In this document: piece by piece, positions 1-64,000 of the stretch | How positions within the stretch are numbered: position 1 is the stretch's first letter | How the letters are laid out: each line of letters opens with the position of its first letter | Assembly: GCF_056712565.1 (NCBI RefSeq) | Contig: NZ_CM160072.1 | Strand: one strand, 5' to 3' | DNA length: 64,000 nucleotides | Notes under the pieces: generated by a model | Told to the model about the DNA's origin: nothing | Database searches by the model: none | Seen by the model: only the letters and a program-made list of their open reading frames with translations | Program-made: the position numbers and the translations under genes

Positions 1-736
1 CTTCGTAAAGCTCTTTACTGATAGGGATGCTTCTGTTTTTCTTCCCCTTCGTTCTGACAAAGGTAATTCGGTATTTGGTCACCTGTGAGCGGGTAAGATT
101 TACGGCTTCACGCCAGCGTGCGCCTGTGCTTAAGCATATCTTAACTACCAGTGCCAGAATTGGGTCCTGACGTTTGCAATCAGCCAGCAATTCAACAATC
201 TGCTCATGGGTAAGCCATGCCATCTCTTTTTCTGCGATGGTGAATTTTCGCATGTTCTCCAGTGGGTTCGGATACGACCATTCGCCCAGACGGGATAGTT
301 CGCTAAAAACACTACTTAGATAGCTTTGCTCCAGGTTAATGGTGACCGGGCTTGCTCCTTTCTTCCATTTCTCGCTGAAGTAGATCTCGCCTGTCAGGCG
401 TTTATCTCGATAATGGGCAAACATTTTAGAGGTGAGATCGGTTGCAAGAGGATTGCCCAGAGCGTCAACCATCAACAGCAATTTGTCATAGACATGCTGC
501 CCAGCTGTCAGAGATTTACCATGTAGTTTGAACCATAGCTCAACCACGTCTTTCAGTGTTCGACGATCCACTGATTCACCCAGCCAGGGCTTTGCTTCGG
601 TTTCTTCCATCGTGTGGCGCTCAAAAGCCAGTGCTTCGCCTTTGGTGGCGAATTGTTTACGCACACGACGCCCACTTCGTCCGGCGGGGTAACATTCGCA
701 AAGCCATTTCCCAGTGGTGAGTTTTCGTACTGCCAT
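1..736 (-). CDS. int: Phage integrase (tyrosine recombinase, P2 family); 3' end of gene lies beyond window start
   Basis: Reverse-strand reading from ATG at 736: MAVRKLTTGKWLCECYPAGRSGRRVRKQF...; ORF runs off position 1; position next to the immunity region. Confidence 0.85.
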   Translation of the reverse strand, partial: MAVRKLTTGKWLCECYPAGRSGRRVRKQFATKGEALAFERHTMEETEAKPWLGESVDRRTLKDVVELWFKLHGKSLTAGQHVYDKLLLMVDALGNPLATDLTSKMFAHYRDKRLTGEIYFSEKWKKGASPVTINLEQSYLSSVFSELSRLGEWSYPNPLENMRKFTIAEKEMAWLTHEQIVELLADCKRQDPILALVVKICLSTGARWREAVNLTRSQVTKYRITFVRTKGKKNRSIPISKELYE

Positions 737-924
737 AAAAAATGCCCTCCAGTAGAGAGCATTTTTACTGTATGTATAACCAGTGTCAATGTATGAAATC
801 CTACGACCATACATCTCACTGAAGCCATAATGAAGTTGGCTATTCTTTTTGCTATGTGAGCATGTAACTTTTGCGGTTAACCTGCGGCTCATTTTTATTT
901 TAGACGCAGATATAAAAGCAAAAG

Positions 925-1116
925 TTATCGTGAGTTTTTAGTACAGATTTTTTTGGATTTACTAATAGTTCCATCATTGCAAACAAATTTTCCATCGGAG
1001 GTACAGTGAGAGACACCTCCCTTTTTCCCAGAACAAGGATAATTTTTAGCATAGGTAGTTAGTGGGCTTAATAACAAAGAGCATGATAAAACCACAAAAA
1101 ATACTTTACCAAGCAT
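925..1116 (-). CDS. Small secreted Cys-rich protein (63 aa), hypothetical
   Basis: ORF-track protein with N-terminal hydrophobic signal-like segment and six cysteines; AT-rich DNA between int and cI. Confidence 0.4.
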
Positions 1117-1131
1117 AGTTTCCTCCCGGTA

Positions 1132-1701
1132 TTATCTAACATATTTAACTGTTAAACTTATAATTTTACCAATTATTTCAATGTCTTCTATCTTACATTC
1201 GAAGGCTCTGTTTCCACCCTCGACGAAGATTCTTCCACCGGGTAAACGAGTAATGTCACGGATCGTTACTTCGCCATCAATACTTATTACCCATTTACCA
1301 TCACGTATGTCATCAAATTCTTTATCACAAATAAATTCAGAATTGTTATCTGTGATGACAAAAGGTTTTTTAAACGTAGAGGGTAGAAATCCCTTATCAA
1401 AAATATAAAAACCGTCTTCACGCAAGGCACCATCAGATAATACATATTTAGCAACTTCCATAGTATTTGTATTACCTGAAGTTTGCTTTGAACCATGTCC
1501 GGTTGTGAGCCAATTAAGCGAGGTGCCCGTTTCAAGGGCGCACTGGATTACCCATTCTGCTGGGAATGAGTCACGCATGTAGCGTGTGGCGAGTGTACTT
1601 TTAGAGATTCCTAAATGATCGCACAACGCCTGTCGAGTCTTGAATCCATAAGCTTCTACCATGCGCTCTATGGCGCCTCGTCCGCCTTTCTCCAAATTCA
1701 T
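1132..1701 (-). CDS. cI: CI-type immunity repressor (HTH DNA-binding); start placed at internal ATG 1701 (track ORF extends to 1806)
   Basis: HTH-like segment QALCDHLGISKSTLATRYM; divergent to apl/cII as in phage 186; choosing ATG 1701 leaves a 125-bp switch region. Confidence 0.65.
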   Translation of the reverse strand: MNLEKGGRGAIERMVEAYGFKTRQALCDHLGISKSTLATRYMRDSFPAEWVIQCALETGTSLNWLTTGHGSKQTSGNTNTMEVAKYVLSDGALREDGFYIFDKGFLPSTFKKPFVITDNNSEFICDKEFDDIRDGKWVISIDGEVTIRDITRLPGGRIFVEGGNRAFECKIEDIEIIGKIISLTVKYVR

Positions 1702-1826
1702 GGTCACTCCAAGTGAACTTTTATCTTGACGATTTCGCCGTGCGATCGTATGTTTATGGTGTTCACAAAATACAAACGATCCGTATTCGTCCTGATTAAT
1801 CATCATTAAACGAGGAATGTTGCATC
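1702..1826. promoter_or_regulatory. Putative divergent early promoter/operator (lysis-lysogeny switch) region
   Basis: Intergenic between divergent cI and apl; contains inverted repeat AGTGAAC ... GTTCACA and TTGACG / TATGTT promoter-like hexamers. Confidence 0.35.
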
Positions 1827-2048
1827 ATGAGACCTAACATTTCAATCACTCTTACCACGCCTCATGTGACTATTGAACGCTATAGCGAGCTGACAGGGCT
1901 ATCCATCGATACCATCAATGACATGTTGGCTGATGGACGCCTTATCCGTCACCGTCTGCGCAAAGATAAAAAACGCGAAAAAGTGATGATCAACATAGCA
2001 GCAATGACCGTTGATGCGCTTTCAGAATGCAATCTAAACCTTAATTAG
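1827..2048 (+). CDS. apl: Apl/Cox-like excisionase / early transcriptional regulator (73 aa)
   Basis: First gene of the rightward early operon, divergent from cI; small basic protein. Confidence 0.55.
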
Positions 2049-2074
2049 TTCGATTCTGAAATACATCAGAGGCA

Positions 2075-2590
2075 TTGACCATGTTTGATTACCAAGTTTC
2101 CAAACATCCACATTTTGATGAAGCCTGTCGTGCATTTGCACTGCGCCACAATCTGGTGCAACTGGCAGAACGTGCAGGCATGAATGTGCAGATTCTGCGG
2201 AACAAGCTGAACCCAGCTCAGCCTCATTTATTAACCGCACCAGAAATCTGGCTGCTTACCGATCTGACTGAAGATTCAACGCTGGTAGATGGTTTTCTGG
2301 CACAGATTCATTGTCTGCCATGTGTACCGATTAATGAGGTGGCAAAAGAGAAACTGCCACATTACGTCATGAGTGCAACCGCAGAGATCGGGCGTGTTGC
2401 TGCAGGTGCGGTGTCTGGCGATGTAAAAACCTGTGCCGGTCGTCGTGATGCTATCAGCAGCATTAACTCTGTAACACGACTGATGGCGCTGGCTGCTGTT
2501 TCATTGCAGGCCCGTTTACAGGCTAATCCTGCGATGGCGAGTGCAGTTGATACCGTGACTGGCCTCGGTGCTTCATTCGGTTTGCTGTGA
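2075..2590 (+). CDS. cII: CII-like lysogeny-establishment regulator (171 aa)
   Basis: Second gene of early operon; size and position as 186 cII. Confidence 0.5.
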
Positions 2591-2597
2591 GGTGCTT

Positions 2598-2894
2598 ATG
2601 CTGACGAAAGAACCATCATTTGCATCGCTGCTGGTAAAACAAAGCCCGGCAATGCACTACGGTTACGGCTGGATCACGGGTGAGGATGGAAAACGCTGGC
2701 ATCCATGTCATTCACAAGATGAATTGCTGTCTGAATTGACCACGAGGAAACGGAGAAAGTCCAAATGTATGCGGCAGAAAGTGAAGTGGTTTATCAGTTT
2801 CGTTACAGAGGGGAGAGTTATTCAGTACCTGAAGATGATTTGCTCTGTTGCTATCCGTCATTGTCGGGAGATGGCAGTTACTTTTTCACGTTAA
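2598..2894 (+). CDS. Hypothetical early protein (start uncertain; overlaps next ORF)
   Basis: ORF-track frame from ATG 2598 directly after cII stop. Confidence 0.3.
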   Translation: MLTKEPSFASLLVKQSPAMHYGYGWITGEDGKRWHPCHSQDELLSELTTRKRRKSKCMRQKVKWFISFVTEGRVIQYLKMICSVAIRHCREMAVTFSR

Positions 2895-2989
2895 AGGATG
2901 GGACGTTTTTACGGGGAGAGCAGGTTAAAGAGACGATACGAAAAAATGTATCTCCTCTTGAGCGTTACCGTAAGAACAAAGAACGATAG
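2765..2989 (+). CDS. Hypothetical early protein (74 aa)
   Basis: ATG 2765 preceded by GGAG; in early operon. Confidence 0.4.
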   Translation: MYAAESEVVYQFRYRGESYSVPEDDLLCCYPSLSGDGSYFFTLKDGTFLRGEQVKETIRKNVSPLERYRKNKER

Positions 2990-3011
2990 CTGCGTTTGGG
3001 GAATATGAAGT

Positions 3012-3353
3012 ATGGCAATTAATGGCGCTGCAGCAACTGTTCCATTAAGCCCCGGTGAACGCCTGAATGGACTTAATCACATTGCGGAGTTAAGGGCGAA
3101 AGTTTTTGGCCTGAATATTGAGTCAGAGCTTGAGCAGTTTATTAAAGATATGCGTGATCCACGGGATATCAATAATGAACAAAATAAACGGGCACTGGCT
3201 GCCATATTCTTTATGGCAAAAATTCCAGCTGAACGTCATAGCATCAGCATTAATGAGCTGACCACTGACGAAAAGCGGGAGCTGATTAAAGCAATGAATC
3301 ATTTTCGTGCAGTGGTGAGCTTATTTCCCAGACGGCTAACCATGCCGAATTAA
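3012..3353 (+). CDS. Hypothetical early protein (113 aa)
   Basis: ORF in early operon, same strand. Confidence 0.5.
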   Translation: MAINGAAATVPLSPGERLNGLNHIAELRAKVFGLNIESELEQFIKDMRDPRDINNEQNKRALAAIFFMAKIPAERHSISINELTTDEKRELIKAMNHFRAVVSLFPRRLTMPN

Positions 3354-3414
3354 CCAACTAATGAAATTAATGGCGTAAACCCGCCGGGCATCCCTTTATC
3401 TAAATTCAGGAGAA

Positions 3415-3654
3415 TTGATTATGCGTAATATTGAAACCCTCTCGACCAAAACCGGACCGGATGACGCAGGGCTTAATATTTTACTGACAGAGGCTCGTCT
3501 GGAAGAACGCCGGGCAAGAGCAGAGGCAATGGCTGCCCGCCTTGATAGCCTTGCGTGCCATATCACATCCCGCCAGCTAAACCACGTCGAAGCGGCAGAA
3601 CTGCTGCGCGTGACTGCTGAAGCAATCCAGAACGAAGCGCAGGAGATCCACTAA
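3415..3654 (+). CDS. Hypothetical early protein (79 aa)
   Basis: ORF in early operon; stop overlaps next start. Confidence 0.45.
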   Translation: MIMRNIETLSTKTGPDDAGLNILLTEARLEERRARAEAMAARLDSLACHITSRQLNHVEAAELLRVTAEAIQNEAQEIH

Positions 3655-3881
3655 TGGCTGATGCAATGGATCTCGTACAGCAGCGCGTTGAAGAAGAACG
3701 CCAGCGTCATATCCGTGCTGCCCGTGCCAAAACGCCGGGCGTGTCCCGCGTGCTTTGCATTGAGTGTGAAGCGCCAATTCCGCCAGCACGCCGCCGTGCC
3801 ATTCCAGGTGTGCAGCTTTGCATTACCTGTCAGGAAATCGCAGAGCTGAAAGGCAAACATTACAACGGAGGTGCTGTATGA
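3654..3881 (+). CDS. TraR/DksA-family C4 zinc-finger protein
   Basis: CIECEAPIPPARRRAIPGVQLCITC: two CxxC pairs typical of TraR/DksA zinc fingers; ATGA overlap with dam. Confidence 0.7.
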   Translation: MADAMDLVQQRVEEERQRHIRAARAKTPGVSRVLCIECEAPIPPARRRAIPGVQLCITCQEIAELKGKHYNGGAV

Positions 3882-4735
3882 GCACCATCCTGAAATGGGC
3901 GGGAAATAAAACCGCCATTATGTCCGAACTGAAAAAGCATCTTCCTGCTGGCCCGCGACTGGTTGAACCTTTCGCGGGTTCCTGTGCAGTGATGATGGAG
4001 ACGGAGTACCCCAGCTATCTTGTTGCGGATATTAATCCTGATTTAATCAACCTCTATAAAAAGGTTGCTGCTGATTGTGAATCGTTTATATCTCGCGCCA
4101 GAGTTTTATTTGAGATCGCAAACAGGGAGGTGGCTTATTACAACATAAGGAAGGAGTTTAATTACTCAACTGAAATTACTGATTTCATGAAAGCGGTATA
4201 TTTCCTGTATCTCAATCGTCACGGTTACCGTGGTTTATGTCGCTATAACAAGAGCGGGCATTTCAACATTCCCTACGGCAATTATAAAAATCCGTATTTC
4301 CCTGAAAAAGAAATTCGCGCATTTGCAGAAAAAGCCCAGCGAGCAACGTTTATCTGCGCCAGCTTTGATGAAACGCTGGCGATGTTGAAGGCGGGGGATG
4401 TGGTGTATTGCGATCCACCGTATGACGGTACGTTTTCCGGCTATCACACTGACGGCTTCACTGAAGATGACCAGTATCACCTGGCATCTGTTCTTGAACA
4501 TCGGTCATCAGAAGGACATCCGGTCATTGTTTCTAACAGTGACACATCCCTGATCCGTTCGCTGTATCGCAATTTTACTCACCACTATATCAAGGTAAAA
4601 CGCATCATCGGTGTGGCAGCTGGCGAGGGTAAATCAGCAACAGAAATCATTGCTGTTTCCGGGCCGCGCTGCTGGGTGGGATTTGATTATTCGCGTGGCG
4701 TGGATAGTTCTGCCGTGTACGGAGTACGTGCATGA
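3878..4735 (+). CDS. dam: DNA adenine methyltransferase (Dam-like N6-adenine MTase), prophage-encoded
   Basis: N-terminal SAM-binding region KWAGNK...EPFAGS and catalytic DPPY motif (VYCDPPYDG); start ATG 3878 after GGAG. Confidence 0.85.
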
Positions 4736-7146
4736 GCCATGCCGATATGAACAACTGCTGCGGCTTTAACGAGGCTGCCGCAGCGTTCTCATGGAACAGC
4801 CCGAAAAAGGCCATTAACCCTTATCTGGACCCGGCGGAAGTTGCGCCGGTTTCTGCGCTTTCAAACCTGATCACTCTGTACGCTGCCGATAACGAGCAGG
4901 AACAGTTGCGCCGCGAGGCACTGAGTGATCAGGTCTGGGAGCGTTATTTTTTTAATGAATCACGTGATCCTGTCCAGCACGAAATGGAGCAGGATAAGCT
5001 CATTAGCCGGGCAAAGCTGGCGCATGAGCAGCAGCGTTTTAATCCGGATATGGTCATTCTGGCGGACGTCAACGCCCAGCCTTCCCATATCAGCAAGCCG
5101 CTGATGCAACGTATTGAATACTTCAGCAGCCTGGGCAGGCCAAAGGCTTATTCCCGCTATTTACGTGAGACGATTAAGCCATGTCTGGAACGACTGGAGC
5201 ATGTACGCGACAGCCAGCTATCTGCATCTTTTCGTTTTATGGCAAGCCATGTAGGGCTGGACGGCCTGCTGATTCTGCCTGAAATGAGTCAGGATCAGGT
5301 GAAACGCCTGTCTACCCTTGTCGCTGCGCATATGAGCATGTGCCTTGATGCAGCTTGTGGTGATTTGTATGCCACCGATGACGTTAAGCCAGAAGAAATC
5401 CGCAAGACATGGGAAAAGGTGGCAGCGGAAACCCTGCGTCTGGATGTCATCCCGCCTGCGTTTGAGCAACTCCGTCGGAAAAGAAACCGCCGTAAACCCG
5501 TGCCCTATGAACTCATTCCGGGTTCGCTGGCGCGTATGTTGTGCGCCGACTGGTGGTACCGGAAATTATGGAAAATGCGTTGCGAATGGCGGGAAGAGCA
5601 GTTGCGTGCTGTCTGCCTGGTCAGCAAAAAAGCATCTCCCTATGTCAGCTATGAAGCCGTGATGCATAAACGTGAGCAGCGCCGCAAGTCACTGGAGTTT
5701 TTCCGTTCTCATGAACTGGTGAACGAAGAGGGCGACACGCTGGATATGGAAGACGTGGTAAACGCCAGCAGCAGCAACCCGGCGCACCGCCGCAATGAGA
5801 TGATGGCCTGTGTTAAAGGTCTGGAGCTTATCGCGGAAATGCGCGGTGACTGCGCCGTTTTCTACACCATTACCTGTCCGTCACGTTTCCATTCCACGCT
5901 CAATAACGGCAGACCAAACCCAACCTGGACAAATGCGACGGTAAGACAAAGCAGCGATTATCTGGTCGGCATGTTTGCTGCATTTCGTAAGGCGATGCAC
6001 AAAGCCGGGTTGCGCTGGTATGGCGTGCGGGTGGCTGAGCCGCATCATGACGGTACAGTTCACTGGCACCTGTTGTGTTTTATGCGCAAAAAAGACCGCC
6101 GCGCCATTACTGCATTGTTGCGTAAGTTTGCCATCCGTGAAGACCGCGAGGAACTGGGTAATAACACTGGTCCACGCTTTAAATCTGAGCTGATAAACCC
6201 GCGCAAAGGAACGCCGACAAGCTACATCGCGAAATACATCAGTAAGAACATTGACGGGCGTGGTCTGGCTGGCGAGATCAGCAAGGAAACGGGTAAATCC
6301 CTGCGTGATAACGCTGAATACGTTAATGCCTGGGCGTCTCTGCATCGTGTTCAGCAATTCCGCTTCTTTGGTATTCCAGGGCGTCAGGCTTACCGTGAAC
6401 TGCGGTTGTTGGCTGGTCAGGCGGCAAGGCAGCAGGGTGACAAAAAAGCAGGTGCGCCGGTACTGGATAACCCGCGCCTTGATGCCATCCTGGCTGCTGC
6501 TGATGCTGGCTGTTTTGCCACCTACATTATGAGGCAGGGCGGCGTGCTGGTTCCTCGCAAATATCACTTGATCAGAACCGCTTATGAAATCAATGAAGAG
6601 CCGACCGCCTATGGCGATCACGGTATTCGTATTTATGGCATCTGGTCACCCATTGCAGAAGGCAAGATCTGCACTCATGCAGTGAAGTGGAAAATGGTTC
6701 GTAAAGCCGTTGACGTTCAGGAGGCGGCAGCCGACCAGGGCGCTTGCGCCCCTTGGACTCGTGGCAATAACTGTCCCCTTGCTGAAAATTTGAACCAACA
6801 AGGGAAAGACAAATCAGCTGATGGGGATACCAGGACGGACATTACCCGCATGGATGACAAGGAGTTGCACGATTACCTGCACAGTATGAGCAAAAAAGAG
6901 CGCCGGGAACTGGCTGCAAGGTTACGCCTGGTGAAACCGAAACGGCGTAAAGACTACAAACAGCGAATTATAGACCATCAGCGACAGCAGCTCGTCTATG
7001 AACTGAAGTCCAGAGGATTTAATGGCAGCGAGAAAGAGGTCGATTTACTCCTTCGCGGCGGCAGTATTCCGTCAGGAGCAGGCCTGCGTATCTTCTATCG
7101 GAACCAGCGTTTGCAGGAAGATGATAAGTGGCGAAACCTGTATTAA
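4732..7146 (+). CDS. A: Replication initiation endonuclease gpA (rolling-circle, P2 A family)
   Basis: 804-aa ORF downstream of the early operon; HxH (VHWHLL) and tyrosine-rich nicking region; synteny with P2/186 gene A. Confidence 0.85.
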
Positions 7147-7238
7147 TTACGCGGGTTAACAATTCGTGCTCTTAATAATACCAGGCATATCAGGCTAATG
7201 AACGTAAAAAAACGTTTTACATCAGTAAGATTATTATA

Positions 7239-7258
7239 TACTGTAAATATAAACAGTG
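7239..7258. promoter_or_regulatory. LexA (SOS) box
   Basis: TACTGTAAATATAAACAGTG fits CTGT-N8-ACAG exactly, about 40 bp upstream of the ATG at 7300. Confidence 0.6.
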
Positions 7259-7299
7259 GTTATGTATACAGTATTGCTTGTGGTGTCATAGGAGGAAAG

Positions 7300-7488
7300 A
7301 TGCAGGACTATTTTTTGGAGTCTTTGAAGCTCCAGCGCATTGATTTTTTTCTTAAGCTTGTAGCGGCTAGTGAGTGTAGTGATGAAGAGAAGGGGCTGGC
7401 TTTGCAGTGGGTTTCTGAACTGACAGATGAACTCATGGCAAAAATCAGAACCCACGAATACAACCGCTCAATGGATGTCATCAGCTGA
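7300..7488 (+). CDS. Small hypothetical protein (62 aa), probably SOS-regulated (Tum-position gene)
   Basis: ATG 7300 with AGGAGG RBS; immediately downstream of LexA box. Confidence 0.45.
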   Translation: MQDYFLESLKLQRIDFFLKLVAASECSDEEKGLALQWVSELTDELMAKIRTHEYNRSMDVIS

Positions 7489-7498
7489 GGTGACCTTT

Positions 7499-7732
7499 AT
7501 GCGCATTGAAATAATGATCGATAAAGAGCAGAAGATTAGCCAGTCTACCCTGGACGCCCTTGAATCCGAGCTTTACCGCAATCTGCGCCCCCTGTATCCC
7601 AAAACGGTAATTCGCATCCGCAAAGGTAGCTCTAACGGTGTGGAACTGACCGGACTGCAACTGGACGAAGAAAGAAAACAAGTGATGAAGATTATGCAGA
7701 AGGTGTGGGAAGACGACAGCTGGCTGCATTAA
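7499..7732 (+). CDS. dinI: DinI-like protein
   Basis: MRIEIMIDKEQ...WEDDSWL resembles E. coli DinI (MRIEVTIAK...WESADDWF); co-transcribed behind LexA box. Confidence 0.7.
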   Translation: MRIEIMIDKEQKISQSTLDALESELYRNLRPLYPKTVIRIRKGSSNGVELTGLQLDEERKQVMKIMQKVWEDDSWLH

Positions 7733-7891
7733 GAAAAGTTGCTGGCGTCTGAACTTGGTTCTGGCGTCAGCAAGGTTGAACAACGAGTACAGTGAGGCGT
7801 TAGGTGTGGCGTTTATTTGATGAGTGAACGCCCGTTCTGCGATAGGTTCGGAGATTAAGGTTGAAACTACGGGCAAAATACCATCTTTTTC

Positions 7892-8317
7892 CTACTTAAT
7901 TGAGTCCAGTAACAAGTTACAGTTACTCTCATTGTAGAGAGAACGAGCAATTAGTGTTACCTGCTTTCCATTCATTCCCGGCTTATCCCATAACACAGCT
8001 TCTTGCGACGCCACAAATTCAGCATAATCAATTATGCGTTGTTCGTGATCTGGTTCCTCATAGCCAAAGTATGAGAGCGCATCGTTGTAAGCGTGGTAAG
8101 CTGCTTTCTGTAATATCTTGATATCGGCTGTAGGTACTTGCTCCGTGTAGCTAGGATCTAATTGTGTGCTACTGCCATAGAATGCACATGAAAGGTAAGA
8201 TATTGATTTCTGTTGAGCTTTAGTTCCTTTCTCATAGTTTTTAGCTGTTACCGCCTGAACAGGGACGCTAACAAAGCTTGCAACCAGAATTAAAATTAAT
8301 ACGTAAAAGCTTTTCAT
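7892..8317 (-). CDS. Secreted hypothetical protein (141 aa) with signal peptide; accessory cargo
   Basis: N-terminus MKSFYVLILILVASFVSVPVQA is signal-peptide-like; AT-rich; lies between dinI-like gene and cos. Confidence 0.6.
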   Translation of the reverse strand: MKSFYVLILILVASFVSVPVQAVTAKNYEKGTKAQQKSISYLSCAFYGSSTQLDPSYTEQVPTADIKILQKAAYHAYNDALSYFGYEEPDHEQRIIDYAEFVASQEAVLWDKPGMNGKQVTLIARSLYNESNCNLLLDSIK

Positions 8318-8590
8318 TTTGACCTCAGCCGAAACGTTAGAGAGACTATCGAAATTTGTAAAACCCGTGGCGATTCAGTTTGAGATCCTCCCCCTTACAT
8401 GATTTTTAATCAAATATATGCTTTTGTAAGCATACCTGTTAACCGAATTATTTATTTTTAGAGATCTTCCGACATACTGATTATGCCCGCTGAGGAGTTC
8501 ACCTTGCGTAAAGTCCGATTCGCTTTACTCGTCTGTGCATGTCTATGCTGCATGAGATTGCATGATCGTTTGAGGATCGTTTTTGCTAAG

Positions 8591-8615
8591 GCCCGCCAGA
8601 ACTGGCGGGCTTTTG
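8591..8615 (+). terminator. Rho-independent terminator-like hairpin
   Basis: GCCCGCCA-GAAC-TGGCGGGC followed by TTTTG. Confidence 0.5.
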
Positions 8616-8659
8616 CGTAGATCATGCTCCTGCATGAAAACCACTACATAAAGCGGGCA

Positions 8660-8678
8660 GGCGTGGCGGGGATACGAG
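8660..8678. other. Putative cos (cohesive-end) site of the prophage
   Basis: GGCGTGGCGGGGATACGAG resembles the 19-nt P2/186 cohesive-end sequences as I recall them (GGCGTGGCGGGGA...); lies upstream of portal Q as expected. Confidence 0.45.
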
Positions 8679-8692
8679 CGCGCGCTTGCACC

Positions 8693-8721
8693 TTGATATT
8701 CACGGTTTGGTTAAGTATTGT
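8693..8721 (+). promoter_or_regulatory. Putative sigma70 promoter of the protease operon
   Basis: TTGATA - 17 bp - TATTGT, about 40 bp upstream of ATG 8762. Confidence 0.35.
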
Positions 8722-8761
8722 CTTAGTCAGAGTCCATAACATATTACAGAATGGAGTTGTT

Positions 8762-9409
8762 ATGATTGGTCCTGAATATGTCGTAGTTGTTGGCGTGCTT
8801 AATGCAGGTTTGGTTAGTTTTTTAGGAACAGGTTTTTTTATTTCTAAGGATAAAATAATTACTTCCCGCCATGTTATTAATGGGTTTTCTTCTAACTTAG
8901 TTATTTCTCCATCTAATATAAATAACTTTAATAGTTATCAGGATACAAGTGTTGATAAATTTCAATGTATTGGAGTTGATGTTATTGATGAAGATCCAAT
9001 AAAAGACTTATGTGTGTTAAAAATTAAAAATGCACCTGTTTATGAACCTTGCCTAAAAATTGCTACTCTTGACGATGTTAATGTCGGTGAAGATGTGGGT
9101 ATTTTAGGTTTCCCACATTGTAATGAAAATAGAAAAGTATTGACATTTCAAACGGCAAAAATAGGTGCAAAAGTTTTACTTTCAAGCAGTAATATTCAAT
9201 CTAAACATGCCGTTATAAATATCCAAACCAGACCTGGTCAATCGGGATCGATTGTATTTAATTTAAAAAATGACTCGGTAATAGGCGTCTTGGTTGGCGC
9301 TTATGCAAATAATTCTGGAGGTTCTGTTTTGGTTGGAGGTATTAATCCAGCTGAACTACATCAGACAACTTATGCGGTTTCTGCAGAATATGTTAAGGAT
9401 ATGTTATGA
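8762..9409 (+). CDS. Trypsin-fold (S1/chymotrypsin-like) serine protease, 215 aa; accessory cargo
   Basis: Catalytic triad contexts in order His (ITSRHVING), Asp (DLCVLKI), Ser (RPGQSGSIVF); GGAG RBS; very AT-rich; track ORF 5' extension to 8624 would cross cos. Confidence 0.8.
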   Translation: MIGPEYVVVVGVLNAGLVSFLGTGFFISKDKIITSRHVINGFSSNLVISPSNINNFNSYQDTSVDKFQCIGVDVIDEDPIKDLCVLKIKNAPVYEPCLKIATLDDVNVGEDVGILGFPHCNENRKVLTFQTAKIGAKVLLSSSNIQSKHAVINIQTRPGQSGSIVFNLKNDSVIGVLVGAYANNSGGSVLVGGINPAELHQTTYAVSAEYVKDML

Positions 9410-9852
9410 TTGCTATACCAAATGAAGATGCTGAGTCTTGGTTGTCCACTTTAAAAACGTATCAATCTTCATCTGTCAGGAATTTTCTCGAAAATGGCGA
9501 TGAAGAAAAGGCTCTTGAGCTATGGCTAACTGCATCTGGCCCAAGTTCAGTTGCTCAATTTGGCGGTGATAATTCAAAAATGCCGGGAAGAAAAGCGTTT
9601 GTTGAGCAGTTTAAATTAGAGTTTAAGGCTTTTGTATGTGGAGGTGATAAATATGCAGAGGAGAGGGAATGTTTAGGAGCACTGACTGGTGATGTTAAAA
9701 CATACTTTGTAGGGGTGATCTCTTCGGCAATTGCGGGTTCTTTGGGGGCAACAGCAACATTTATTGCTCCAGCTGTAGTAATTATGTTGATAGCTGTCTC
9801 AAAAATGGGAATTAATGCTTGGTGTTCATTAGAGACAACGACAGAATCTTAG
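9406..9852 (+). CDS. Small protein (148 aa) with C-terminal hydrophobic membrane anchor; partner of the protease
   Basis: ATGA start/stop overlap with protease gene (translational coupling); C-terminal segment YFVGVISSAIAGSLGATATFIAPAVVIMLIAVS is hydrophobic. Confidence 0.7.
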   Translation: MIAIPNEDAESWLSTLKTYQSSSVRNFLENGDEEKALELWLTASGPSSVAQFGGDNSKMPGRKAFVEQFKLEFKAFVCGGDKYAEERECLGALTGDVKTYFVGVISSAIAGSLGATATFIAPAVVIMLIAVSKMGINAWCSLETTTES

Positions 9853-9854
9853 GA

Positions 9855-9879
9855 AAACGCCCTTTTAGGGCGTTTTTTT
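9855..9879. terminator. Bidirectional rho-independent terminator between cargo operon and portal gene
   Basis: AAACGCCC-TTTTA-GGGCGTTT followed by T-run and preceded by A-run; overlaps Q stop codon. Confidence 0.7.
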
Positions 9880-10906
9880 ATAAATCATAATGCTGAAATC
9901 GGATAGTTTTCTCACCTAACCATTCATTAACTTCCATTATTCTTTTTTGGAGTGGAATTAGTTCATTTCTAACAAAAACCTTACTCGCCTTCTCCACATC
10001 CCCAAACCCTCCAACATTATTAGGCATTATCCCCATCATTTGTGGCGGCACACGATGCGCCGCCATCATGTCGTCCCGGCTCACGTTCTTGATATTCAGG
10101 AACTCATCCTTCGCCGCCACTTCTGACAACGGGATAATCTGAAGCCCGTCCTTTTTACCGTTAGGCGAGTACATAAACAGGTTACGGAAGTTACCAGGAC
10201 CTTTGGCACTTTTCATCGCGTTGCGGAGATTGTTCACATCCTCCTGATTCTGCGCGGCATCGGTCATATACATGATGAAGCCTGCATGGCTGCCGTTGAT
10301 GTAATACTTGCGGCGGAACAGCGTGGCGGACTTATTGAGCAGGGCTGACGGAATGGCAGAAAGATAGCCGGGCAGGCCGTAGATCTCCTGGTTGATGTCC
10401 GGTTCCATCAGATGAAAAATGCTGCCTTTCGTGAACTGATACGGCTGGGTTGTCATACCGTATTGCACAAACCAGTAGGTATCCAGGTCTAACCCGCGTC
10501 GGGTGTATTTTGCCAGCGCAGGATCAAGGGCGATAACTTCACCGAATCGGTTCGTGCGTTTCTCCAGGTAGGCGTTACCAAATACCAGATAGTCCTGCAC
10601 AAAACGCGAAAAAGCCTGCTGGCTGAGCAGCGGATGAGGGATATAGGTACTGGTCAGAATGTTGCACTTTACTGCAATCGGAGAACTGTGATGCACGGCG
10701 GCGCGGAAGGTGCGCGCCAGTCCGTCAAAGCTGACGGGCGGCTCATACCAGCGATCTGTCTGTACGCATTCCACATAGTCCAGCAGTTCACGGCGGTCCA
10801 GAACAGGAACGGGATCACCGAAGCTGAATGCTTCGGCTGAAGTCTGGCTTTTATGCTGGAGCTGGTTCGTCGACGCAGCGCGGTTCTTCTTACTCTTTCC
10901 CATCAA
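9878..10906 (-). CDS. Q: Portal protein gpQ
   Basis: 342-aa ORF; first leftward late gene; size and position as P2 Q. Confidence 0.9.
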   Translation of the reverse strand: MMGKSKKNRAASTNQLQHKSQTSAEAFSFGDPVPVLDRRELLDYVECVQTDRWYEPPVSFDGLARTFRAAVHHSSPIAVKCNILTSTYIPHPLLSQQAFSRFVQDYLVFGNAYLEKRTNRFGEVIALDPALAKYTRRGLDLDTYWFVQYGMTTQPYQFTKGSIFHLMEPDINQEIYGLPGYLSAIPSALLNKSATLFRRKYYINGSHAGFIMYMTDAAQNQEDVNNLRNAMKSAKGPGNFRNLFMYSPNGKKDGLQIIPLSEVAAKDEFLNIKNVSRDDMMAAHRVPPQMMGIMPNNVGGFGDVEKASKVFVRNELIPLQKRIMEVNEWLGEKTIRFQHYDL

Positions 10907-12630
10907 AAAATCTCCACAATATTACTGGTATTGGCGGACTCGCCCTGCAGTGGTTCGTTAAACAGTGCGTGCATTGTTGCCCAGGCCAGATCGGCGTGGC
11001 TGGCTTCTTCGCTGCGGCTGGCTTCATAGGTCGGGCGGTTGCCGCTGGCGGTGGTTGCGCGACGGATTGCCATGAATGACTGCGCAATGTCGGTGTGTCC
11101 GGCGTCAAACTCCAGACGGCGGTGGCTGATAATGTCGTAGGCCTTGAGTACCAGGGCGTTTTTAACGTTGGGGTTGTAGACAAACTCCCGGACGGCAGGA
11201 AAGAACGCTTTCACGTTCTCATAAACCCCGTGACCGACACCTGTCGAGTCGATGCCGATATATGTCACGTTGTACTGTTCGGTCAGTTTTTTGATGGCGT
11301 CCGCCTGGGCGCGGAAGTCCATCCCGCGCCACTGGTGACGCTCAAGAATACGGAACTTACCGCCCGGCACGGCTGGCGGAGCCACCACCACGCATCCGGC
11401 ACTGTCGCCGTTCTGCGTACCTTTTGCCGGGTCATAACCGATCCACACTTCGCGCCAGCCAAACGGGCGCAGCGCCAGTGCATGAAAGTCGGTCCAGACT
11501 TCCCAGCTGTCCACCATGCACGCCTGCAATTCGCTGAGCGGGAACACAGATGCGAGATCGTCAACGAACTCGCACATCAGCAGGTTCTGGTATTCGTCCG
11601 GGCTGTACTCCATGCGCAACTGGTCGAGGTCGAACAGGTTACAGCCGCCGCGTACCGCATCTTCCACGGTGACTATCTGGCGGTATTGCCCGTCTGCGCA
11701 CAGCAGGCCGGGGGCCAGATTGCTGTGGGACAGGTCGATGTCCACCTTATCGGCTTTGTTGCGCCCACGGTTGAACAACGCGCCGGACCAGAACGGATAA
11801 GCACTGTGGGTCAGGCTGGATGGCGTGGAAAAATAGGTCTGTCGCCATTTCTTGTGAATAGCCATACCGGAAGCCACTTTGCGCAGCTCCTGAAATTTTG
11901 GTATCCAGAAATATTCATCCAGATACAGGTTGCCGTGATAACTCTGGGCCGTGCGGGCATTGGTGCCTAGGAAGTAAAGCGTGGCCCCGTTAGGAAGCAC
12001 CATCGGATCGCCTTTCAGCTCCACCTCCACTTCTTTGGCGAAGTCGATGATGTACTGCTTAAAGACGTGGGCCTGTGCCTTACTGGCGGAAAGGAAAATC
12101 TGGTTACGCCCGGTAAGCAGAGCGTCAATCAGGGCTTCACGGGCAAAGTAAAAGGTTGCGCCGATCTGGCGTGACTTCAGCAGGTTGCGGATGCGGTTGT
12201 TTTTTCCGGCTTCCCACCAGTGGCGCTGGTAGTTGAACATGGAGGAATGGAAGATTTCTTCCAGCTTCTCAATCTGTTCATCGGTGAAAACGTTCTTTTC
12301 CGGCTGACGGCGCGGGCCTTTGTTGCGGTTGGCGACGTTAGGGTTTAAGTCGGCTTCGTTGCCGCCATTGTTAAACTTGCCGATCCGCGCATGGCGCTCC
12401 GACTGGCGCGCCAGCAGGTCAATCTCTTTGAAATCTTTCCCTTCTTTGTGCTCCTTCATAATGAGCTGGCAGTAGCGTGCGGCGGTGGTGAGCTGCATCT
12501 GATCCAGCGGCCCATAGTCACCCCACTTGTCGCGTTTTTTCCAGCTGTTCCAGTAAGTTTTTTCTAACGGAGCACGGCTCATGACAGTGAAAGCAAAGCG
12601 TTTTCGCATCGGGGTGGAAGGTGCCACCAC
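10903..12630 (-). CDS. P: Terminase large (ATPase) subunit gpP; true start probably downstream of 12630
   Basis: 575-aa ORF following Q; ATPase motifs; 5' end overlaps the divergent capsid ORF so start is uncertain. Confidence 0.85.
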   Translation of the reverse strand: MVAPSTPMRKRFAFTVMSRAPLEKTYWNSWKKRDKWGDYGPLDQMQLTTAARYCQLIMKEHKEGKDFKEIDLLARQSERHARIGKFNNGGNEADLNPNVANRNKGPRRQPEKNVFTDEQIEKLEEIFHSSMFNYQRHWWEAGKNNRIRNLLKSRQIGATFYFAREALIDALLTGRNQIFLSASKAQAHVFKQYIIDFAKEVEVELKGDPMVLPNGATLYFLGTNARTAQSYHGNLYLDEYFWIPKFQELRKVASGMAIHKKWRQTYFSTPSSLTHSAYPFWSGALFNRGRNKADKVDIDLSHSNLAPGLLCADGQYRQIVTVEDAVRGGCNLFDLDQLRMEYSPDEYQNLLMCEFVDDLASVFPLSELQACMVDSWEVWTDFHALALRPFGWREVWIGYDPAKGTQNGDSAGCVVVAPPAVPGGKFRILERHQWRGMDFRAQADAIKKLTEQYNVTYIGIDSTGVGHGVYENVKAFFPAVREFVYNPNVKNALVLKAYDIISHRRLEFDAGHTDIAQSFMAIRRATTASGNRPTYEASRSEEASHADLAWATMHALFNEPLQGESANTSNIVEIF

Positions 12631-13930
12631 CGACGGACGCGAAATCCAGCGTGAATGGCTGGAACAGATGGCAGCCAGCTACAACCCGGCGGTGTATACC
12701 GCGCTGATTAACCTTGAGCACATCAAGTCTTATATACCGGACAGCACCTTTAACCGCTACGGCAAGGTGACGGCGCTGTTTGCTGAAGAAATCACGGAAG
12801 GTCCGCTGGCAGGCAAGATGGCGCTGTATGCCGACGTTGAGCCAACGGAGTCCCTGGTGGAACTGGTGAAAAAAGGCCAGAAATTATTCACCTCTATGGA
12901 AGTCAGCCCGAAGTTCGCTGATACGGGCAAAGCCTACCTGGTCGGCCTGGCTGCCACTGATGACCCTGCCAGTCTGGGTACGGAAATGCTGACATTCAGC
13001 GCCAGTGCAGCCCATAACCCGCTGGCAAACCGCAAGCAGAATCCTGCCATGACTGAGCAGTCCGGTCAGCTGCTGGGGCTGGGTGTTGGCAGCACCATTG
13101 CCGGAACCACTGACACCACCGCAAAAGAGCGTGAACCTGTCGATCCGACGCTGATGGTCGATGTGGAATATAAATGCGAGCAGACCAACTTTGACACGGT
13201 GCTGACCTACGCGAAGCTGGACCTGTGGGCGAAGTTTCAGGATTTCCAGGTGCGTATCCGTGACGCCATCGTGAAACGTCAGGCACTGGACCGCATCATG
13301 ATCGGCTTTAACGGCGTGAAGCGTGCGAAAACCTCCAACCGTAGTGAAAACCCGCTGCTGCAGGATGTGAACAAAGGCTGGCTGCAGAAAATCCGTGAGG
13401 ATGCACCGGATCACGTCATGGGCAGCACCACCACGGGCGGCGAAACCACACCGGGTGCGGTGAAAGTCGGTAAAGGGGGCGAATATGCCAACTTGGACGC
13501 TGTGGTGATGGATGCGGTCAATGAGCTTATCGACGTGGTCTACCAGGACGATGACGATCTGGTGGTGATTTGCGGTCGTGAACTGCTGTCTGACAAGTAT
13601 TTCCCGCTGGTCAACAAAGAGCAGGAAAACAGTGAAAAATTGGCAGCCGATATGATTATCAGTCAGAAACGCATGGGCGGTCTGCAGGCCGTGCGTGCGC
13701 CGTTCTTCCCGCCGAATGCGCTGCTGATCACCCGTCTGGATAACCTGTCCATCTACTGGCAGGAAGACACCCGCCGCCGTTCAGTTATCGACAACCCGAA
13801 ACGTGACCGGATTGAAAACTTTGAATCCGTTAACGAAGCCTATGTGGTTGAGGACTACCGCTGCGCCGCACTGGTGGAAAACATCCAGATTGGTGATTTC
13901 AGCGCCGCCGCAGCCGAAACCGGAGCGTAA
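12581..13930 (+). CDS. Capsid protein with N-terminal gpO-like scaffold/protease region and C-terminal gpN-like major-capsid region in one 449-aa ORF
   Basis: N-terminus FRIGVEGATTDGR resembles P2 gpO start as I recall it; C-terminal half LITRLDNLSIYWQE...DNPKRDRIENFES...VVEDY resembles P2 gpN; single uninterrupted frame. Confidence 0.75.
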   Translation: MTVKAKRFRIGVEGATTDGREIQREWLEQMAASYNPAVYTALINLEHIKSYIPDSTFNRYGKVTALFAEEITEGPLAGKMALYADVEPTESLVELVKKGQKLFTSMEVSPKFADTGKAYLVGLAATDDPASLGTEMLTFSASAAHNPLANRKQNPAMTEQSGQLLGLGVGSTIAGTTDTTAKEREPVDPTLMVDVEYKCEQTNFDTVLTYAKLDLWAKFQDFQVRIRDAIVKRQALDRIMIGFNGVKRAKTSNRSENPLLQDVNKGWLQKIREDAPDHVMGSTTTGGETTPGAVKVGKGGEYANLDAVVMDAVNELIDVVYQDDDDLVVICGRELLSDKYFPLVNKEQENSEKLAADMIISQKRMGGLQAVRAPFFPPNALLITRLDNLSIYWQEDTRRRSVIDNPKRDRIENFESVNEAYVVEDYRCAALVENIQIGDFSAAAAETGA

Positions 13931-13933
13931 TCC

Positions 13934-14584
13934 ATGAACCTGAGTCCCGCACGGCAGCATCGCCTGCGCGTTCAGGCTGAACAGGCCGCCCGCGAGGGCG
14001 GCAGTGTTCGCCACGCATCGGGCCATGACCTGATGCTGCTGCAACTGGCGGAAGACCGCCGCCGTCTCAAGGGCGTTCAGTCCACGGTCAAAAAAGCGGA
14101 AATCAAGGTGGAGCTGCTGCCGAAGTACGCCGCCTGGGCAGAGGGTGTCCTGGCTGCCGGAGGCGCTCAACAGGATGACGTGCTGATGTACGTGATGCTG
14201 TGGCGCATTGATGCCGGAGATTATGCCGGAGCGCTGGAGATCGGGCGTCATGCCCTGCGTCATGGCTGGGTGATGCCGCTGGGTAACCGCAACGTGCAGA
14301 CCGTGCTGGCAGAGGAAATGGCAGACGCCGCGCAGAGCGCAATGCTTGCCGCCACCGGCTTTGATGCCGATCTGTTGTTGCAGACGCTGGAGCTGACAGA
14401 CGGTCTGGATATGCCGGACCAGTCACGGGCGCGTCTGCATAAAGCGATTGGCGCTGTCCTGAGTGAAAGCAATCCGGCTTCCGCCCTTAATCATCTCAAC
14501 CATGCGTTACAGCTCGATCCCCGCTGTGGCGTGAAAAAAGACAAACAGCAGCTGGAGCGCAGACTGCGCAATGACAGCCGCTGA
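13934..14584 (+). CDS. M: Terminase small/endonuclease subunit gpM
   Basis: 216-aa ORF after capsid gene; P2 synteny. Confidence 0.8.
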   Translation: MNLSPARQHRLRVQAEQAAREGGSVRHASGHDLMLLQLAEDRRRLKGVQSTVKKAEIKVELLPKYAAWAEGVLAAGGAQQDDVLMYVMLWRIDAGDYAGALEIGRHALRHGWVMPLGNRNVQTVLAEEMADAAQSAMLAATGFDADLLLQTLELTDGLDMPDQSRARLHKAIGAVLSESNPASALNHLNHALQLDPRCGVKKDKQQLERRLRNDSR

Positions 14585-14679
14585 CAGAACGTGCCCCCGC
14601 GCACGGGCGGCACGGGGTGGCGAAAGGCACCGCCACATCAAAACCCCGTCCACCGCCCTCTATTTCAGGAGAAAGCAGC

Positions 14680-15144
14680 ATGAAGTTTGTTGCGCCAGAA
14701 CAGGCACCGGAACAGGCGGAAATCATCAGGAATACGCCGTTCTGGCCTGATGTGGACTTGTCGGAGTTTCGCAGTGTCATGCGCACTGACGGCACGGTGA
14801 CGCAGCCGCGTTTAAAGCAGGTTGCGCTGTCGGCAATTTCGGAGGTCAACGCAGAGCTGTATGAGTTTCGCAGACGCCAGCAGATGCTGGGATATGCCTC
14901 GCTGGCAGAGGTTCCGGCAGAACATCTGGACGGGAAAAGTGAGCGCATTCAGCACTATTTCAACGCGGTTTACTGCTGGGCCCGCGCCATGCTCAACGAA
15001 CGATACCAGGACTATGACGCCACGGCGTCTGGTGTGAAGCGAGGCGAGGAACTGGCGGAAGCCAGCGGTGATTTATGGCGTGACGCCCGCTGGGCCATCA
15101 GCCGGGTACAGGACGCGCCGCACTGCACAGTGGAGCTTATCTGA
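14680..15144 (+). CDS. L: Head completion protein gpL
   Basis: ATG 14680 with AGGAGA RBS; P2 synteny. Confidence 0.75.
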   Translation: MKFVAPEQAPEQAEIIRNTPFWPDVDLSEFRSVMRTDGTVTQPRLKQVALSAISEVNAELYEFRRRQQMLGYASLAEVPAEHLDGKSERIQHYFNAVYCWARAMLNERYQDYDATASGVKRGEELAEASGDLWRDARWAISRVQDAPHCTVELI

Positions 15145-15347
15145 TGAAAGTGCGTGCGCATCAGTATGACACGGTGGACGCGCTTTGCTGGCGTCATTAC
15201 GGGCGCACGCAGGGTGTCACGGAGCAGGTACTGAAGGCAAATCCGGGGCTTGCCGAATACGGCCCCTTTTTACCTCACGGGCTGCAGGTGGAGCTGCCGG
15301 ACATTCCGACTACCACCACCGTGCAGACCGTCCAGCTATGGGACTGA
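15144..15347 (+). CDS. X: Tail protein gpX (67 aa)
   Basis: Size and position as P2 X; TGATG overlap with L. Confidence 0.8.
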   Translation: MKVRAHQYDTVDALCWRHYGRTQGVTEQVLKANPGLAEYGPFLPHGLQVELPDIPTTTTVQTVQLWD

Positions 15348-15350
15348 ATT

Positions 15351-15566
15351 ATGACGCTTGAGCGAATCAGCGCCTTTATCACGTACTGCATCGCCGTTGT
15401 GCTGGCCTGGCTGGGCGATTTGTCCATCAAGGATGCCTCAACGCTGGGCGGCCTGATGATTGGTGTGCTGATGCTGGCTATCAACTGGTACTACAAACAC
15501 AAAGCCTACCAGCTTCTGCGCGACGGGCAGATCTCGCGGGAGGACTATGAATCCATCAATCGTTAA
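15351..15566 (+). CDS. Holin (71 aa, two TM segments; pinholin-like)
   Basis: Two hydrophobic stretches then charged C-terminus; directly upstream of lysozyme. Confidence 0.7.
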   Translation: MTLERISAFITYCIAVVLAWLGDLSIKDASTLGGLMIGVLMLAINWYYKHKAYQLLRDGQISREDYESINR

Positions 15567-16059
15567 ACGCTGCCTTGTCGGGGCCGTGCTGGCTATTGCT
15601 GCCACGCTGCCGGGTTTTCAGCAGCTTCACACCTCCGTAGAGGGGCTGAAACTGATTGCCGATTACGAAGGCTGTCGTCTGCAGCCGTATCAGTGCAGCG
15701 CGGGCGTCTGGACCGACGGCATTGGTAATACGTCGGGCGTCATTCCCGGCAAAACCATTACGGAGCGACAGGCAGCAAAAGGGCTGATCTCCAACGTGCT
15801 GCGTGTGGAGCGGGCGCTGGAAAGGTGTGTGAAGCAACAGCCGCCGCAGAAGGTATATGACGCTACGGTGTCGTTTGCCTTCAACGTGGGAACGGACAAT
15901 GCCTGCAGTTCAACACTGGTGAAATTACTCAATCAGCGGCGCTGGGCGGATGCGTGCCGACAGTTGCCGCGCTGGGTTTATGTGAAAGGTGTGTTTAATC
16001 AGGGGCTGGATAACCGCCGTGCGCGGGAGATGGCCTGGTGTTTACAGGGAGCAAACTGA
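15547..16059 (+). CDS. K: Endolysin (phage lysozyme) with N-terminal SAR-like hydrophobic segment
   Basis: N-terminus KRCLVGAVLAIAATLPG (Gly/Ala-rich hydrophobic) followed by lysozyme-like region EGLKLIADYEGCRLQPYQCSAGVWTDGIGNT. Confidence 0.8.
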   Translation: MNPSIVKRCLVGAVLAIAATLPGFQQLHTSVEGLKLIADYEGCRLQPYQCSAGVWTDGIGNTSGVIPGKTITERQAAKGLISNVLRVERALERCVKQQPPQKVYDATVSFAFNVGTDNACSSTLVKLLNQRRWADACRQLPRWVYVKGVFNQGLDNRRAREMAWCLQGAN

Positions 16060-16060
16060 A

Positions 16061-16438
16061 ATGAAAAAGAAATTAATCAGCGGGCTGTTTCTGATGTTAT
16101 GGATGGCGTTGTTAATCGCAGCAATGGTGTATCCGCAGGGGATTTTTCCGGTACTGGCAGCGTCCGGCGTTTGGGTAGCCTGTTTGCTGACATGGGCGGT
16201 AATTCCGGTAGCACTGGCTGCGTTAATTAAGAATGGACCGCTCTGGCAGGAGTTAAGGGCATCTTTGCTGAAGACAATTACCCGAAAAGAAAACGTATTT
16301 ACCAGTTGGGTGATGCGATTGCTGATTGTTGTAAGTCTCGCCTGGACGGGGTGGGCTATTACCCTGGTGTTTTATCTACTGACCGTTATTGCCTTCTGGA
16401 TCACCCGTAATCAGATGGCGCAACAGGTAGCAGCATGA
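16061..16438 (+). CDS. lysA: LysA-like membrane protein
   Basis: ATG 16061; multiple TM helices; P2 position. Confidence 0.6.
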   Translation: MKKKLISGLFLMLWMALLIAAMVYPQGIFPVLAASGVWVACLLTWAVIPVALAALIKNGPLWQELRASLLKTITRKENVFTSWVMRLLIVVSLAWTGWAITLVFYLLTVIAFWITRNQMAQQVAA

Positions 16439-16863
16439 ACCGGTTGCTGCTGGTTGTGCTGGCGTTATTACTGGCGGCGCTGGGCTGGCAGACGTGGCGG
16501 CTGGCTGATGCCAGCCAGACCATTAGCACGCAGGCAGACGAGCTGCAGAGCAAAAGCCAGGCACTGGCAAAGAGCAACAGCCAGCTTATCAGCCTGTCCA
16601 TTCTGGCTGAAACCAACAACCGGGAGCAGGCGCGGCTCTATGCCGACGCAGAACAGACCAGCGCACTGCTGAGACAACGACAACACCGGATTGAGGAACT
16701 GAAACGTGAGAACGAGGATTTACGCCGCTGGGCTGATACTCCTTTGCCTGCTGACATTATCCGGCTGCGGGAACGCCCCACGCTCACCGGAGGTGCAGCT
16801 TACCGTCAGTGGTTGTCCGCGAGTGACGCCGTGTCGGCTGGATCAGGCAGCGCCGCGCATTAA
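16435..16863 (+). CDS. lysB: LysB (Rz-like spanin, inner-membrane component)
   Basis: N-terminal TM, coiled-coil-like middle; embedded out-of-frame lipoprotein ORF. Confidence 0.65.
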   Translation: MNRLLLVVLALLLAALGWQTWRLADASQTISTQADELQSKSQALAKSNSQLISLSILAETNNREQARLYADAEQTSALLRQRQHRIEELKRENEDLRRWADTPLPADIIRLRERPTLTGGAAYRQWLSASDAVSAGSGSAAH

Positions 16864-16996
16864 CGGTGATCTGAACGCGTTGTTGGATGAAACGGAGGCC
16901 GCCTGGGCGGTCTGTGCAGACAAAGTGGACATGATTATTGCGTGTCAGGAGCGAAACAGTGAACAAACCACAATCCCTGCGCCACGCCCTCAATAA
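16706..16996 (+). CDS. lysC: LysC (Rz1-like outer-membrane lipoprotein spanin)
   Basis: Lipobox LSGC after signal peptide; overlaps lysB in another frame. Confidence 0.5.
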   Translation: MRTRIYAAGLILLCLLTLSGCGNAPRSPEVQLTVSGCPRVTPCRLDQAAPRINGDLNALLDETEAAWAVCADKVDMIIACQERNSEQTTIPAPRPQ

Positions 16997-17390
16997 GGCG
17001 GTGCCTTATGTCCGCAATAACCCGGACAAACTGCATCTGTTTGTGGATAACGGTTCGCTGGTTGCCACGGGGGCCAGCTCCATGTCATGGGAGTACCGCT
17101 ACACCCTGAACGTGGTGATTGAGGATTTCAGCGGCGACCAGAATCTGCTGATGGCCCCGGTTTTGCTGTGGCTGCGGGATAACCAGCCCGATGCCATCAA
17201 TAATCCGGCGTTACGGGAAAAGTTATTCACCTTTGAGGTGGATATTCTGCGCAACGATGTCTGTGATATCAGCCTTAACCTGCAACTGACGGAGCGTGTG
17301 CTGGTCAGCACTGACGGCAGTGTGTCGAGCGTTGAAGCTATAGCGGAACCTGATGAACCTGAAGAAATGTGGACGGTGAAACGTGGCTGA
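16938..17390 (+). CDS. R: Tail completion protein gpR (start uncertain, TTG 16938 or GTG 16959)
   Basis: KPQSLRHALNKAV resembles P2 gpR N-terminus; synteny. Confidence 0.7.
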   Translation: MRVRSETVNKPQSLRHALNKAVPYVRNNPDKLHLFVDNGSLVATGASSMSWEYRYTLNVVIEDFSGDQNLLMAPVLLWLRDNQPDAINNPALREKLFTFEVDILRNDVCDISLNLQLTERVLVSTDGSVSSVEAIAEPDEPEEMWTVKRG

Positions 17391-17820
17391 ACTGCAGAAG
17401 GTGGATGAGTGGCTGGCGGCCTTGCTGGCGAATCTGGAGCCTGCCACACGCCAGCGTATGATGCGGGAACTGGCGCAGGAGTTGCGCCGCAATCAGCAGA
17501 AGAATATCAGGCTGCAGCTTAACCCTGATGGCAGCGGCTTTGAGCCGCGCCGGGTAGCAGCCCGCAGTAAGAAGGGGCGCATCAAACGCCAGATGTTCGC
17601 CAAATTGCGCACTAATAAATACCTGAAAACTGCCGCCACAGCGGATTATGCCTGCGTGTATTTTGATGGAAAAGTCCAGCGCATCGCCTGTGTACACCAC
17701 TATGGACTGCGTGACCGTGTTAGTCGAAGAGGTTTAAAAGTACAGTACCCTGAGAGAAGGCTTTTAGGATTTACTAAGGATATTAGTAACTTGAACTTGG
17801 GTGTTTACTTAAAACGCTAA
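17383..17820 (+). CDS. S: Tail completion protein gpS; last ~20 codons run into AT-rich cargo DNA
   Basis: Synteny after R; 3' end from about 17760 is AT-rich and continuous with the cargo island. Confidence 0.75.
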   Translation: MAELQKVDEWLAALLANLEPATRQRMMRELAQELRRNQQKNIRLQLNPDGSGFEPRRVAARSKKGRIKRQMFAKLRTNKYLKTAATADYACVYFDGKVQRIACVHHYGLRDRVSRRGLKVQYPERRLLGFTKDISNLNLGVYLKR

Positions 17821-17909
17821 AGTAAATAGTGGGTTAAGAGAATTAGTGGAGGGAGACTTTATCGTTCTACATAAGATACCTTGCTTGAATATACTATAAA
17901 GCTCTTTTT

Positions 17910-17938
17910 TTGAGATTAATCTTGTTGTACTTTAATGT
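17910..17938 (+). promoter_or_regulatory. Putative sigma70 promoter for the OLD-like gene
   Basis: TTGAGA - 17 bp - TAATGT upstream of ATG 17966. Confidence 0.3.
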
Positions 17939-17965
17939 CTTCACCTCACTAATGGAGCTAATTTT

Positions 17966-19924
17966 ATGATAGTAGGGATTTTTTTAAGGTATTTTAAAAC
18001 ATACAACGGAAATCATTACATACCGTTATCTTCTGGAAGTCAGTTTTGTGGAATTGTTGGTAACAATGGAATTGGCAAAAGTTCTGTTCTTGAGGCTTTA
18101 GATTCGTTTATTAATAACAAACCATGGAATATTAATTCTTCATTTAAAAGAACCTCCAGTGACAGACCTTCTCCACATATTGTTCCTTTATATCTTATAA
18201 AGCGAGAGGAATTACATGAAGATCATCATGCTAAAGCTGAAATCTTAACGCAATTAGTATTAGAATATAGCAATAGTAATGCTGATGTTACATTGACGCC
18301 AACAACACGAAATATAATTAATACGTTTTTTGAACATATTAACAAATTAAAAAGAAATTTAAATCTCCAAGATTATTTTTTGATCCCTCTGGGTGTCGAG
18401 AAAGATGGTGATGTAAGTATTTCGATTCTTAATGGGAAGAGTTTATGTCGACTTTTGGAGGTTGATAATCCCGATAATAAAGTTTCGAGCGAGTTGCTTA
18501 GTAAGCACTTTGGGTATTTATTACATCATGTCCGCCATAAGTATGAATATATATATATTCCAAAGGATATAGACTCTGAATCGTTTACGAAGCTAGAAAC
18601 AAGTGAAGTACAAAAGTTGATGGGTGAGTCTTTAGAGCAGATAATTAAAGATAGAATATCTGATAGAACCATAAGTCAAATCAATACAGGGCTTGCCAAA
18701 TTTCTGGATGGTGTTGAAGAGGAGCTTGAAGAATATGGTTATAGAACATCTGGCGAGAGACAATCGCGATTAAAAAAGAAAGATGTTTATAATTTGATTA
18801 TCGAAGCATTCTTCAAAGTTAGGAAATTAAATAAAAAGCAGAATTCAGGTTGGATTGAAATTAGCTCGCTAAGTTCAGGGGAGAAGCAACGTGCAATAAT
18901 GGATATTGCATATGGGTTTCTTACCAATCATAGAGAAAATGGCGATAATCTGATTATTGGAATTGATGAGCCAGAATGTTCTCTTCATATGTCTGCATGT
19001 TTTGAACAATTTGAAAAGCTCTATTCTATTAGTGGTATATGTGAACAATTAATATTTACTTCACATTGGTATGGCTATCTTCCAACCGTCGAAAATGGAT
19101 GTACCACAACTATCCTTAAAACAGATTCAACTCATCATTTTGAATTATATGATCTTGCCAGTTATAGAGAAGAAGTCAGGAAGAAAGTAAAAACCTCTTC
19201 CCCGGGTATGCCATTTGATATAAAAATAAAAAGTGTAAATGACCTTATACAATCCATAATATCTAGCTGTTTGGCTGAGAAACCTTACAATTGGTTGATT
19301 TGTGAGGGTACTACAGAAAAAATATATCTTTCGCATTATCTAAAGGACTTGGTAGAAAATAAAAGGCTAAGGATTGTGCCTGTAGGGGGAGCTAGTGAAG
19401 TTAAAAAAATATTTAAGCATTTAGAAGCTTCTTATGAAGAGTTCAAAAAAGACCTCAAAGGAAAAGTGTTCTTACTAACCGATACAGATTCAGAGTTGGT
19501 GTCATATGATACCCCAGTTATGCCGCATGTTGTTTGTAAGCGAATTGTTAGTGTAGGTGATTCAGTGAAGTTGGTTGATATTTCTTCCAATCCAGTTTCT
19601 CCTGCAACAGAAATAGAGGATTGTCTTAATCCTGTATCGTTTATAGAGGCTTTAACATCATTTTCTTCACGTTTTCCTGAGCTTCAGGCATTGCTGCCTA
19701 ATAGTAATGTTATGATAGATGAAAGACATTCATCGTTTGCTGCGATGGATTTGTCACCCAAGAACAAAAAAACGCTTGATGCTTTTTTTGACCGTGAAGG
19801 AATTAAGTTTGATTTTTCAAAGGAATATATTTCAATCTGTGAGCGAAATGAGCGGAAAAGGCCAGAGTGGATTGCCAAAATTGAAAATTTTTTTATAAGT
19901 GATAAACCTGTAAAGTTTAATTGA
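17966..19924 (+). CDS. OLD-family ATP-dependent nuclease (ABC ATPase + TOPRIM), 652 aa; accessory defence-type cargo
   Basis: Walker A GNNGIGKSS, ABC signature LSSGEKQ, Walker B LIIGIDEPE, H-loop FTSHW; C-terminal TOPRIM-like WLICEGTTE and LLTDTDSE; same motif layout as host YbjD in this window; AT-rich. Confidence 0.85.
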   Translation: MIVGIFLRYFKTYNGNHYIPLSSGSQFCGIVGNNGIGKSSVLEALDSFINNKPWNINSSFKRTSSDRPSPHIVPLYLIKREELHEDHHAKAEILTQLVLEYSNSNADVTLTPTTRNIINTFFEHINKLKRNLNLQDYFLIPLGVEKDGDVSISILNGKSLCRLLEVDNPDNKVSSELLSKHFGYLLHHVRHKYEYIYIPKDIDSESFTKLETSEVQKLMGESLEQIIKDRISDRTISQINTGLAKFLDGVEEELEEYGYRTSGERQSRLKKKDVYNLIIEAFFKVRKLNKKQNSGWIEISSLSSGEKQRAIMDIAYGFLTNHRENGDNLIIGIDEPECSLHMSACFEQFEKLYSISGICEQLIFTSHWYGYLPTVENGCTTTILKTDSTHHFELYDLASYREEVRKKVKTSSPGMPFDIKIKSVNDLIQSIISSCLAEKPYNWLICEGTTEKIYLSHYLKDLVENKRLRIVPVGGASEVKKIFKHLEASYEEFKKDLKGKVFLLTDTDSELVSYDTPVMPHVVCKRIVSVGDSVKLVDISSNPVSPATEIEDCLNPVSFIEALTSFSSRFPELQALLPNSNVMIDERHSSFAAMDLSPKNKKTLDAFFDREGIKFDFSKEYISICERNERKRPEWIAKIENFFISDKPVKFN

Positions 19925-19931
19925 TAAATGG

Positions 19932-19951
19932 TCGCAGGGGAAACCCTGCGA
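19932..19951 (+). terminator. Terminator-like hairpin after OLD-like gene
   Basis: TCGCAGGG-GAAA-CCCTGCGA (GNRA-type loop) 8 bp after the stop; weak T-tract. Confidence 0.45.
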
Positions 19952-19958
19952 TATTCTA

Positions 19959-20006
19959 CTAACCTCTAACCTCTAACCTCTAACCTCTAACCTCTAACCT
20001 CTAACC
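19959..20006. repeat. Heptanucleotide tandem repeat (CTAACCT) x ~6.9
   Basis: Six perfect CTAACCT units plus CTAACC read directly from the sequence; intergenic between cargo gene and V promoter. Confidence 0.95.
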
Positions 20007-20034
20007 AGAGGGTTTATTTCTTTTCAAAGAAAAT

Positions 20035-20052
20035 TGTATCTTCTTTTATACA
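20035..20052 (+). promoter_or_regulatory. Putative Ogr-dependent late promoter element upstream of V
   Basis: TGT-N12-ACA dyad (TGTatcttcttttatACA), the conserved activator site of P2 late promoters; P2 has a late promoter before V. Confidence 0.5.
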
Positions 20053-20099
20053 AAATAAGCTGTTTGAAGAGGTTGTGTAAAGCATGGAAAAATAATCTT

Positions 20100-20678
20100 A
20101 TGAATACACAACTCACAGAAATCATGCGCCTTATCACCAACCTGATCCGCACAGGGGTAGTCACTGAAGTGGACAAGGAAAACTGGCTTTGTCGGGTGAA
20201 AACGGGCGACCTTGAAACCAACTGGATTAACTGGCTGACGCTGCGCGCGGGTAATGCCCGCACATGGTGGCGACCATCGGAAGGTGAGCAGGTGGTGCTG
20301 CTGAGTCTGGGAGGAAATCTGGAAACCGCCTTTGCGCTGCCCGCTGTCTATTCGAATCAGTTCGCACCACCGTCGACGTCGGCGGAAGCCTGCGTGACAG
20401 AACATCCTGACGGTGGCTGGTTTGAATACGAACCAGCCACCGGGCGCTGGTATGTCAGGGGCATCAAATCCATGGTCATTGAGGCTGCTGACAACATCAC
20501 CCTGAAAACCAGAGAGTTTGTGCTGGAGGCTGACCGCACGCGTATTAACAGCGAAGTAGTGATCAATGGTGGTGTTACCCAGGGCGGCGGTGCAATGAGT
20601 TCTAACGGAATTGTGGTTGATGCACATCAGCATACTGGCGTCCTGAAAGGCGGCGACACAACCGGAGGCCCGGTATGA
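20100..20678 (+). CDS. V: Baseplate spike protein gpV
   Basis: N-terminus and WWRPSEGEQV region resemble P2 gpV; synteny. Confidence 0.85.
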   Translation: MNTQLTEIMRLITNLIRTGVVTEVDKENWLCRVKTGDLETNWINWLTLRAGNARTWWRPSEGEQVVLLSLGGNLETAFALPAVYSNQFAPPSTSAEACVTEHPDGGWFEYEPATGRWYVRGIKSMVIEAADNITLKTREFVLEADRTRINSEVVINGGVTQGGGAMSSNGIVVDAHQHTGVLKGGDTTGGPV

Positions 20679-21034
20679 CGCTTTATAGCGGGATGAACAA
20701 TACCAGCGGCAAAGCTATTACTGATATTGACCATCTGCGCCAGTCGGTGCGGGACATTCTGCTGACACCGCAGGGTAGCCGCATTGCCCGCCGGGAATAT
20801 GGTTCCCTGCTGTCGGCACTGATAGACCAGCCACAAAATCCGGCGTTACGCCTGCAGGTCATGTCGGCAGTGTATGTGGCGCTGAGTCGCTGGGAGCCAC
20901 GGCTGACGCTGGATTCCATCACCATCAACAGCAACTTTGACGGTTCTATGGTGGTGGAGCTGACCGGGCGGCGGAATAACGGTGTACCTGTGTCCCTTTC
21001 CGTATCGACAGGAGCAGAGAATGGCAGTGATTGA
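20675..21034 (+). CDS. W: Baseplate protein gpW
   Basis: 119 aa; synteny V-W-J-I. Confidence 0.8.
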   Translation: MTLYSGMNNTSGKAITDIDHLRQSVRDILLTPQGSRIARREYGSLLSALIDQPQNPALRLQVMSAVYVALSRWEPRLTLDSITINSNFDGSMVVELTGRRNNGVPVSLSVSTGAENGSD

Positions 21035-21929
21035 CCTTTCGCAGTTGCCTGCGCCGCAGATTGTGGATGTGCCGGACTTTGAGACGCTGCTTACCGAACG
21101 CAAGGCAGAATTTGTGGCGCTTCATCCGAAAGATGAGCAGGAAGCAGTGATCCGCACGCTGGAACTGGAATCTGAACCCGTCACCAAATTGTTGCAGGAG
21201 AATACTTACCGTGAGTTGCTTCTGCGCCAACGCATTAACGAAGCCGCGCAGGCGGTGATGGTGGCTTACGCGATGGGCGGCGATCTTGACCAGCTCGCTG
21301 CCAACTACAACGTGAAACGCCTGACGGTGACACCTGCTGATAATGACGCTGTGCCGCCCGTTGCAGCAGTGATGGAAAGCGATGAAGCGTTACGCCTGCG
21401 TGTGCCTGCAGCCTTTGAGGGGCTTTCAGTTGCGGGACCAACTGCAGCTTATGAATTTCATGCCCGAAGCGCCGACGGTCGGGTGGCGGATGCCAGTGCA
21501 ACCAGTCCGGCTCCTGCAGAGGTGGTGCTTACTGTCCTGAGCCGTGAAGGCGACGGAACAGCAGAAAAAGACTTGCTGGATGTGGTGGAGAAAGCCCTGA
21601 ACAGTGAGAACGTCCGCCCGGTGGCTGACCGTCTGACGGTTCGCAGCGCAGAAATCATCCCGTACCGTGTGGAAGCCACCATTTTTCTCTATCCGGGACC
21701 GGAAGCGGAGCCGGTAATGGCAGCGGCAAAAGCCAGCCTGCAGAAGTACATCGCCAGTCAGACGCGGCTTGGTCGGGATATTCGCCGTAGTGCCATTTTT
21801 GCCGCGCTGCATGTTGAGGGGGTTCAACGTGTGGAGCTGGCTTCACCGCTGGCTGATGTGGTCCTGAACAAAACACAGGCCGCATCATGTACGCAGTGGA
21901 GCGTAACCAACGGAGGAACGGATGAATAG
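21021..21929 (+). CDS. J: Baseplate protein gpJ
   Basis: ATG 21021 after GGAG; synteny. Confidence 0.85.
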   Translation: MAVIDLSQLPAPQIVDVPDFETLLTERKAEFVALHPKDEQEAVIRTLELESEPVTKLLQENTYRELLLRQRINEAAQAVMVAYAMGGDLDQLAANYNVKRLTVTPADNDAVPPVAAVMESDEALRLRVPAAFEGLSVAGPTAAYEFHARSADGRVADASATSPAPAEVVLTVLSREGDGTAEKDLLDVVEKALNSENVRPVADRLTVRSAEIIPYRVEATIFLYPGPEAEPVMAAAKASLQKYIASQTRLGRDIRRSAIFAALHVEGVQRVELASPLADVVLNKTQAASCTQWSVTNGGTDE

Positions 21930-22527
21930 TCTGCTGCCACTGGGTTCAACTTCACTGGAGCGCCGACTGGCGCAGACCTGTAGCGGGATTTCTGATCTGC
22001 AGGTGCCGCTGCGTGACTTGTGGAATCCGGCAACCTGTCCGGTCAGTTTCCTGCCTTATCTCGCCTGGGCGTTCTCTGTGGATCGCTGGGACGAGGGCTG
22101 GACAGAAAGCGTCAAGCGCCAGGTGGTGAAGGATGCTTTTTATATTCATCAGCATAAAGGGACCACCAGTGCCGTGCGGCGGGTGGTGGAGCCGTTCGGC
22201 TTTCTGATCCGCATTATTGAGTGGTGGCAGACCGGAGAGACTCCGGGCACGTTTCGTCTGGATATCGGCGTGCAGGACCAGGGCATCACTGAAGATACCT
22301 ATCTGGAACTTGAGCGACTGATAAGCGATGCCAAACCATGTAGCCGTCACATGATCGGCATGTCCATCAACCTGCAGACCAGCGGCCCGCATTGGGTGGG
22401 AGCTGCCAGCTATCTTGGCGAAGAAATCACGATCTATCCGTATATCAACGAAACAATTATTTCCGGCGGCACCGCGCATGAAGGCGGAGCGGTCCATGTT
22501 ATTGACACAATGAGAGTGAATCCATGA
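21922..22527 (+). CDS. I: Baseplate/tail-fibre attachment protein gpI
   Basis: 201 aa; synteny. Confidence 0.8.
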   Translation: MNSLLPLGSTSLERRLAQTCSGISDLQVPLRDLWNPATCPVSFLPYLAWAFSVDRWDEGWTESVKRQVVKDAFYIHQHKGTTSAVRRVVEPFGFLIRIIEWWQTGETPGTFRLDIGVQDQGITEDTYLELERLISDAKPCSRHMIGMSINLQTSGPHWVGAASYLGEEITIYPYINETIISGGTAHEGGAVHVIDTMRVNP

Positions 22528-23930
22528 GCACAAAATTTTATACCCTGCTGACGGATATTGGCGCGGCGAAACTCGCCAGCGCCGCCGCGCTCGGTGTGCC
22601 TTTAAAAATTACCCATATGGCGGTCGGCGATGGCGGCGGAACATTGCCAACGCCGGACGCCAAGCAGACAGCATTGGTAAATGAGAAACGCCGGGCTGCG
22701 CTGAATATGCTCTATATCGACCCGCAGAACAGCAGCCAGATTATTGCTGAACAGGTGATCCCTGAAAATGAGGGTGGTTGGTGGATACGTGAAGTGGGCC
22801 TGTTTGATGAGTCCGGGGTATTGATTGCCGTGGGAAACTGCCCGGAAAGCTATAAGCCGCAACTGGCTGAAGGCAGCGGGCGTACCCAGACCGTGCGCAT
22901 GGTGCTGATTACCAGCAGTACGGACAATATCACCCTGAAAATCGACCCTGCTGTAGTACTGGCAACTCGCAAGTATGTGGATGATAAGGCACTGGAGCTG
23001 AAGGTGTATGTGGATGACCAAATGGCAAAACACCTTGCCGCAGCGGACCCACATTCACAGTATGCGCCAAAAGCCAGCCCGATATTTACCGGAACCCCCA
23101 AAGCGCCGACGCCAGCGGCGGGGAATAATACCACGCAACTTGCGACCACCGCGTTTGTTCAGGCGGCACTGACGGCCCTTATTAATGGTGCGCCAGCCAC
23201 GCTGGACACGCTAAAAGAAATAGCCGCAGCCATTAACAATGATCCGAAATTCAGTACCACCATTAACAATGCGCTGGCACTGAAAGCGCCGCTGTCGAGT
23301 CCGGCACTCACCGGAACGCCAACAGCCCCTACTGCCGCACAGTCGGTTAACAATACACAGATTGCCACTACGGCTTTTGTGAAATCGGCGATTGCAGCAA
23401 TGGTGGGGTCTGCACCTGCGGCACTGGATACATTGAACGAACTGGCGGCGGCGCTGGGGAATGACCCGAACTTTGCCACGACAATGCTTAATGCGCTAGC
23501 AGGTAAACAACCGCTGGACAATACGCTGACTAATTTGAGTGGAAAGGATGTTGCTGGTCTTCTCGCATACCTTGGTTTAGGAGAAGCGGCGAAAAGGGAT
23601 GTGGGCACAGGAGATAATCAGATACCGGATATGTCTTTCTGGTCTTCCGCATCGGGTGGCGTTAATTTCCCTAATGGATTCCAGATGCGATTCGGTGCTA
23701 TCGCTGGTAATGGTGGAAAATTATTTTCTACGCCATTTACAAATCAGTGCTATGGCATTGTTTTCGGACAAACATATGGAGCCAACTACTGGATGTTCAG
23801 CCCGATGTACAGAGCATCTGATCTGAGTAATACCAGTTTTGCATTCATTAACAAAGCCTGGTCTGGAATTCCGGGGACAGGTGCTCAGGACGCTGGTGAA
23901 TCAGTTTTTTATATTGCAGTAGGGTATTAA
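22524..23930 (+). CDS. H: Tail fibre protein gpH (constant N-terminal part joined to currently expressed variable C-terminal part)
   Basis: 468 aa with Ala/Thr-rich repeats (TTAFVQAALTAL, TTAFVKSAIAAM); crossover site inside the gene. Confidence 0.85.
   Translation: MSTKFYTLLTDIGAAKLASAAALGVPLKITHMAVGDGGGTLPTPDAKQTALVNEKRRAALNMLYIDPQNSSQIIAEQVIPENEGGWWIREVGLFDESGVLIAVGNCPESYKPQLAEGSGRTQTVRMVLITSSTDNITLKIDPAVVLATRKYVDDKALELKVYVDDQMAKHLAAADPHSQYAPKASPIFTGTPKAPTPAAGNNTTQLATTAFVQAALTALINGAPATLDTLKEIAAAINNDPKFSTTINNALALKAPLSSPALTGTPTAPTAAQSVNNTQIATTAFVKSAIAAMVGSAPAALDTLNELAAALGNDPNFATTMLNALAGKQPLDNTLTNLSGKDVAGLLAYLGLGEAAKRDVGTGDNQIPDMSFWSSASGGVNFPNGFQMRFGAIAGNGGKLFSTPFTNQCYGIVFGQTYGANYWMFSPMYRASDLSNTSFAFINKAWSGIPGTGAQDAGESVFYIAVGY
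23560..23585. other. Inversion crossover site (gix/hix-like), left
   Basis: TTCTCGCATACCTTGGTTTAGGAGAA fits the Din-invertase site pattern TTnTCnnAAACCnnGGTTTnnGAnAA (one mismatch); inverted copy at 25351. Confidence 0.6.
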
Positions 23931-23931
23931 T

Positions 23932-24375
23932 ATGGAAATGGTTTATAGCGCCTCAAATAATAGTTTTTTCGCTAAAAATGATGTGGCGAAATATGAACAG
24001 GCCGGATGGGAACTTGCTGATATTGTCGAAGTGACATATGACACTTACCTGGAATTTATTGAAGACAGAACGTTGCAAGGGAAAGTACGCATCGCGGGTG
24101 ATGATGGCCTTCCCACCTGGGGGGAAATTCCACCGCCAACTCATGAGGAACAAATTGCCGCAGCCGAACTGGAAAAGCAGCAATTGATTAATCAGGTCAA
24201 CGAATACATATACAGTAAGCAATGGCCTGGTAAAGCAGCGATTGGTCGCCTGAAAGGTGAGGAACTGGCGCAATATAATTTGTGGCTGGATTATCTGGAC
24301 GCACTGGAACTGGTTGATACCTCCAGTGCTCCAGATATTGAATGGCCTACGCCTCCGGCAGTTCAGGCCAGATGA
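23932..24375 (+). CDS. Tail fibre assembly protein (orientation-1 copy)
   Basis: 147 aa ending ...DIEWPTPPAVQAR, like Tfa chaperones; follows H. Confidence 0.75.
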   Translation: MEMVYSASNNSFFAKNDVAKYEQAGWELADIVEVTYDTYLEFIEDRTLQGKVRIAGDDGLPTWGEIPPPTHEEQIAAAELEKQQLINQVNEYIYSKQWPGKAAIGRLKGEELAQYNLWLDYLDALELVDTSSAPDIEWPTPPAVQAR

Positions 24376-24949
24376 CGTCCGGCGCTGTGCTGGTATCTGT
24401 TGCCGTCACCGCATCAATGTAATCCAGCACAGCGTTAAGTCGGGTGTTTTCTGTCTGCGTCAGCTTCCGCCCGGCCTGCAATTTCAGTTGAATCAGACTA
24501 ATGGAAGCCATTGCAGTATCAATCAGTGACTGACGCTGTGCTTCTGCCGCGTCTAGTGTGGCGCTATGCTGTGCCTCAGTATCTGTCACCCATTTCTCAC
24601 CATCCCATTCATCGTATGGCGTTAACGGGGCGATAGTGGTTGTATTTTCAGGGTAATCACCTGGTGCTGTGATTTCTTTTGATTCTCCTGTTTCGGTGCT
24701 AAAAACGATTTCACCGCGATGGTCTGGCACATATTCCCATGAGTTAAAATCTGCAGAACGGCAGATTGCATAACCAGCTTTACATGTAACTGGTGAATCT
24801 AAACAGGAATATGCAGGGATACCGACACCAATGGCAAGATATTCATTTGAAGTAGAAATATATTCCCGAGTTTTACCATCATAGTTATAGACGGTAATAT
24901 TCCCCGCCTTCGTGGCAATAATCTCGCTATTTAATACGGCGTTATCCAT
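24347..24949 (-). CDS. Tail fibre assembly protein (alternative, orientation-2 copy)
   Basis: 200 aa; C-terminus ...APDVIWPELPEA mirrors the other Tfa; opposite strand inside invertible segment. Confidence 0.7.
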   Translation of the reverse strand: MDNAVLNSEIIATKAGNITVYNYDGKTREYISTSNEYLAIGVGIPAYSCLDSPVTCKAGYAICRSADFNSWEYVPDHRGEIVFSTETGESKEITAPGDYPENTTTIAPLTPYDEWDGEKWVTDTEAQHSATLDAAEAQRQSLIDTAMASISLIQLKLQAGRKLTQTENTRLNAVLDYIDAVTATDTSTAPDVIWPELPEA

Positions 24950-25404
24950 TATGCAGCCCTTACGATATAGTTAAATGCAATATTTCGTGGACGGGTTTCG
25001 CTTCCGCCATATGATGATGTAAATCCCGAATATGCCCGGTGTCCCGCATCCGTCGTATTAGCCCAGGAAGGACCGCTAGAAGTATAGATGACCCCATTGT
25101 AATCATGGCCGTGTGCCTCAATGCTCCCGTCCTGAGCAGACAGGAGAGTCCGTCCTGAATCAATTCCTCTTCCATCATCCCACCCACGAATGAATTCGCC
25201 GCGTAAATCTGGCAATTTATTTGTCGGATAAACTTTTGCCAGTTCCGGATACTCTTCGGCAGAAAAAGCTGCACCGTTGCATTTCAGCCAGCCTGTTGGC
25301 GGTGTGACTGAAGGCCACGGAACAGGCACACCTACGGGTAATGCAGAGCCTTCTCCTAAACCAACGTTTAAGAAAATGCAGCGATTACGACTAACTGGCA
25401 TCAT
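24949..25404 (-). CDS. Alternative tail-fibre C-terminal variable segment (expressed after inversion)
   Basis: 151-aa minus-strand ORF; shares GLGE junction with H at the crossover site. Confidence 0.7.
   Translation of the reverse strand: MMPVSRNRCIFLNVGLGEGSALPVGVPVPWPSVTPPTGWLKCNGAAFSAEEYPELAKVYPTNKLPDLRGEFIRGWDDGRGIDSGRTLLSAQDGSIEAHGHDYNGVIYTSSGPSWANTTDAGHRAYSGFTSSYGGSETRPRNIAFNYIVRAA
25351..25376. other. Inversion crossover site (gix/hix-like), right
   Basis: TTCTCCTAAACCAACGTTTAAGAAAA; inverted repeat of the site at 23560; adjacent to invertase gene. Confidence 0.6.
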
Positions 25405-25431
25405 CCCCGGTTTTTATTCAAGGAGATGATC

Positions 25432-25998
25432 ATGCTTATTGGCTATGTACGCGTGTCAACAAATGACCAGAACACCGATTTGCAACGTAGTGCGCTGAAC
25501 TGCGCGGGATGTGAGCGGATTTTTGAGGACAAAATCAGTGGCACTAAGTCCGACAGACCGGGGCTTAAAAAACTGCTCAGGACACTATCGGCAGGTGACA
25601 CACTGGTTGTCTGGAAGCTGGACAGGTTGGGGCGCAGTATGCGGCATCTTGTTACGCTGATAGAAGAGTTGCGCCAGCGCGGCGTGAATTTCCGAAGTCT
25701 GACTGACAGTATTGATACCAGTACCCCAATGGGCAGTTTCTTTTTTCATGTCATGGGTGCCCTGGCTGAAATGGAACGCGAACTGATAGTTGAACGTACC
25801 AGGGCAGGGCTGGCTGCAGCTCGTGCTAAAGGCAGAGTAGGTGGACGCCGTCCTAAGTTGACTACCGAACAGTGGGCACAGATTGGGCGTTTACTCGAGG
25901 CCGGAGAATCAAGACAGCGTATTGCACTGATTTTTGATGTAGGCGTTTCTACCATTTATAGAAAATTTCCGGCAAATAAGAGCAATGAATCTCCCTGA
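25432..25998 (+). CDS. Serine DNA invertase (Gin/Pin/Hin family)
   Basis: MLIGYVRVSTNDQNTDLQR...VVWKLDRLGRSM... nearly collinear with Mu Gin as I recall it; catalytic Ser in YVRVST; AGGAG RBS. Confidence 0.9.
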   Translation: MLIGYVRVSTNDQNTDLQRSALNCAGCERIFEDKISGTKSDRPGLKKLLRTLSAGDTLVVWKLDRLGRSMRHLVTLIEELRQRGVNFRSLTDSIDTSTPMGSFFFHVMGALAEMERELIVERTRAGLAAARAKGRVGGRRPKLTTEQWAQIGRLLEAGESRQRIALIFDVGVSTIYRKFPANKSNESP

Positions 25999-26046
25999 AT
26001 CAGCTTTATTTTGATTATCCCTGAAAGCAGACAAATACCGTCATTT

Positions 26047-26064
26047 TGTGTGAATAACGGTACA
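26047..26064 (+). promoter_or_regulatory. Putative Ogr-dependent late promoter element upstream of FI
   Basis: TGT-N12-ACA dyad (TGTgtgaataacggtACA) about 80 bp upstream of FI ATG. Confidence 0.5.
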
Positions 26065-26140
26065 ACTGCGCTTAGCTGTTTGTCAGGCACAATCACTTCA
26101 ACATAGGGCGAAGCCTAATCCAATCAGGAGGTTCGCCACT

Positions 26141-27313
26141 ATGGCTCAGGATTACCACCACGGAGTGCGCGTTGTTGAAGTCAACGAAGGCACCCGATCC
26201 ATTACCACGGTGAGCACCGCCATCGTGGGTATGGTCTGCACGGGCGATGATGCCGATGCAAAAATGTTTCCTCTTAATAAACCCGTGCTGATCACTGATG
26301 TGCTGACTGCCAGCGGTAAAGCGGGCGAGTCCGGTACGCTGGCCCGTTCGCTGGATGCCATCGCTGACCAGGCAAAACCCGTGACCGTTGTTGTGCGTGT
26401 GCCGCAGGGTGAAACGGAAGAAGAAACCACGACCAATATCATCGGCGCAGTGACTGCTGAAGGTAAAAAAACAGGCATGAAAGCCCTGTTATCTGCCCAG
26501 TCACAGCTCGGCGTTAAACCGCGCATTCTCGGCGTGCCAGGTCACGACACGAAGGCGGTAGCTACTGAGTTGCTGAGCGTGGCGCAAAGCCTGCGTGGAT
26601 TTGCTTACCTGTCAGCGTATGGTTGCAAGACGGTGCAGGAAGCAATCACTTACCGTGAAAACTTCAGTCAGCGTGAAGGAATGCTGATCTGGCCCGACTT
26701 TACTGGCTGGGACACGGTGCTGAATGCCGAAGCAACGGCTTATGCCACCGCCCGTGCGCTTGGTCTGCGCGCCAAAATTGACGAGCAGACCGGATGGCAC
26801 AAAAGCCTGTCCAACGTAGGCGTTAACGGTGTCACCGGAATTTCTGCTGATGTGTTCTGGGATCTGCAGGACCCGGCAAGCGATGCGGGACTGCTGAACC
26901 AGAACGACGTCACCACCCTTATCCGCAAAGACGGTTTTCGCTTCTGGGGTTCCCGCTGCCTGAGTGATGACCCGCTCTTTGCCTTCGAAAACTACACCCG
27001 CACGGCGCAGGTGCTGACGGACACAATGGCAGAAGCGCACATGTGGGCAGTGGACAAACCGCTGAACCCGTCGCTGGCGCGCGACATTATCGAGGGCATC
27101 CGCGCCAAAATGCGCAGCCTGGTCAGTCAGGGGTATCTCATTGGTGGTGATTGCTGGCTGGATGAGTCGGTGAACGACAAAGACACTCTGAAAGCCGGAA
27201 AACTCACCATCGACTACGACTACACGCCAGTGCCGCCACTTGAAAACCTGATGTTGCGTCAGCGCATCACCGATCAGTACCTGGTGAATTTCGCCAGCCA
27301 GGTCAGCGCGTAA
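26141..27313 (+). CDS. FI: Tail sheath protein gpFI
   Basis: 390 aa; synteny FI-FII-E-T-U-D. Confidence 0.9.
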
Positions 27314-27322
27314 GGGGACAAC

Positions 27323-27838
27323 ATGGCTTTACCACGCAAATTAAAACACCTGAACCTGTTTAACGACGGGAACAACTGGCAGGGGATCGTTGAGTCGCTG
27401 ACGCTGCCGAAATTCACCCGCAAATATGAGAAGTATCGCGGCGGCGGAATGCCGGGGGCAGTGGATGTGGATCTGGGGCTTGATGACAGTGCGCTGGACA
27501 CAGAATTTTCCATTGGTGGTACTGAACTGCTGCTGTTTAAGCAGATAGGCAAAGCCACGGTGGATGGCATCCAGTTGCGCTTTACCGGCTCTATCCAGCG
27601 TGACGATACCGGGGAAGTGCAGGCCGTGGAGCTTGTGGTGCGTGGACGTCACAAAGAAGTGGATTCCGGTGAGTGGAAGACGGGCGAAAGCAACACCACC
27701 AAAGTGACCAGTACCAACAGCTACGCGAAGCTGACCATCAATGGTGAGGTGCTCTATGAAGTGGACCTTATCAACATGGTGGAAATTGTGGACGGTGTGG
27801 ACCTGATGGAAGCGCACCGCAACGCTCTCGGCCTCTGA
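27323..27838 (+). CDS. FII: Tail tube protein gpFII
   Basis: 171 aa; synteny. Confidence 0.85.
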   Translation: MALPRKLKHLNLFNDGNNWQGIVESLTLPKFTRKYEKYRGGGMPGAVDVDLGLDDSALDTEFSIGGTELLLFKQIGKATVDGIQLRFTGSIQRDDTGEVQAVELVVRGRHKEVDSGEWKTGESNTTKVTSTNSYAKLTINGEVLYEVDLINMVEIVDGVDLMEAHRNALGL

Positions 27839-27892
27839 TGTATCTGAACGGCGCGGAATGCCGCGCCAGAACCCAATTTACAGGACAACAAA

Positions 27893-28195
27893 ATGAGCGA
27901 TAAGCAGACTGAAAAGACCATTCAACTGGATACCCCTATCAAGCGCGGTAAAACAGAAATTACCGAAATTGTGCTGCGTAAACCGCAGTCCGGTGCGCTG
28001 CGCGGTACACGCCTGCAGGCCATTATGGATATGGATGTGAACGCGATGATGACCGTGATCCCCCGCATCTCCAGTCCGGCACTGACTGCACAGGAAATTG
28101 CAGAGATGGACCCGGCAGATCTCACTGCCATGTCGGTTGAGGTTGTCACTTTTTTGTTGAAGAAGTCGGTGCTTGCCGGTTTACCGACAGCCTGA
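27893..28195 (+). CDS. E: Tail assembly chaperone gpE; -1 frameshift product E+E' would extend to 28329
   Basis: 100-aa ORF before tape measure; slippery T6G at 28150-28156; -1 frame stays open to TGA 28327-28329. Confidence 0.75.
   Translation: MSDKQTEKTIQLDTPIKRGKTEITEIVLRKPQSGALRGTRLQAIMDMDVNAMMTVIPRISSPALTAQEIAEMDPADLTAMSVEVVTFLLKKSVLAGLPTA
28150..28156 (+). other. Programmed -1 ribosomal frameshift slippery site (TTTTTTG) for E/E+E'
   Basis: T6G heptamer inside E; open -1 frame downstream overlapping T start; conserved feature of P2-like tail chaperones. Confidence 0.6.
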
Positions 28196-28321
28196 CGGTT
28201 GACGATCTGGTGGCTGATATCGCCACCATCTTTCACTGGCCGCCATCCGTTACTGACGTTATGGCGCTGACCGAAGTGCTGGAATGGCGGTATAAAGCGA
28301 TTCAGAGAAGCGGGGCCAACG

Positions 28322-31300
28322 ATGAGTGATAATAACCTGCGCCTGCAGGTCATTCTTAATGCGGTTGACAAACTCACCCGCCCATTCCGTGCTGCACAGG
28401 CCAGTTCGAAAGAGCTGGCTGGCGCAATTCAGAATACCCGAAACAGCCTCAAAGAACTGAATAAGCAGGCTGGCAGAATTGATGAATTTCGCAAGACGCG
28501 CTCGCAACTAGCCATAACAGCCAACAACCTGAACGCAGCCCGCGAAGAGGCGGCAAAACTCGCCACACAATTTGCTGCCACTAACAGGCCAACCGCCGCG
28601 CAGGCAAAGTTATTCAGTCAGGCCAAAACACGAGTACAGGAACTTCAGCAGACCTATAACGGCTTGTTGGGGGCGGTCCAAAGACAACGTCAGGCACTTA
28701 AAGAATCAGGGATTGATACCAGACAACTCAGTAGTGCCCAGCGAGAACTTAAGAAAAATGCTGAAGAAACAAGGCAGGCACTGGAGGGTCAGCAAAAAGC
28801 ACTTAAACGTCTGGGTGAACAACAGGCACGGATGAACGCTGCCAGAGAACAATACTCAAGACGGCTTGAAGTGCGCGATCGCATCGCAGGAGCCGGAGCC
28901 ACTACCACGGCTGCAGGGCTGGCAATGGGTGCGCCAGTGATGGCGGCAGTAAAAAGCTATACCAGCATGGAAGATGCCATGAAAGGTGTGGCAAAGCAGG
29001 TCAATGGTCTGCGTGACGATAATGGCAACCGCACTGTACGTTTTTATGAAATGCAGGATGCCATCAAGGCTGCCAGCGAACAGTTGCCGATGGAAAACGG
29101 TGCGGTGGACTTCGCTGCACTGGTTGAAGGTGGTGCGCGCATGAACGTCGCAAACCCTGACGACAGCTGGGAAGACCAGAAACGTGACCTGCTGGCCTTC
29201 GCCAGTACGGCAGCAAAGGCGGCAACAGCCTTTGAGCTGCCAGCGGATGAACTGTCAGAAAGTCTGGGGAAAATCGCCCAGCTCTACAAAATACCTACCC
29301 GCAATATTGAACAGCTCGGCGATGCACTGAACTATCTGGATGATAACGCCATGTCGAAAGGGGCGGACATCATTGATGTGATGCAACGTCTGGGCGGTGT
29401 GGCTGACCGTCTGGATTATCGTAAAGCGGCGGCACTGGGTTCCACCTTTCTGACACTGGGCGCTGCGCCGGAGGTTGCAGCCAGTGCAGCAAACGCGATG
29501 GTGCGTGAATTGTCCATTGCCACCATGCAAAGCAAGAGTTTCTTTGAAGGGATGAATCTGCTGAAACTCAATCCTGAAGTGATTGAAAAGCAGATGACGA
29601 AGGATGCGATGGGAACTATCCAGCGTGTGCTGGAGAAGGTGAACGCACTGCCGCAGGACAAGCGTCTGTCTGCCATGACCATGTTGTTTGGTAAAGAGTT
29701 TGGTGATGACGCGGCGAAACTGGCAAACAACCTTCCGGAACTGCAGCGCCAGCTAAAACTGACAGCGGGCAATGATGCGCTCGCTTCCATGCAGAAAGAA
29801 TCCGACATTAACAAGGACTCACTTTCTGCGCAGTGGTTGCTGATCAAAACCGGAGCGCAGAACACCTTCAGCAGCCTGGGCGAGACGCTGCGCCAGCCGC
29901 TGATGGATATTCTGTACACGGTGAAAAGCATCACGGGGGCGTTGCGCCGCTGGGTGGAAGCTAACCCGGGACTGACAGGCACACTGATGAAAGTAGCCGC
30001 TGTGGTGGCTGCGGTTACCGTAGGCCTCGGCACCTTAGCGGTAGCGCTGGCTGCAGTGCTGGGGCCGCTGGCAGTGATCCGTCTGGGATTCTCTGTGCTG
30101 GGTATCAAAACGTTACCTTCCGTTACGGCAGCAGTAACTCGAACCAGCAGCGCGTTGTCCTGGCTGGCTGGCGCACCACTGGCACAGCTGCGACGCGGGC
30201 TTGCTTCATCGGGCAACGCCGCGGGTTTACTTACTGCGCCGTTGTCGTCTTTGCGCCGCACGGCATCACTGACGGGAAATGTCCTGAAAACTGTAGCAGG
30301 TGCGCCGGTTGCACTGTTGCGGTCTGGATTATCCGGTTTACGTGCGGTTGCTGTGATGTTTATGAATCCACTGGCAGCACTACGCGGTGGACTGACCGCC
30401 GCAGGCGCGGTGCTGCGAGTACTGGCATCTGGTCCACTGGCGATGTTGCGCGTTGCCCTGTATGCCGTATCTGGTCTGTTAGGTGCTCTGCTTAGTCCAA
30501 TAGGTCTTGTGGTTACAGCACTGGCGGGTGTGGCACTGGTTGTCTGGAAATACTGGCAACCCATCACCGCATTTCTCGGTGGCGTGGTGGAAGGATTCAA
30601 AGCAGCGGCTGGTCCCGTCAGTGCCGCATTCGAACCACTTAAGCCTGTGTTCCAGTGGATTGGCGACAAAGTGCAGGCGTTGTGGGGCTGGTTTACTGAT
30701 CTGCTGACGCCCGTTAAGTCGACCTCTGCTGAACTGCAGAGCGCAGCGGCAATGGGGCAACGATTCGGGGAGGCACTGGCGGAAGGACTGAATATGGTCA
30801 TGCATCCGCTGGACTCCCTGAAATCCGGCGTATCCTGGTTGCTGGAAAAACTCGGCATTGTCAGTAAAGAGGCCGCAAAGGCAAAACTGCCGGAACGCGT
30901 GACGCGTCAGCAACCTGCGACGGTGAATGCAGACGGCAAAGTGATGATGCCATCGGGTGGTTTTCCGTCATGGGGATATGGCTTTGCGGGGATGTATGAC
31001 AGCGGCGGCTATATCCCGCGCGGGCAGTTTGGCATCGTCGGTGAAAACGGGCCGGAAATTGTTAACGGCCCGGCAAATGTGACCAGCCGGAAAAATACCG
31101 CTGCACTGGCTGCTGTTGTTGCCGGAATGATGGGCGTTGCTGCCGCGCCTGCAGAGCTTCCACCGTTACATCCTTTGGCACTTCCCGCGAAAGGCGGCGA
31201 AGCGATGGTGAGTCGTGCAGCCACTGTGCCGCCCGTTCAACGGATTGAGGCACCGACGCAGATCATCATTCAGACGCAGCCAGGACAAAGTGCGCAGGAT

Positions 31301-31399
31301 ATTGCGCGGGAGGTGGCCCGTCAGCTTGATGAACGTGAACGCAGGCTGAAGGCAAAAGCCAGGAGTAACTACAGCGATCAGGGGGGATACGACGCATGA
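28322..31399 (+). CDS. T: Tail tape measure protein gpT
   Basis: 1025 aa, Ala-rich with coiled-coil N-terminal half and hydrophobic central region; synteny. Confidence 0.9.
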   Translation: MSDNNLRLQVILNAVDKLTRPFRAAQASSKELAGAIQNTRNSLKELNKQAGRIDEFRKTRSQLAITANNLNAAREEAAKLATQFAATNRPTAAQAKLFSQAKTRVQELQQTYNGLLGAVQRQRQALKESGIDTRQLSSAQRELKKNAEETRQALEGQQKALKRLGEQQARMNAAREQYSRRLEVRDRIAGAGATTTAAGLAMGAPVMAAVKSYTSMEDAMKGVAKQVNGLRDDNGNRTVRFYEMQDAIKAASEQLPMENGAVDFAALVEGGARMNVANPDDSWEDQKRDLLAFASTAAKAATAFELPADELSESLGKIAQLYKIPTRNIEQLGDALNYLDDNAMSKGADIIDVMQRLGGVADRLDYRKAAALGSTFLTLGAAPEVAASAANAMVRELSIATMQSKSFFEGMNLLKLNPEVIEKQMTKDAMGTIQRVLEKVNALPQDKRLSAMTMLFGKEFGDDAAKLANNLPELQRQLKLTAGNDALASMQKESDINKDSLSAQWLLIKTGAQNTFSSLGETLRQPLMDILYTVKSITGALRRWVEANPGLTGTLMKVAAVVAAVTVGLGTLAVALAAVLGPLAVIRLGFSVLGIKTLPSVTAAVTRTSSALSWLAGAPLAQLRRGLASSGNAAGLLTAPLSSLRRTASLTGNVLKTVAGAPVALLRSGLSGLRAVAVMFMNPLAALRGGLTAAGAVLRVLASGPLAMLRVALYAVSGLLGALLSPIGLVVTALAGVALVVWKYWQPITAFLGGVVEGFKAAAGPVSAAFEPLKPVFQWIGDKVQALWGWFTDLLTPVKSTSAELQSAAAMGQRFGEALAEGLNMVMHPLDSLKSGVSWLLEKLGIVSKEAAKAKLPERVTRQQPATVNADGKVMMPSGGFPSWGYGFAGMYDSGGYIPRGQFGIVGENGPEIVNGPANVTSRKNTAALAAVVAGMMGVAAAPAELPPLHPLALPAKGGEAMVSRAATVPPVQRIEAPTQIIIQTQPGQSAQDIAREVARQLDERERRLKAKARSNYSDQGGYDA

Positions 31400-31881
31400 T
31401 GATGGTGCTGGGATTGTACGTGTTTATGCTGCGCACCGTGCCGTATCAGGAGCTGCAGTATCAACGCAGCTGGCGACATGCGGCAAACAGCAGGGTAAAC
31501 CGTCGTCCGTCCACGCAGTTTCTGGGACCGGAAAACGACATGCTGACGCTTTCCGGTGTTCTTATGCCGGAGATAACAGGCGGCAGGCTGTCGTTACTGG
31601 CACTGGAGCAGATGGCAGAACAGGGGAAAGCATGGCCCCTGATTGAAGGAAGCGGCACGATTTACGGCATGTATGTGATTGAGGGACTGAATCAGACTAA
31701 AACGGAGTTTTTCCGCGACGGTATGCCGCGCCGGATTGAGTTCACCCTGTCGCTAAAACGGGTGGATGAATCCCTGTCCGATATGTTCGGTGATCTCAGT
31801 ACTCAACTGAATAATCTGCAGGACACGGCAACGTCTGCTTTAAGCGATATCAGTAAAACGGTTGGAGGGCTGCTGTCGTGA
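31396..31881 (+). CDS. U: Tail protein gpU
   Basis: 161 aa; synteny. Confidence 0.8.
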   Translation: MMMVLGLYVFMLRTVPYQELQYQRSWRHAANSRVNRRPSTQFLGPENDMLTLSGVLMPEITGGRLSLLALEQMAEQGKAWPLIEGSGTIYGMYVIEGLNQTKTEFFRDGMPRRIEFTLSLKRVDESLSDMFGDLSTQLNNLQDTATSALSDISKTVGGLLS

Positions 31882-32978
31882 ATTTCAGCTCTGAACTGCT
31901 TAACAAAAGCAACAAAACTCCGGCATTCAGCATCAGTATTGCAGGCAAGGATATCACCACTGTGCTGGACAACCGCCTGATGGGGCTTACGCTGACGGAT
32001 AACCGGGGCTTTGAAGCGGACCAGCTTGATCTGGAGCTGGACGACGCTGACGGAAAAATCGTGCTGCCGCGCCGTGGTGCGGTCATTACGCTGGCGCTGG
32101 GCTGGAAGGGGCAGCCGCTTTTCCCGAAAGGGGCATTCACGGTGGACGAGATTGAACACACTGGCGCACCGGACCGCCTGACTATCCGGGCGCGAAGTGC
32201 TGATTTTCGGGAAACCCTGAATACCCGCCGTGAAAAATCGTGGCATAACACCACCATCGGGGAAGTGGTTAAGGAAATAGCCGCGCGTCACAAGCTGAAG
32301 ATGGCACTGGGTAAAGACCTGTCGGATAAGCCCGTGGAGCATATAGACCAGACTAATGAGAGTGACGGCAGTTTTCTGATGCGGCTGGCGCGACAGTACG
32401 GTGCCATCGCGTCGGTGAAAAATGGCAATCTGTTATTCATCCGGCAGGGGCAGGGCAAAAGCGCCACTGGTAAACCACTGCCAGTGATCACTATCACACG
32501 CAAGGACGGCGACAGTCACCGCTTTACCCTGGCAGATCGCGGAGCCTACACGGGCGTCATTGCCAGCTGGTTGCATACCCGCGAACCTGCGAAGAAAGAA
32601 AGCACCACGGTGAAGCGTAAGCGCAGAACTAAGAAGCAGAAGAAAGAGCCGGAAGTGAAGCAGGGTGATTACCTGGTGGGTACGGATGAAAACGTGCTGG
32701 TACTCAATCGCACCTATGCCAATCGGAGTAACGCCGAACGGGCAGCGAAAATGCAGTGGGAACGCCTGCAACGTGGCGTTGCGTCATTCTCGCTACAACT
32801 GGCGGAAGGGCGGGCAGATCTCTACACGGAAATGCCTGTGAAGGTCAGTGGTTTTAAACAGCCGATAGATGATGCGGAATGGACCATTACGACTCTGACA
32901 CATACCGTCAGCCCGGATAACGGTTTTACGACCAGTCTGGAGCTTGAAGTGAGGATTGATGATTTCGAAATGGAATGA
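31878..32978 (+). CDS. D: Tail protein gpD
   Basis: 366 aa; synteny. Confidence 0.85.
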   Translation: MNFSSELLNKSNKTPAFSISIAGKDITTVLDNRLMGLTLTDNRGFEADQLDLELDDADGKIVLPRRGAVITLALGWKGQPLFPKGAFTVDEIEHTGAPDRLTIRARSADFRETLNTRREKSWHNTTIGEVVKEIAARHKLKMALGKDLSDKPVEHIDQTNESDGSFLMRLARQYGAIASVKNGNLLFIRQGQGKSATGKPLPVITITRKDGDSHRFTLADRGAYTGVIASWLHTREPAKKESTTVKRKRRTKKQKKEPEVKQGDYLVGTDENVLVLNRTYANRSNAERAAKMQWERLQRGVASFSLQLAEGRADLYTEMPVKVSGFKQPIDDAEWTITTLTHTVSPDNGFTTSLELEVRIDDFEME

Positions 32979-33068
32979 TTCTTCGCAATGGAGAACTTTT
33001 AAGTTTGCAAAATGGAATAATACGGTATCATTGTTGTGAATTTAGCAAAAATGGGGAGAACTCGAAAA

Positions 33069-33287
33069 ATGATGATTTGCCCACTGTGTGGAAGTGCCGC
33101 CCATACTCGCAGCAGTTTTCAGGTATCTTCATTGACCAAAGAGCGTTATAACCAGTGCCAGAACATTAACTGCAGCCATACTTTTGTTACCCATGAAACT
33201 TTTGTTCGTTCGATTGCAACACCAAAAGAGTCTAATCCAGTTCAGCCGCATCCAATGAAATCAGGACAGGTGGCGCTCTCTCTTTGA
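33069..33287 (+). CDS. ogr: Ogr late-gene transcriptional activator (zinc finger)
   Basis: MMICPLCGSAAHTRSS...CQNINCSHTF: Cys4 zinc-binding pattern as in P2 Ogr; last prophage gene. Confidence 0.8.
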   Translation: MMICPLCGSAAHTRSSFQVSSLTKERYNQCQNINCSHTFVTHETFVRSIATPKESNPVQPHPMKSGQVALSL

Positions 33288-33365
33288 CGCTGCCGCCATT
33301 TTGTCGCCATCGTTAAAAAACAGTGCTTCTAACATCATGATTTTAAACATCTTAAATTTCAGGCA

Positions 33366-33410
33366 ACAAAAAACCCATCAACCTTGAACCGAAATGGCGG
33401 GGTTGATGGG
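33366..33410 (-). terminator. Hairpin with T-tract on minus strand; ybjL terminator and/or part of the prophage-host junction
   Basis: CCCATCAACC ... GGTTGATGGG inverted repeat, A-run on plus-strand 5' side. Confidence 0.4.
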
Positions 33411-33522
33411 CTCCACAAAATGGGGACATCAAAGAAAAGCAGTGGCACTAATTAAGACTGATGCCCTGCGGAAAAGTTCTGCGGTTGTGCAAAAAAATTT
33501 CATTTTCAGGGCAACTTCAGTT

Positions 33523-35208
33523 TTATCCTAATCCTGGCCATACCATGACGATGATTGTCCCTGCCAGCGTCAGCAGGACGTTGGCGATTGCATAGGTGCC
33601 CGCATAGCCCAGCGCCGGGATGTTACTGCGAGCTGTATCACTGATGATCTCCATTGCCGGCGCGCAGGTGCGTGCGCCCATCATTGCGCCGAACAACAGT
33701 GCGCGGTTCATTCGCAATACATAAGCACCGAACAAGAAACAGATAACCACTGGCACAAGACTGACAATCAATCCGGCAATCAACATCTGACCGCCAATCG
33801 CGCCTAGGCCGTTATTAATACCGCTACCGGCGCTCAGACCAACGCCTGCCATAAACACCATTAAGCCGAACTCTTTCACCATGCTTAATGCACCCTGCGG
33901 AATGTAACCGAAGGTCGGGTGGTTAGCGCGCATAAATCCCAGCATAATTCCGGCGAATAACAACCCGGCAGCGTTCCCCATGCCGAAACTGAATGTGCTG
34001 AACTGGAAGGTGATCATCCCGATCATCAGCCCAATAACAAAGAAGGCGCAGAATGCCAGCAAGTCAGTGACCTGGCTGTGAATCGAGATAAAGCCGATGC
34101 GATCGGCGATGGTTTTTACGCGACGGGCATCGCCGCTGACTTGTAAAACGTCACCTTTGTTAAGCACGACGTTGTCATCTATCGGCATCTCAATCTGGCT
34201 ACGAATGACGCGGTTAAGGAAGCAACCGTGATCGGTCAACTTCAGTTGTGCGAGACGTTTGCCCACGGCGTTATGGTTTTTAACGACCACTTCTTCAGTG
34301 ACGATACGCATGTCGAGAAGGTCACGATCGAAAACTTCTTTGCCGTTACGGAAGCTGGGATCGAGTCGTGCGTGGGCGTCGGGATAGCCTACCAACGCTA
34401 TTTCATCGCCCATTTGTAGCACAGCATCACCGTCTGGATTCGCCAGAATCCCGTTACGTCGAATACGTTCAATGTAGCAGCCAGTTTGTCGATAAATACC
34501 CAGTTCACGCAGATTTTTGCCGTCGGTCCAGGCCACCAGCTCCGGGCCGACGCGGTAGGCGCGGATCACCGGTAAATAAACCTTACGGTTGGCATCAGTG
34601 TCCAGGCCACGTTCGCGGGCGATTTGCTGGGCGCTGGTCTGTAAGTCCTGATGCTGCAATTTCGGCAAGTAACGCGCACCAACAATCAAACTCACCAGAC
34701 CGATTAAATAGGTTAAGGCATACCCGAGGCTCAGATTATCCAGTGCCAGTGAGAGCTGCCTGCTTTCCATGCCGGAATGACGCAGTGTATCGCCAGCACC
34801 GACCAGAACCGGTGTCGACGTCATAGAGCCAGCTAACATACCGGCCGTCAGGCCAATATCCCAGCCAAACAGCTTACCTAACCCTAAGGCGATCACCAGC
34901 GCACTGCCAACCATCACCAGTGCTAACATTAGGTAATTTTTCCCATCGCGAAAAAAAATGGAAAAAAAGTTCGGTCCGGCTTCGACCCCGACGCAGAAAA
35001 TAAACAGCATAAAGCCAAGATTAAGCGCGTCGGTGTTAATGCTGAAATGTTGTTGGCCTAATAACAGCGATACGACTAAAACGCCAATGGAATTACCCAG
35101 TTGGATCGAACCAAGTCGTAATTTCCCGAGACATAGCCCAAGCGCGAGGACCACAAATAATAACAGAATGTAATTCCCATTTAACAATTCGGCGACGTTT
35201 ATATTCAC
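33523..35208 (-). CDS. ybjL: Putative transporter YbjL (AAE family, two TrkA-C domains)
   Basis: 561-aa membrane protein; recognised as K-12 ybjL by sequence and synteny. Confidence 0.9.
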
Positions 35209-35477
35209 GGAGGCTAACTTCTTGTTTACTAGTAAGCTGTTGAAAGAAATGGTAATTTACGATAATGTTTTTTACCAGAATTCAGGGCGCAGATTCATTC
35301 AGCGCACCTAAAAGATAGTAAAGTAACAATATATTTTACTAGTGTAATCACATTAGGTATCAACGGCTATATGAATTGCGTTGGCCTATATTAGCATGGA
35401 ATGCGAAGCGGCTTTATCTTACTGAACGCCACACTGGCGAAAAATGTGTTCGATAGACGCAGTGTCAGGAGGAACGA

Positions 35478-35855
35478 GTGAAACATAAACAACGTTGGGC
35501 GGGGGCAATCTGCTGTTTTGTCCTCTTCATTGTGGTGTGTCTTTTTCTGGCGACGCACATGAAAGGCGCTTTTCGGGCTGCCGGGCATCCTGAAATCGGT
35601 TTGCTATTTTTCATTCTTCCTGGTGCAGTTGCCAGCTTCTTTTCACATCGTAGAGAAGTCCTGAAACCTCTGTTTGGCGCAATGCTGGCGGCACCCTGTT
35701 CGATGCTCATTATGCGGCTGTTTTTTTCACCGACGCGCTCATTCTGGCAAGAGCTGGCATGGTTATTAAGTGCGGTGTTCTGGTGTGCGCTGGGGGCATT
35801 GTGTTTCTTATTTATCAGTAGTTTGTTTAAACCACAGCACAGAAAAAATCAATAA
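35478..35855 (+). CDS. ybjM: Inner membrane protein YbjM
   Basis: 125 aa, hydrophobic; K-12 synteny. Confidence 0.85.
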   Translation: MKHKQRWAGAICCFVLFIVVCLFLATHMKGAFRAAGHPEIGLLFFILPGAVASFFSHRREVLKPLFGAMLAAPCSMLIMRLFFSPTRSFWQELAWLLSAVFWCALGALCFLFISSLFKPQHRKNQ

Positions 35856-35884
35856 AGCCCTCAACGCGAGGGCTTGTCAGACGA

Positions 35885-36142
35885 TCAGGCGTCCAGATTC
35901 TCTTTCGCCCATGCAGCAAAATCGGTATAGCCGCCGATATGTTGCTGATCGACAAAAATCTGCGGCACGGTTTCTACGGGTTTACCTGCCTTTTGTTGTA
36001 GATCTTCTTTAGTGATCCCTTCCGCACGAATATCTACATACTGATACTGGAAATCATCGCGTTCATTGCTCAATTTCTCAGCCAGATCTTTTGCACGCAC
36101 ACAGTAAGGGCAACCCGGACGACCAAAAATAACGGTTTGCAT
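35885..36142 (-). CDS. grxA: Glutaredoxin 1
   Basis: MQTVIFGRPGCPYCVRAKDLAEKL: CPYC active site; start at ATG 36142. Confidence 0.95.
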   Translation of the reverse strand: MQTVIFGRPGCPYCVRAKDLAEKLSNERDDFQYQYVDIRAEGITKEDLQQKAGKPVETVPQIFVDQQHIGGYTDFAAWAKENLDA

Positions 36143-36301
36143 TATTTCTCTCCTCATAGATTTATGCCTGTAATGATCACGCTAAAATGTATTCGCTGAA
36201 AGTAGGTTTAACCTGTTGCATTAATTGATAAAAGCTATAACTGTTAAACACAATACAGTGAAAAGTTTTAGACTGAAGGCTCACTTTGCAGAGGGAAGCG
36301 T

Positions 36302-36589
36302 ATGCGCGCGATCGGTAAATTGCCTAAAAGCGTGTTGATACTGGAATTTATCGGAATGATGTTGCTGGCGGTGGCGCTGCTGTCGGTAAGCGACTCCCTG
36401 TCGCTACCTGAGCCATTTTCTCGGCCAGAAGTGCAGATTCTGATGATTTTTCTCGGTGTTTTGCTCATGCTTCCCGCTGCGGTGGTGGTTATTCTTCAGG
36501 TGGCAAAACGTCTTGCCCCACAGCTGATGAACCATCCACCGCAATATTCACGTTCAGAAAGAGAAAAAGATAATGACGCCAACCATTGA
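36302..36589 (+). CDS. ybjC: Inner membrane protein YbjC
   Basis: 95 aa; upstream of and overlapping nfsA. Confidence 0.85.
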   Translation: MRAIGKLPKSVLILEFIGMMLLAVALLSVSDSLSLPEPFSRPEVQILMIFLGVLLMLPAAVVVILQVAKRLAPQLMNHPPQYSRSEREKDNDANH

Positions 36590-37295
36590 ACTTATTTGTG
36601 GCCATCGCTCCATTCGCCATTTCACTGATGAACCCATTTCCGAAGCGCAGCGTGAGGCGATTATTAACAGCGCCCGTGCGACGTCCAGTTCCAGTTTTTT
36701 GCAGTGCAGTAGCATTATTCGCATTACCGACAAAGCGTTACGTGAAGAACTGGTGACGCTGACCGGCGGGCAAAAACACGTAGCGCAAGCGGCGGAGTTT
36801 TGGGTGTTCTGTGCCGACTTTAACCGCCATTTACAGATCTGTCCGGATGCTCAGCTCGGCCTGGCGGAACAACTGTTGCTCGGTGTCGTTGATACGGCAA
36901 TGATGGCACAGAATGCATTAACCGCAGCGGAATCGCTGGGATTGGGCGGGGTATATATCGGCGGCCTGCGCAATAATATTGAAGCGGTGACGGAACTGCT
37001 GAAATTACCGCAGCATGTTCTGCCGCTGTTTGGGCTGTGCCTTGGCTGGCCTGCGGATAATCCGGATCTTAAGCCGCGTTTACCGGCCTCCATTTTGGTG
37101 CATGAAAACAGCTATCAACCGCTGGATAAAGACGCACTGGCGCAGTATGACGAGCAACTGGCGGAATATTACCTCACCCGTGGCAGCAATAATCGCCGGG
37201 ATACCTGGAGCGATCATATCCGCCGAACAATCATTAAAGAAAGCCGCCCATTTATTCTGGATTATTTGCACAAACAGGGTTGGGCGACGCGCTAA
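36573..37295 (+). CDS. nfsA: Oxygen-insensitive NADPH nitroreductase NfsA
   Basis: 240 aa MTPTIELICGHRSIRHFTDEPIS... Confidence 0.95.
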   Translation: MTPTIELICGHRSIRHFTDEPISEAQREAIINSARATSSSSFLQCSSIIRITDKALREELVTLTGGQKHVAQAAEFWVFCADFNRHLQICPDAQLGLAEQLLLGVVDTAMMAQNALTAAESLGLGGVYIGGLRNNIEAVTELLKLPQHVLPLFGLCLGWPADNPDLKPRLPASILVHENSYQPLDKDALAQYDEQLAEYYLTRGSNNRRDTWSDHIRRTIIKESRPFILDYLHKQGWATR

Positions 37296-37355
37296 AACTG
37301 CCACGTCGATGTATGATACGCGGGCTTTTGACCAGGTCTGACAGAGAGGTGCAGA

Positions 37356-38258
37356 GTGAAAATTGCCATATTGTCCCGGGATGGAACGCTCTATTCGTGT
37401 AAGCGGCTGCGTGAAGCCGCTATACAGCGCGGTCACCTGGTTGAAATTCTTGATCCGCTTTCTTGCTACATGAACATAAATCCTGCGGCGTCTTCTATTC
37501 ACTACAAAGGCCGCAAGTTACCCCATTTTGACGCAGTGATCCCGCGTATTGGCACCGCCATTACCTTTTATGGGACGGCGGCACTGCGCCAGTTCGAGAT
37601 GCTGGGGAGCTATCCGCTCAATGAGTCGGTCGCCATTGCCCGGGCGCGTGACAAATTGCGTTCCATGCAACTGCTGGCGCGTCAGGGCATCGACCTGCCT
37701 GTCACGGGCATTGCGCATTCGCCGGATGATACCAGCGATTTAATCGACATGGTCGGTGGTGCGCCGCTGGTGGTCAAGCTGGTTGAAGGCACGCAGGGAA
37801 TTGGTGTCGTGCTGGCGGAGACGCGTCAGGCGGCCGAAAGCGTGATTGACGCTTTCCGCGGTCTGAACGCGCATATTCTGGTGCAGGAATATATCAAAGA
37901 GGCGCAAGGGTGCGATATCCGCTGTCTGGTTGTTGGCGATGAAGTAGTCGCTGCGATTGAACGGCGAGCGAAAGAGGGCGATTTTCGTTCCAATTTGCAT
38001 CGTGGCGGCGCGGCAAGCGTCGCCAGTATCACACCACAGGAGCGTGAAATCGCGATAAAAGCCGCGCGAACGATGGCGCTGGACGTTGCTGGTGTGGATA
38101 TTCTGCGTGCTAATCGCGGGCCGTTGGTGATGGAAGTGAATGCGTCGCCAGGGCTGGAAGGAATAGAAAAAACCACCGGTATCGACATCGCGGGTAAAAT
38201 GATCCGCTGGATCGAACGCCACGCTACGACAGAATATTGCCTGAAAACGGGTGGTTAG
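37356..38258 (+). CDS. rimK: Ribosomal protein S6 glutamate ligase RimK (ATP-grasp)
   Basis: 300 aa [18 protein letters not shown]... Confidence 0.95.
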
Positions 38259-38345
38259 TCGCAATCACATTACTGATCATGGTTTTGCCTGCGCTTTTTG
38301 CGTAAGCTGTGCCGGTCTTTTTATCGGAAGAGGTTGTACAAAATT

Positions 38346-49744: not shown

Positions 49745-50068
49745 ATGCAATTTTCTACAACCCCAACTCTGGAAGGCCAGACCATCGTTGAATATTGCGG
49801 TGTGGTGACTGGCGAAGCGATTTTAGGCGCGAATATTTTCCGTGATTTCTTTGCCGGTATCCGCGATATCGTTGGCGGACGCTCCGGTGCCTACGAAAAA
49901 GAACTGCGTAAAGCGCGGGAGATTGCCTTTGAGGAGCTCGGCTCCCAGGCGCGAGCGCTGGGGGCTGATGCCGTCGTCGGTATTGATATCGACTACGAAA
50001 CGGTCGGGCAAAACGGCAGTATGCTGATGGTTAGCGTCAGCGGTACGGCGGTGAAAACGCGTCGATGA
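49745..50068 (+). CDS. ybjQ: YbjQ (UPF0145 family)
   Basis: 107 aa; synteny. Confidence 0.9.
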
Positions 50069-50895
50069 GAAGAGTCTTCTGGCTGGTCGCTGCCGCTCTG
50101 TTACTGGCAGGGTGCACAGGCGAAAAAGGCATTGTCGAGAAAGAGGGATATCAGCTTGATACCCGACGCCAGGCGCAGGCGGCGTATCCGCGCATTAAAG
50201 TGCTGGTGATCCACTACACCGCAGATGATTTTGATAGCTCGCTGGCGACACTGACCGATAAGCAGGTCAGCTCGCATTATCTGGTCCCTGCGGTGCCACC
50301 GCGATACAACGGTAAACCGCGCATCTGGCAACTGGTGCCGGAACAAGAACTGGCCTGGCATGCGGGGATTAGTGCCTGGCGCGGGGCAACGCGCCTTAAC
50401 GACACCTCTATTGGCATTGAGCTGGAAAACCGTGGCTGGCAAAAATCGGCGGGAGTGAAATATTTTGCCCCGTTTGAACCGGCACAGATTCAGGCGCTTA
50501 TTCCGCTGGCGAAAGATATTATTGCCCGTTATTACATCAAGCCGGAAAACGTAGTAGCACATGCGGATATTGCGCCGCAGCGCAAAGACGATCCGGGGCC
50601 ATTATTTCCCTGGAAGCAACTGGCGCAGCAGGGGATTGGTGCCTGGCCGGATGCGCAGCGGGTGAACTTTTACCTTGCCGGGCGCGCGCCGCACACACCG
50701 GTAGAGACCGCGTCATTGCTGGAGCTTTTGGCGCGTTATGGTTATGACGTAAAGCCTGATATGACTCCGCGCGAGCAGCGGCGCGTGATTATGGCGTTCC
50801 AGATGCATTTCCGCCCGACGTTATACAACGGCGAAGCGGATGCAGAAACTCAGGCGATTGCCGAAGCGTTGCTGGAGAAATACGGGCAGGATTAG
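50065..50895 (+). CDS. amiD: N-acetylmuramoyl-L-alanine amidase AmiD (lipoprotein)
   Basis: 276 aa with lipobox LLAGC; amidase-2 type; synteny. Confidence 0.9.
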
Positions 50896-51905
50896 CGCGG
50901 CAGTTTTCCGTGGTCGCGTAGCCAGGCGGCAGTTTTCTCGATACCTTCATCCAGGGTGAGGACTGGTTGATAACCTAACTCTTCCTGCGCACGCGTAATA
51001 TCCAGCGTAAAGTCAAAATTCAACTTGGAGACGCCGTAGTGGGTCAGCGGCGGCTCTTTTGCTGACTTGCGGCCTAAACGCTCCATGCTGCGGGCGATCA
51101 TATCCAGCATCGGGTAAGGGACGGAACGAATACGACAGTCAATATTCAACTCGTCGATCAGCTTCTGCACGATGCTGCGCAGTGTGCGATGCTCGCCGTT
51201 GGTGATGTTGTACACACGCCCGGAAGGTAGCTTATCGCAGGCTTCCTGGCTTGCCAGCCACATGGCGTGCACGGCATTTTCATAGTAGGTCATATCGACC
51301 AGCGCACTGCCGCCGTGCGGTAACAGAATGCTGCCGTAGTGGTGCATCATATGCGCCAGACGGGGGATAAAGACTTTATCGTGCGGTCCGAACAGACTTT
51401 GTGGGCGCAGAATAGTAAAGCGCGTTTGTGGATTCGCCTGCGAAAGCATATTGATCACCTCTTCGCTGGCTGCTTTGCTGCGGGCAAACTCGTTGGCGAA
51501 GCGGTGAGGGCGAAAATCTTCTTTAATATCGCGATGGTGGTGATAATCGAAGTACAGGGAGGGGGAAGAGATATGAATAAAGTTACGCACACCCCAGGCG
51601 ACAGCCCATTCACCCAGGCGGCGAGTGGCGCGAACGTTAGCCAGATCGAAAGCCTGTTGTGTCCCCCAGGGCGAGGTAAAGCTGGAGCAGTGCCACAGCG
51701 TATCAATGCCCGCGAGCATCACTTTAGCTTGTGATGAAACCAGCTCGGTCAGATCCGCCGGAACAAACTCTGCGCCCATTTTTTCCAGCAATTTACCCAT
51801 TGCCTCGTTGCGACCGGTCGCTCGCACGCTGATGCCTTTCTGGCATAAAAACTCTACCGCGTTTCGACCTAAGCCGCTGGTGGCGCCGGTAACCAGTACC
51901 TTCAT
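50892..51905 (-). CDS. ybjS: NAD-dependent epimerase/dehydratase family protein YbjS
   Basis: Start ATG 51905 ([15 protein letters not shown]: Rossmann motif). Confidence 0.9.
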
Positions 51906-52003
51906 ATCAATCCACTGTTGTTGAGAAAATAACGTGCGCATTCTTCCGTGATTTCCCCCATGATGCAATGGGAAACATGAAAGAATAACGCAGGTTTTGT
52001 CGA

Positions 52004-53434
52004 TTAATCTGTGCTTTGTTCTGCCAGTCTGGCGATTCGTTTTGCCATTCCGCGAAAAATAAACAGATGCGCGGGGATCATCAATAACCAGTAAAACAAC
52101 CCTGGCATACCGTGCGGATGCCAGAATGCGCGAACATCGATAGTACGATAGTCACCTTTATCTTCCAGGGTAAAACACAGTCGTCCCAGCCCCGGCGCTT
52201 TCATGCCAAATAACAGCGTAAGTTGTTTTTCCGGTTCAACGACAATGACTTTCCAGCTATCCACCGCATCGCCAGTTTGCAAATATTCGCGCTCCGGGCG
52301 GCCTTTTGCCAGTTTATGACCGATCGCAAGGTCCATCAGCGCTCGAGTCTGCCACAAAATATTGCCAAAGAAATAACGCTCTTTACCGCCGATTTGATTG
52401 ACCACCCGCCATAGCGCCTGAAGTCTGGCAGACGTTTTAACGGTAAACCCCGCCTGTTTGGCAAAATAACCGTATTCTGGTCGCCAGCGAGCAAAAGCCT
52501 GCGCGTCATATCCCCAGTCGCTGGAGTTGACCAGTTTTTCTTCCTCTTTCAACGTGCTACGTACCGCGTCATCGAAAGCAATCAGCGGTTGTGGAATGAG
52601 TGCACGTAACGCGGTGTCATCTGCCAGCAGATCGTGTTTCAGCCCCTGAATCAACGCCCTGGCGGTGGTGGGTGGTACGGAAGTAATCACATTAAGAAAC
52701 CACACCGAAATCCAGCGGGTGGGAAAGGGGATGGGGAGCAACCAGCGGCGCTTACCGCTCACCGCCATAAAATGTTCAAACTGTTGCTGATAACTGAGCA
52801 CTTCTGGTCCGGCGGCTTCGAAGATGCGATGTTCGCTGGCTGGATGATCTAACAGCGCCACCAGATAGTGCAGCAAGTTTTCCAGCGCGATGGGCGTGGT
52901 GCGTGAACGGACCCAGCGTGGCGGCGTTAACACTGGCAGGTTGTAGACCATATCGCGCATGACCTCGAACGCCGCTGAACCTGCACCAACGATTATTCCG
53001 GCACGCAATTCGGTCACCGGGACACCCGCTTCACGAAGAATGTCCGCCGTAGCCTGACGGGCGCGCAGATGGTCCGACTGCTCATGTGGCGGGGCCTGCA
53101 ACGAACTGAGAAAGATTAATTGCTTAACTGGGACTTCACGTAGCGCATCGCGGACGTTGAGAGCCACCTGGCGCTCCTGAGCGATAAAATCGCCGCCTTC
53201 GCCCATGCTGTGCACCAGAAAATAGACCGTATCAATATCCTGCAACAGGGCCGGAAGGTTATCCGGCCAGCTGAGATCGACTTTATGGCAACTGACATTT
53301 GCCAGTTGCAGCTTTGCAAGCCTGTCGACATGACGTGCCGCCGCCAGGAGCTGATGCCCTTGCTGGCTGAGTGTGCGCACCAGATGCTGACCAATGTAGC
53401 CACTGGCACCGAGAACTAAAATGCGTTGCGGCAC
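52004..53434 (-). CDS. ybjT: NAD(P)-binding membrane-associated protein YbjT (start codon uncertain, GTG 53434 inferred)
   Basis: [15 protein letters not shown]ossmann motif near N-terminus; synteny. Confidence 0.85.
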
Positions 53435-53444
53435 GTCTCCCTCC

Positions 53445-54446
53445 TTAACGCGCCAGGAATGCGCGCCAGTGGGCGGCGACTTCCGCCAGTTGTGCACGCG
53501 AGACGTCAAGATGGGTCACCAGGCGGACAATCGGCGAGGCGTTAATCAGCACGTTTCTCGCTTTCATGTATTCGCCTAACGCGGCAGCATTTTCTTCCCC
53601 GACGCGAACAAACAGCATATTGGTGTCCTGACGCATCACATCCGTGCCTGCTTCACGCAACTGCTCCGCCATCCAGGTGGCATTGTCGTGGTCTTCCTGC
53701 AAACGTGCGACGTTATTTTTCAGCGCATACATCCCGGCGGCAGCCAGAATGCCGGACTGGCGCATCCCGCCACCTGTCATTTTCCGCCAGCGAATGGCAC
53801 GTTTAATGTAATCACGATTACCGACGAGTAATGAACCGACTGGCGTCCCAAGACCTTTCGACAGGCAAATGGTGAACGAGTCACAATATTGCGTGATCTC
53901 TTTCAGTTCGCAGCCGTAAGCCACCACGGCATTAAAGATGCGCGCACCGTCAACATGCAGCGCCAGATTGCGCTTGCGGGTAAATTCCCATGCCTCTTTT
54001 AAGTATTCACGCGGCAGCACTTTGCCGTTGTGGGTGTTTTCCAGACTGAGTAATTTGGTGCGGGCGAAATGGATATCGTCGGGTTTGATTTTCATCGCCA
54101 CTTTATCCAGCGGTAGCGTGCCGTCGGCAGCTGCGTCGATGGGTTGCGGCTGAATACTGCCCAGCACTGCTGCGCCACCGGCTTCAAACAGATAGTTATG
54201 CGCGGCCTGACCGACGATATACTCTTCGCCGCGTTCGCAGTGACTGAGCAGAGCGACCAGGTTGGCCTGAGTGCCGGTCGGCAGAAAAATGGCGGCTTCT
54301 TTACCGGAAAGCTCTGCTGCATAGTCCTGCAGAGCATTAACGGTAGGGTCGTCTCCGTAAACGTCGTCCCCAACCGGGGCGGCCATCATCGCTTCGAGCA
54401 TGGCGCGGCTCGGTCGGGTAACGGTATCACTGCGTAAATCAATCAT
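53445..54446 (-). CDS. ltaE: Low-specificity L-threonine aldolase
   Basis: 333 aa [13 protein letters not shown]...; synteny. Confidence 0.95.
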
Positions 54447-54482
54447 GGCATGTCCTTATTATGACGGGAAATGCCACCCTTT

Positions 54483-56201
54483 TTACCTTAGCCAGTTCGT
54501 TTTCGCCAGTTCGATCACTTCATCACCGCGTCCGCTGATGATTGCGCGCAGCATATACAGGCTGAAACCTTTGGCCTGTTCGAGTTTGATCTGCGGTGGA
54601 ATGGCTAATTCTTCTTTGGCGACAACCACATCCACCAACACCGGACCGTCGATGGAGAAGGCGCGTTGCAGAGCTTCATCGATTTCAGACGCTTTTTCTA
54701 CACGAATACCCGTAATGCCGCAGGCTTCGGCAATTCGGGCAAAGTTGGTGTCGTGTAGTTCGGTGCCATCAGTCAAATAGCCACCAGCTTTCATCTCCAT
54801 CGCCACAAAGCCCAGCACGCTGTTATTAAAGACGATAATTTTCACTGGCAGTTTCATCTGCACTACCGAGAGGAAATCGCCCATCAACATGCTAAAACCG
54901 CCATCGCCGCACATGGCGACCACCTGGCGTTCCGGCTCGGTTGCCTGCGCGCCCAGCGCCTGCGGCATGGCGTTAGCCATCGAACCATGGTTAAACGAAC
55001 CTAACAGGCGACGCTTGCCGTTCATTTTTAGATAACGTGCCGCCCACACCGTTGGCGTACCAACGTCACAGGTGAAAATAGCGTCATCGGCGGCAAAATG
55101 ACTAATTTGCTGCGCCAGATATTGCGGGTGAATGGCTTTCTCACTCGGTTTAGCTAAATCGTCCAGCCCTTTGCGGGCGTCGCGGTAATCTTCCAGCGCC
55201 TTATCCAGAAACTTGCGTTCGGTTTTTTCTTCCACCAGTGGCAGCAATGCGCGCAGGGTTGATTTGATATCGCCGACCAGCGCCATATCTACCTTGCTAT
55301 GCGCGCCGATGCTGGCTGGGTTGATATCAATCTGAATAATTTTGGCATCGGTCGGGTAGAACACACGGTAGGGAAACTGAGTACCGAGCAGCACTAACGT
55401 ATCGGCGTTCATCATGGTATGGAAACCTGACGAAAAGCCGATTAATCCCGTCATTCCAACATCATATGGATTATCGTATTCGACATGTTCTTTACCGCGC
55501 AGGGCATGGACTATAGGCGCTTTAATTTTCCCGGCAAACTCAACTAACTCTTTATGCGCCCCCGCACAGCCGCTGCCACACATCAGGGCGATATTGCTGG
55601 AATAACGCAGCAGTTGCGCCAGTTTGCGTAACTCTTCTTCTTCCGGTGTTACTACCGGCTGTGGCGCATGATACCAGTGGGTAGTTGCCCCTTCTGGCGC
55701 AGGTTTTAACGCCACGTCGCCCGGTAACACAACAACGGAAACGCCACGGTTAAGCACCGCTTTGCGCATAGCAATTGCCAGCACTTGTGGGATCTGCTCT
55801 GGGCTGGAAACCAGCTCGCAATAGTGACTACATTCGCGGAATAACTCTTGTGGGTGGGTTTCCTGGAAATAGCCGCTGCCAATTTCGCTGGAGGGAATAT
55901 GAGCGGCAATCGCCAGTACCGGAACGTGATTGCGGTGGCAATCGAACAGGCCGTTGATTAAGTGCAGGTTGCCGGGACCGCACGATCCGGCACAGACCGC
56001 CAGTTCTCCGCTAAGTTGTGCTTCAGCGCCAGCGGCAAACGCCGCCACTTCTTCATGCCGGGTGGACATCCACTCGATGGTGCCCATGCGATTAAGACTG
56101 TCACTAAGACCGTTCAGAGAGTCGCCCGTGACTCCCCAGATGCGTTTCACGCCTGCCGATTCGAGTGTTTTGGCGATATAAGCTGCAACCGTTTGTTTCA
56201 T
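54483..56201 (-). CDS. poxB: Pyruvate oxidase (ubiquinone), thiamine-diphosphate dependent
   Basis: 572 aa [28 protein letters not shown]... Confidence 0.95.
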
Positions 56202-56333
56202 GGTTCTCCATCTCCTGAATGTGATAACGGTAACAAGTTTAGTTCATCTGACGGAGGGGGAAGGGATGGGAGAAAAAGGAGGCACTAACGGTTAAATAGC
56301 CCGATGAAAGGAATATCATCGGGCATCAGGCGA

Positions 56334-57302
56334 TTATGCGAGAACCAAATCCCCCTGCGGATGGCAGGAGCAGGCCAGTACGTAACCTTCAGCGATTTCG
56401 GCGTCGGTCAGCGTCATTGTGCTGCTCACCGTATATTCACCGGAAATCACTTTCGTCTTACAGCAGCCGCAAACACCCGCACGGCAGGCGGCGACAACCG
56501 GAACGTTATTGCTTTCCAGCGCCTCCAGTAGCGTGGTGCCAACCGGAGCGTAAAATTCTCGTGCCGGTTGCAGTTTGGTGAATTTCAGACCACTGGTCGC
56601 CGCTTCCGCTACTGGGGTGAAGAATTTCTCTTTAAAGAAACGCGTCACGCCGAGCGCTTTCACTTCCTGCTCTACCCAATCCATATATGGAGCAGGGCCA
56701 CAGGTCATCACGGTACGTGAGGCTAAATCAGGAACGCGAGTCAGCAGTTCGCGAGTGAGACGACCAGCGATAAAGCCTTCGGTAACGTTATTTTCCGCCA
56801 CCAGCGTTACCGGATAGTTACGCCACTCATCGGCGAAAATCACATCCTGCGGCGTACGCACGTTGTAGATCACCTGCACATCGGCCTGTGGACGGTTCTT
56901 CGCCAGCCAGCGACGCATCGACATAATCGGCGTGACGCCGCAGCCTGCCGCCAGCAACAGGAATTTATCTTCTGCTTTATCGTCGCAGGTAAATTCCCCC
57001 ATCGCGTCCGAAAGCCAGAGATAATCACCGCGTTTTACATCGCGCGTCAGCCACCGGGAGCCGACACCGTCATCAATCCGCCGCACGGTCAGGGTGATGT
57101 ATTCACTCACGCCTGGCGTGGAGGAAATGGTGTAAGCACGCAGCGTTTCTGCTGAGTTTCGCACGCTGACCAGCGCATATTGCCCGGCGCGATATGGGTA
57201 GTAATCGTGGCAAATCAGGGAAATCGTCCACACATCCGGCGTTTCTTGCGTAATGTGATGAACCTGCATCCGCCACGGGCATTGATTCGTTGGCATCGTC
57301 AT
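56334..57302 (-). CDS. hcr: NADH oxidoreductase for hybrid-cluster protein (Hcr)
   Basis: Start ATG 57302 (MTMPTNQCPW...); C-terminal 2Fe-2S Cys cluster CRAGVCGCC. Confidence 0.9.
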   Translation of the reverse strand: MTMPTNQCPWRMQVHHITQETPDVWTISLICHDYYPYRAGQYALVSVRNSAETLRAYTISSTPGVSEYITLTVRRIDDGVGSRWLTRDVKRGDYLWLSDAMGEFTCDDKAEDKFLLLAAGCGVTPIMSMRRWLAKNRPQADVQVIYNVRTPQDVIFADEWRNYPVTLVAENNVTEGFIAGRLTRELLTRVPDLASRTVMTCGPAPYMDWVEQEVKALGVTRFFKEKFFTPVAEAATSGLKFTKLQPAREFYAPVGTTLLEALESNNVPVVAACRAGVCGCCKTKVISGEYTVSSTMTLTDAEIAEGYVLACSCHPQGDLVLA

Positions 57303-57313
57303 CGACAAACTCC

Positions 57314-58966
57314 TTACGCGCTCAACAGTTGCTTCATGTCTTCTTCAACAGTGGTGATAGAACGCAGGCCGAATTTCTCGTTCAGCACCGCCAGCAGGTC
57401 TGGTGTCAGGAAACCAGGTGCAGTCGGGCCGGTGACGATATTTTTCACACCCAGAGAAAGCAGCGTCAGCAGAATGACAATCGCTTTCTGTTCAAACCAG
57501 GAGAGCACCAGCGACAGCGGCAGATCGTTCACCCCACAGCCCAGTTTCTCTGCCAGCGTTACCGCCAGAATAATTGCTGAGTAAGCATCGTTACACTGAC
57601 CAGCATCTACCAGACGCGGCAGACCTTCGATATCGCCAAACTCAAGTTTATTAAAGCGATATTTACCGCAAGCGAGGGTCAGGATCAGGCAGTCATCCGG
57701 CACGCTGGTGGCGAAATCGGTGAAGTAGTGACGCTCGCCGCGTGCGCCGTCACAGCCGCCAAGCAGGAAGATATGACGCAGTTTTTCACGGCTCACCAGA
57801 TCAATCAGCGTATCGGCTGCGCCAAGCAGTGTCTGGCGACCAAAGCCCACGGTGATCAGGTGCGGAATTTCGCTGTACGGGAAGCCCGCCATCTGTTGCG
57901 CCTGGGCAATGACTGCAGAGAAATCTTCGCCATCCAGATGACGCACACCCGGCCAGCCAACGATGCTGCGGGTCCAGATACGATCGTCATAAGCGCCTAC
58001 GGTTGGGTCGATGATGCAGTTCGAGGTCATCACGATGGGGCCTGGGAAACGAGCGAACTCCACTTGCTGATTCTGCCAGCCGCTGCCGTAGTTACCGACC
58101 AGATGCTTGAATTTACGCAACTCCGGGTAACCATGCGCAGGCAGCATTTCGCCGTGGGTGTAGACATTAACGCCCGTGCCTTCGGTCTGTTCCAGCAGGT
58201 TGTAGAGATCTTTGAGATCGTGACCGGAAATCAGAATGCATTTACCCGCCGTCGCTTTGACATTGACCTGGGTTGGGGTCGGGTGACCGTATTTACCGGT
58301 TTCGCCTGCATCCAGAATGCTCATCACTTTGAAATTCATCTGGCCGATTTCCATTGAACACTCAAGAAGCGCGTTCATATCGGCAGGCCAGGTCCCCAGC
58401 CACGCCATGATTTTATGGTACTGGGCATAAATATCGTTGTCGTATTGACCGAGAACATGCGCGTGTTCCATATAGGCCGCCGCACCTTTCAGGCCATACA
58501 GGCACAGCAGACGCAGGCCGAGAATGTTTTCGCCAATCGCCGCTTTATCTTTGTTAGGGGTAAATTCTGCTGCCTGACGTTGCAGCTCGCCGAGATCGTC
58601 GCTCACCAGTTGCAGGTCAGCCATCGGGTTATCGACGCGGGCGTTGGCATCTACAGCCAGGCATTGTGCTTTCAGCGCCTCGCGCAGGGCAATCGCTTCA
58701 CGAGCGTAGCCGACAATACGCGGAGAATCGAAGTTAACGTTGGTCAGGGTTGAGAAAAAGGCACGTGGCGCAAAGCTGTCTACATCGTGGTTGATGATGC
58801 CGTATTCACGTGCTTTCACTGCCCAGGCCGAAAGCCCTTGCAGCGCCGCGATGAGTAAATCCTGAAGGTCAGAGGTTTCCGCCGTTTTACCACACATCCC
58901 CTGCGCGTATGAGCAGCCGTTTCCTGCCGGAGTACGGATAGTTTGTTCACATTGCACACAAAACAT
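57314..58966 (-). CDS. hcp: Hybrid-cluster protein / hydroxylamine reductase (Hcp)
   Basis: Start ATG 58966 (MFCVQCEQT...); N-terminal Cys cluster. Confidence 0.95.
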
Positions 58967-59062
58967 GATCACACCTTTTAAAGTTATATTTAATATACAT
59001 GTTTAAGGTTAAGACGCTTAACGCGGGGATAAAAGAGATTTTTAATGCAACTTTAAGGGAGA

Positions 59063-59076
59063 TTGATTTAGCGCAA
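59063..59076. promoter_or_regulatory. Possible FNR-type half-palindrome upstream of hcp (weak)
   Basis: TTGATTTAGCGCAA versus consensus TTGAT-N4-ATCAA (second half-site 3/5). Confidence 0.25.
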
Positions 59077-59109
59077 TTTTGGCGGCAGAGATCTACCGCC
59101 AGAGAGGTA

Positions 59110-60009
59110 TTATGCAGAGAAAAAGGCGATGAGAATCGGCACTAACAGACTAAGAATAAAACCGTGAACAATCGCCGCCGGGACCATATCCAGCCCGCCT
59201 GTACGTTGAAGAACGGGCAGGGTGAAATCCATCGACGTCGCACCGCATAAGCCCAGTGCAGTAGAGCGGCTACGGCGAATCAGCCCAGGGATTAACATAA
59301 TAGCAATCAGCTCACGGGCCAGATCATTAAAAAACGCCGCGCTCCCGATTACCGGACCAAAAGATTCGGTCAATAAAATACCGGAAAGAGAATACCAGCC
59401 GAAACCGGAGGCCATTGCCAGCGCGGTATTGATGGGAAGATCAAGAATAAAGGCGTTAATTAAACCACCAATTAATGAACTGGCAACCACCACCACGGCG
59501 ACAATCATTCCCCGGCGATTAAGGACAATCTGCTTTAAGGTCATGCCATTATTGCGCAACTGAATACCGACGAGGAAAAGTAGCAGAATTAAGGTGTATT
59601 CACTGGCTTCGGTCGCGTGTTGTAAGAAAGCCAGTCCACTCAGACCAATGGCAAAACCAATCACTACTACGCCGCACAGTTTTAGCGACTCCAGCGCCAT
59701 CGCAATACGCGACGGGAGTTTTTCTTGATGATGGTGGTTGCGCCATGGCAGGCCGCGCTCCAGCCACATCAGGGCGGCAATATTACACAGTAAAATAACG
59801 GTAATACTGACGGCAGAATAATGCAGAATTGCCAACAAGTTACTGGCGAGGTTATCGAGAAACGCCAGACTGATACCCATAAAAAAGAGAATAAGGTAAA
59901 CCATCCAACTTAATAGCTGATTAATAACTCTTAATGCAGCTTTTTGGCGAAGCGGAATGAGGTAACCCACAATCAGGGGAACCAGAATGATTAACAGCCC
60001 AGAAAACAT
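59110..60009 (-). CDS. ybjE: Lysine exporter LysO (YbjE)
   Basis: Start ATG 60009 (MFSGLLIILVPL...), polytopic membrane protein. Confidence 0.9.
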   Translation of the reverse strand: MFSGLLIILVPLIVGYLIPLRQKAALRVINQLLSWMVYLILFFMGISLAFLDNLASNLLAILHYSAVSITVILLCNIAALMWLERGLPWRNHHHQEKLPSRIAMALESLKLCGVVVIGFAIGLSGLAFLQHATEASEYTLILLLFLVGIQLRNNGMTLKQIVLNRRGMIVAVVVVASSLIGGLINAFILDLPINTALAMASGFGWYSLSGILLTESFGPVIGSAAFFNDLARELIAIMLIPGLIRRSRSTALGLCGATSMDFTLPVLQRTGGLDMVPAAIVHGFILSLLVPILIAFFSA

Positions 60010-60329
60010 GAAAACCCAGTCCTTGCAAAGAAGATTCGAAATGCGCGATGACACACTACTGAAAGCAGAAGGACGAGTAAAGTTGCAATTAAAAGGAAAT
60101 GTTATGCATCAGAGGGGGATTTTTAATTCTATATGAGTGTTTAGCGTTGTTGCGCTCCTTTCATGTGCAATGCCATATAAAGCCACTGGCGCAGGGAGCG
60201 GCCAGTCGCCGCCGCCCCCTGCACCCCCGGCCTTCGGGGAACGCCTCGGCGATTTTAACGCCACCAACACCCGTGCGGTTTGTAACGTCGAAGATAAAAC
60301 CACCAGGGCAGACAACATGCCAATGCTAA

Positions 60330-61025
60330 TTAATCGCGTTTTTCCAGTAGAGTCCGGTAAATCAGACCACCGATAATACCGCCGACAATTGGCACCACCC
60401 AGAAGAACCACAGTTGTTCTAATGCCCAGCCGCCCTGGAAGATAGCAACCGCAGTACTGCGCGCCGGGTTAACGGAAGTGTTAGTCACCGGAATACTGAT
60501 TAAGTGAATCAGGGTTAAGGCCAGACCAATGGCAATTGGCGCAAAACCAGCAGGAGCGAATTTGTCAGTTGCGCCGTGGATCACCAGCAGGAAACCTGCA
60601 CTCAATACCAGTTCAACTACCAGCGCGGAAAGCATGGAATAACCGCCTGGTGAATGCTCGCCATAACCGTTAGAAGCAAAACCGCTGGCTGCCGCGTCAA
60701 AACCCGTTTTACCACTGGCAATTAAATACAGCAGCGCCGCCGCAACAATACCGCCGACAACCTGGGCAATTACGTAGCCAACGACTTCTTTTGCCGGGAA
60801 ACGTCCGCCAGCCCATAAACCAATAGTGACCGCCGGGTTAAAATGACCACCAGAAATATGACCAACAGCAAAGGCCATTGTCAGAACGGTCAGACCGAAC
60901 GCCAACGCCACGCCGGCAAAACCAATGCCTAATTCCGGGAAGCCTGCGGCCAGTACGGCACTACCACAGCCGCCAAAAACAAGCCAGAAAGTACCAAAAC
61001 ATTCAGCTGCTAATTTTCTGAACAT
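60330..61025 (-). CDS. aqpZ: Aquaporin Z
   Basis: Start ATG 61025 ([15 protein letters not shown]...); two NPA motifs. Confidence 0.95.
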
Positions 61026-61450
61026 ATCCACCTCAATTAAAAATTGACCCTGTGAAAAATATGGTCGTTTTATAGGGTCGTCGTAAAAAAGTGACGACGG
61101 AAATAATGCGCGGCTATTTTAAAAACGAAGGCAAGTCATTCACCAGATAAATAAATCCAGTAAATTTGATTTAAGGCAACAGCGGGTTGCCCCATATAGT
61201 CATTTGTCTGATTGACAGTGTAGTGCAAGCGAAAGATTTAATCCTTTAGGCGTAATAAAAAATAATTTATCATGCTAATTATTTGATTTTGTTGTTTTTG
61301 CAGGCTTATCAGCAAGAGGGAGTATAACGCGATTATTCGCTCATTTTTCAGACATTTGCCATGCTTAAATGTGATGTCATCACGTATTAGCATGGCCTTT
61401 CCCGTTATACTGCCAGCGTAAAGGATAAGTCACATATTTCTGGAGGGGAT

Positions 61451-63109
61451 ATGATTCTTGAGCGCGTTGAAATTGTGGGTTTTCGCGGTATCAACCGTTT
61501 GTCGTTGATGCTGGAACAAAACAACGTCCTGATTGGGGAGAACGCGTGGGGTAAATCCAGCTTGCTGGACGCCTTAACCCTGCTGCTATCGCCAGAATCA
61601 GATCTCTACCATTTTGAGCGCGATGATTTCTGGTTCCCGCCGGGAGATATCAACGGGCGAGAACATCATCTGCATATTATTTTGACCTTCCGCGAATCGC
61701 TGCCAGGCCGACATCGGGTTCGCCGCTATCGGCCGCTGGTAGCGTGCTGGACGCCATGCACCGATGGTTATCACCGTATTTTTTATCGTCTGGAAGGGGA
61801 GAGTGCGGAAGACGGCAGCGTGATGACACTGCGCAGTTTTCTCGATAAAGACGGACATCCGATTGATGTTGAGGATATTAACGATCAGGCTCGTCATCTG
61901 GTGCGTTTAATGCCGGTGCTGCGCTTGCGTGATGCCCGTTTTATGCGCCGTATTCGTAACGGCACGGTGCCAAATGTCCCCAATGTGGAAGTCACCGCGC
62001 GCCAGCTCGATTTCCTCGCCCGTGAATTATCCTCACATCCGCAAAATCTCTCTGATGGGCAGATTCGTCAGGGACTTTCCGCAATGGTGCAACTTCTTGA
62101 GCATTATTTTTCTGAGCAGGGAGCTGGACAGGCGCGATATCGTTTAATGCGGCGGCGAGCCAGCAATGAGCAACGAAGCTGGCGCTATCTGGATATCATC
62201 AACCGGATGATTGACCGACCTGGAGGGCGCTCGTATCGGGTTATTTTGCTCGGCCTGTTTGCTACTTTATTGCAGGCAAAAGGCACATTGCGACTGGATA
62301 AAGACGCCCGTCCATTGTTGCTGATCGAAGATCCAGAAACCCGTTTACACCCCATTATGCTTTCAGTTGCCTGGCATCTGTTGAATCTTCTGCCATTGCA
62401 GCGCATTGCCACCACCAACTCTGGCGAGCTGCTTTCGTTAACGCCGGTAGAGCATGTTTGCCGACTGGTACGTGAGTCCTCGCGCGTTGCCGCCTGGCGT
62501 CTGGGACCGAGTGGCTTGAGTACCGAAGATAGCCGACGCATCTCCTTTCACATTCGTTTTAACCGTCCGTCATCGCTGTTTGCCCGCTGTTGGCTGCTGG
62601 TGGAAGGGGAAACGGAAACCTGGGTTATCAATGAACTGGCGCGTCAGTGCGGACATCATTTTGATGCCGAAGGGATCAAGGTCATTGAGTTTGCCCAGTC
62701 CGGACTAAAGCCACTGGTTAAATTTGCCCGGCGAATGGGGATTGAATGGCATGTACTGGTCGATGGCGATGAAGCAGGGAAGAAATATGCCGCTACGGTA
62801 CGCAGCCTGTTGAATAACGATCGGGAAGCCGAACGAGAACATTTAACGGCGTTACCGGCGCTGGATATGGAACATTTTATGTATCGCCAGGGATTTTCCG
62901 ATGTGTTCCACCGCGTGGCTCAAATCCCGGAAAATATACCGATGAATCTGCGCAAAGTTATCTCGAAAGCGATCCATCGCTCTTCCAAACCCGATCTTGC
63001 CATTGAAGTGGCAATGGAGGCCGGACGTCGTGGTGTGGACTCCGTACCGACGCTGCTGAAAAAAATGTTCTCACGCGTGCTGTGGCTGGCGCGCGGTCGG
63101 GCCGACTAA
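61451..63109 (+). CDS. ybjD: YbjD, OLD-family ATPase/TOPRIM protein (host core gene)
   Basis: Walker A GENAWGKSS, Walker B LLLIEDPE, TOPRIM-like LLVEGETE and LVDGDEAGKK. Confidence 0.9.
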   Translation: MILERVEIVGFRGINRLSLMLEQNNVLIGENAWGKSSLLDALTLLLSPESDLYHFERDDFWFPPGDINGREHHLHIILTFRESLPGRHRVRRYRPLVACWTPCTDGYHRIFYRLEGESAEDGSVMTLRSFLDKDGHPIDVEDINDQARHLVRLMPVLRLRDARFMRRIRNGTVPNVPNVEVTARQLDFLARELSSHPQNLSDGQIRQGLSAMVQLLEHYFSEQGAGQARYRLMRRRASNEQRSWRYLDIINRMIDRPGGRSYRVILLGLFATLLQAKGTLRLDKDARPLLLIEDPETRLHPIMLSVAWHLLNLLPLQRIATTNSGELLSLTPVEHVCRLVRESSRVAAWRLGPSGLSTEDSRRISFHIRFNRPSSLFARCWLLVEGETETWVINELARQCGHHFDAEGIKVIEFAQSGLKPLVKFARRMGIEWHVLVDGDEAGKKYAATVRSLLNNDREAEREHLTALPALDMEHFMYRQGFSDVFHRVAQIPENIPMNLRKVISKAIHRSSKPDLAIEVAMEAGRRGVDSVPTLLKKMFSRVLWLARGRAD

Positions 63110-64000
63110 CTACAAAACATCGTGGCCATTTGTGGCTGAATAGCGTCGAGCATCTCATAGCGCCGACGGTATTCAGCCCGTTTTTTACTGGCGATTTCGG
63201 CAATCTCTTTTCGTGCTATCTGTGCTGGAAGGCGGTAATGGCGTTCAGCATCACATACGCCGCCAACCGATTCCCAGAAAGCGTTGTAATCGGCATGGAT
63301 CTTGCCCTCTTTATCGCGATAACGCAGGCTGCGGTAAATATGCGTTTCATTGCTGACGGCAATAATCTGCTCTACCTGCAAACGTTGGGCAAACAGACAG
63401 GCCGCTTCCATCACGAGGCGTTTGGGAAATAGCCCGTGGCAGGCTTTCGTCGCATTCTGGATTTCCTGGTGTGGAATTTCCCATTTTGCGCCTTGCAGTC
63501 CGCCAATAAACATCGTCCTTTTCCCCTGATATTCACACAGGGTAAAAGTGAGCTCTGCCAGAGGAATACCTTCGCTGTTGCGGAACAGGATGGTGCTGTC
63601 ACCTTCTTTATCCATTGAGATCATCATGGTCAGCTCAAGCGTGAACTGCTCGCCGTTTTTGCCTTCCAGCTTCGCCAGTTGCAGCCCGGGGGTATTCAAA
63701 TATAAGCTGAATTCTTCCGCCGACATACACCCGCGGAGTAACGCATAATGGTAACGTAACGCCTCCAGCAATTGCTTACGGCTAAGATTCGCCGCAAGGT
63801 AAGGGCGATGTAGACGTACAGGCAGTCGCGGCTGGCGCGTTAACAACACATTGAGATTAGGCCAGTGGGAAAGTTCGTTCATCCACTCAACGCTTAAACG
63901 CGGCATAATCAACGAGCGCAGCAAAAATTTCTGGCGAAAACTACGGCGATGCCAGAATTTACCCGGCCGACACTGTCCTCGTGCCAGACTAAGAAAAAGT
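63106..64000 (-). CDS. ybjX: YbjX (DUF535 family); 5' end beyond window
   Basis: Minus-strand frame stays open upstream of the track TTG at 63924 to the window edge. Confidence 0.8.
   Translation of the reverse strand, partial: LFLSLARGQCRPGKFWHRRSFRQKFLLRSLIMPRLSVEWMNELSHWPNLNVLLTRQPRLPVRLHRPYLAANLSRKQLLEALRYHYALLRGCMSAEEFSLYLNTPGLQLAKLEGKNGEQFTLELTMMISMDKEGDSTILFRNSEGIPLAELTFTLCEYQGKRTMFIGGLQGAKWEIPHQEIQNATKACHGLFPKRLVMEAACLFAQRLQVEQIIAVSNETHIYRSLRYRDKEGKIHADYNAFWESVGGVCDAERHYRLPAQIARKEIAEIASKKRAEYRRRYEMLDAIQPQMATMFCS

What the first reader, a model, noticed from the sequence alone, without database searches (positions are those of the whole stretch)
925..1116. Small Cys-rich secreted protein gene between int and cI
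63-aa ORF with signal-like N-terminus and six cysteines in an AT-rich gap next to the immunity region; this position often hosts morons in temperate phages. Could be a small exported peptide or toxin-like factor, but could also be non-coding.
Basis: inference. Interest (0 to 1): 0.25.

Follow-up and report, generated by a model that had tools for sequence, protein, structure and literature searches.

The report
Prophage YdcA-family small periplasmic protein gene
The 63-codon reading frame is a real, strongly conserved gene for a tiny exported, disulfide-bonded protein of the already catalogued YdcA family, carried just behind the repressor gene of a 186/P2-like E. coli prophage; what it does is unknown, but fusions to secreted nucleases suggest it binds DNA in the cell envelope.

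Summary
The ORF is there: window 925-1116, minus strand, 63 aa. It has a GGAGG ribosome-binding site and starts 15 nt after the cI stop codon. It has five cysteines, not six: one in the signal peptide and four in the mature part.

It is a real gene. It passes NCBIfam NF007463 above the curated cutoff and matches PHROG 6000 and Pfam PF27300 (YdcA). RefSeq already names the identical protein "YdcA family protein". dN/dS among alleles is 0.02-0.14. All 80 viral-contig copies examined are intact, and 19 of 22 variable sites fall at third codon positions.

The order cI, ydcA-like gene, variable cargo, int recurs in E. coli, Klebsiella, Yersinia and Hafnia prophages and in Haemophilus phage HP2, where the gene is unannotated.

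The predicted product is a Sec-exported, 40-residue, 4.3 kDa, basic peptide with two disulfides. Its function is unknown.

- The domain resembles the two lobes of Legionella Dot/Icm Dis2.
- It is fused to, or encoded next to, secreted nucleases of three different folds.

From these I infer that it binds DNA or another polyanion in the periplasm, possibly to exclude incoming DNA. This is an inference only. As an object it is ordinary; as an unsolved family it is moderately interesting.

The parts
925..1116 (-). ydcA-like gene: 63-aa precursor, stop codon included in the coordinates. Identical to RefSeq WP_000900884.1, 'YdcA family protein'.
   Evidence: ORF list and translation. NCBIfam NF007463 at 115 bits against a cutoff of 93. 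PHROG 6000 at E 9e-34. PGAP annotation. dN/dS 0.02-0.14.
1048..1116 (-). Predicted Sec signal peptide, residues 1-23 ([23 protein letters not shown]). Inferred cleavage after Ala23.
   Evidence: Ala at -1 is invariant and -3 is S/A/T/V in 29 homologues. The region diverges freely in sequence but stays hydrophobic. No signal-peptide predictor was available; this is rule-based inference.
928..1047 (-). Predicted mature peptide, residues 24-63: 40 aa, 4.26 kDa, pI 9.6, four invariant Cys. The YdcA domain [12 protein letters not shown]...[15 protein letters not shown] lies within it.
   Evidence: Invariant P, C, S, G, C, C, S, S, C columns in 66-111 diverse domains. AF2 pLDDT is 85 for the domain. 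Compared with a divergent E. coli allele there are 21 synonymous and 2 non-synonymous differences.
1117..1131 (-). 15-nt cI-ydcA spacer carrying the ribosome-binding site (GGGAGGAAACT before the ATG).
   Evidence: Sequence read directly. No minus-strand terminator-like site was found between cI and the ORF.
1132..1701 (-). cI repressor gene (189 aa by the RefSeq start; the longest ORF extends to 1806). Upstream partner in the same transcription direction.
   Evidence: Pfam Phage_CI_repr at 8e-34 and Phage_CI_C at 8e-29. PGAP coordinates mapped from L001.
737..924 (-). 188-bp AT-rich spacer between the ydcA-like gene and int. This is the site where relatives carry extra cargo (KAP NTPase or an unknown 347-aa protein). 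It contains a minus-strand promoter-like site at 789-761 and a plus-strand terminator-like hairpin at 871-887.
1..736 (-). 5' part of the prophage integrase gene; it runs off the window start.
   Evidence: Pfam Int_N at 2e-32 plus Phage_integrase. PGAP annotates it as 'phage integrase'.

Best explanation
**What it is.** The ORF is a functional gene of the YdcA family (Pfam PF27300, NCBIfam NF007463). It lies in the lysogeny operon of a 186/P2-like prophage integrated between rcdA and rybB.

**Shown here**
- It is protein-coding and under strong purifying selection on the mature domain.
- It lies immediately downstream of cI, in the same orientation, in several genera.

**Inferred steps**
1. 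It is transcribed with cI in lysogens.
2. The precursor is exported by Sec and cleaved after Ala23.
3. The 40-residue basic peptide is locked by two disulfides in the periplasm.
4. The domain is a small binding module for a polyanion, most likely DNA. The reasons: the same domain is fused N-terminally to secreted nucleases of three unrelated folds, it is encoded 10 nt upstream of a secreted SNase in Legionella, and five basic positions are conserved.
5. In the lysogen it therefore acts in the envelope as a lysogenic-conversion factor. My preferred role is interception or exclusion of incoming foreign DNA (phage, conjugative or transforming). The alternative is an envelope or acid-stress fitness role like that hinted at for chromosomal ydcA.

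**My probabilities**
- Real YdcA-family gene: about 0.97.
- Exported and disulfide-bonded: about 0.85.
- Co-expressed with cI: about 0.75.
- Binds DNA or a polyanion: about 0.4.
- Acts in DNA exclusion: about 0.25.
For: **Family membership**
-, plus PF27300:YdcA.

**Selection**
- 10-11 synonymous against 1-3 non-synonymous differences among E. coli alleles.
- In the mature domain, 21 synonymous against 2 non-synonymous differences versus strain S21.
- 80 of 80 IMG/VR copies are intact; variable sites by codon position are 1/2/19.

**Prevalence**
- At least 80% of the ORF is present in 627 of 5426 complete E. coli genomes, including BL21.
- 483 IMG/VR contigs encode a relative.

**Synteny**
- The order cI, ydcA, (cargo), int is found in E. 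coli, Klebsiella, Yersinia and Hafnia.
- In Haemophilus phage HP2 the ORF start overlaps the cI stop.

**Export**
- Ala at -1 is invariant and the hydrophobic leader is variable.

**Nuclease link**
- YdcA+Endonuclease_NS (P0200, P0150, P0207), YdcA+SNase (P0126, inside a P2-like phage) and YdcA+PLDc_2 (P0224).
- L. pneumophila has separate ydcA and SNase genes 10 nt apart; that SNase is 47% identical to the fused one.
- The HP2 neighbour orf1 is a secreted OB-fold (tRNA_anti-like) protein.

**Charge**
- Basic columns are conserved and the mean net charge is +4.2 per 36-residue domain.
Against: - There is no direct expression, localisation or binding evidence for this gene or for any family member.
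- Most family members are stand-alone. Nuclease fusions were seen in 5 of the 20 multi-domain proteins scanned (a sixth, P0134, by eye only), out of 478 family clusters of which only 150 were listed.
- The fusions equally fit an anchoring or localising module rather than a DNA binder. The only structurally characterised relative, Dis2, binds lipoproteins DotC, DotD and DotK rather than DNA, and one fusion is to a T6SS VasL domain.
- The only reported ydcA deletion phenotype found is organic-acid (3-HP) sensitivity; transcript studies link ydcA to acid pH and persister formation. None of this concerns DNA.
- The protein is absent from PADLOC defence models.
- No minus-strand promoter or terminator mapping was possible. 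Co-transcription with cI is inferred from spacing and from my knowledge of phage 186 pL.
Confidence: 0.5

Rival explanations
1. It is an envelope or acid-stress fitness factor. The prophage copy does what chromosomal ydcA is hinted to do, protecting the host envelope under acid or organic-acid stress, and benefits the lysogen rather than excluding DNA.
For: An E. coli W ydcA deletion is sensitive to 300 mM 3-hydroxypropionate, and that paper cites up-regulation of ydcA at pH 5 under YdcI control. ydcA transcript rises during persister formation and in a pnp mutant. The mature domain is 72% identical to chromosomal YdcA.
Against: The phenotypes come from a single study with no mechanism. They do not explain the recurrent nuclease fusions and adjacency, nor the tight linkage to cI across genera.
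Confidence: 0.25
2. It is a docking or adaptor module for outer-membrane-proximal protein machines, as Dis2 is in the Dot/Icm T4SS. It binds envelope lipoproteins or secretion, pilus or conjugation machinery, and thereby modulates them or blocks a receptor.
For: Evidence for homology to the Dis2 lobes: Dis2 homologues hit only the YdcA NCBIfam models, with both lobes matching. One of them carries PF27300. hhalign gives 84% probability. Dis2 (7muc_AN) is the top Foldseek PDB hit, with probability 0.97 and 39% identity. Dis2 contacts DotC, DotD and DotK near the outer membrane. There is one fusion to a T6SS VasL domain. Homologues occur on small mobilisable plasmids.
Confidence: 0.15
3. It is a secreted toxin, bacteriocin or defensin-like antimicrobial peptide.
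For: It is small, cationic (+7) and disulfide-stabilised, features it shares with defensin-type peptides.
Against: It has a Sec-type leader, which would deliver it only to the producer's own periplasm. There is no adjacent immunity or export gene and no toxin or bacteriocin family match. Chromosomal copies are widespread as single genes.
Confidence: 0.05
4. It is a chance ORF in a non-coding, AT-rich spacer.
For: It is short, AT-rich and in an intergenic-looking position. Older PGAP versions call it only 'hypothetical protein'.
Against: It matches curated models at E about 1e-33. dN/dS is 0.02-0.14. Substitutions are biased to third codon positions, 19 of 22. The peptide is conserved despite saturated synonymous sites. 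It has a strong Shine-Dalgarno sequence.
Confidence: 0.02

Closest known systems
E. coli K-12 YdcA (b1419) and the YdcA family (Pfam PF27300; NCBIfam NF007462, NF007463, NF007464 = PRK10040)
   Same: It has the same architecture: a Sec leader followed by a domain of about 35 residues of the form PCSG-K-GG-[VI]-x-H-C ... F-V-C-N-D-G-x-x-S-x-S-K-K-x-C with four invariant Cys. It scores above the curated cutoff of NF007463. The mature domain is 72% identical to K-12-type YdcA.
   Different: It is prophage-borne and linked to cI rather than lying at the chromosomal cybB-ydcA-hokB locus. It has a different leader and a short basic C-terminal tail (TKNSR). It belongs to the NF007463 subgroup, not the NF007462 subgroup of K-12 YdcA (68 bits against a cutoff of 118). 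The function of the family is unknown.
Legionella pneumophila Dis2 (Lpg0823; PDB 7MUC, 7MUD), an accessory subunit of the Dot/Icm T4SS outer-membrane cap
   Same: Each of the two Dis2 lobes carries the motif C-[CS]-x-x-x-G-G-[VI]...G-x-x-V-C-N-[DN]-G-x-x-S...C with disulfide pinning. The sequence matches are reciprocal and Dis2 is the top Foldseek hit. Both have an N-terminal hydrophobic leader and an envelope location.
   Different: Dis2 has two lobes and five disulfides. It is not basic, and it is a structural subunit bound to DotC, DotD and DotK. Homology is probable but only marginally significant once the leader is removed. The papers read here call Dis2 Legionella-specific and do not mention YdcA.
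Lysogen-expressed cargo genes transcribed with the repressor, for example lambda rexAB downstream of cI, and periplasmic exclusion proteins such as T4 Spackle. These comparisons come from my own knowledge.
   Same: The position immediately downstream of the repressor in the lysogenic transcript matches rexAB. Small size and periplasmic location match Sp.
   Different: There is no sequence or fold relationship, and no exclusion phenotype has been tested. This is an analogy only.
Accessory DNA-binding modules of secreted or periplasmic nucleases
   Same: The YdcA domain occupies the N-terminal accessory position in Endonuclease_NS, SNase and PLD-like nucleases.
   Different: DNA binding by the YdcA domain has never been demonstrated. 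Here it stands alone, with no nuclease in the prophage interval.

Membership tests
YdcA family (NCBIfam NF007463 / Pfam PF27300) | Scores above the curated whole-protein cutoff of the family HMM. | tested here: met
   NF007463 gives 115.3 bits against a cutoff of 93, E 7.7e-34, covering residues 5-63. PF27300 is precomputed on the cluster representative P0001 and is named 'YdcA'. The local Pfam copy lacks PF27300, so that model was not run directly.
YdcA family (NCBIfam NF007463 / Pfam PF27300) | Four invariant cysteines plus the PCS...GG...FxC.DG..S.SKK.C motif. | tested here: met
   All invariant columns of the 66- and 111-sequence alignments are present in the window protein.
YdcA family (NCBIfam NF007463 / Pfam PF27300) | N-terminal cleavable signal peptide and periplasmic location. 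| tested here: inconclusive
   Sequence rules are satisfied: n-, h- and c-regions are present, Ala at -1 is invariant and -3 is a small residue. No predictor or experiment was available. K-12 YdcA is described only as 'predicted periplasmic'.
Dis2-like disulfide-pinned lobe (Legionella Dot/Icm Dis2) | Significant sequence or profile similarity to the Dis2 lobes. | tested here: inconclusive
   The full-length profile gives E 1e-5, but this includes the leader. The mature-only profile gives E 0.054. In the reverse direction, Dis2 homologues hit only YdcA models at E 2e-4 to 1e-3. hhalign gives 84% probability.
Dis2-like disulfide-pinned lobe (Legionella Dot/Icm Dis2) | The same three-dimensional fold. 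| tested here: inconclusive
   [not shown]
Dis2-like disulfide-pinned lobe (Legionella Dot/Icm Dis2) | It is a subunit of a type IVB secretion system outer-membrane cap. | tested here: not met
   The gene lies in a prophage lysogeny operon with no T4SS genes nearby. It is therefore not filed as a Dis2 orthologue.
Bacterial lipoprotein | A lipobox with a conserved Cys at +1 of the mature protein. | tested here: not met
   C12 (in VLSC) lies only 12 residues from the N-terminus and is not conserved in homologues, many of which have no Cys in the leader.
Known anti-phage defence proteins (PADLOC-DB 2.0) | A match to a defence-system protein model. | tested here: not met
   The ORF has no PADLOC hit. 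In contrast, the KAP NTPase that occupies the neighbouring slot in relatives matches PDC-S20 at E 1e-171.

The most novel reading that the evidence does not exclude
The YdcA domain is a previously unrecognised periplasmic or extracellular DNA-binding mini-domain: about 35 residues, two disulfides and a conserved basic face. Mobile elements use it in three ways:
- as a substrate-binding module on secreted nucleases;
- as a stand-alone protein, co-expressed with the prophage repressor, that intercepts foreign DNA crossing the envelope (superinfecting phage, conjugative or transforming DNA);
- in a derived, non-basic, duplicated form as the Dis2 subunit of the Legionella Dot/Icm machine, which the papers read here treat as Legionella-specific.

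The phage-borne copies found in the phage-record search all come from Haemophilus, Moraxella, Acinetobacter and Pseudomonas phages. The first three hosts are naturally competent (from my own knowledge), which would fit an anti-DNA-uptake role.
Probability: 0.2. Interest if true: 0.7.

Novelty: already known. Interest (0 to 1): 0.3.

Why it matters
As an object the gene is ordinary. RefSeq already lists the identical protein as a YdcA family protein, and curated HMMs exist for the family.

It matters in three modest ways:
- YdcA is a very widespread family with no assigned function: 478 clusters at 50% identity, about 12% of complete E. coli genomes for this prophage allele alone, and 483 IMG/VR viral contigs. 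Its mature peptide is almost frozen in sequence.
- Its fixed place directly behind cI, in prophages of Enterobacterales and in Haemophilus phage HP2, implies a product made in every lysogen. That makes it a candidate lysogenic-conversion or exclusion factor.
- The nuclease fusions and adjacency, and the Dis2 resemblance found here, give the first concrete and cheaply testable hypotheses for the family. They also suggest that Dis2 is not Legionella-specific in origin.

It also shows that intact copies are missing from the annotation of well-studied phages such as HP2 and S2.

Tried and rejected
- **Local Pfam scan of the ORF.** Only a sub-threshold hit, because PF27300 is not in the local copy.
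- **PDB sequence search with the mature-only profile.** Dis2 fell to E 0.054, level with spurious LDL-receptor and lysozyme hits, so the earlier E 1e-5 was partly driven by the leader.
- **P0086 as a possible bridge between YdcA and Dis2.** It does not hit Dis2.
- **Search for a conserved downstream partner.** The neighbours in plasmids pGFJ6 and pA40P1, phage Mcat17, HP2 and the Acinetobacter phage are mostly unrelated envelope proteins. I rejected the idea of an obligatory two-gene system.
- **PADLOC.** No defence-model hit for the ORF.
- **Rfam over the whole window.** Nothing in or near the ORF; the only hit is RybB at 33365-33443.
- **Promoter and terminator scan.** No more sites than in shuffled sequence, and no minus-strand terminator flanking the ORF.
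- **IMG/VR scan.** The 80 loci returned were all 97-100% identical. They were useful for the population test but not for sampling diverse contexts.
- **Literature searches** for YdcA family, PRK10040, PF27300 and the WP accession. No functional study was found.
- **The 'conjugal transfer protein' label in UniRef.** I treated it as an unverified label. The gonococcal genetic island and other plasmid papers listed were not opened; I assumed their 'ydcA' names are positional rather than homologous.
- **The overlapping 50-aa ORF at 900-1052 (minus strand, other frame).** Dismissed as spurious, because substitutions follow the 63-aa frame.

Full report
**1. The observation**

Window 925-1116 holds a 63-codon ATG ORF on the minus strand. 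Its translation is [63 protein letters not shown].
- It lies between the 5' end of a tyrosine integrase gene (ATG at 736, minus strand; Int_N at 2e-32) and a 186-type CI repressor gene (1132-1701; Phage_CI_repr at 8e-34, Phage_CI_C at 8e-29).
- A GGGAGG ribosome-binding site precedes the ATG, and only 15 nt separate it from the cI stop codon.
- The ORF is 34% GC, against 51% for the window.
There are five: C12 in the leader, and C28, C38, C46 and C58 in the mature part.

**2. It is a real gene of a catalogued family**

- The protein matches NCBIfam NF007463 (PRK10040.1-2) at 115 bits, above the curated cutoff of 93.
- It matches PHROG 6000 at E 9e-34.
- The identical sequence is RefSeq WP_000900884.1, which current PGAP names 'YdcA family protein'. 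The collection's precomputed Pfam label is PF27300 = YdcA.

The selection signal is strong:
- Among four E. coli alleles there are 10-11 synonymous against 1-3 non-synonymous differences, giving dN/dS of 0.02-0.14.
- Against the divergent allele of strain S21, the 32-codon core has 21 synonymous and 2 non-synonymous differences. The leader, in contrast, has diverged almost completely.
- In 80 IMG/VR copies the ORF is intact every time, and 19 of 22 variable sites are third codon positions.
- The 'non-coding' alternative is therefore refuted. The overlapping 50-aa ORF at 900-1052 is spurious.

**3. Context**

- The window begins inside a 186/P2-like prophage. The gene order is int, ydcA-like gene, cI, then divergently an apl/cox-like gene, cII, fil, a Dam methylase and a replication endonuclease.
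- Relatives show rcdA on the left flank, and RybB sRNA lies at 33365-33443.
- At least 80% of the ORF is present in 627 of 5426 complete E. coli genomes, including BL21. 483 IMG/VR contigs encode a relative.
- The order cI, ydcA, int recurs in Yersinia, Hafnia and Klebsiella prophages.
- The slot between ydcA and int is variable. It is empty here (a 188-bp spacer). In NC101, S21 and Klebsiella it holds a KAP-family NTPase that matches the PADLOC candidate PDC-S20 at 1e-171. In Hafnia it holds an unknown 347-aa protein.
- Haemophilus phages HP2 and S2, whose CI has the same two Pfam domains, carry an intact but unannotated homologue. Its ATG overlaps the cI stop codon.
- No minus-strand terminator-like site separates it from cI. 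From my own knowledge, cI and int of phage 186 share the lysogenic pL transcript. I infer expression in lysogens; this is not shown.

**4. The product**

- The leader has a short basic n-region and a 12-residue hydrophobic core. Ala at -1 is invariant and -3 is S/A/T/V across 29 homologues.
- The predicted mature peptide has 40 residues, a mass of 4.26 kDa and a pI of 9.6.
- Across 66-111 diverse domains the columns P, C, S, G, C, C, S, S, C are invariant. Five basic columns are 70-91% K/R, and the mean net charge is +4.2.
- AlphaFold gives a small beta-hairpin-containing knot, with pLDDT 85 for the domain.
- C12 is not conserved, so the protein is not a lipoprotein.

**5. Wider family**

- A full HMMER scan finds 478 clusters at 50% identity, 256 of them at E of 1e-10 or better. 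The word-indexed search finds 709 clusters at 90% identity.
- Members occur in Alpha-, Beta- and Gammaproteobacteria on chromosomes, including K-12 ydcA between cybB and hokB. They also occur on small mobilisable Acinetobacter and Psychrobacter plasmids, and in Moraxella, Acinetobacter, Haemophilus and Pseudomonas phages.
- No enterobacterial phage record in the 50,697-genome phage collection carries it.
- Tandem two- and three-domain proteins exist.

**6. What is known about function**

Very little is known.
- K-12 YdcA is described as a 57-aa predicted periplasmic protein of unknown function.
- A ydcA deletion in E. coli W is sensitive to 300 mM 3-hydroxypropionate, and that paper cites acid induction via YdcI.
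- The transcript rises during persister formation and in a pnp mutant.
- Searches for the family names found no functional study.

**7. Lead A: Dis2**

- A profile of the family hit one PDB protein at E 1e-5: chain AN of 7MUC and related entries. This is Legionella Dot/Icm Dis2 (Lpg0823).
- Part of that score came from the leader. A mature-only profile gives E 0.054, no better than LDL-receptor repeats.

Independent support for the link:
- Dis2 is the top Foldseek hit for the AF2 model, with probability 0.97 and 39% identity over 38 columns, but E 0.086.
- Two Dis2 homologues scanned against 18,950 NCBIfam models hit only the two YdcA models, with both lobes matching.
- One of those homologues carries PF27300.
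- hhalign gives 84% probability.

I consider homology probable but not proven. The prophage protein is not a Dis2 orthologue: it has a single lobe, is basic, and has no T4SS context.

**8. Lead B: nucleases**

- Of 20 longer family members scanned with Pfam, five carry the YdcA domain N-terminal to a nuclease domain of one of three unrelated folds.
  - Endonuclease_NS: P0200, P0150 and P0207.
  - SNase: P0126.
  - PLD-like: P0224.
  - A sixth, P0134, looks like a truncated Endonuclease_NS by eye only. The collection's own Pfam annotation of three of these genes (P0200, P0126, P0224) confirms the fusions.
- P0126 sits in a P2-like phage next to gpU and gpD homologues.
- In L. pneumophila a stand-alone ydcA gene lies 10 nt upstream of a secreted SNase gene. 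That SNase is 47% identical to the SNase part of P0126. This is a fused-versus-adjacent pair.
- Other fusions are to Lys/Ala-rich basic tails and to a T6SS VasL domain.
- In HP2 the next gene encodes a secreted OB-fold (tRNA_anti-like) protein.
- Together with the conserved basic face, the most economical reading is a polyanion-binding, probably DNA-binding, module that works outside the cytoplasm. An anchoring or localising module is the main alternative. It would reconcile the nuclease fusions with the protein contacts of Dis2.

**9. Best explanation and rivals**

Best explanation: a lysogen-expressed, Sec-exported, disulfide-bonded YdcA-family mini-protein. It acts in the periplasm by binding DNA or another polyanion, and plausibly limits entry of foreign DNA. 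My rough probabilities for each step are:
- Real YdcA-family gene: 0.97.
- Exported and disulfide-bonded: 0.85.
- Co-expressed with cI: 0.75.
- Binds DNA or a polyanion: 0.4.
- Acts in DNA exclusion: 0.25.

The rivals are:
- An acid or envelope fitness factor, like chromosomal ydcA: 0.25.
- A Dis2-like docking module for envelope machines: 0.15.
- A toxin or bacteriocin: 0.05. It has a Sec leader, no immunity or export partner, and no family hit.
- A chance ORF: 0.02.

**10. Novelty and score**

The gene and its family are already catalogued, so the finding itself is 'already known' and of low-to-moderate interest (0.3). The functional leads developed here are the nuclease association, the Dis2 resemblance and the cI-ydcA module that extends to Haemophilus phages. 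I did not find them in the literature I could search. They make an uncharacterised, very widespread family experimentally approachable. The most novel reading the evidence does not exclude is a new periplasmic DNA-binding mini-domain used by mobile elements for exclusion. I give it a probability of about 0.2.

Noticed in passing
window 33365-33443 (-): RybB sRNA (Rfam RF00110, 105 bits). In relatives rcdA flanks int on the other side, so the P2/186-like prophage appears to be integrated between rcdA and rybB and to occupy roughly the first 33 kb of the window.
   Followed up: partly
[not shown]
   Followed up: yes
L010 142-1473, L011 1656-2987, L018 5198-6529 (relatives of window 737-924): In related prophages a 443-aa KAP-family P-loop NTPase fills the gap between the ydcA-like gene and int. 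It matches the PADLOC candidate defence system PDC-S20 at E 1e-171. The window has only a 188-bp spacer there. The cI-int interval is therefore a defence or cargo hotspot.
   Followed up: partly
L108 1205-1952 (Legionella pneumophila contig); P0126 in L102 4001-4669; P0200; P0150; P0207; P0224: The YdcA domain is fused to, or encoded 10 nt upstream of, secreted nucleases of three different folds (Endonuclease_NS, SNase, PLD-like). One fusion sits in a P2-like phage next to gpU and gpD homologues.
   Followed up: yes
window 1132-1806 (-): The longest cI ORF is 224 aa, but RefSeq starts CI at the internal Met, giving 189 aa (1132-1701). The extra 105 nt would overlap the divergent promoter region before the apl/cox-like gene at 1827-2048, so the shorter start is more plausible.
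   Followed up: no
window 871-887 (+): A terminator-like hairpin with a T-run lies on the plus strand, inside the spacer between the ydcA-like gene and int. It is antisense to the lysogenic genes, and it is not a terminator for the minus-strand transcript.
   Followed up: no
L110-L112 3465-4213: In an unidentified proteobacterial chromosome, a YdcA gene lies 56 nt downstream of an XRE-type HTH protein with two transmembrane helices. This echoes the repressor-then-ydcA order seen in the prophages.
   Followed up: no
P0056, P0057, P0060, P0180 and similar (about 105-125 aa family members): A second Cys-rich C-terminal module (CxC...CTGPRGGxYC...GxKSY) follows the YdcA domain in many betaproteobacterial members (NCBIfam NF007464 type). 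Its relation to the first domain is unexplored.
   Followed up: no

Follow-up and report, generated by a model that had tools for sequence, protein, structure and literature searches.

Closest described systems

Among the closest described systems is the Dam methylase of 'retron Ec67', whose element is about 34 kb long with a 26-bp flanking repeat (Hsu, Inouye & Inouye 1990, as outlined in PMC7826664) and has been described as a 186-related prophage (Dodd & Egan 1996, as cited in PMC6868368). Phage-encoded orphan Dam enzymes also occur in T2 and T4 and in the lactococcal phage Phi93 (M.Phi93DAM), where they act on phage DNA in lytic growth. The Ec67 enzyme, named M.Eco67Dam, is reportedly 44% identical to E. 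coli Dam (EcoDam) according to the original 1990 report. For Phi93, protection of virion DNA by the orphan GATC methyltransferase has been demonstrated experimentally (PMC4190342). No functional study of the gene family in P2-like phages was found in the literature that we searched.

Here we analysed a window of 64,000 nucleotides (contig NZ_CM160072.1) that holds a P2/186-family prophage with integrase, CI, Apl/Cox, CII, gpA, portal, terminase and tail genes and ogr. Its right end is marked by a 26-bp att repeat (TAAATTTCAGGCAACAAAAAACCCAT; 33353–33378, from a repeat search), and the left copy lies just beyond the window, beside rcdA. On the + strand at 3878–4735, the prophage carries a 285-codon gene, dam, for a predicted Dam-family orphan N6-adenine DNA methyltransferase (ORF call, profile matches and alignments). 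This gene is already known, its description dating back to 1990, when it was presented as the Dam methylase of 'retron Ec67'. The two share a length of 285 aa and a 186-related element of about 34 kb bounded by 26-bp direct repeats. Unlike the Ec67 element, this prophage has no retron. No reverse transcriptase of a retron Ec67 (msr-msd-RT) type was found at 7146–9878, between cos and the packaging genes, and this interval holds a small ORF, DinI, a secreted protein and the PDC-M35 A/B protease pair, which occupies the cos-adjacent hotspot.

The gene is ordinary, routinely annotated, and standard cargo of one P2/186 (Peduoviridae) branch, which spans Escherichia, Salmonella, Klebsiella and Yersinia. 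The exact protein was found on 702 contigs, and its 90% cluster has 4038 members, among them a 98%-identical protein that bears the name 'retron EC67 DNA adenine methylase'. Annotated homologues are present in 1238 of the 5426 complete E. coli genomes (~23%) and in phages RE2010, Fels-2 (STM2730) and Cartapus. In Fels-2, RE2010, Cartapus, KP12, 4LV2017, SEN8 and ST15-OXA48phi14.1, dam occupies the same slot between traR and A, with equal length, ATGA overlaps, 72–98% identity and shared lineage features; STM2730, at 72%, is likewise annotated as retron EC67 DNA adenine methylase. SEN8 differs in having an additional DnaQ-like exonuclease gene between traR and dam, and the immunity regions and moron hotspots of these relatives differ from those of our prophage. 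As the gene was described in 1990, its discovery value is small. In practical terms, a second, normally silent GATC methylase is predicted in about one in four complete E. coli genomes, as well as in many Salmonella and Klebsiella. Prophage induction could restore Dam activity, which bears on dam-based attenuated vaccines, on Dam inhibitors and on the interpretation of methylomes.

The dam gene and its neighbours

The ORF listing places the dam start codon (ATG) at 3878–3880 and its stop codon (TGA) at 4733–4735. These boundaries agree with the RefSeq call (L001, 20001–20858, 'DNA adenine methylase') in a strain that is identical across dam, and a GGAGG Shine-Dalgarno sequence lies 7 nt 5' of the ATG. 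A longer, TTG-started frame from 3818 is unsupported, as the homologues all share the N-terminus of the ATG-started protein. The product matches PF02086 (E=2.2e-75; 254 bits against a cut-off of 22), with residues 7–242 aligned to profile positions 1–251 of 253, as well as TIGR00571 'dam' (319 bits, cut-off 115) and phrog_56 (E=8e-122), and its best PADLOC model is 'oMTase' (E=1.6e-110). Against NF008152, the NCBIfam equivalog for chromosomal Dam, it reaches 285 bits, under the 441-bit cut-off. Judged by sequence, the predicted protein is a phage paralogue inside the Dam subfamily and not the housekeeping Dam.

Upstream of dam is a gene for a TraR/DksA-type C4 zinc-finger protein (3654–3881, + strand; PF01258, 43.5 bits; TIGR02419, 65.8 bits against a cut-off of 59.7), a homologue of 186 CP81 and P2 orf82. 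Its stop codon (TGA) and the dam start codon share an ATGA. Downstream, the ATG of replication gene A (4732–7146, + strand; PF05840, E=2e-127), which encodes the rolling-circle nickase gpA, overlaps the dam TGA in the same manner. There is no restriction endonuclease next to dam, nor any in the annotation across the whole prophage. The original prediction of a prophage-encoded orphan methyltransferase of Dam type, with a DPPY motif, an early-operon position next to traR and A and no adjacent restriction endonuclease, is confirmed, and the prophage is of P2/186 type. It had identified the gene correctly and had not recognised it as the Dam of 'retron Ec67' and Fels-2 STM2730. Its proposal of translational coupling is also supported, by the ATGA overlaps and by a direct precedent in phage 186, where, according to the phage record, A protein is apparently made only if the preceding gene is translated right through to its end.

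The slot between traR and A is filled differently in other members of the family. In 186 it contains CP82 (exonuclease), CP83 (DUF5405) and orf84 (PAPS-reductase-like), and in P2 it contains orf83 (DUF5405). These genes resemble dam in their early-operon position and are non-essential accessory genes that end in an overlap with the start of A. Their proteins are unrelated to Dam, no methyltransferase is found in the slot, and both genomes strongly avoid GATC.

Active site and specificity residues

Identity to EcoDam is 47% over the whole catalytic domain, the top PDB matches being 2G1P and 4GOL (E=2e-72), and at this level of identity to a solved structure the fold can be considered settled. 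The catalytic motif IV is D179-P-P-Y182, aligned to D181–Y184 of EcoDam and to the DPPY of T2 Dam. The AdoMet motifs I and II are both present N-terminal to motif IV, with F32 and G34 of motif I and D51 of motif II (ADIN) invariant against EcoDam and T2 Dam. Motif I reads FAGSC (F32-A-G34-S-C) as against the canonical FxGxG; the last Gly is Cys in the prophage protein and Leu in T2 Dam.

In EcoDam, GATC is recognised by K9, Y119, N120, L122, R124, P134 and Y138 (PMC4417163). Six of these seven contacts (K9, Y119, L122, R124, P134 and Y138) are kept as K6, Y117, L120, R122, P132 and Y136, with no change at the positions that read base pairs 1, 3 and 4 of GATC. The sole changed contact is N120, replaced by R118; the equivalent position is Ser in T2 Dam, which is a bona fide GATC enzyme. 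The protein also differs from EcoDam in lacking a five-residue loop after DPPY and in having a 25-aa C-terminal tail (aa 261–285), which is absent from both EcoDam and T2 Dam, and in being phage-borne and under the predicted control of a lytic operon. Distant homologues have no tail, and alignments to them end at residue ~260. Relative to T2 Dam, identity is only 22%, the context is that of a temperate P2-family phage, and the hosts already have a Dam of their own.

Homologues were compared from phages of Escherichia, Salmonella and Klebsiella, five in all; each has an intact ORF of 285 codons, and dN/dS is 0.09–0.36, values that indicate that dam is under purifying selection. Substitutions in the motifs had been proposed beforehand as the sign of an inactive enzyme, and motifs I, II and IV and the GATC contacts are intact in a gene that appears to be selectively maintained. 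From homology and genome composition, we infer that the enzyme is specific for GATC.

R118, the shortened post-DPPY loop and the tail (CW.G.D...VRA) are lineage features that this prophage shares with Fels-2, whose protein is 72% identical, and this conservation might suggest that the enzyme has an altered or relaxed specificity, methylating sites beyond GATC or acting processively with the replication machinery to give broader protection. We regard this as extremely unlikely. The readers of base pairs 1, 3 and 4 are all conserved, position 120 is variable among true GATC enzymes, and evolution has been quicker in the tail (dN/dS up to ~0.5, from few substitutions only) than in the core. In addition, the tail may exist only because the frame must reach the start of A. 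Tail homologues are few and show little diversity. It was also considered whether the tail is left over from the C-terminal end of 186 orf84, to which it bears only a faint likeness (SS..GV; 11 of the last 15 nt) that is better explained by the constraints of the A ribosome-binding site and start codon.

Predicted expression within the early operon

The early operon runs in the order apl, cII, (fil), DUF5347, DUF2732, traR, dam, A, and synteny around the dam slot was seen with 186, P2, Fels-2, RE2010 and SEN8. A 186-type CI immunity repressor is encoded on the − strand at 1132–1701 (RefSeq call; a longer ORF extends to 1806). In the cI–apl switch region, a candidate early lytic promoter pR (TTGACG-17-TATGTT; 1726–1754, + strand) was identified by consensus match only, in a position analogous to pR of 186, which the phage record describes as controlled by CI. 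The following + strand genes, assigned by profile match and annotation, are the first gene of the operon, for an Apl/Cox-like excisionase-repressor (1827–2048), a CII-like regulator (2081–2590), a DUF5347 gene (3012–3353) and a DUF2732 gene (3421–3654; homologue of 186 CP80 and P2 orf80). This places dam ~2.1 kb into the CI-repressed operon. The pR candidate is the only + strand promoter-like site between the repressor gene and dam, and our promoter and terminator scan found neither a further + strand promoter nor a convincing terminator between pR and dam. On the basis of this layout, dam is predicted to belong to the repressor-controlled early lytic operon and to lack a promoter that serves it alone. 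Expression in lysogens from an internal promoter was considered and rejected, with no + strand site and promoter-like totals at chance (9 vs. 10.6 expected). In Fels-2, STM2729 (A) and STM2730 (dam) change jointly in microarrays (PMC3844500).

These features bear on the suggestion in the original prediction that the enzyme could alter host methylation in lysogens, changing the methylome or epigenetic regulation of the host. The wide occurrence of the prophage family, through which ~23% of complete E. coli genomes have a second dam-like gene, would give such an effect scope; some extra Dam activity could come from induction that is leaky or spontaneous, and over-production of Dam is mutagenic (PMC5014478). 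However, dam lies deep in a CI-repressed operon in which no separate promoter-like site serves it, its neighbours belong to the replication module, away from both moron hotspots, and its predicted GATC specificity would duplicate that of the host Dam, which already methylates nearly all sites. Mutants in dam of S. Typhimurium LT2, a strain that carries Fels-2 STM2730, reportedly lack GATC methylation, which also counts against an effect in lysogens. We therefore consider this suggestion highly improbable, and the original prediction is not upheld here. An E. coli EC958 prophage methyltransferase, M.EcoMIV, is a Dam homologue and is poorly transcribed in the lysogen (Forde 2015; PMC4659465). 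The P2-like prophage of EC958, located beside serS, has no dam, which means that M.EcoMIV is in another prophage, and its RT-PCR data are therefore not applicable to the dam studied here.

This prophage carries two deletions in head genes, and because of these, dam in this strain may no longer serve a productive phage.

GATC content and the role of Dam

GATC content was compared as a Markov-based observed/expected ratio (O/E) across 12 genomes, which are phylogenetically non-independent, setting the Dam-less clades Peduovirus and Eganvirus against a Felsduovirus-like group and one Firavirus. In the seven Dam-encoding P2-family genomes, O/E is 0.64–0.81 (97–130 sites), while host flanking DNA gives 0.82 and our prophage 0.69, slightly under its relatives. 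In the Dam-less P2, Wphi, 186 and PSP3, O/E is 0.13–0.23 (14–30 sites), and GATC tops the list of depleted palindromic tetramers in these four only. The presence of Dam is thus associated with a host-like GATC content, with a four- to five-fold gap in GATC content between the two groups. The Dam-less P2-like prophage of EC958 is only mildly depleted (O/E 0.54–0.60). Causation between GATC content and dam could go in either direction. The contrast fits the classical explanation of GATC counter-selection in enterobacteriophages through under-methylation and MutH (McClelland 1984; Deschavanne & Radman 1991, as discussed in PMC5014478), and offers a clean, testable handle on why these phages avoid the site.

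Taking the evidence as a whole, the best explanation, which we consider likely, is that a GATC methylase is produced alongside the replication protein and keeps phage DNA methylated during its fast replication. The product would be an active, GATC-specific orphan N6-adenine methyltransferase, transcribed from the long pR operon only once CI repression is lifted, and the ATGA overlaps would link its translation to that of A, the initiator of replication. Because of this operon membership and coupling, Dam would be made at the onset of rolling-circle replication and roughly in proportion to it. It would add to a host Dam activity that is limiting, giving full methylation of the ~100 GATC sites in phage DNA, whether rapidly replicating or packaged, and GATC-directed functions of the host would then not handle this DNA as unmethylated or hemimethylated. 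The main threat averted would be incision by MutH/MutHLS; others would be any DpnII-type restriction encountered in a new host and possibly SeqA binding. We infer GATC specificity in vivo, lytic-only expression and the primacy of MutH among these threats.

A related proposal, also raised in the original prediction, is that Dam serves as classical anti-restriction, pre-methylating phage DNA against DpnII/MboI-type or other restriction–modification systems in the next host. The gene is an orphan without a cognate nuclease, and a phage GATC methyltransferase blocked DpnII in Lactococcus (PMC4190342). Since the branch spans the four genera mentioned above, its DNA would meet varied hosts. However, the known hosts of Dam-carrying P2-family phages all carry their own Dam, which makes classical GATC restriction an unlikely main target. 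An enzyme that cuts unmethylated GATC would have to be paired with a Dam-like one and would have no hold on phage grown in any enteric host, except through under-methylation, at which point the proposal merges with the explanation that we prefer, and residue comparison gives no sign of a non-GATC motif. Of the original proposal, then, the protection of phage DNA stays plausible in light of the GATC contrast between Dam-carrying and Dam-less phages, and is probably directed at MutH-type attack rather than at classical restriction, which as a distinct role we consider unlikely.

It has also to be considered that Dam produced in a burst upon induction has the host chromosome as its main target and does not protect phage DNA, blurring strand discrimination in mismatch repair, altering SeqA/oriC sequestration, or raising recombination or mutation. 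The co-expression of dam with host-manipulating early genes, such as Fil (cell division) and Dhr (host replication) in 186 and TraR/DksA-type RNA polymerase effectors, is consistent with this, as is the mutator phenotype upon Dam over-expression (PMC5014478). An action on the host would, however, leave unexplained why phage GATC content tracks the presence of dam, and we consider it very unlikely.

Returning to methylation of phage DNA during replication, we tentatively suggest, at somewhat less than even chances, that acquisition of a Dam cassette just upstream of A freed this whole branch of the P2 family from the GATC avoidance to which its Dam-less cousins are held by a limiting host Dam together with MutH, the conserved tail and obligatory coupling to gpA tying methylation to rolling-circle replication. 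If true, Dam would be a counter-measure to a host mismatch-repair endonuclease that acts as a de facto restriction system, and the P2 family would be a natural experiment on the long-debated avoidance of GATC by enterobacteriophages.

We see no grounds for a conserved cluster of GATC beside the replication origin, or for an ori-linked control by methylation, as there is one shared site only. The equivalent of the P2/186 ori nick site lies within gene A (CGCCCCTTGGACTCGTGGCAATAACTGT; 6747–6774, + strand, placed by alignment with the ori annotated in P2 and in 186), and in this prophage GATC occurs at −186, −140 and −90 from it. Near the ori, the −140 site alone is common to RE2010 and Fels-2, while 186 and P2 have none there.

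Identity of the gene and of the element that carries it

The 285-codon open reading frame dam (3878-4735, + strand; start ATG at 3878, stop TGA at 4733-4735) has a GGAGG Shine-Dalgarno 7 nt 5' of its ATG, and matches PF02086 (D12-class N6-adenine methyltransferase, E=2.2e-75), TIGR00571 'dam' (319 bits, cut-off 115), phrog_56 (E=8e-122), and the PADLOC 'orphan methyltransferase' profile (E=1.6e-110). It lies between a TraR/DksA-type gene (3654-3881, +; PF01258 and the TraR-family model TIGR02419, both above cut-off) and the replication gene A (gpA; 4732-7146, +; PF05840, E=2e-127). The TGA of the TraR-type gene overlaps the dam ATG, the gpA ATG overlaps the dam TGA, and both junctions read ATGA. 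RefSeq calls exactly the same three genes in a near-identical strain (a single base differs in the opening 12.5 kb of the window), as 'TraR/DksA family transcriptional regulator', 'DNA adenine methylase', and 'replication endonuclease'. No restriction gene is annotated in the neighbourhood of dam or in the prophage, and the original prediction of a Dam-type methyltransferase with these neighbours and no adjacent restriction gene was confirmed in every particular by profiles, overlaps, and annotation. Three GATC sites occur within dam, one of which (4412-4415) is spelled by the codons of the catalytic Asp-Pro of DPPY (GAT CCA).

This is an intact, ordinary gene that has been known since 1990 and is routinely annotated. 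As quoted in a Klebsiella paper (PMC7826664), Hsu, Inouye & Inouye (1990) placed retron Ec67 within an element of 34 kb that has 26-bp direct repeats on either side and codes for a Dam methylase; Dodd & Egan (1996) demonstrated that it is a prophage related to 186 (as cited by PMC6868368). The element studied here fits it in size, 26-bp repeat, 285-residue Dam, and ~47% identity of that enzyme to E. coli Dam; the P2 hotspot adjacent to cos holds the retron in the Ec67 prophage, whereas here it holds a PDC-M35 pair, a PADLOC candidate defence system (8624-9409, A, E=8e-94; 9406-9852, B, E=4e-58), consisting of a trypsin-like S1 protease and a small protein of no assigned function.

The identical protein is found on 702 contigs. 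At 90% identity it belongs to a cluster of 4038 members, among them a 98% identical protein called 'retron EC67 DNA adenine methylase'. Of 5426 complete E. coli genomes, 1238 contain homologous DNA, and in all of the matches listed the order is TraR, dam, replication endonuclease. Phage records with homologues number 58, among them Salmonella phage RE2010, Escherichia phage Cartapus, and many P2-like phages of Klebsiella; STM2730 of Fels-2 (S. Typhimurium LT2) is 72% identical, sits in the same slot, and owes its annotation to similarity with the Ec67 methylase. Intact Dam reading frames 5' of gene A were missed by GenBank in two Yersinia phages, vB_YenM_42.18 (L007 4310-5149), where small fragments are annotated, and MLG42 (L022 25989-26837), where the frame falls in an unannotated gap.

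The cargo between the TraR-type gene and A varies among relatives: a DUF5405 gene in P2 and Wphi; a DnaQ-like exonuclease, DUF5405, and a PAPS-reductase-like gene in 186; one unrelated ORF in PSP3; the DnaQ-like exonuclease plus Dam in SEN8; and Dam alone in the window prophage, RE2010, Fels-2, and ST15-OXA48phi14.1. Wphi, which has no Dam, encodes a cytosine methyltransferase (mth, L018 29419-30357) in the hotspot next to cos, a different DNA-modification solution within the same phage family.

Enzyme integrity and predicted specificity

The closest solved structures are those of E. coli Dam (EcoDam; 2G1P and 4GOL, E=2e-72, residues 4-263 aligned), to which the prophage enzyme is ~47% identical. 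When the prophage Dam is aligned with EcoDam, T2 Dam, and phage homologues, no variation is seen at F32 and G34 of the AdoMet motif, at the motif II aspartate (D51), or in the catalytic D179-P-P-Y182. Inactivating substitutions in these motifs would have spoken against function; the catalytic and cofactor motifs are intact, as is the gene in all five homologues compared, from phages of three host genera (dN/dS = 0.09-0.36). The GATC-contacting residues of EcoDam (K9, Y119, N120, L122, R124, P134, and Y138; PMC4417163) correspond to K6, Y117, R118, L120, R122, P132, and Y136. The sole change is N120 to R118, and R118 is common to the prophage Dam and Fels-2 STM2730, together with a post-DPPY loop shorter by five residues and a 25-residue C-terminal tail; alignments to more distant phage Dams stop at residue ~260. 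In T2 Dam, which is a GATC enzyme, the same position is a serine.

GATC avoidance within the P2 family

In Dam-carrying phages, gene A contains 8-13 GATC sites, versus 1-2 in P2 and 186, and this contrast led us to compare whole genomes, using GATC observed/expected ratios under maximal-order Markov and zero-order models (given in that order). The Dam-carrying genomes were the window prophage (0.69/0.75), RE2010 (0.79/0.87), Fels-2 (0.76/0.90), SEN8 (0.77/0.87), MLG42 (0.81/0.93), ST15-OXA48phi14.1 (0.77/1.00), and YenM_42.18, whose Dam is 53% identical (0.64/0.73); the host flank within the window gave 0.82/1.11. Dam-less P2 (0.20/0.19), Wphi (0.23/0.24), 186 (0.13/0.12), and PSP3 (0.22/0.21) are strongly depleted, with 14-30 sites per genome versus 97-130 in the seven Dam carriers, and only in these four is GATC the most depleted of the 16 palindromic tetramers; the remaining palindromic tetramers showed no difference between the groups. 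The genomes sampled are few and phylogenetically non-independent, and the rule is not absolute, since a Dam-less P2-like prophage of E. coli strain EC958 is intermediate, with only mild depletion (0.54/0.60). That prophage adjoins serS (L004 25487-49001 plus L005 1-14445) and carries ParM-type partition genes.

The pattern fits the classical avoidance of GATC in enterobacteriophages (McClelland 1984; Deschavanne & Radman 1991), in which, as discussed in PMC5014478, limiting host Dam leaves fast-replicating phage DNA under-methylated and exposed to MutH. As a matter of genome composition, it supports the view that the enzyme recognizes GATC, acts on phage DNA in nature, and benefits the phage by protecting its DNA. 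We regard this contrast inside the P2 family as the sole point worth taking forward.

The anti-restriction role first proposed was right in spirit as to protection of phage DNA, but a classical restriction-modification system is a less likely target. All known hosts of this P2/186-type phage group have Dam, which makes GATC-directed machinery of the host itself, working on under-methylated DNA, the likelier adversary. A precedent for protection is the lactococcal phage Phi93, whose GATC methylase shields its DNA from DpnII (PMC4190342).

Operon structure and expression

Past the repressor gene, the sole promoter-like site on the + strand (1726-1754) lies in the cI-apl switch region, at the position of 186 pR; between it and dam we found neither another + strand promoter-like site nor a convincing terminator, a weak negative as the scan was at chance level overall. 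The curated 186 record carries more weight: there, CI represses pR, the promoter of the entire early lytic operon; the genes that separate the TraR homologue (CP81) from A are non-essential; 'Translation to end of orf84 appears necessary for translation of A protein'; and a terminator within A is active when A is untranslated. The ATGA overlaps give the same arrangement here, with dam replacing CP82-CP83-orf84. Gene order, overlaps, and the 186 record uphold the reading of dam as an orphan methylase gene of the early operon that is coupled to both TraR and A. Together with the joint shift of A and dam transcripts in Fels-2 (PMC3844500), this layout leads us to infer that dam is expressed in the lytic cycle, coupled to A.

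The original prediction also allowed for altered host methylation in lysogens, which is unlikely because of the early-operon position and a predicted specificity redundant with host Dam. RT-PCR data on an EC958 prophage Dam homologue (PMC4659465) were inapplicable to dam expression, as the P2-like prophage that we located in EC958 is without dam. The switch region contains two GATC sites (1744-1747, in the spacer directly 5' of the predicted pR -10, and 1778-1781), whereas that of 186 has none. An antisense promoter-like site lies inside dam (4281-4308, -; TTTTCA-16-TATAAT, 10/12 matches), with the regional total at chance level.

State of the prophage

The window starts within the integrase gene of this P2/186-family prophage, whose insertion adjoins rcdA (ybjK). 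The 26-bp direct repeat TAAATTTCAGGCAACAAAAAACCCAT occupies 33353-33378; its second copy falls immediately outside the left edge of the window, next to rcdA, and the two enclose about 33.8 kb. The prophage carries a 186-type CI repressor, Apl/Cox, CII, a decayed fil, DUF5347, DUF2732, TraR, Dam, and gpA, followed by DinI and the cargo hotspot, then portal, terminase, capsid, lysis, and tail genes, and ogr.

Two deletions were scored against all closest complete E. coli genomes. One, of 231 bp (12548|12549), takes out codons 1-40 of terminase gene P together with the divergent P/O promoter region; the other, of 554 bp (13046-13049), leaves scaffold gene O and capsid gene N joined in frame as a 449-aa fusion ORF (12581-13930). 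Unless this is an assembly error, the prophage is probably defective for head assembly; if the deletions are real, this copy cannot make heads, and a defective prophage would be carrying dam as a passenger. Intact prophages elsewhere have copies that are 100% identical to this dam.

Between the tail-completion gene and baseplate gene V, the prophage's second moron/defence slot, a 652-aa OLD-family protein (17966-19924) combines an AAA_15 ATPase and an OLD-like TOPRIM domain, with AriA and Old as best PADLOC matches. The tail-fibre and tail-fibre-assembly segment (23572-25367) is in opposite orientation to that of strain APEC E16002 and an invertase ORF follows at 25426-25998, consistent with a Cin/Gin-type invertible host-range switch in its other orientation. 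The homologue of fil, a cell-division inhibitor (2598-2753), is called a truncated pseudogene by RefSeq in the near-identical strain, and is followed by a 74-aa ORF (2765-2989; phrog_4312) absent from RE2010. Outside the prophage, nfsA is intact, and APEC E16002 has an IS1 insertion at the point that corresponds to window ~36985-36993.

Follow-up and report, generated by a model that had tools for sequence, protein, structure and literature searches.

Induction of 186-like phages by the LexA-Tum route has been textbook knowledge since the work of 1989-1998, and P2 is a non-inducible prophage. In phage 186, Tum is a protein of 146 aa in which an N-terminal antirepressor half and a C-terminal DinI-like half are fused in one ORF, and shorter in-frame forms that contain the DinI-like part are annotated in the 186 record as 'modulate SOS induction'. 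Tum resembles an antirepressor fused to DinI, and tum is split in two by a stop codon in Fels-2 and PSP3, where antirepressor function is assigned to the upstream gene (Lemire et al. 2011, PMC3121763). For PSP3, this assignment is given there as a personal communication of G. Christie, cited second-hand via Bunny et al. 2002, and the binding of CI by the fused 186 Tum is likewise given as a citation of Shearwin 1998 (both in PMC3121763). The PSP3 record itself describes tumA as "similar to 5' end 186 tum; UV induction of prophage" and tumB as "similar to dinI and 3' end of 186 tum". Bunny et al. 2002 is said to be the primary source on the Fels-2 tum split and on lexA-null lethality. Expression data exist for Fels-2: in Salmonella TA100, the mutagen MX raised expression of its operon STM2726-2727-2728 by as much as 14.8-fold, on par with umuDC (PMC2225428). 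Functional data exist for the P2-like prophage DuoHS of E. coli HS, in which the Phollow study constructed an in-frame "tum" deletion; with this Δtum allele, and likewise with lexA(Ind-), mitomycin C no longer caused lysis or viral foci (PMC11195241, PMC12055606). A more distant parallel is provided by GfoA, GftA and FsoA of Gifsy-1, Gifsy-2 and Fels-1, which are small LexA-controlled antirepressors that bind a non-cleavable repressor (Lemire 2011, PMC3121763). As in the locus described here, these antirepressors are co-transcribed with a dinI homologue, and some act in trans on other prophages; unlike in this locus, dinI comes first and the repressor is DicA/RacR-like. The likeness drawn here is one of regulation and mode of action.

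The locus analysed here lies within a stretch of 64,000 nucleotides (the window), and with a probability of roughly 90% it represents the tumA-tumB SOS operon of a Fels-2/DuoHS-type, 186-like P2-family (Peduoviridae) prophage inserted beside ybjL in E. coli, the mechanism proposed below included. The replication gene A, which encodes an 804-aa P2/186 gpA endonuclease (4732-7146; Pfam Phage_GPA, 2.1e-127), is followed by an intergenic region of 153 bp and then by a 62-aa ORF (tumA) and a DinI-like gene (tumB). The order of gene A, LexA box, 62-aa ORF and DinI-like sequence is common to the window, PSP3, Fels-2, E. coli HS and 186 (where the DinI-like sequence is fused), and the gene A-tumA-DinI order is also kept in SEN8 as well as in Klebsiella and Yersinia phages. 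The placement of tumA directly downstream of gene A and directly upstream of the DinI-like sequence is that of the first half of a split Tum. The prophage begins before window position 1, so that int is truncated at the left edge, and extends to ogr at ~33.3 kb (33036-33287); beyond the tum module lie a cargo region and then the portal, terminase, capsid and tail genes, D and ogr, followed by host ybjL. This ybjL is 100% identical to that of E. coli HS, and the chromosomal insertion site is the same as that of DuoHS. The module had originally been placed at the right end of the prophage; since the integrated prophage continues to ogr, the module is interior, and only on the virion map, as delimited by cos, does it come at the right end. 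In P2, by comparison, gene A is followed by Orf91 (DUF3850), tin and old, and a search for an equivalent of the module found neither tum nor DinI there, which fits the known non-inducibility of P2.

The nearest relatives share this arrangement to different degrees. Fels-2 has the same gene pair, STM2728 and STM2726.1, downstream of gene A and preceded by a LexA box; its STM2728 shares 98% identity with the window TumA, box 1 is identical and box 2 is near-identical (2 mismatches), and the difference is an extra downstream gene, STM2726, in the operon. PSP3 likewise carries two genes behind a LexA box downstream of gene A, but its box is single and its TumA belongs to the 186-type subfamily (phrog_1993), which is only remotely similar to the window protein. 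Phage 186 resembles the window in having a LexA-repressed promoter with the -10 inside the box, the antirepressor/DinI order, the position after gene A and a 186-type CI as target; it differs in that the two halves are fused, internal starts also produce the DinI-like part by itself, only one LexA box is present and orf97 comes next. The original prediction spoke of a 186 tum accompanied by a DinI-like ORF, which needs amending, as the DinI-like sequence in the 186 record is the C-terminal half of Tum itself and the downstream orf97 is unrelated. DuoHS is the closest of these systems, with the same promoter, double box and RBS and a protein identical to the window TumA at 61 of 62 residues (the one change being T51S); the two prophages differ in the cargo that follows DinI, which consists of two hypothetical proteins in DuoHS and of a 141-aa ORF and a PDC-M35 pair in the window.

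How is the operon held silent in the lysogen? A LexA (SOS) box at 7239-7258 (TACTGTAAATATAAACAGTG) has the perfect CTGT-N8-ACAG core at 7241-7256, exactly where it had been predicted; 17 of its 20 bases agree with the textbook consensus TACTGTATATATATACAGTA. The bare CTGT-N8-ACAG 16-mer is within chance in 64 kb, with 2 found versus 0.73 expected and at least two occurrences in 19 of 100 shuffles, whereas the stricter TACTGT-W8-ACAGT palindrome, which is present at box 1 with 0 mismatches, is beyond chance at 0.02 expected per window. A perfect-core box was also found upstream of all ten tumA-type genes compared (the window, E. coli HS, Fels-2, SEN8, Klebsiella, Yersinia, ESSI2_ev015, Cronobacter ESSI-2, PSP3 and 186), despite strongly diverged flanks. 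A second box, missed in the original prediction, overlaps the first by 5 bp at an offset of 15 bp (7254-7273, CAGTGGTTATGTATACAGTA). The left half of box 2 is degenerate (GTGG) and its right half is perfect, such that 6 of 8 core positions and 15 of 20 positions overall match.

Judged by its spacing and its similarity to bacteriocin operators, the predicted unit at 7239-7273 is a colicin-type pair of overlapping SOS boxes. The 35-bp double-box unit matches ~140 small Col-type plasmids at 84-92% identity, and the three plasmid matches inspected have it shortly ahead of the genes for colicin Y, pesticin and a klebicin. The colicin and pesticin operators share with the window the box offset and the GTGG left half of box 2; they differ in that the -35 is 9 bp closer in the window, so that box 1 overlaps the -10 itself, and in that the genes behind the window operator are unrelated to bacteriocins. 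Colicin-type double operators are described as being bound by two LexA dimers and as giving very tight repression (PMC2994835). The tum promoters of 186, PSP3 and the ESSI-2 type, in contrast to the two boxes of the window, have a single LexA box.

The promoter was placed by comparing position and spacing with those of the annotated 186 p95 (-35 TTCACA, N18, -10 TACTGT). The presumed -35, TTTACA at 7216-7221 on the plus strand, would be the counterpart of that of p95, and the presumed -10 is TACTGT, the first six bases of box 1, after a spacer of 17 nt. All tumA upstream regions, and the colicin promoters too, keep a -35 of the form TTTACA, TTCACA or TTGACA. The -10 matches TATAAT at only 3 of 6 positions, as it does in annotated 186 p95, and the tum promoter went undetected in a generic promoter scan. 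At the level of sequence, the signature of a LexA-operated promoter, a perfect-core box lying over the presumed -10, is kept in 10 of 10 loci, and we infer that LexA binds at 7239-7273. The MX response of the Fels-2 operon and the block by lexA(Ind-) in HS lend indirect support to SOS-dependent expression.

The 62-aa ORF runs from an ATG at 7300 to 7488 on the plus strand, and the Shine-Dalgarno sequence AGGAGG (7290-7295, plus strand), recognised from the sequence and from the match to an HS primer, lies 4 nt ahead of this ATG, which bears out the ORF with a strong RBS that had been predicted. What had been left more open was the identity of its product, which was considered a different and possibly novel factor on the grounds that it is far shorter than 186 Tum. 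The comparisons instead identify the predicted 62-aa protein as the separately encoded N-terminal half of a 186-type Tum (TumA), its length being accounted for by the split, for which PSP3 and Fels-2 are precedents. The window TumA matches phrog_698 at 3.6e-38, phrog_8554 at 2.4e-8 and phrog_1993 at 0.0022; the N-terminal 70 aa of 186 Tum match the same three families with phrog_1993 at 2e-23, phrog_8554 at 3e-12 and phrog_698 at 6.7e-6, and PSP3 TumA matches phrog_1993 at 2.7e-32. Alignment of two independently built alignments with hhalign gave an E value of 5.5e-5 at a probability of only 66%, co-linear over residues 5-42 of both. A search of 1.84 billion representatives with the window-type profile yielded 103 matches, mostly of 50-90 aa, and 34 of the 98 significant window-profile matches examined were also recognised by an independent 186-type profile (E<1e-5); these shared matches include the 186-type protein P0334 and many intermediates. 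The family has a common motif, roughly R-I/V-E/D-x3-R/K-L-x5-C-x3-D/E-K/R-x-h-A-h-x-W/L-h-A/S-E. Because pairwise BLASTP of the 62-aa protein against 186 Tum returned no alignment and the hhalign probability is 66%, the case for homology between TumA and Tum rests on profiles, intermediate sequences and synteny, and the similarity of the N-terminal halves of 186 and the window is detectable with profiles only.

The BLASTP result is also what would favour a rival reading, in which the 62-aa ORF would encode an SOS factor or antirepressor that has nothing to do with Tum and represents a new family sharing no more than its position with tum. Such a reading could further appeal to the searches of Pfam, NCBIfam and PADLOC, in which no family covered the 62-aa ORF, and to RefSeq, which labels the ORF "hypothetical protein" throughout the 1125 of 5426 complete E. 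coli genomes (about a fifth) in which the module was found. We nevertheless regard it as extremely improbable, given that profiles and intermediate sequences tie the protein to both the N-terminal half of 186 Tum and PSP3 TumA, that a DinI-like half comes next exactly as in the fused 186 gene, and that a split of tum is already in the literature (PMC3121763). The window module is the already-described split-tum DNA-damage switch, real but ordinary; a split-tum operon with a functionally tested, near-identical orthologue is already known, and a claim of novelty is unsupported. A literature search on the names TumA and TumB found only unrelated uses of those words.

Structural comparison adds little to the assignment of TumA as the N-terminal half of Tum. 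AlphaFold models TumA as a hairpin of two helices (pLDDT 88), the turn of which holds the conserved Cys, and a Foldseek search of this model against the PDB gave nothing below E 2.3 and generic hairpins only; because the model is a simple helical hairpin with generic matches only, the fold search is uninformative on function. A PDB sequence search with the TumA family profile gave a chance match only (E 0.6). Selection on the two ORFs is purifying: dN/dS is 0.05-0.09 (~0.09 for tumA) when calculated against three diverged orthologues, SEN8, Klebsiella phi4.1 and Yersinia MLG42, at dS of ~0.8-1.9; E. coli HS and Fels-2 are too similar for an informative dN/dS on the DinI ORF.

The E. coli HS genetics bear on the function of TumA. 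The published HS deletion primers match window positions 7280-7302 exactly and 7486-7508 with 1 mismatch, and because of this match the gene deleted as tum in HS is the orthologue of the 62-aa ORF. Together with the profile homology to Tum, the phenotype of this deletion upholds the earlier proposals that the locus is an SOS-induction module and that its small upstream ORF is an antirepressor. Could the loss of induction in HS reflect TumB instead, with TumB as the real inducer (e.g. via RecA filament activity), TumA as an accessory or coupling element and the Δtum allele polar? The tumB gene starts 11 nt past tumA, and its RBS GAGGTG (7487-7492) overlaps the tumA stop codon, which makes translational coupling possible, and the short DinI-like Tum forms annotated in 186 as modulating SOS induction would also suit this explanation. 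The HS deletion, however, joined the tumA start and stop codons and retained the tumB RBS (primer NHR28), although it could in principle alter tumB translation via coupling. Antirepressor activity is moreover reported for the upstream gene of PSP3, by way of the communication relayed in PMC3121763. Two phages speak to the same question: ESSI2_ev015 (L005, 1201-1413) and Cronobacter ESSI-2 (L006, 1201-1425) have a tumA-like gene, 40-44% identical, with a perfect LexA box and lack a DinI-like gene. Directly next in order are a gene for an ogr-like zinc finger and the portal gene. Because ESSI-2-type phages keep a LexA-boxed tumA without a DinI gene, TumA is supported as an autonomous effector. 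No member of the DinI family is known to have CI as a target, which also counts against TumB as the inducer, and we judge this explanation to be very unlikely.

The same deletion bears on the proposal that the operon is a moron, an SOS-induced accessory module that acts on the host and is dispensable for prophage induction. Some database entries for the protein are named 'Levan regulatory protein', a stray label, and the module adjoins a cargo hotspot; yet Δtum abolishes induction in an HS system whose protein is 61/62 identical, and the position of tum beside gene A is fixed across genera while the cargo varies, so that we attach next to no credence to this proposal.

The second gene, tumB (7499-7732, plus strand), encodes a 77-aa DinI-like protein (phrog_189) at the place where a DinI homologue had been predicted. 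It matches Pfam PF06183 with 81.3 bits (cut-off 24.2; 6.6e-23) over profile positions 1-63 of 63, which places it in the DinI family, and it scores 42.7 bits against NCBIfam NF007893, the chromosomal DinI equivalog, for which the cut-off is 111. By these sequence scores it is classified as a phage DinI-like (TumB) protein and not as the host dinI orthologue. The window TumB is 78% identical to PSP3 TumB and 41% identical to residues 71-146 of 186 Tum. A terminator scan found no canonical terminator after tumB. A GC-rich stem-loop without a U-tract lies directly after the tumB stop (7739-7773, plus strand; RNA fold z = -2.3 for a 103-nt stretch), and similarity among related phages stops between ~7730 and 7787, at this hairpin, which possibly acts as a transcript end or as a stabiliser at the border of the variable cargo.

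Beyond the hairpin, the first cargo gene past the tum operon is a 141-aa ORF on the minus strand (7892-8317) with a signal-peptide-like N-terminus, which matches PHROG 7437 (4e-99, function not assigned) and is shared with E. coli 300709. It is followed on the plus strand by a trypsin-like protease gene (8624-9409) and a gene for a 148-aa partner (9406-9852), which match PDC-M35, a candidate defence system of PADLOC (8e-94 for A and 4e-58 for B). This pair belongs to the variable cargo, which lies between tumB and the portal gene and whose place is taken in P2 by tin/old.

A fundamental question is which repressor TumA would act on. The same prophage encodes a 189-aa immunity repressor on the minus strand (cI, 1132-1701) in which both Pfam domains of a 186-type CI are above cut-off (Phage_CI_repr, PF07022, 8e-34; Phage_CI_C, PF16452, 8e-29), and which is thereby a cognate 186-type CI in the same prophage. 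It is 96% identical to the DuoHS CI of E. coli HS and 32% identical to 186 CI. A lambda-like self-cleaving CI was considered and rejected, in that the Peptidase_S24 score of 16.6 bits is below the cut-off of 23.3 and Δtum blocks induction in HS. By analogy to 186, we treat the window CI as the presumed target of TumA, a pairing in which the two proteins would be in direct contact. Between cI and int, a 63-aa Cys-rich ORF on the minus strand (925-1116) has a signal-peptide-like start and is annotated in E. coli HS too; it has no Pfam match and may be a lysogenic-conversion gene.

The pairing of TumA with CI is not one to one. In E. coli 300709 the 701-bp tum module is 100% identical and sits in another prophage, at the ssrA site and with a different CI and a different Cox/Apl. 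Across the compared set (L017-L022), identical or at least 98%-identical TumA proteins co-occur with CIs that are only 39-48% identical to the window CI, and these divergent CIs are 69-77% identical in the N-terminal HTH domain and 24-38% identical in the C-terminal domain. The occurrence of one TumA with divergent CIs suggests, without amounting to proof, that TumA recognises the conserved CI N-domain and does so without immunity specificity.

A further LexA-like box was observed upstream of int. On the minus strand (789-766), TTGACA-CTGGTTATACATACAGTA is followed by a GGAGGG RBS and the int ATG at 736; the box (CACTGGTTATACATACAGTA) matches 7 of 8 core positions and comes directly after the sigma-70-like TTGACA. 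The box is conserved in 813R9, E. coli HS has it unchanged, and in ESSI2_ev129 and Yersinia vB_YenM_31.17, where the flanks are only ~70% identical, its CTGT-N8-ACAG core is perfect. The box is thus kept across several Peduoviridae lineages (three named genera), with a perfect core in two, and the int promoter may be SOS-controlled. A literature search on P2-like integrase together with a LexA or SOS box found no description of such an arrangement. The combined idea that TumA is generic for 186-type CIs via their N-domain and that the LexA-like operator of the int promoter brings excision into the same SOS regulon is tentative, and we think it rather doubtful as a whole.

These comparisons lead us to propose a model for the DNA-damage response of this prophage. 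In the lysogen, LexA would occupy the overlapping double operator at 7239-7273, covering the -10 and start of a sigma-70 promoter, and LexA bound at box 1 should occlude RNA polymerase, such that the operon would be silent. Upon DNA damage, activated RecA would promote the self-cleavage of LexA and the operon would be transcribed. By analogy to 186 Tum, TumA would then bind the 186-type CI and block its operator binding, the early lytic promoter would be derepressed and the prophage would be induced. TumB would act on RecA filaments and modulate the SOS signal, and would not act on CI; we infer this role as a RecA-filament modulator.

As a discovery the locus carries little weight, given that the LexA-Tum route dates from 1989-1998 and the split tum from 2002, and that the HS gene was tested genetically in 2024-25. 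Its main value is for annotation. The "hypothetical protein" label is an annotation gap and not a biological unknown; with neither a Pfam nor an NCBIfam model for TumA and only a hypothetical label on its gene, the inducibility of these very common prophages is easily overlooked, which a TumA model would fix. Testable hypotheses on the induction threshold and on cross-talk among P2-family prophages arise from the double operator, from the co-occurrence of a single TumA with divergent CIs and from the box at the int promoter. If TumA were generic, a near-invariant tum cassette with a high-threshold double operator would serve many heteroimmune P2-family prophages, and the co-induction of heteroimmune prophages in polylysogens would be possible.

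Follow-up and report, generated by a model that had tools for sequence, protein, structure and literature searches.

Phage P2 carries tin and old on the minus strand beside cosR, and their mRNA starts about 150 nt from cosR. Prophage-encoded envelope lipoproteins such as Cor, Llp and Bor/Iss confer lysogenic conversion. The interval from gpA to gpQ, which includes cos, has been described as the P2 defense hotspot (Rousset et al., 2022; PMC9122126). Partition systems and toxins are also found in it (Rousset et al., PMC9122126), so residence there is no proof of a defense function. Surveys of defense hotspots focus on cytoplasmic nucleases, ATPases and abortive-infection systems, and small exported proteins stay “hypothetical”. 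The protein described here is listed in that way in Table S5A of the P2 survey, alongside HIRAN, DUF262/DUF1524 or Trypsin_2 partners (PMC9122126).

Two small exported proteins from other systems are relevant to this locus. T4 Spackle (gp61.3) acts in the periplasm, where it inhibits the gp5 tail lysozyme, and it brings about superinfection exclusion (PMC7677548). Its signal peptide is cleaved, and the protein is a small and compact bundle of alpha-helices with a single disulfide close to the N- and C-termini (PMC7677548). The type VI secretion (T6SS) immunity protein Tai4 inhibits the Tae4 amidase and is likewise an all-helical bundle with a cleaved leader and an N-to-C disulfide (PMC3695027).

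We analyzed a window of 64,000 nt (contig NZ_CM160072.1, assembly GCF_056712565.1), in which a leftward gene next to cos encodes a small protein with a predicted signal peptide. Its family is unnamed, sits in a known kind of locus and was already catalogued as “hypothetical”. What is new here is the definition of the family, a confident fold model, the independence of the gene from the PDC-M35 pair across cos, and its apparent origin as the orphan of a two-gene cassette. The gene is an uncharacterized moron with an inferred role, worth recording and unsurprising.

Location in a P2-like prophage

The element that carries the gene is a 186/P2-like prophage of E. coli. The queried 1 kb is 100% identical in SF-468, MS15052 and APEC O1:K1:H7 isolates. 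The RefSeq gene order in the identical prophage is CI repressor, CII, Fil, Dam methylase, replication endonuclease A, a 62-aa hypothetical protein, a DinI-like protein, the gene studied here (on the opposite strand), S1 peptidase, a hypothetical protein, portal and terminase. The gene and cos lie between gene A and gene Q:

4732–7146, plus strand: gene A
7499–7732, plus strand: DinI-like gene, a conserved backbone neighbor outside the cassette
7892–8317, minus strand: coding sequence of the secreted protein, ATG start, 141-aa precursor (WP_000834899.1, “hypothetical protein”, PHROG 7437)
8660–8678: cohesive-end sequence, located by alignment, inside the P2-family cos block at 8535–8687
8762–9852, plus strand: S1 peptidase (8762–9409) and a protein with one transmembrane (TM) segment (9406–9852), PADLOC PDC-M35A/B
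9878–10906: portal gene Q

The original prediction described a 141-aa protein encoded leftward next to cos, in AT-rich DNA, with the orientation of P2 tin/old opposite to the early genes. RefSeq annotates the same coding sequence in identical prophages as WP_000834899.1, in agreement with the ORF coordinates; PHROG 7437 is labeled “unknown function”. The window sequence at 8660–8678, GGCGTGGCGGGGATACGAG, aligns with the annotated cosL/cosR of P2, GGCGAGGCGGGGAAAGCAC, and the surrounding block at 8535–8687 is common to Fels-2, RE2010 and Klebsiella P2-like phages. This P2-type cos is located between the gene and the S1 peptidase, and the gene lies 343 nt to the left of the cohesive end. Its strand is opposite to that of gene A and the DinI-like gene. 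The ORF has a GC content of 40.4%, and windows over 8001–9500 have 35–40%, versus 51–61% in gene A and the capsid/terminase genes. The described position, orientation and base composition were all confirmed by these results. AT-rich DNA of this kind is often silenced by H-NS in E. coli.

The gene for the 62-aa protein (7300–7488, plus strand; PHROG 698, unknown) and the DinI-like gene at 7499–7732 form a conserved backbone pair downstream of gene A. In the relatives from Klebsiella aerogenes, the 62-aa gene is kept and the DinI gene is missing.

The gene was found at 99% identity or higher in 100 of 5426 complete E. coli genomes. Its flanks match 1277 E. coli genomes, and only 100 of those have the gene. 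It is therefore dispensable, being missing from about 92% of related P2-like prophages. The position between gene A and gene Q, the proximity to cos and the variable presence in related prophages are those of P2 hotspot cargo. The gpA–cos–gpQ location and the presence in 100 of 1277 genomes thus support the earlier assignment as accessory prophage cargo in the P2 tin/old slot. Besides ExPEC/APEC strains (SF-468, the CSF isolate MS15052, and APEC O1:K1:H7), the carriers include commensal and animal isolates.

Independence from the cargo across cos

The two genes on the other side of cos encode a 215-aa S1/trypsin-like peptidase and a 148-aa protein with a C-terminal TM helix, which match PDC-M35A and PDC-M35B with E-values of 4.5e-94 and 4.3e-58. 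The true start of the peptidase is the ATG at 8762, as in RefSeq and after GGAG; the ORF-list start at 8624 runs across cos. The pair corresponds to system #93 of Rousset et al. (2022), with 35 occurrences (PMC9122126), and is a separate candidate defense system. A literature search on WP_000834899.1 and on PDC-M35 found no publication.

We collected 31 loci carrying the gene to compare their cos-right segments. The distance between cos and the gene was constant in all 31, and the cos–portal segment fell into at least 20 unrelated classes. The cos-left cassette was invariant in the IMG/VR loci (L019–L050 and L002–L005), with a fixed 218-nt spacing to cos. By sequence reading, the cos-right cargos included a KAP-NTPase-like protein, DprA+PRTase, a HipA-like pair, reverse transcriptase proteins, AAA+HNH and an SMC-like protein. 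K. aerogenes loci had AIPR, nSTAND1 or DUF4325, and some loci had no cargo. The presence of at least 20 cos-right cargos beside an invariant gene places the secreted protein outside PDC-M35 and the other cos-right systems; obligate co-occurrence with PDC-M35A/B was not borne out.

An ecotin-like inhibitor of the adjacent S1 peptidase was considered and rejected. There was no ecotin Pfam match, the two genes are on opposite sides of cos, and their co-occurrence is not conserved. The neighbors of the gene are frequently defense candidates, among them PDC-M35, PDC-S11, AIPR and nSTAND1 and, by sequence reading, DprA+PRTase-like, retron-like reverse transcriptase and other defense-type genes.

Signal peptide and predicted fold

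The coding sequence divides into two predicted parts:

8252–8317, minus strand: predicted Sec signal peptide MKSFYVLILILVASFVSVPVQA, codons 1–22, with predicted cleavage after VQA and no lipobox
7895–8251, minus strand: predicted mature periplasmic domain of 119 aa, 13.4 kDa and pI 5.1, with five helices

The precursor starts with Lys2, a 17-residue hydrophobic core and Val-Gln-Ala at positions −3 to −1, followed by Val-Thr after the predicted site. The Kyte-Doolittle hydropathy (15-residue window) reaches its maximum of 2.85 at residue 6 and never exceeds 0.9 elsewhere. In the AlphaFold2 model of the full-length protein, the N-terminus is an isolated low-confidence helix of residues 3–16. These hallmarks of Sec export, found in this protein and in all 16 family members scanned, bear out the earlier description as a secreted, signal-peptide-bearing protein.

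The mature sequence was modeled by AlphaFold2 with an 18-sequence alignment at a pLDDT of 95.3 and a pTM of 0.88. The model is a five-helix bundle with helices at mature residues 3–28, 41–62, 69–88, 98–108 and 111–118. In precursor numbering, Cys44 is in helix 1 and Cys133 is at the start of the last helix. Judging from the invariance of both cysteines, a Cys44–Cys133 disulfide could staple helix 1 to the C-terminal helix. The signal peptide and structure predictions that had been proposed as a check thus gave a Sec signal with no lipobox and a confident helical model. The protein had also been described as having no recognizable catalytic motif, and our searches agree, since no enzyme family or enzyme-like fold was matched.

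A small family on mobile elements

An HMM search of 1.84 billion representative proteins gave 17 matches, of which 14 were small proteins of 94–168 aa. We disregarded the three weakest matches, which were 433–1585 aa long and matched in many short stretches. The full-length homologs are from K. aerogenes (90% identity) and from Hafnia alvei and an IMG/VR prophage (77%), with others at 24–40%. Across this range of 24–90% identity, the homologs retain the same invariant residues, Cys44, Trp110, Tyr128, Asn132 and Cys133, and the best-conserved stretch is DYAEYVASQEAVLWDKPGMN. Every inspected full-length member (126–168 aa) starts with a signal peptide whose site is of the AxA type, and no lipobox was found among the 16 members scanned. 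The mature forms of 18 sequences are 109–124 aa and 12–14 kDa with a pI of 4.5–5.9, and each has exactly two cysteines.

The protein had no match in Pfam, NCBIfam or PADLOC, and no Pfam family at E ≤ 5 was common to any two of 15 members. The family profile (A3) gave no match at E ≤ 10 against all PDB chain sequences, and a Foldseek search of BFVD with the model gave nothing at E < 0.001. A tblastn search of the INPHARED phages had no match, so no sequenced isolated phage carries the gene. No homolog was found in a scan of species-representative genomes. The family is very small and restricted to mobile elements of Enterobacterales.

The mobile elements themselves are diverse. In a Hafnia P2-like prophage, the homolog is in the S–V slot, between tail gene S and baseplate gene V, and is followed by PDC-S11. 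At this locus (L006, 6624–7640; Hafnia alvei), a two-gene cassette precedes a 338-aa protein that matches PADLOC PDC-S11 with an E-value of 8e-110. The P2 orf30 slot is also a cargo or defense hotspot in Hafnia. Other homologs are found at integrase-adjacent prophage ends, at a prophage end beside a tailspike gene and umuDC, on a Salmonella plasmid beside a mer transposon, and on a ParA/ParG element. Homologs with 27–32% identity are on IncFIB non-mobilizable plasmids of 105–113 kb from E. coli and Citrobacter (L017/L018), which resemble SSU5-type phage-plasmids, judged by their phage N-6-adenine methyltransferase and DUF4942 genes. An annotated LprI-family lysozyme-inhibitor gene is a few kb from the homolog on these plasmids. 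The elements at L008, L010 and L062, from different Enterobacterales, are all inserted at one place in the chromosome, flanked by mqo/ecotin on one side and an AI-2E transporter gene on the other, which looks like a recurrent integration hotspot.

Distant members are found in arrays amid small signal-peptide proteins of 116–231 aa (L010, 5267–7635; L062, 1852–5917; L063, 3166–5584). The order in L010 is a 2-TM protein, the homolog and three further secreted proteins. L062, an island beside ecotin/mqo, has a secreted 154-aa protein, the homolog and a secreted 165-aa protein, and L063 is similar. Two recurrent types of these neighbors (151/154 aa and 157/165 aa) have a cysteine in helix 1 and a C-terminal “NC” motif. 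Their hhalign probabilities against the family are 17–56%, for the most part from alignment of the signal peptide or of the final 19 residues, which weakly suggests paralogy with these neighboring secreted proteins of 151–165 aa. The arrays of small secreted proteins may be mobile “periplasmic protein islands”.

Loss of a partner gene

A gene for a membrane protein of 215–219 aa lies directly 5′ of the homolog on the same strand in Hafnia (L006) and in a K. aerogenes prophage (L010, L011, L053). The Hafnia and K. aerogenes partners are homologous, with 29% identity and an E-value of 3e-18. The partner has two N-terminal hydrophobic segments, a loop with four Lys/Arg residues between them, and then a domain of about 165 aa. 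The charged loop suggests that this C-terminal domain is periplasmic; Lys/Arg residues after the second TM segment leave the topology ambiguous. The partner family occurs in three lineages only, and the searches with it gave no annotation and no PDB, phage or plasmid match.

Only the end of this gene is left in the window:

8337–8423, minus strand: decayed relic of the partner gene, about its last 28 codons (tblastn 59% identity over 29 aa; Hafnia DNA alignment)

The relic has in-frame stops, and its spacing to the start codon of the secreted protein is preserved. It is also present at all K. aerogenes P2-slot loci and is identical in kind at 28 IMG/VR loci of the E. coli type. The break point is 82 nt before the partner stop codon in 100 of 100 E. 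coli genomes, none of which has an intact partner. With only about 28 codons of the partner left in all 100 copies, the E. coli gene is an orphan. Judged from these sequence relationships, the cassette once had two genes, for a membrane protein and a secreted protein, of which only the second survives in E. coli. At least seven of about ten family contexts have neither partner nor relic, and the secreted protein evidently functions, or at least persists under selection, alone. The partner was found once with an unrelated downstream gene.

The ratio dN/dS was 0.18–0.26 in all six pairwise comparisons. Between E. coli and K. aerogenes, both of which are orphan lineages, it was 0.175. This strongly supports purifying selection on the gene even after the loss of its ancestral upstream partner.

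Expression signals and cassette ends

The signals around the gene are the following:

8323–8326, minus strand: Shine-Dalgarno sequence GAGG, 5 nt before the ATG at 8317
8413–8442, minus strand: putative sigma-70 promoter TTAACA–18 nt–TATATT, a 10/12 consensus match only
7866–7891, minus strand: remnant of the cassette terminator hairpin, marking the end of cassette homology

The Shine-Dalgarno sequence is conserved in K. aerogenes and Hafnia (AAGG). The −35 element of the predicted promoter is in the P2 backbone flank and the −10 element is inside the partner-gene relic, which makes it a putative junction promoter; promoter-like sites of this kind numbered 4 in the region versus 2.4 expected. 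A perfect 7-bp inverted repeat, TATGCTT-ACAA-AAGCATA, lies at about 8415–8432 (minus strand) within the spacer of the predicted promoter. It is exactly at the junction of the P2 backbone and the cassette relic; K. aerogenes has it and Hafnia does not. The repeat might serve as an operator, form a hairpin or be the scar of a recombination event.

Hafnia retains the terminator hairpin GGGGC-TTT-GCCCC in full, whereas the E. coli version has decayed, and the homology stops about 25 nt past the stop codon. A candidate terminator at 7735–7773 (minus strand) folded no better than shuffled sequences (z = −0.25).

Proposed function and alternatives

From its place in anti-phage hotspots and by analogy with Spackle and Tai4, we tentatively favor a reading in which the secreted protein protects the lysogen as a binding or inhibitor protein in the periplasm. 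The gene is an autonomous moron of the cos-proximal hotspot, with predicted leftward expression from the putative junction promoter, and is part of a small cassette that moves among temperate phages, phage-plasmids and plasmids of Enterobacterales. The exported mature protein, an acidic helical bundle of 13 kDa, would bind another periplasmic protein and perform no catalysis. The benefit may be protection of the lysogen's envelope, most likely through stoichiometric neutralization of a factor that comes into the periplasm or is active there. One candidate ligand is a tail-associated lysozyme or an ejection protein of a superinfecting phage, which would lead to superinfection exclusion in the manner of T4 Spackle. 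A second is an effector that degrades peptidoglycan and is delivered from a competitor, following the logic of T6SS Tai4/Rap immunity. In the ancestral cassette, the ligand was probably the C-terminal domain of the 2-TM protein, and the orphaning of the gene points to this domain as a concrete candidate.

The original prediction had offered superinfection exclusion or envelope modification as roles. In our family, PDB and BFVD searches, the protein matched none of the known proteins of exclusion, immunity or envelope modification, either in sequence or in fold, and nothing suggests enzymatic envelope modification by this protein.

A broader form of the proposal, which we consider unlikely, is that the family represents a new type of periplasmic “gatekeeper”, disseminated by the temperate phages and plasmids found in Enterobacterales. 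The disulfide-stapled bundle alone would then block phage genome entry or neutralize incoming cell-wall hydrolases. With the 2-TM protein in the inner membrane, it might ancestrally have formed a two-component entry barrier, functionally like T4 Imm and Sp but unrelated to them. The secreted-protein arrays would mark mobile “periplasmic immunity islands”.

Among the alternatives, the relation to the lost partner suggests that the secreted protein may be an orphan antitoxin or immunity protein. The 2-TM partner would be the active component (possibly toxic, holin-like or abortive-infection) and the secreted protein only the neutralizing or regulatory half, its periplasmic antagonist; the E. coli copy would be kept to neutralize related modules on incoming elements, or would not yet have decayed. 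Homologous partners precede the gene in two very different contexts at deep divergence, and the 3′ relic, always with the same break point, precedes the gene in each P2-slot copy from E. coli and K. aerogenes. The four-Lys/Arg loop would put the C-terminal domain in the periplasm together with the secreted protein. However, the at least seven of about ten contexts lacking partner and relic, the partner with an unrelated downstream gene, and the continued purifying selection in orphans argue against this reading. The partner also has no similarity to T4 holin T or any toxin family, and its topology is ambiguous given the Lys/Arg residues after the second TM segment. We regard this explanation as doubtful.

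A host-directed fitness or virulence factor is a less probable explanation still. The protein could, for example, resist host lysozyme or antimicrobial proteins, or have a periplasmic stress or chaperone role. It is predicted to be periplasmic and acidic, ExPEC/APEC strains carry it as well as animal and commensal isolates, and the homologs on SSU5-like phage-plasmids are a few kb from the LprI-family gene. However, no Pfam match to the lysozyme inhibitors Ivy, MliC/PliC, PliG or LprI/DUF1311 was shared by any two of 15 members at E ≤ 5, and there was no similarity to Spy/CpxP or any other Pfam family. The distribution tracks one prophage lineage rather than a pathotype, and anti-phage candidates dominate the neighborhood.

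The T4 protein RI is a secreted antiholin paired with holin T, and the ancestral pair of a secreted protein and a membrane protein of about 218 aa formally resembles RI and T. The protein might accordingly act in the phage cycle, as a periplasmic, antiholin-like regulator of lysis timing or as an aid to DNA entry or release of the carrier phage. The likeness is formal: T is a membrane protein of about 218 aa with a large extracytoplasmic domain, but the 2-TM partner has two hydrophobic segments versus one in T, and the hhalign probabilities were 0.06% for the secreted protein against RI and 0.2% for the partner against T. The pair lies outside lysis cassettes, as does the gene in every P2-like context, and a homolog is also on a non-phage plasmid. 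With the gene dispensable and missing from about 92% of related P2-like prophages, a role in the phage cycle is improbable.

It is equally improbable that the gene has no function and travels with the cos-left flank as what is left of a broken cassette. The destroyed upstream gene, the decayed terminator and the near-clonal E. coli copies (at least 99%, so that ORF intactness alone says little) might suggest this. Against it, dN/dS is low even between two orphan lineages, an intact ORF is found in E. coli, in K. aerogenes and, within another type of prophage, in the 77% variant, and the Shine-Dalgarno sequence and promoter-like site are retained.

If the favored reading of periplasmic protection is true, the protein would be a compact single-gene barrier at the envelope level against phage entry or injected cell-wall toxins. 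Roughly 2% of the E. coli sequenced so far, ExPEC and APEC lineages among them, would have such a barrier, which would bear on host range in phage therapy.

Comparison with known systems

The gene shares with the tin/old cargo of P2 its slot, the leftward orientation from a cos-proximal start, the AT-rich composition, and its variable and dispensable nature. In contrast to this protein, which carries an export signal, Tin and Old are cytoplasmic, and they are non-homologous to it. Cor, Llp and Bor are lipoproteins, whereas none of the 16 scanned members of this family has a lipobox with its +1 cysteine.

Homology to T4 Spackle was rejected at an hhalign probability of 0.2%, and a same-fold test was also negative. 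The Y. pestis pesticin immunity protein Pim was likewise rejected (0.2%). For the immunity proteins Tai4 and Rap (Rap1a-Rap2a), profile A3 gave no PDB-chain match at E ≤ 10 and there was no Pfam match; we found no convincing fold relationship, and no T6SS or Tae-like gene was present in about 15 family contexts. Small helical bundles are common. With homology to neither Spackle nor Tai4, the relation is one of analogy and not of membership. The architecture of Spackle and Tai4, with a cleaved leader, an all-helical bundle of about 10–13 kDa and a conserved N-to-C disulfide, is also predicted for the protein described here, in which the putative disulfide would join Cys44 and Cys133. Spackle and Tai4 both neutralize a cell-wall hydrolase that arrives from outside.

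Follow-up and report, generated by a model that had tools for sequence, protein, structure and literature searches.

Where do the ends of the virion genome lie in a P2-family prophage that carries accessory genes between its replication gene A and its portal gene Q? The question arises from an Escherichia coli prophage contained in a window of 64,000 nucleotides (contig NZ_CM160072.1, assembly GCF_056712565.1), which is the whole stretch analysed here and to which all positions refer. A sequence-only reading of this window had proposed that a cos site splits the accessory region. A gene for a secreted protein would then lie at the right end of the virion genome and a protease operon at its left end. 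The same reading had pointed to a terminator-like hairpin just upstream of cos and had considered the position of the protease cargo, between cos and Q, to be uncommon. Comparison with phages of known cohesive ends leads us to assign 8660-8678, with a probability of about 0.88, to the cohesive-end (cos) sequence of a P2-family phage. The features discussed below are collected in Table 1.

Table 1. Positions of the genes, sites and hairpins around the predicted cos
Feature	Position	Strand	Evidence and remarks
Gene A	4732-7146	+	followed by a 62-aa gene and the DinI-like gene
DinI-like (Tum-like) gene	7499-7732	+	left border of the A-side slot; Pfam DinI 1.3e-22; PGAP
Gene of a 141-aa protein	7892-8317	-	N-terminal Sec-type signal peptide (…VPVQA/VTA); PHROG 7437, unknown function
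Promoter-like site of the A-side gene	8442-8413	-	consensus scan, 10/12 match
Conserved cos island	8535-8686		column conservation in 72 relatives; BLAST edges; phage matches 8535-8687
Three TGCATG repeats	8536-8541, 8549-8554, 8559-8564		fourth copy at 8631-8636
GC-rich hairpin, then T-run TTTTGCG	8588-8613	+	11-bp stem 8588-8598/8603-8613; terminator-like on + strand only
Predicted 19-nt 5' cohesive end	8660-8678	+	alignment to P2/186/P4 ends; identical in SEN8 and Cartapus cos; putative cleavage
Promoter-like TTGATA-17-TATTGT of the protease pair	8693-8721	+	consensus scan only
S1/trypsin-like serine peptidase (PDC-M35A), 215 aa	8762-9409	+	Pfam Trypsin_2 1.2e-15; PADLOC PDC-M35A 4.5e-94; PGAP 'S1 family peptidase'
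Partner (PDC-M35B), 148 aa	9406-9852	+	PADLOC PDC-M35B 4.3e-58
Bidirectional terminator-like hairpin AAAACGCCC-TTTTA-GGGCGTTTTTTT	9854-9879		direct sequence reading
Portal gene Q	9878-10906	-	right border of the Q-side slot; PGAP phage portal protein
Large terminase gene P	10903-12630	-	without native first 40 codons and promoter in the window copy
Small terminase/endonuclease subunit gene M	13934-14584	+	Pfam Phage_term_smal 2.2e-40; appears intact

The prophage and its gene order

The prophage measures about 34.5 kb and is inserted in the E. coli chromosome between rcdA and ybjL. Its early region has the layout of 186, with CI, CII, Fil, Dam, A and a DinI/Tum-like gene, and is followed by a full set of late genes. 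The cos island, Q and the late genes are Fels-2/SEN8-like. Region 7000-11000 of the window is 100% identical to ten complete E. coli genomes, including SF-468, MS15052 and APEC O1:K1:H7 strains. The order A, DinI, cargo, cos, cargo, Q, P is that of the P2 and 186 maps, which puts the predicted cos at the syntenic place. Further along the prophage, the tail-fibre segment 23572-25367 is inverted with respect to MS15052 and lies beside a recombinase gene, as would fit an invertible host-range switch.

A probable P2-family cohesive-end sequence

The 19-mer GGCGTGGCGGGGATACGAG occupies positions 8660-8678 and occurs once in the window. With up to three mismatches allowed, one match is found in the window against 0.05 expected from shuffled sequences. 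The circular junctions of P2, 186 and P4 were rebuilt from records that annotate the cohesive ends (P2 NC_001895, 1-19; 186 NC_001317, 1-19; P4 NC_001609) and aligned with the window and with SEN8. In this five-way alignment, 8660-8678 is in register, column for column, with the annotated cohesive ends. The 19-mer is identical to the 186 end at 15 of 19 positions, including the initial 13 bases, and to the P2 and P4 ends at 14 of 19. It is thus a 19-nt sequence related to the consensus GGCG(A/T)GGCGGGGAAAGCA(C/T), and the proposed resemblance to both P2 and 186 is borne out. The likeness extends into the flanks. The window, P2, 186 and P4 have in common TGCATnAAAACC...AAGnGGGCn upstream of cos and nGCGCGC downstream. 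A GTGCATG...TTGCAT block upstream of cos is also kept in all five sequences. Because four of the final six cohesive-end bases differ from those of 186, the exact nick positions given below are extrapolated.

The same 19-mer opens the SEN8 record, where it bears the label 'putative cos site', and PMC5427200 gives it as the cos of SEN8. It is also found inside the annotated cos of Cartapus. In both phages cos was annotated by similarity and the ends were not mapped. The SEN8 and EtG records, whose breakpoints were set by annotators, break exactly at the equivalent of 8659/8660, and BLAST matches to them end there. A BLAST search against phage genomes matched window positions 8535-8687 with E-values down to 8e-64; 85-93 phage records match this block of 150 bp. 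None of the IMG/VR contigs of the window's lineage ends at cos. A literature search for virion-end mapping of the ATACGAG cos variant found only the annotation-based SEN8 site.

Two observations on related sequences were made along the way. The record of Yersinia phage P37 (MT239398.1) has as its terminal 26 bases a P2-type cos 19-mer followed by AGATCGG, and these last bases look like the remnant of an Illumina adapter in the deposited genome. In SF-468 (NZ_CP012625.1), the cos island used as a query matches two places, which points to a second element with a related cos elsewhere in the chromosome, either a P2-like prophage or a satellite.

A conserved island around cos

We fetched 80 IMG/VR loci having a portal protein at least 93% identical to the product of the window's Q; they correspond to 72 unique sequences. 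Across these relatives, conservation is almost complete between about 8537 and 8686 and drops sharply on either side. The edges of the BLAST segments lie at 8519-8544 on the left and at 8684-8689 on the right. The island is made up of a left arm of about 122-125 bp, the 19-nt cohesive sequence and, on the right, just 7 bp, CGCGCGC(T). Klebsiella copies keep only 5 of these 7 bp. Since conservation ends there, whatever the terminase needs to the right of the cohesive end must fit into 5-7 bp in this lineage. P2-type loci show a different pattern. In these, the conserved block reaches from about -38 across cos and the 169 bp that separate it from Q, and the sequence is variable further left. The block of the window's lineage spans -122 to +26 and ends 7 bp beyond the cohesive end.

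Of 5426 complete E. coli genomes, 1268, about a quarter, carry the island at full length. Among the 72 relatives, its most conserved columns are those of the 19-mer and the core, not those of the hairpin. The TGCATG repeats are candidate terminase recognition elements. A search of region 7700-9000 against Rfam at a permissive threshold returned no RNA family.

From these comparisons, the course of packaging in an intact copy may be proposed. A P2-type terminase (M and P) would bind the 150-bp island, chiefly through the left arm with its TGCATG repeats. It would nick the top strand at 8659/8660 and the bottom strand at 8678/8679. The virion DNA would then carry 19-nt 5' overhangs that re-anneal after injection.

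Hairpins and promoter-like sequences

The hairpin expected just upstream of cos is indeed found. It folds with -27.9 kcal/mol (z = -4.8), and none of 200 shuffled sequences is equally stable; it was seen by folding and is not listed by a simple terminator scan. The median minimum free energy of the hairpin region is -22.9 in the window's lineage, -20.4 in 186-type loci and -12.5 in P2-type loci. The region is thus stable in the lineage and in many 186-type loci, and weak and variable in P2-type loci. Analogous hairpins are present in 186-type phages and in P4 but absent from most P2-type loci. On the + strand, the hairpin would probably halt transcription from the A side ahead of the cos core. 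We also considered the hairpin as the terminator of the neighbouring minus-strand gene. This was rejected, as the gene starts there and the minus strand has no T-run.

The two promoter-like sites sit in variable cargo, outside the conserved block. Direct reading of the sequence reveals a GGAG ribosome-binding site 5 nt upstream of the ATG at 8762. The hairpin downstream of the protease pair is common to this pair and to the convergent gene Q, and overlaps the Q stop codon. In relatives, a different hairpin is found at the equivalent place for each type of Q-side cargo.

Two cargo slots on either side of the island

The island separates two variable regions. The A-side slot begins just past DinI, where similarity to the relatives stops at 7730-7834 (slot start about 7733-7834), and extends to about 8535. 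The Q-side slot extends from 8687 into the 3' end of Q, similarity starting again anywhere between 9873 and 9960. The last ca 22 residues of the portal protein, after PLQKR, vary with the type of Q-side cargo, against at least 93% identity in the rest of the protein, which places the recombination boundary of the slot within Q.

Sequences on each side of the island were clustered into slot types in the 72 loci. There are 22 A-side types, with 20 loci empty on this side, and 43 Q-side types, and they form 62 distinct combinations. The A-side cargo of the window recurs in six other loci, and its Q-side counterpart differs in every one of them. The slots are exchanged independently of each other, and the island is the sole conserved DNA between them.

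Orientation distinguishes the two slots. The 70 unique Q-side sequences of the lineage contain 108 ORFs of 80 aa or more, every one of which reads from cos to Q. On the A side both orientations occur, 120 ORFs lying on the + strand and 49 on the - strand. The cargo units of the window diverge, each being read away from the island. The 141-aa protein encoded on the A side has no Pfam or PADLOC match. The Q-side cargo has a GC content of 36% against about 50-56% for phage genes. In relatives, defence-type domains dominate the Q-side cargo, which includes retron RT, AbiEii-like AAA_21, DprA, GmrSD, AIPR, Cap4 nuclease, SIR2, TIR and SieB.

The strict cos-to-Q orientation and the start of the cargo 7 bp after the cohesive end may point to a functional rule, namely that of a one-sided terminator. 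The hairpin of the left arm would guard cos on the A side. The Q side would have no equivalent guard, none fitting in the 7 bp to the right of the cohesive end. Transcription into cos from this side would then be selected against, and Q-side cargo would for this reason always point away from cos. The protease pair is read away from cos and ends at the terminator-like hairpin that it has in common with Q.

Elsewhere, between late genes S and V, the prophage encodes a 652-aa AAA ATPase (17966-19924, + strand), for which the best PADLOC models are AriA (1e-21) and Old (2e-11). Its site, inside the late operon, resembles a third cargo slot.

Frequency of cargo between cos and Q

In three sets of 80 IMG/VR loci, we measured the gap that separates the cohesive end from the stop codon of Q. 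The fractions that follow are indicative only, because the sets are best-hit samples in which strains were not dereplicated. In P2-type loci (cos ...AAAGCAC), the median gap is 169 bp and 2 of 79 gaps exceed 500 bp. In 186-type loci, the median is 176 bp and the number above 500 bp is 11 of 79. In the window's lineage (cos ...ATACGAG), the median reaches 1724 bp and 74 of 75 gaps are longer than 500 bp. The earlier view of the cargo position as uncommon therefore has to be corrected: it is uncommon only relative to P2 itself and is the rule in the lineage of the window prophage.

The position has a history in the literature. PMC5694545 names it as a hotspot, citing Dodd and Egan 1996 and Nakayama et al. 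1999, and descriptions of the slot, for retrons Ec67/Ec86 and for phiCTX, go back to 1996. According to the pertinent passages of Rousset et al. 2022, gpA-gpQ is one defence hotspot beside cos, where 18,150 loci show 1,650 arrangements; the hotspot is confirmed in the corresponding part of a 2026 preprint. The window agrees with this description in having variable genes between conserved gpA and gpQ, beside cos. The supplementary table of Rousset et al. 2022 contains its exact arrangement, hypothetical + Trypsin_2 + hypothetical + hypothetical + DinI, under the same accessions (WP_001154434 + WP_001350593 + WP_000560513 + WP_000834899 + DinI).

The protease pair PDC-M35

The Q-side cargo of the window consists of two genes, with the start of the partner gene overlapping the stop of the protease gene. 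The two adjacent genes match the PDC-M35 A and B models over their full length. The catalytic triad of the peptidase, H37/D82/S171, is in place and the protein has no signal peptide. The partner is all-alpha, with a hydrophobic helical hairpin at about residues 97-134 (AlphaFold2 pLDDT 89.7). A fold search of the PDB with the partner model gave no match. The PDC class of PADLOC is presented, in the passages of PMC11811056 and PMC12409345 that deal with it, as a class of unpublished, unvalidated candidates. A literature search for PDC-M35 returned no paper mentioning it.

The partner family comprises 446 representatives at 50% identity. In seven of the seven contexts examined, the partner is preceded by an overlapping trypsin-like gene, and the gene order is conserved. 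Three of these contexts are Klebsiella/Citrobacter P2-like prophages, where the pair lies about 83 bp past the same cos. These pairs are diverged, with 65-86% identity for the partner and 59-79% for the protease. Another of the seven contexts is an integrative element of a different kind (Logan ERR5160870 contig, locus L256, 3474-4564), outside any P2-like prophage. It carries AlpA, a DUF5906 protein, a Schlafen/Fic-like gene and two integrases, and a cos motif was looked for there and not found. Among 5426 complete E. coli genomes, 12 have the pair of the window, in each case at the cos-Q locus. This pair is absent by tblastn from 50,697 phage records, and absent from all 80 IMG/VR loci of the lineage.

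As a working model, PDC-M35 would be a candidate phage-defence module in which the protease acts on, or is restrained by, a membrane-targeting partner. It may be a two-gene abortive-infection system. When a phage is sensed, the cytoplasmic protease would cleave its all-alpha partner, perhaps within residues 41-60, a loop of low confidence. The partner has a buried hydrophobic hairpin and a fold without solved relatives, and cleavage would free a membrane-inserting effector. That this abortive-infection reading and the orientation rule proposed above should both hold seems to us rather doubtful.

Deletions in this copy of the prophage

Relative to MS15052, 231 bp are missing from the window at 12548/12549 and 554 bp at 13046-13049. 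The 231-bp deletion takes the first 40 codons of P together with the P/O intergenic region that holds the late promoter. The Terminase_5 helix-turn-helix domain of P is thereby cut to positions 32-58 (27 of 58). The 554-bp deletion fuses O(1-156) in frame to N(about 59-352), giving a 449-aa scaffold/capsid protein (12581-13930). The remainder of the prophage is 99.9-100% identical to intact copies, and both M and P are intact in sibling genomes. Among the matches listed, each complete E. coli genome aligns in three pieces, that is, without either deletion. The O-N fusion protein is not on record in public assemblies.

The deletions may be real or may be an artefact of the source sequence. They probably make the window copy packaging-defective; if real, they mean that this copy could not package its own DNA. 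An induced lysate of the window strain would then probably fail to yield virions, because of the deletions in P and O-N, and a sibling or helper phage would be needed.

Discussion

The assignment of 8660-8678 to cos has to be weighed against other explanations. A GC-rich 19-mer may look like known cos sequences by chance, and the shortness of the motif is all that speaks for this. A single approximate match where a twentieth of one is expected, the conserved block around it in dozens of phage records and the syntenic position run counter to such a coincidence. The five-way alignment and the phage BLAST search refute it, and it deserves next to no credence. The island could also be mainly a transcription boundary, formed by a terminator and divergent promoters, with the packaging site elsewhere or packaging by headful. 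A strong + strand hairpin with a T-run does lie within the island, and promoter-like sites do flank it on both sides. These sites are nevertheless outside the conserved block, in cargo that varies from one relative to the next. Conservation peaks at the 19-mer and at a core in common with the experimentally defined cos of P2, 186 and P4, and not at the hairpin. The prophage encodes terminase genes of the P2 cos type and the region matches no Rfam family. We therefore consider this explanation very unlikely.

An explanation of another kind accepts the site and questions its use. The cos would be intact but stranded in a copy that does not package, either silent or used in trans by a helper of the same specificity, and the cargo would persist as remnants beneficial to the host. 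The losses in P, with its truncated Terminase_5 domain, and in O-N argue for this. Against it, the O-N fusion is absent from public assemblies, so that the deletions could have arisen in assembly or sequencing, and the remaining prophage is almost completely identical to intact copies. We give this possibility slightly less than an even chance. It would change only the use of the site by the window copy and leave the identity of the site untouched. With 8660-8678 as a P2-family cos, homology divides the accessory region as had been proposed. The gene of the secreted protein falls at the right genome end and the protease pair at the left end, where, by the same homology, it would be the first coding DNA of the virion genome.

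The assignment would fix the genome ends of a prophage lineage widespread in E. coli, and resolves the cos-adjacent defence hotspot into two independent slots parted by a packaging signal of 150 bp. It may be of use in delimiting cargo modules in P2-like prophages, in designing cos-based transducing vectors and in picking candidates such as PDC-M35 for defence assays. The prophage, the cos variant, the hotspot and even the gene arrangement are already catalogued, and the element is not of a new kind. The additions made here are modest. They are the sharp island and its contrast with the conserved cos arm of P2-type loci, the independence of the slots, the absolute orientation of Q-side cargo and PDC-M35B as a widespread family without known fold.

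Comparison with known cos regions

The cos of 186, of P2 and of the satellite P4, all with 19-nt 5' cohesive ends, occupies the same place as that of the window, between the A-side accessory genes and Q. The four have in common the start GGCG(A/T)GGCGGGGA, the core TGCATnAAAACC...AAGnGGGC, the GCGCGC that follows the cohesive end and the GTGCATG...TTGCAT repeats. A cos core of about 55 bp common to P2 and P4 is attributed to Ziermann and Calendar 1990 where that work is cited in PMC5694545 and PMC9122126. The terminase genes M and P have homologues in the window prophage as well, P lacking its first 40 codons and its promoter there. The difference resides in the final six bases of the cohesive end, which are TACGAG in the window, AAGCAT in 186 and AAGCAC in P2 and P4. 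The promoter-like sites of the flanking cargo mirror the old-tin promoter of P2, located about 150 bp from cosR.

The closest relatives are SEN8 (NC_047753; PMC5427200) and Cartapus (OV696611), both Fels-2-like Peduoviridae, which have the identical 19-mer and a near-identical island. Their cargo between cos and Q differs from that of the window: a hypothetical protein and an HNH endonuclease in SEN8, a DUF4145 protein in Cartapus. Finally, the gpA-gpQ interval is treated as undivided in the parts of Rousset et al. 2022 and of the 2026 preprint devoted to it, whereas in the lineage of the window it consists of two slots, one on either side of the cos island.

Follow-up and report, generated by a model that had tools for sequence, protein, structure and literature searches.

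The stretch of DNA analysed here (the window; 64,000 nt of contig NZ_CM160072.1, RefSeq assembly GCF_056712565.1) carries two adjoining genes on its plus strand. Reading of the open reading frames of the window placed gene 1 at 8762–9409 (215 aa) and gene 2 at 9406–9852 (148 aa). The stop codon of gene 1 and the start codon of gene 2 share the ATGA at 9406–9409, and this 4-nt overlap points to translational coupling. The features of the locus are:

about 8649–8667, no strand assigned: cos-like core GGCGTGGCGGGGATACGAG, upstream of the pair, invariant in the Klebsiella and IMG/VR relatives
8693–8721, plus strand: promoter-like element TTGATA-17-TATTGT, candidate promoter of the operon (9 of 12 hexamer matches)
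8753–8756, plus strand: ribosome-binding site GGAG, 5 nt 5′ of the gene 1 ATG, conserved in relatives
8762–9409, plus strand: gene 1 (PDC-M35A), S1 (trypsin-fold) serine protease, cytoplasmic, assigned through PADLOC, Pfam and RefSeq (WP_001350593.1)
8870–8872, 9005–9007 and 9242–9244, plus strand: catalytic triad of gene 1, His37, Asp82 and Ser161, respectively (at least 95% conserved in 137 family members)
9406–9852, plus strand: gene 2 (PDC-M35B), all-helical partner, assigned through PADLOC, AlphaFold2 and RefSeq (WP_000560513.1)
9535–9582, plus strand: exposed low-confidence loop of the partner, residues 44–59, with F52-G53-G54 (monomer pLDDT ~60)
9697–9807, plus strand: predicted hydrophobic helical hairpin of the partner, residues 98–134 (helices 98–113 and 117–134, turn at G114; AlphaFold2 and hydropathy)
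9850–9880, both strands: bidirectional intrinsic-terminator hairpin between gene 2 and the convergent Q (folding)

The two overlapping frames had been described in an initial sequence-only reading, and the same coordinates were recovered here. The RefSeq CDSs agree: in the identical locus of E. coli SF-468, they are annotated as an 'S1 family peptidase' (215 aa) and a 'hypothetical protein' (148 aa). A longer in-frame ORF of gene 1, beginning at 8624, was rejected, as it crosses the cos region and the homologues are uniformly ~215 aa long. The start at 8762 was preferred because the length of the homologues and the RefSeq CDS agree on it. The pair lies in an AT-rich island, as first described, with a GC content of 0.29–0.39 across 8750–9650 compared with 0.51–0.58 in gene A and the Q/P genes (about 0.53). 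The strong terminator proposed 3′ of gene 2 was missed by a pattern scanner and is supported by folding on both strands. The hairpin reaches −17.5 kcal/mol on the plus strand (z = −5.2), followed by a U-run, and −13.7 kcal/mol on the minus strand (z = −3.9). The hexamers of the promoter-like element are present; relatives keep the −35 hexamer unchanged and the −10 hexamer in part, but such sites occur in the region at the frequency expected by chance (7 vs 7.2 in shuffled sequence).

The flanking genes are of the P2/186 type. Gene A (phrog_91), a small phrog_698 protein, DinI and a 141-aa protein encoded on the opposite strand precede the pair; the portal gene Q (9878–10906, minus strand) lies 3′ of it and is followed by the terminase. 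Of the remaining ORFs in the A–Q interval, those that were scanned or annotated encode DinI, phrog_698 and phrog_7437 proteins. From known P2-family cos sites, we take the core at about 8649–8667 to be cos. It resembles the cos-flanking sequences in Table S2 of Rousset et al. 2022 (PMC9122126). By its position, the locus is the gpA–cos–gpQ accessory hotspot of a prophage of the P2/186 type; in P2 itself, the old/tin locus occupies this hotspot (Rousset et al. 2022, PMC9122126). The flanking genes and this survey bear out the earlier placement of the pair between cos and the portal, in a P2-like accessory anti-phage hotspot.

As had been proposed, the pair is cargo of P2-like prophages and not a core component, and it is rare. 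The 1.2-kb locus was found in 12 of 5,426 complete E. coli genomes, always adjoining the portal gene and with at least 99.7% identity, whereas the adjacent P2-type terminase/scaffold (P/O) region is present in ~1,088 genomes. The pair is dispensable for the phage life cycle, because it is missing from ~99% of the genomes with P2-type packaging genes. The INPHARED phage genomes contained no match to the locus DNA or to the partner protein, and IMG/VR yielded two close relatives only. The E. coli strains with the locus are of extraintestinal, avian and canine origin.

The sequence-only reading had presented the pair as undescribed, which did not hold. Gene 1 matched the PADLOC model PDC-M35A (PADLOC-DB v2) with an E-value of 4.5e-94, residues 5–215 covering model positions 6–216 of 216. 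Gene 2 matched PDC-M35B (E = 4.3e-58; residues 3–145 on model positions 6–145 of 148). The layout defined for PDC-M35 was found as well, with A before B, adjacent and on the same strand. Judged by these full-length profile matches, the pair is a copy of the catalogued, named candidate PDC-M35 and not a new discovery. The entry goes back to cassette CAS_00131 (FAM_02427>>FAM_02508), with the remark 'Assign as candidate PDC-M35' (Payne et al. 2024, bioRxiv 10.1101/2024.01.29.577857). It is one of 145 predicted phage defence candidates (PDCs) from a guilt-by-embedding screen for genes that lie within BREX, DISARM and type I restriction-modification systems (Payne et al. 2024, bioRxiv 10.1101/2024.01.29.577857). 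The name stands for a prediction, to which no phenotype or mechanism is attached (bioRxiv 10.1101/2024.01.29.577857). Homology to an already named system, against which the proposal of novelty had been staked, was therefore found in a weak form, as the name belongs to a candidate and not to a validated system. 'PDC-M35 candidate', and not 'novel', is the appropriate annotation label for the pair.

The exact accessions, WP_001350593 (Trypsin_2/Trypsin) and WP_000560513, are also printed together at the P2 gpA–gpQ hotspot in Table S5A of Rousset et al. 2022 (PMC9122126). The pair is listed there, and we found no record of its cloning or testing in that study. The 'Peptidase + TM' construct pFR104 of the same authors was considered as a possible earlier test and rejected: the printed proteins are an unrelated HExxH peptidase, M78/ImmA-like by our reading, and a protein with one transmembrane segment. 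pFR104 is outside the three P2 systems reported to be active (Rousset et al. 2022, PMC9122126). Our literature search retrieved no publication mentioning PDC-M35 or either accession. No tested equivalent, such as a defence system combining a trypsin with a transmembrane protein, was found in the literature searched, which included papers on DefensePredictor, domain-centric discovery, modularity networks and integrons. NCBIfam (June 2026) holds no antiphage name or model for either protein. Beyond the catalogue entry, the present analysis contributes the breadth of the family, the strict pairing, the occurrence as an integron cassette and as prophage cargo, a partner fold without known relatives, the predicted complex and a hypothesis of loop cleavage.

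Gene 1 corresponds to the compact trypsin-fold protease, with His, Asp and Ser in canonical order and no PDZ domain, that had been read from the sequence. Pfam Trypsin_2 covered residues 22–176 (E = 1.6e-15), Trypsin was also matched, and no further domain was detected. The closest solved structures were staphylococcal SplE, the V8 glutamyl endopeptidase and MarP. The hydrophobic N-terminus of gene 1 aligns with the first β-strands of SplE, and a signal peptide is absent from both the gene 1 and the gene 2 proteins. The family retains ~50% identity and a length of ~215 aa across distant phyla. After PDC-M35A, the best defence family in PADLOC was the retron XI protease domain (E = 2.6e-17), and the nearest defence relatives were the effector domains of retron XI, LmuA, HamA and Avs1b. 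Among the NCBIfam models, MarP scored far under its cutoff (E = 9.6e-08), and HtrA reached 13 bits against a cutoff of 800 (E = 0.036).

Gene 2 gave no sequence match in Pfam, NCBIfam or the PDB, and no structural relatives were found outside its own family. The monomer, predicted from a 123-sequence alignment, is all-helical (pLDDT 88, pTM 0.83). Three short N-terminal helices are predicted first, then the loop 44–59, two amphipathic helices, the hydrophobic hairpin and a short terminal helix. L16, Q20, W40, G53, E72, C78, Y83, G114, P122 and C140 are near-invariant. In the loop, F52 and G53 are at least 80% conserved in the 123 sequences (G53 at least 90%) and G54 is conserved at 60–80%; the FGG motif is missing in some members of the family. 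From its exposure and conservation, we propose the loop as a possible site of contact with the protease or of cleavage by it.

The hairpin is flanked by Lys98 and Lys134, with residues 99–133 uncharged. Its best 19-residue Kyte–Doolittle mean is 2.32, and the Hessa sum of +0.31 kcal/mol makes the stretch only borderline for spontaneous membrane insertion. The C-terminal hydrophobic anchor that had been described is thus retained as an uncharged hydrophobic tail, but it is predicted as a two-helix hairpin and not as a single 'tail-anchored' span. The model leads us to propose the hairpin 98–134 as a membrane-active element.

Comparison across genomes showed that the two genes travel together. 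Of the 27 loci fetched, 26 have the protease gene directly 5′ of the partner gene, and these include the 12 that had been retrieved through the partner alone; the 27th, from Psychromonas, encodes both as a single fused ORF. Among 19 non-redundant pairs, 17 show a stop codon that overlaps the following start codon. The distance matrices of the protease and the partner are correlated (r = 0.855), a value reached by none of 5000 Mantel permutations, and the mean pairwise distance is 0.42 for the protease and 0.54 for the partner. The pair is therefore an obligate two-gene unit, the members of which have diverged together in many phyla. The partner family comprises 992 cluster representatives at 50% identity, nearly all of 140–160 aa. 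Its hosts belong to Proteobacteria, Bacteroidota, Bacillota, Actinomycetota, Spirochaetota, Fibrobacterota and Cyanobacteriota. Six longer partner homologues (P0261, P0221, P0229, P0272, P0273 and P0251) contained no fused protease sequence.

The neighbourhoods are rich in defence and mobility genes. In C. perfringens, a type I restriction-modification operon contains the pair, with SMODS+SLATT genes adjacent; on C. perfringens plasmids, the pair lies directly 3′ of an AAA ATPase and HNH pair. Its neighbour in Porphyromonas is a PtuA-like ATPase (Septu-like), in a Rikenellaceae genome a Drt4/Drt3b-like reverse transcriptase, in Gelidibacter a DUF499 antiphage-associated protein and in Muribaculaceae a MobB relaxase. 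A Mu-like prophage of Aeromonas carries the pair as cargo, inserted on the opposite strand within its tail genes. Klebsiella P2-like prophages carry it at the same cos–Q position, once together with a reverse transcriptase. In Shewanella, both genes form one cassette with attC-like repeats on either side, 1.6 kb from the integron integrase. Four further contexts showed plain housekeeping neighbours. The pair moves horizontally, as prophage cargo, on plasmids, as an integron cassette and as an insert in a restriction-modification operon. These neighbourhoods constitute good guilt-by-association evidence for defence, separate from the embedding argument, and are evidence of association only. From this genomic company, it is reasonable to infer that the pair may serve in defence.

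The relation between the two proteins was modelled as a single AlphaFold2 chain, in which the protease, a 30-residue Gly/Ser linker and the partner were joined. The alignment contained 16 true pairs and unpaired homologues of each half. The fused model reached a pTM of 0.88 over its 393 residues, which by our own estimate is well over the value that would be expected for independently placed domains of 215 and 148 residues. The loop 44–59 improved from a pLDDT of ~60 in the monomer to ~79 (a gain of 15–20 points) and formed a β-bridge at V49–A50, just N-terminal of F52-G53-G54. The model favours a complex in which the loop would lie on the protease; the contact between the loop and the active site was deduced solely from changes in pLDDT and secondary structure, not from coordinates. 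The fused construct and the concatenated alignment may also bias AlphaFold2 toward a complex.

With these results in hand, we tentatively prefer the explanation that the pair is a mobile two-gene cassette protecting the lysogen from other phages by an abortive-infection-type mechanism that operates through loop cleavage; we regard this as plausible, short of probable. The defence function, the trigger, the cleavage and the membrane damage are what we infer for it. In this scheme, the S1 protease, which is cytoplasmic, would be complexed with its small helical partner. Upon an infection cue, the protease would cut the exposed conserved loop (...AQFGG...) of its partner. The cut would separate the N-terminal three-helix cap from the C-terminal module, and the freed hydrophobic hairpin might then disrupt the inner membrane, so that phage production stops. 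No recognisable sensor domain was detected in either protein. A bolder form of the same mechanism is a sensor-less switch, in which the protease holds a partner of a new fold and cuts its FGG loop on infection, and the hairpin acts as a toxin that collapses the membrane. This would be an independently evolved, gasdermin-like suicide logic, carried through most bacterial phyla by prophages, plasmids and integron cassettes; we consider it possible and somewhat unlikely.

The roles may also be reversed, an assignment that we find unlikely. The protease would then be the effector and the partner its membrane anchor and regulator, the loop of which occupies the active site as a pseudo-substrate. 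Infection would free the protease at the inner membrane to cut host or phage proteins, with an outcome akin to host shut-off of the Lit type or to the exclusion of superinfecting phages at DNA entry. Such an assignment would suit the stronger conservation of the protease (mean pairwise distance of 0.42 vs 0.54) and the fact that related trypsin-like domains serve as effectors elsewhere (retron XI, Lamassu, Avs1b). An inhibitor would account for the predicted complex and for the ordered loop as well as a substrate would, and the defence-rich contexts fit equally. On the other hand, a mere anchor needs neither the conserved G114/P122 pattern of the hairpin nor Cys78 and Cys140, and the data suggest no target for a released protease. 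The structural support is limited to the same extent as for loop cleavage, the interface in both cases being derived from model confidence.

Two further explanations, a toxin–antitoxin module and an accessory function outside defence, are less likely. In the former, the membrane protein would be a toxin that is degraded or restrained by the co-translated protease. The module would stabilize the mobile element that carries it, and defence would be a by-product, for example, of a phage-induced shut-off. Integron arrays and P2 hotspots often hold toxin–antitoxin-like modules, and the pair was found on plasmids, in integron cassettes and in prophages. The tight coupling of the genes, with the putative neutralizer encoded first, would also be in keeping with addiction, and such logic has been raised for other hotspot systems (Rousset et al. 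2022, PMC9122126). Antitoxins, however, are normally labile and fast-evolving, whereas the protease is the more conserved component here. Neither protein has a detectable DNA-binding or autoregulatory domain, and the fusion ORF of Psychromonas, if functional, is hard to square with the stoichiometry of such a module. We therefore consider an addiction module improbable. Equally improbable is a non-defence role in lysogen fitness, in virulence or in modulating prophage lysis and lysogeny: the housekeeping neighbours at some loci, the extraintestinal, avian and canine origin of the E. coli carriers and the occurrence of cytolethal distending toxin and partition systems at P2 hotspots (Rousset et al. 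2022, PMC9122126) would allow it, but the lack of a signal peptide in either protein makes a secreted virulence factor unlikely, the range from Clostridium to Bacteroidota and marine bacteria, with a restriction-modification operon and an integron among the contexts, argues against a host- or phage-specific function, and ~99% of the genomes with P2 packaging genes do without the pair.

If the defence function preferred here is true, the pair would be a very small and very widespread immune module (~1,000 partner clusters at 50% identity). It would have an effector with no known structural relative and no obvious sensor, and would thus be informative about the sensing of infection by minimal systems. 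For experiments, the E. coli copy is well suited, with a length of ~1.2 kb, a putative promoter and terminator of its own and a tractable host.

Among known systems, the P2 old/tin exclusion genes share the genomic position of the pair. Neither protein matches the PADLOC model of P2 Old, which is an ATPase-TOPRIM protein. The proteases of known structure, SplE/SplB, V8 and MarP, have the S1 fold, the compact size and the order of catalytic residues in common with gene 1. They are secreted or periplasmic and contain signal or membrane segments, whereas gene 1 has no signal peptide and is accompanied by a dedicated partner. HtrA/DegP proteases (S1C) typically combine a PDZ domain with a signal peptide or membrane anchor; gene 1 lacks the PDZ domain. 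In type XI retrons, one gene encodes both activities, the protease being joined to a reverse transcriptase (Mestre et al. 2020, PMC7736814). In contrast, gene 1 encodes 215 aa with Trypsin_2 only and no reverse transcriptase fusion, and none of the A–Q gap ORFs that were scanned or annotated is annotated as, or matched to, a reverse transcriptase.

The Trypsin-MBL module (Canu/Hachiman-type) of Hachiman, Argonaute and AVAST systems offers a precedent, by analogy, for the loop-cutting logic. There, a trypsin-like protease co-evolves with the neighbouring effector and activates a toxic nuclease by cutting its inhibitory loops (bioRxiv 10.1101/2025.09.03.673762). Gene 1 shows weak to moderate similarity to the protease domains of HamA, Avs1b and LmuA. 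In Trypsin-MBL, the effector is a DNase of the metallo-β-lactamase fold and the protease forms part of a fusion with a helicase-type sensor (bioRxiv 10.1101/2025.09.03.673762), whereas here the protease stands alone and the partner is a helical protein with a predicted hydrophobic hairpin and no Pfam domain. No metallo-β-lactamase-fold nuclease was found among the A–Q ORFs scanned or annotated.

Bacterial gasdermins are reportedly encoded next to a protease, the cleavage by which arms the membrane-permeabilizing protein and leads to abortive infection. The logic proposed for the present pair would be alike, in that a protease may arm a neighbouring membrane protein by cleavage, although the partner does not have the gasdermin fold. 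The closest correspondence is that with PDC-M35: no structural difference separates the two, the genes and their order are the same, and the matches run from end to end.

The two genes of the module, an S1 protease and its partner, were found in Shewanella fodinae with attC-like repeats on both sides (locus L017, 9242-10427 in its own coordinates); at a distance of 1.6 kb lies an integrase of the integron type (TIGR02249, 435 bits).

Attachment-site-like repeats in the S. fodinae locus (L017 coordinates)
9242-9329: attC-like repeat, GCTTAAC...GTTAGC
from 10412: attC-like repeat, beginning GCTAAC

Together, the bracketing repeats and the nearby integrase suggest that both genes move as one; the S. 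fodinae pair thus appears to be a single integron cassette carrying the two. In Psychromonas sp. SA13A (locus L027, 9383-10300), protease and partner are joined in one ORF, the sole instance seen. This ORF contains the protease without its final ~9 residues, followed by the partner from residue ~44 to the end, so that the junction lies immediately ahead of the partner's FGG loop. The ORF may be a natural fusion, in which case it would favour a physical link between protease and partner, or else a pseudogene left by a deletion.

Two cysteines of the partner each reach 95% conservation or more among 123 diverse partner sequences.

Conserved cysteines of the partner (window coordinates)
9637-9639: Cys78, in the soluble part
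9823-9825: Cys140, just past the hydrophobic hairpin, in the motif NAWC

They might form a disulfide, bind a metal, or serve as lipidation sites.

The pair is intact in a prophage copy that has lost two segments relative to the otherwise identical prophage of E. coli SF-468.

Segments absent from the window's prophage as compared with SF-468 (window coordinates)
12548/12549: 231 bp, spanning the P-O intergenic region together with the 5' end of the gene for the terminase ATPase
about 13046-13049: 554 bp, its loss joining gpO (scaffold) in frame to gpN (major capsid)

The 554-bp loss yields a chimeric gpO-gpN ORF of 449 aa (12581..13930). The best-scoring 8 of 1,093 matching records all align in three pieces, so neither deletion is present in any of these eight. 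This copy of the prophage looks incapable of packaging.

Two further ORFs of the same prophage were inspected.

Other ORFs of the prophage (window coordinates)
7892-8317, minus strand: 141-aa ORF, phrog_7437 (RefSeq WP_000834899), function unknown, between DinI and cos in the same hotspot as the pair
17966-19924, plus strand: 652-aa AAA ATPase, inserted after the virion-morphogenesis gene

The 141-aa ORF, on the opposite strand to the pair, has a signal-peptide-like segment at its N-terminus and gave no PADLOC match. In Klebsiella and in other hosts this ORF is not kept beside the pair, so it falls outside the module. The insertion point of the ATPase is a second variable site of P2-like phages. 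In PADLOC this ATPase scored best against AriA of PARIS, with E 1e-21, and against Old, with E 2.4e-11; the prophage probably carries it as its second cargo of defence type.

The pair was also located in Clostridium perfringens. On the chromosome (locus L002, 4599-14244), it lies within a type I restriction-modification system, with hsdM/hsdS on one side and hsdR on the other, accompanied by genes for SMODS and SLATT_4 and by an integrase fragment. On plasmids of the species (locus L028, 2007-5728, from one of 48 kb), where an Rpn nuclease and a recombinase flank the pair, it immediately follows a Septu-like pair of AAA ATPase and HNH endonuclease.
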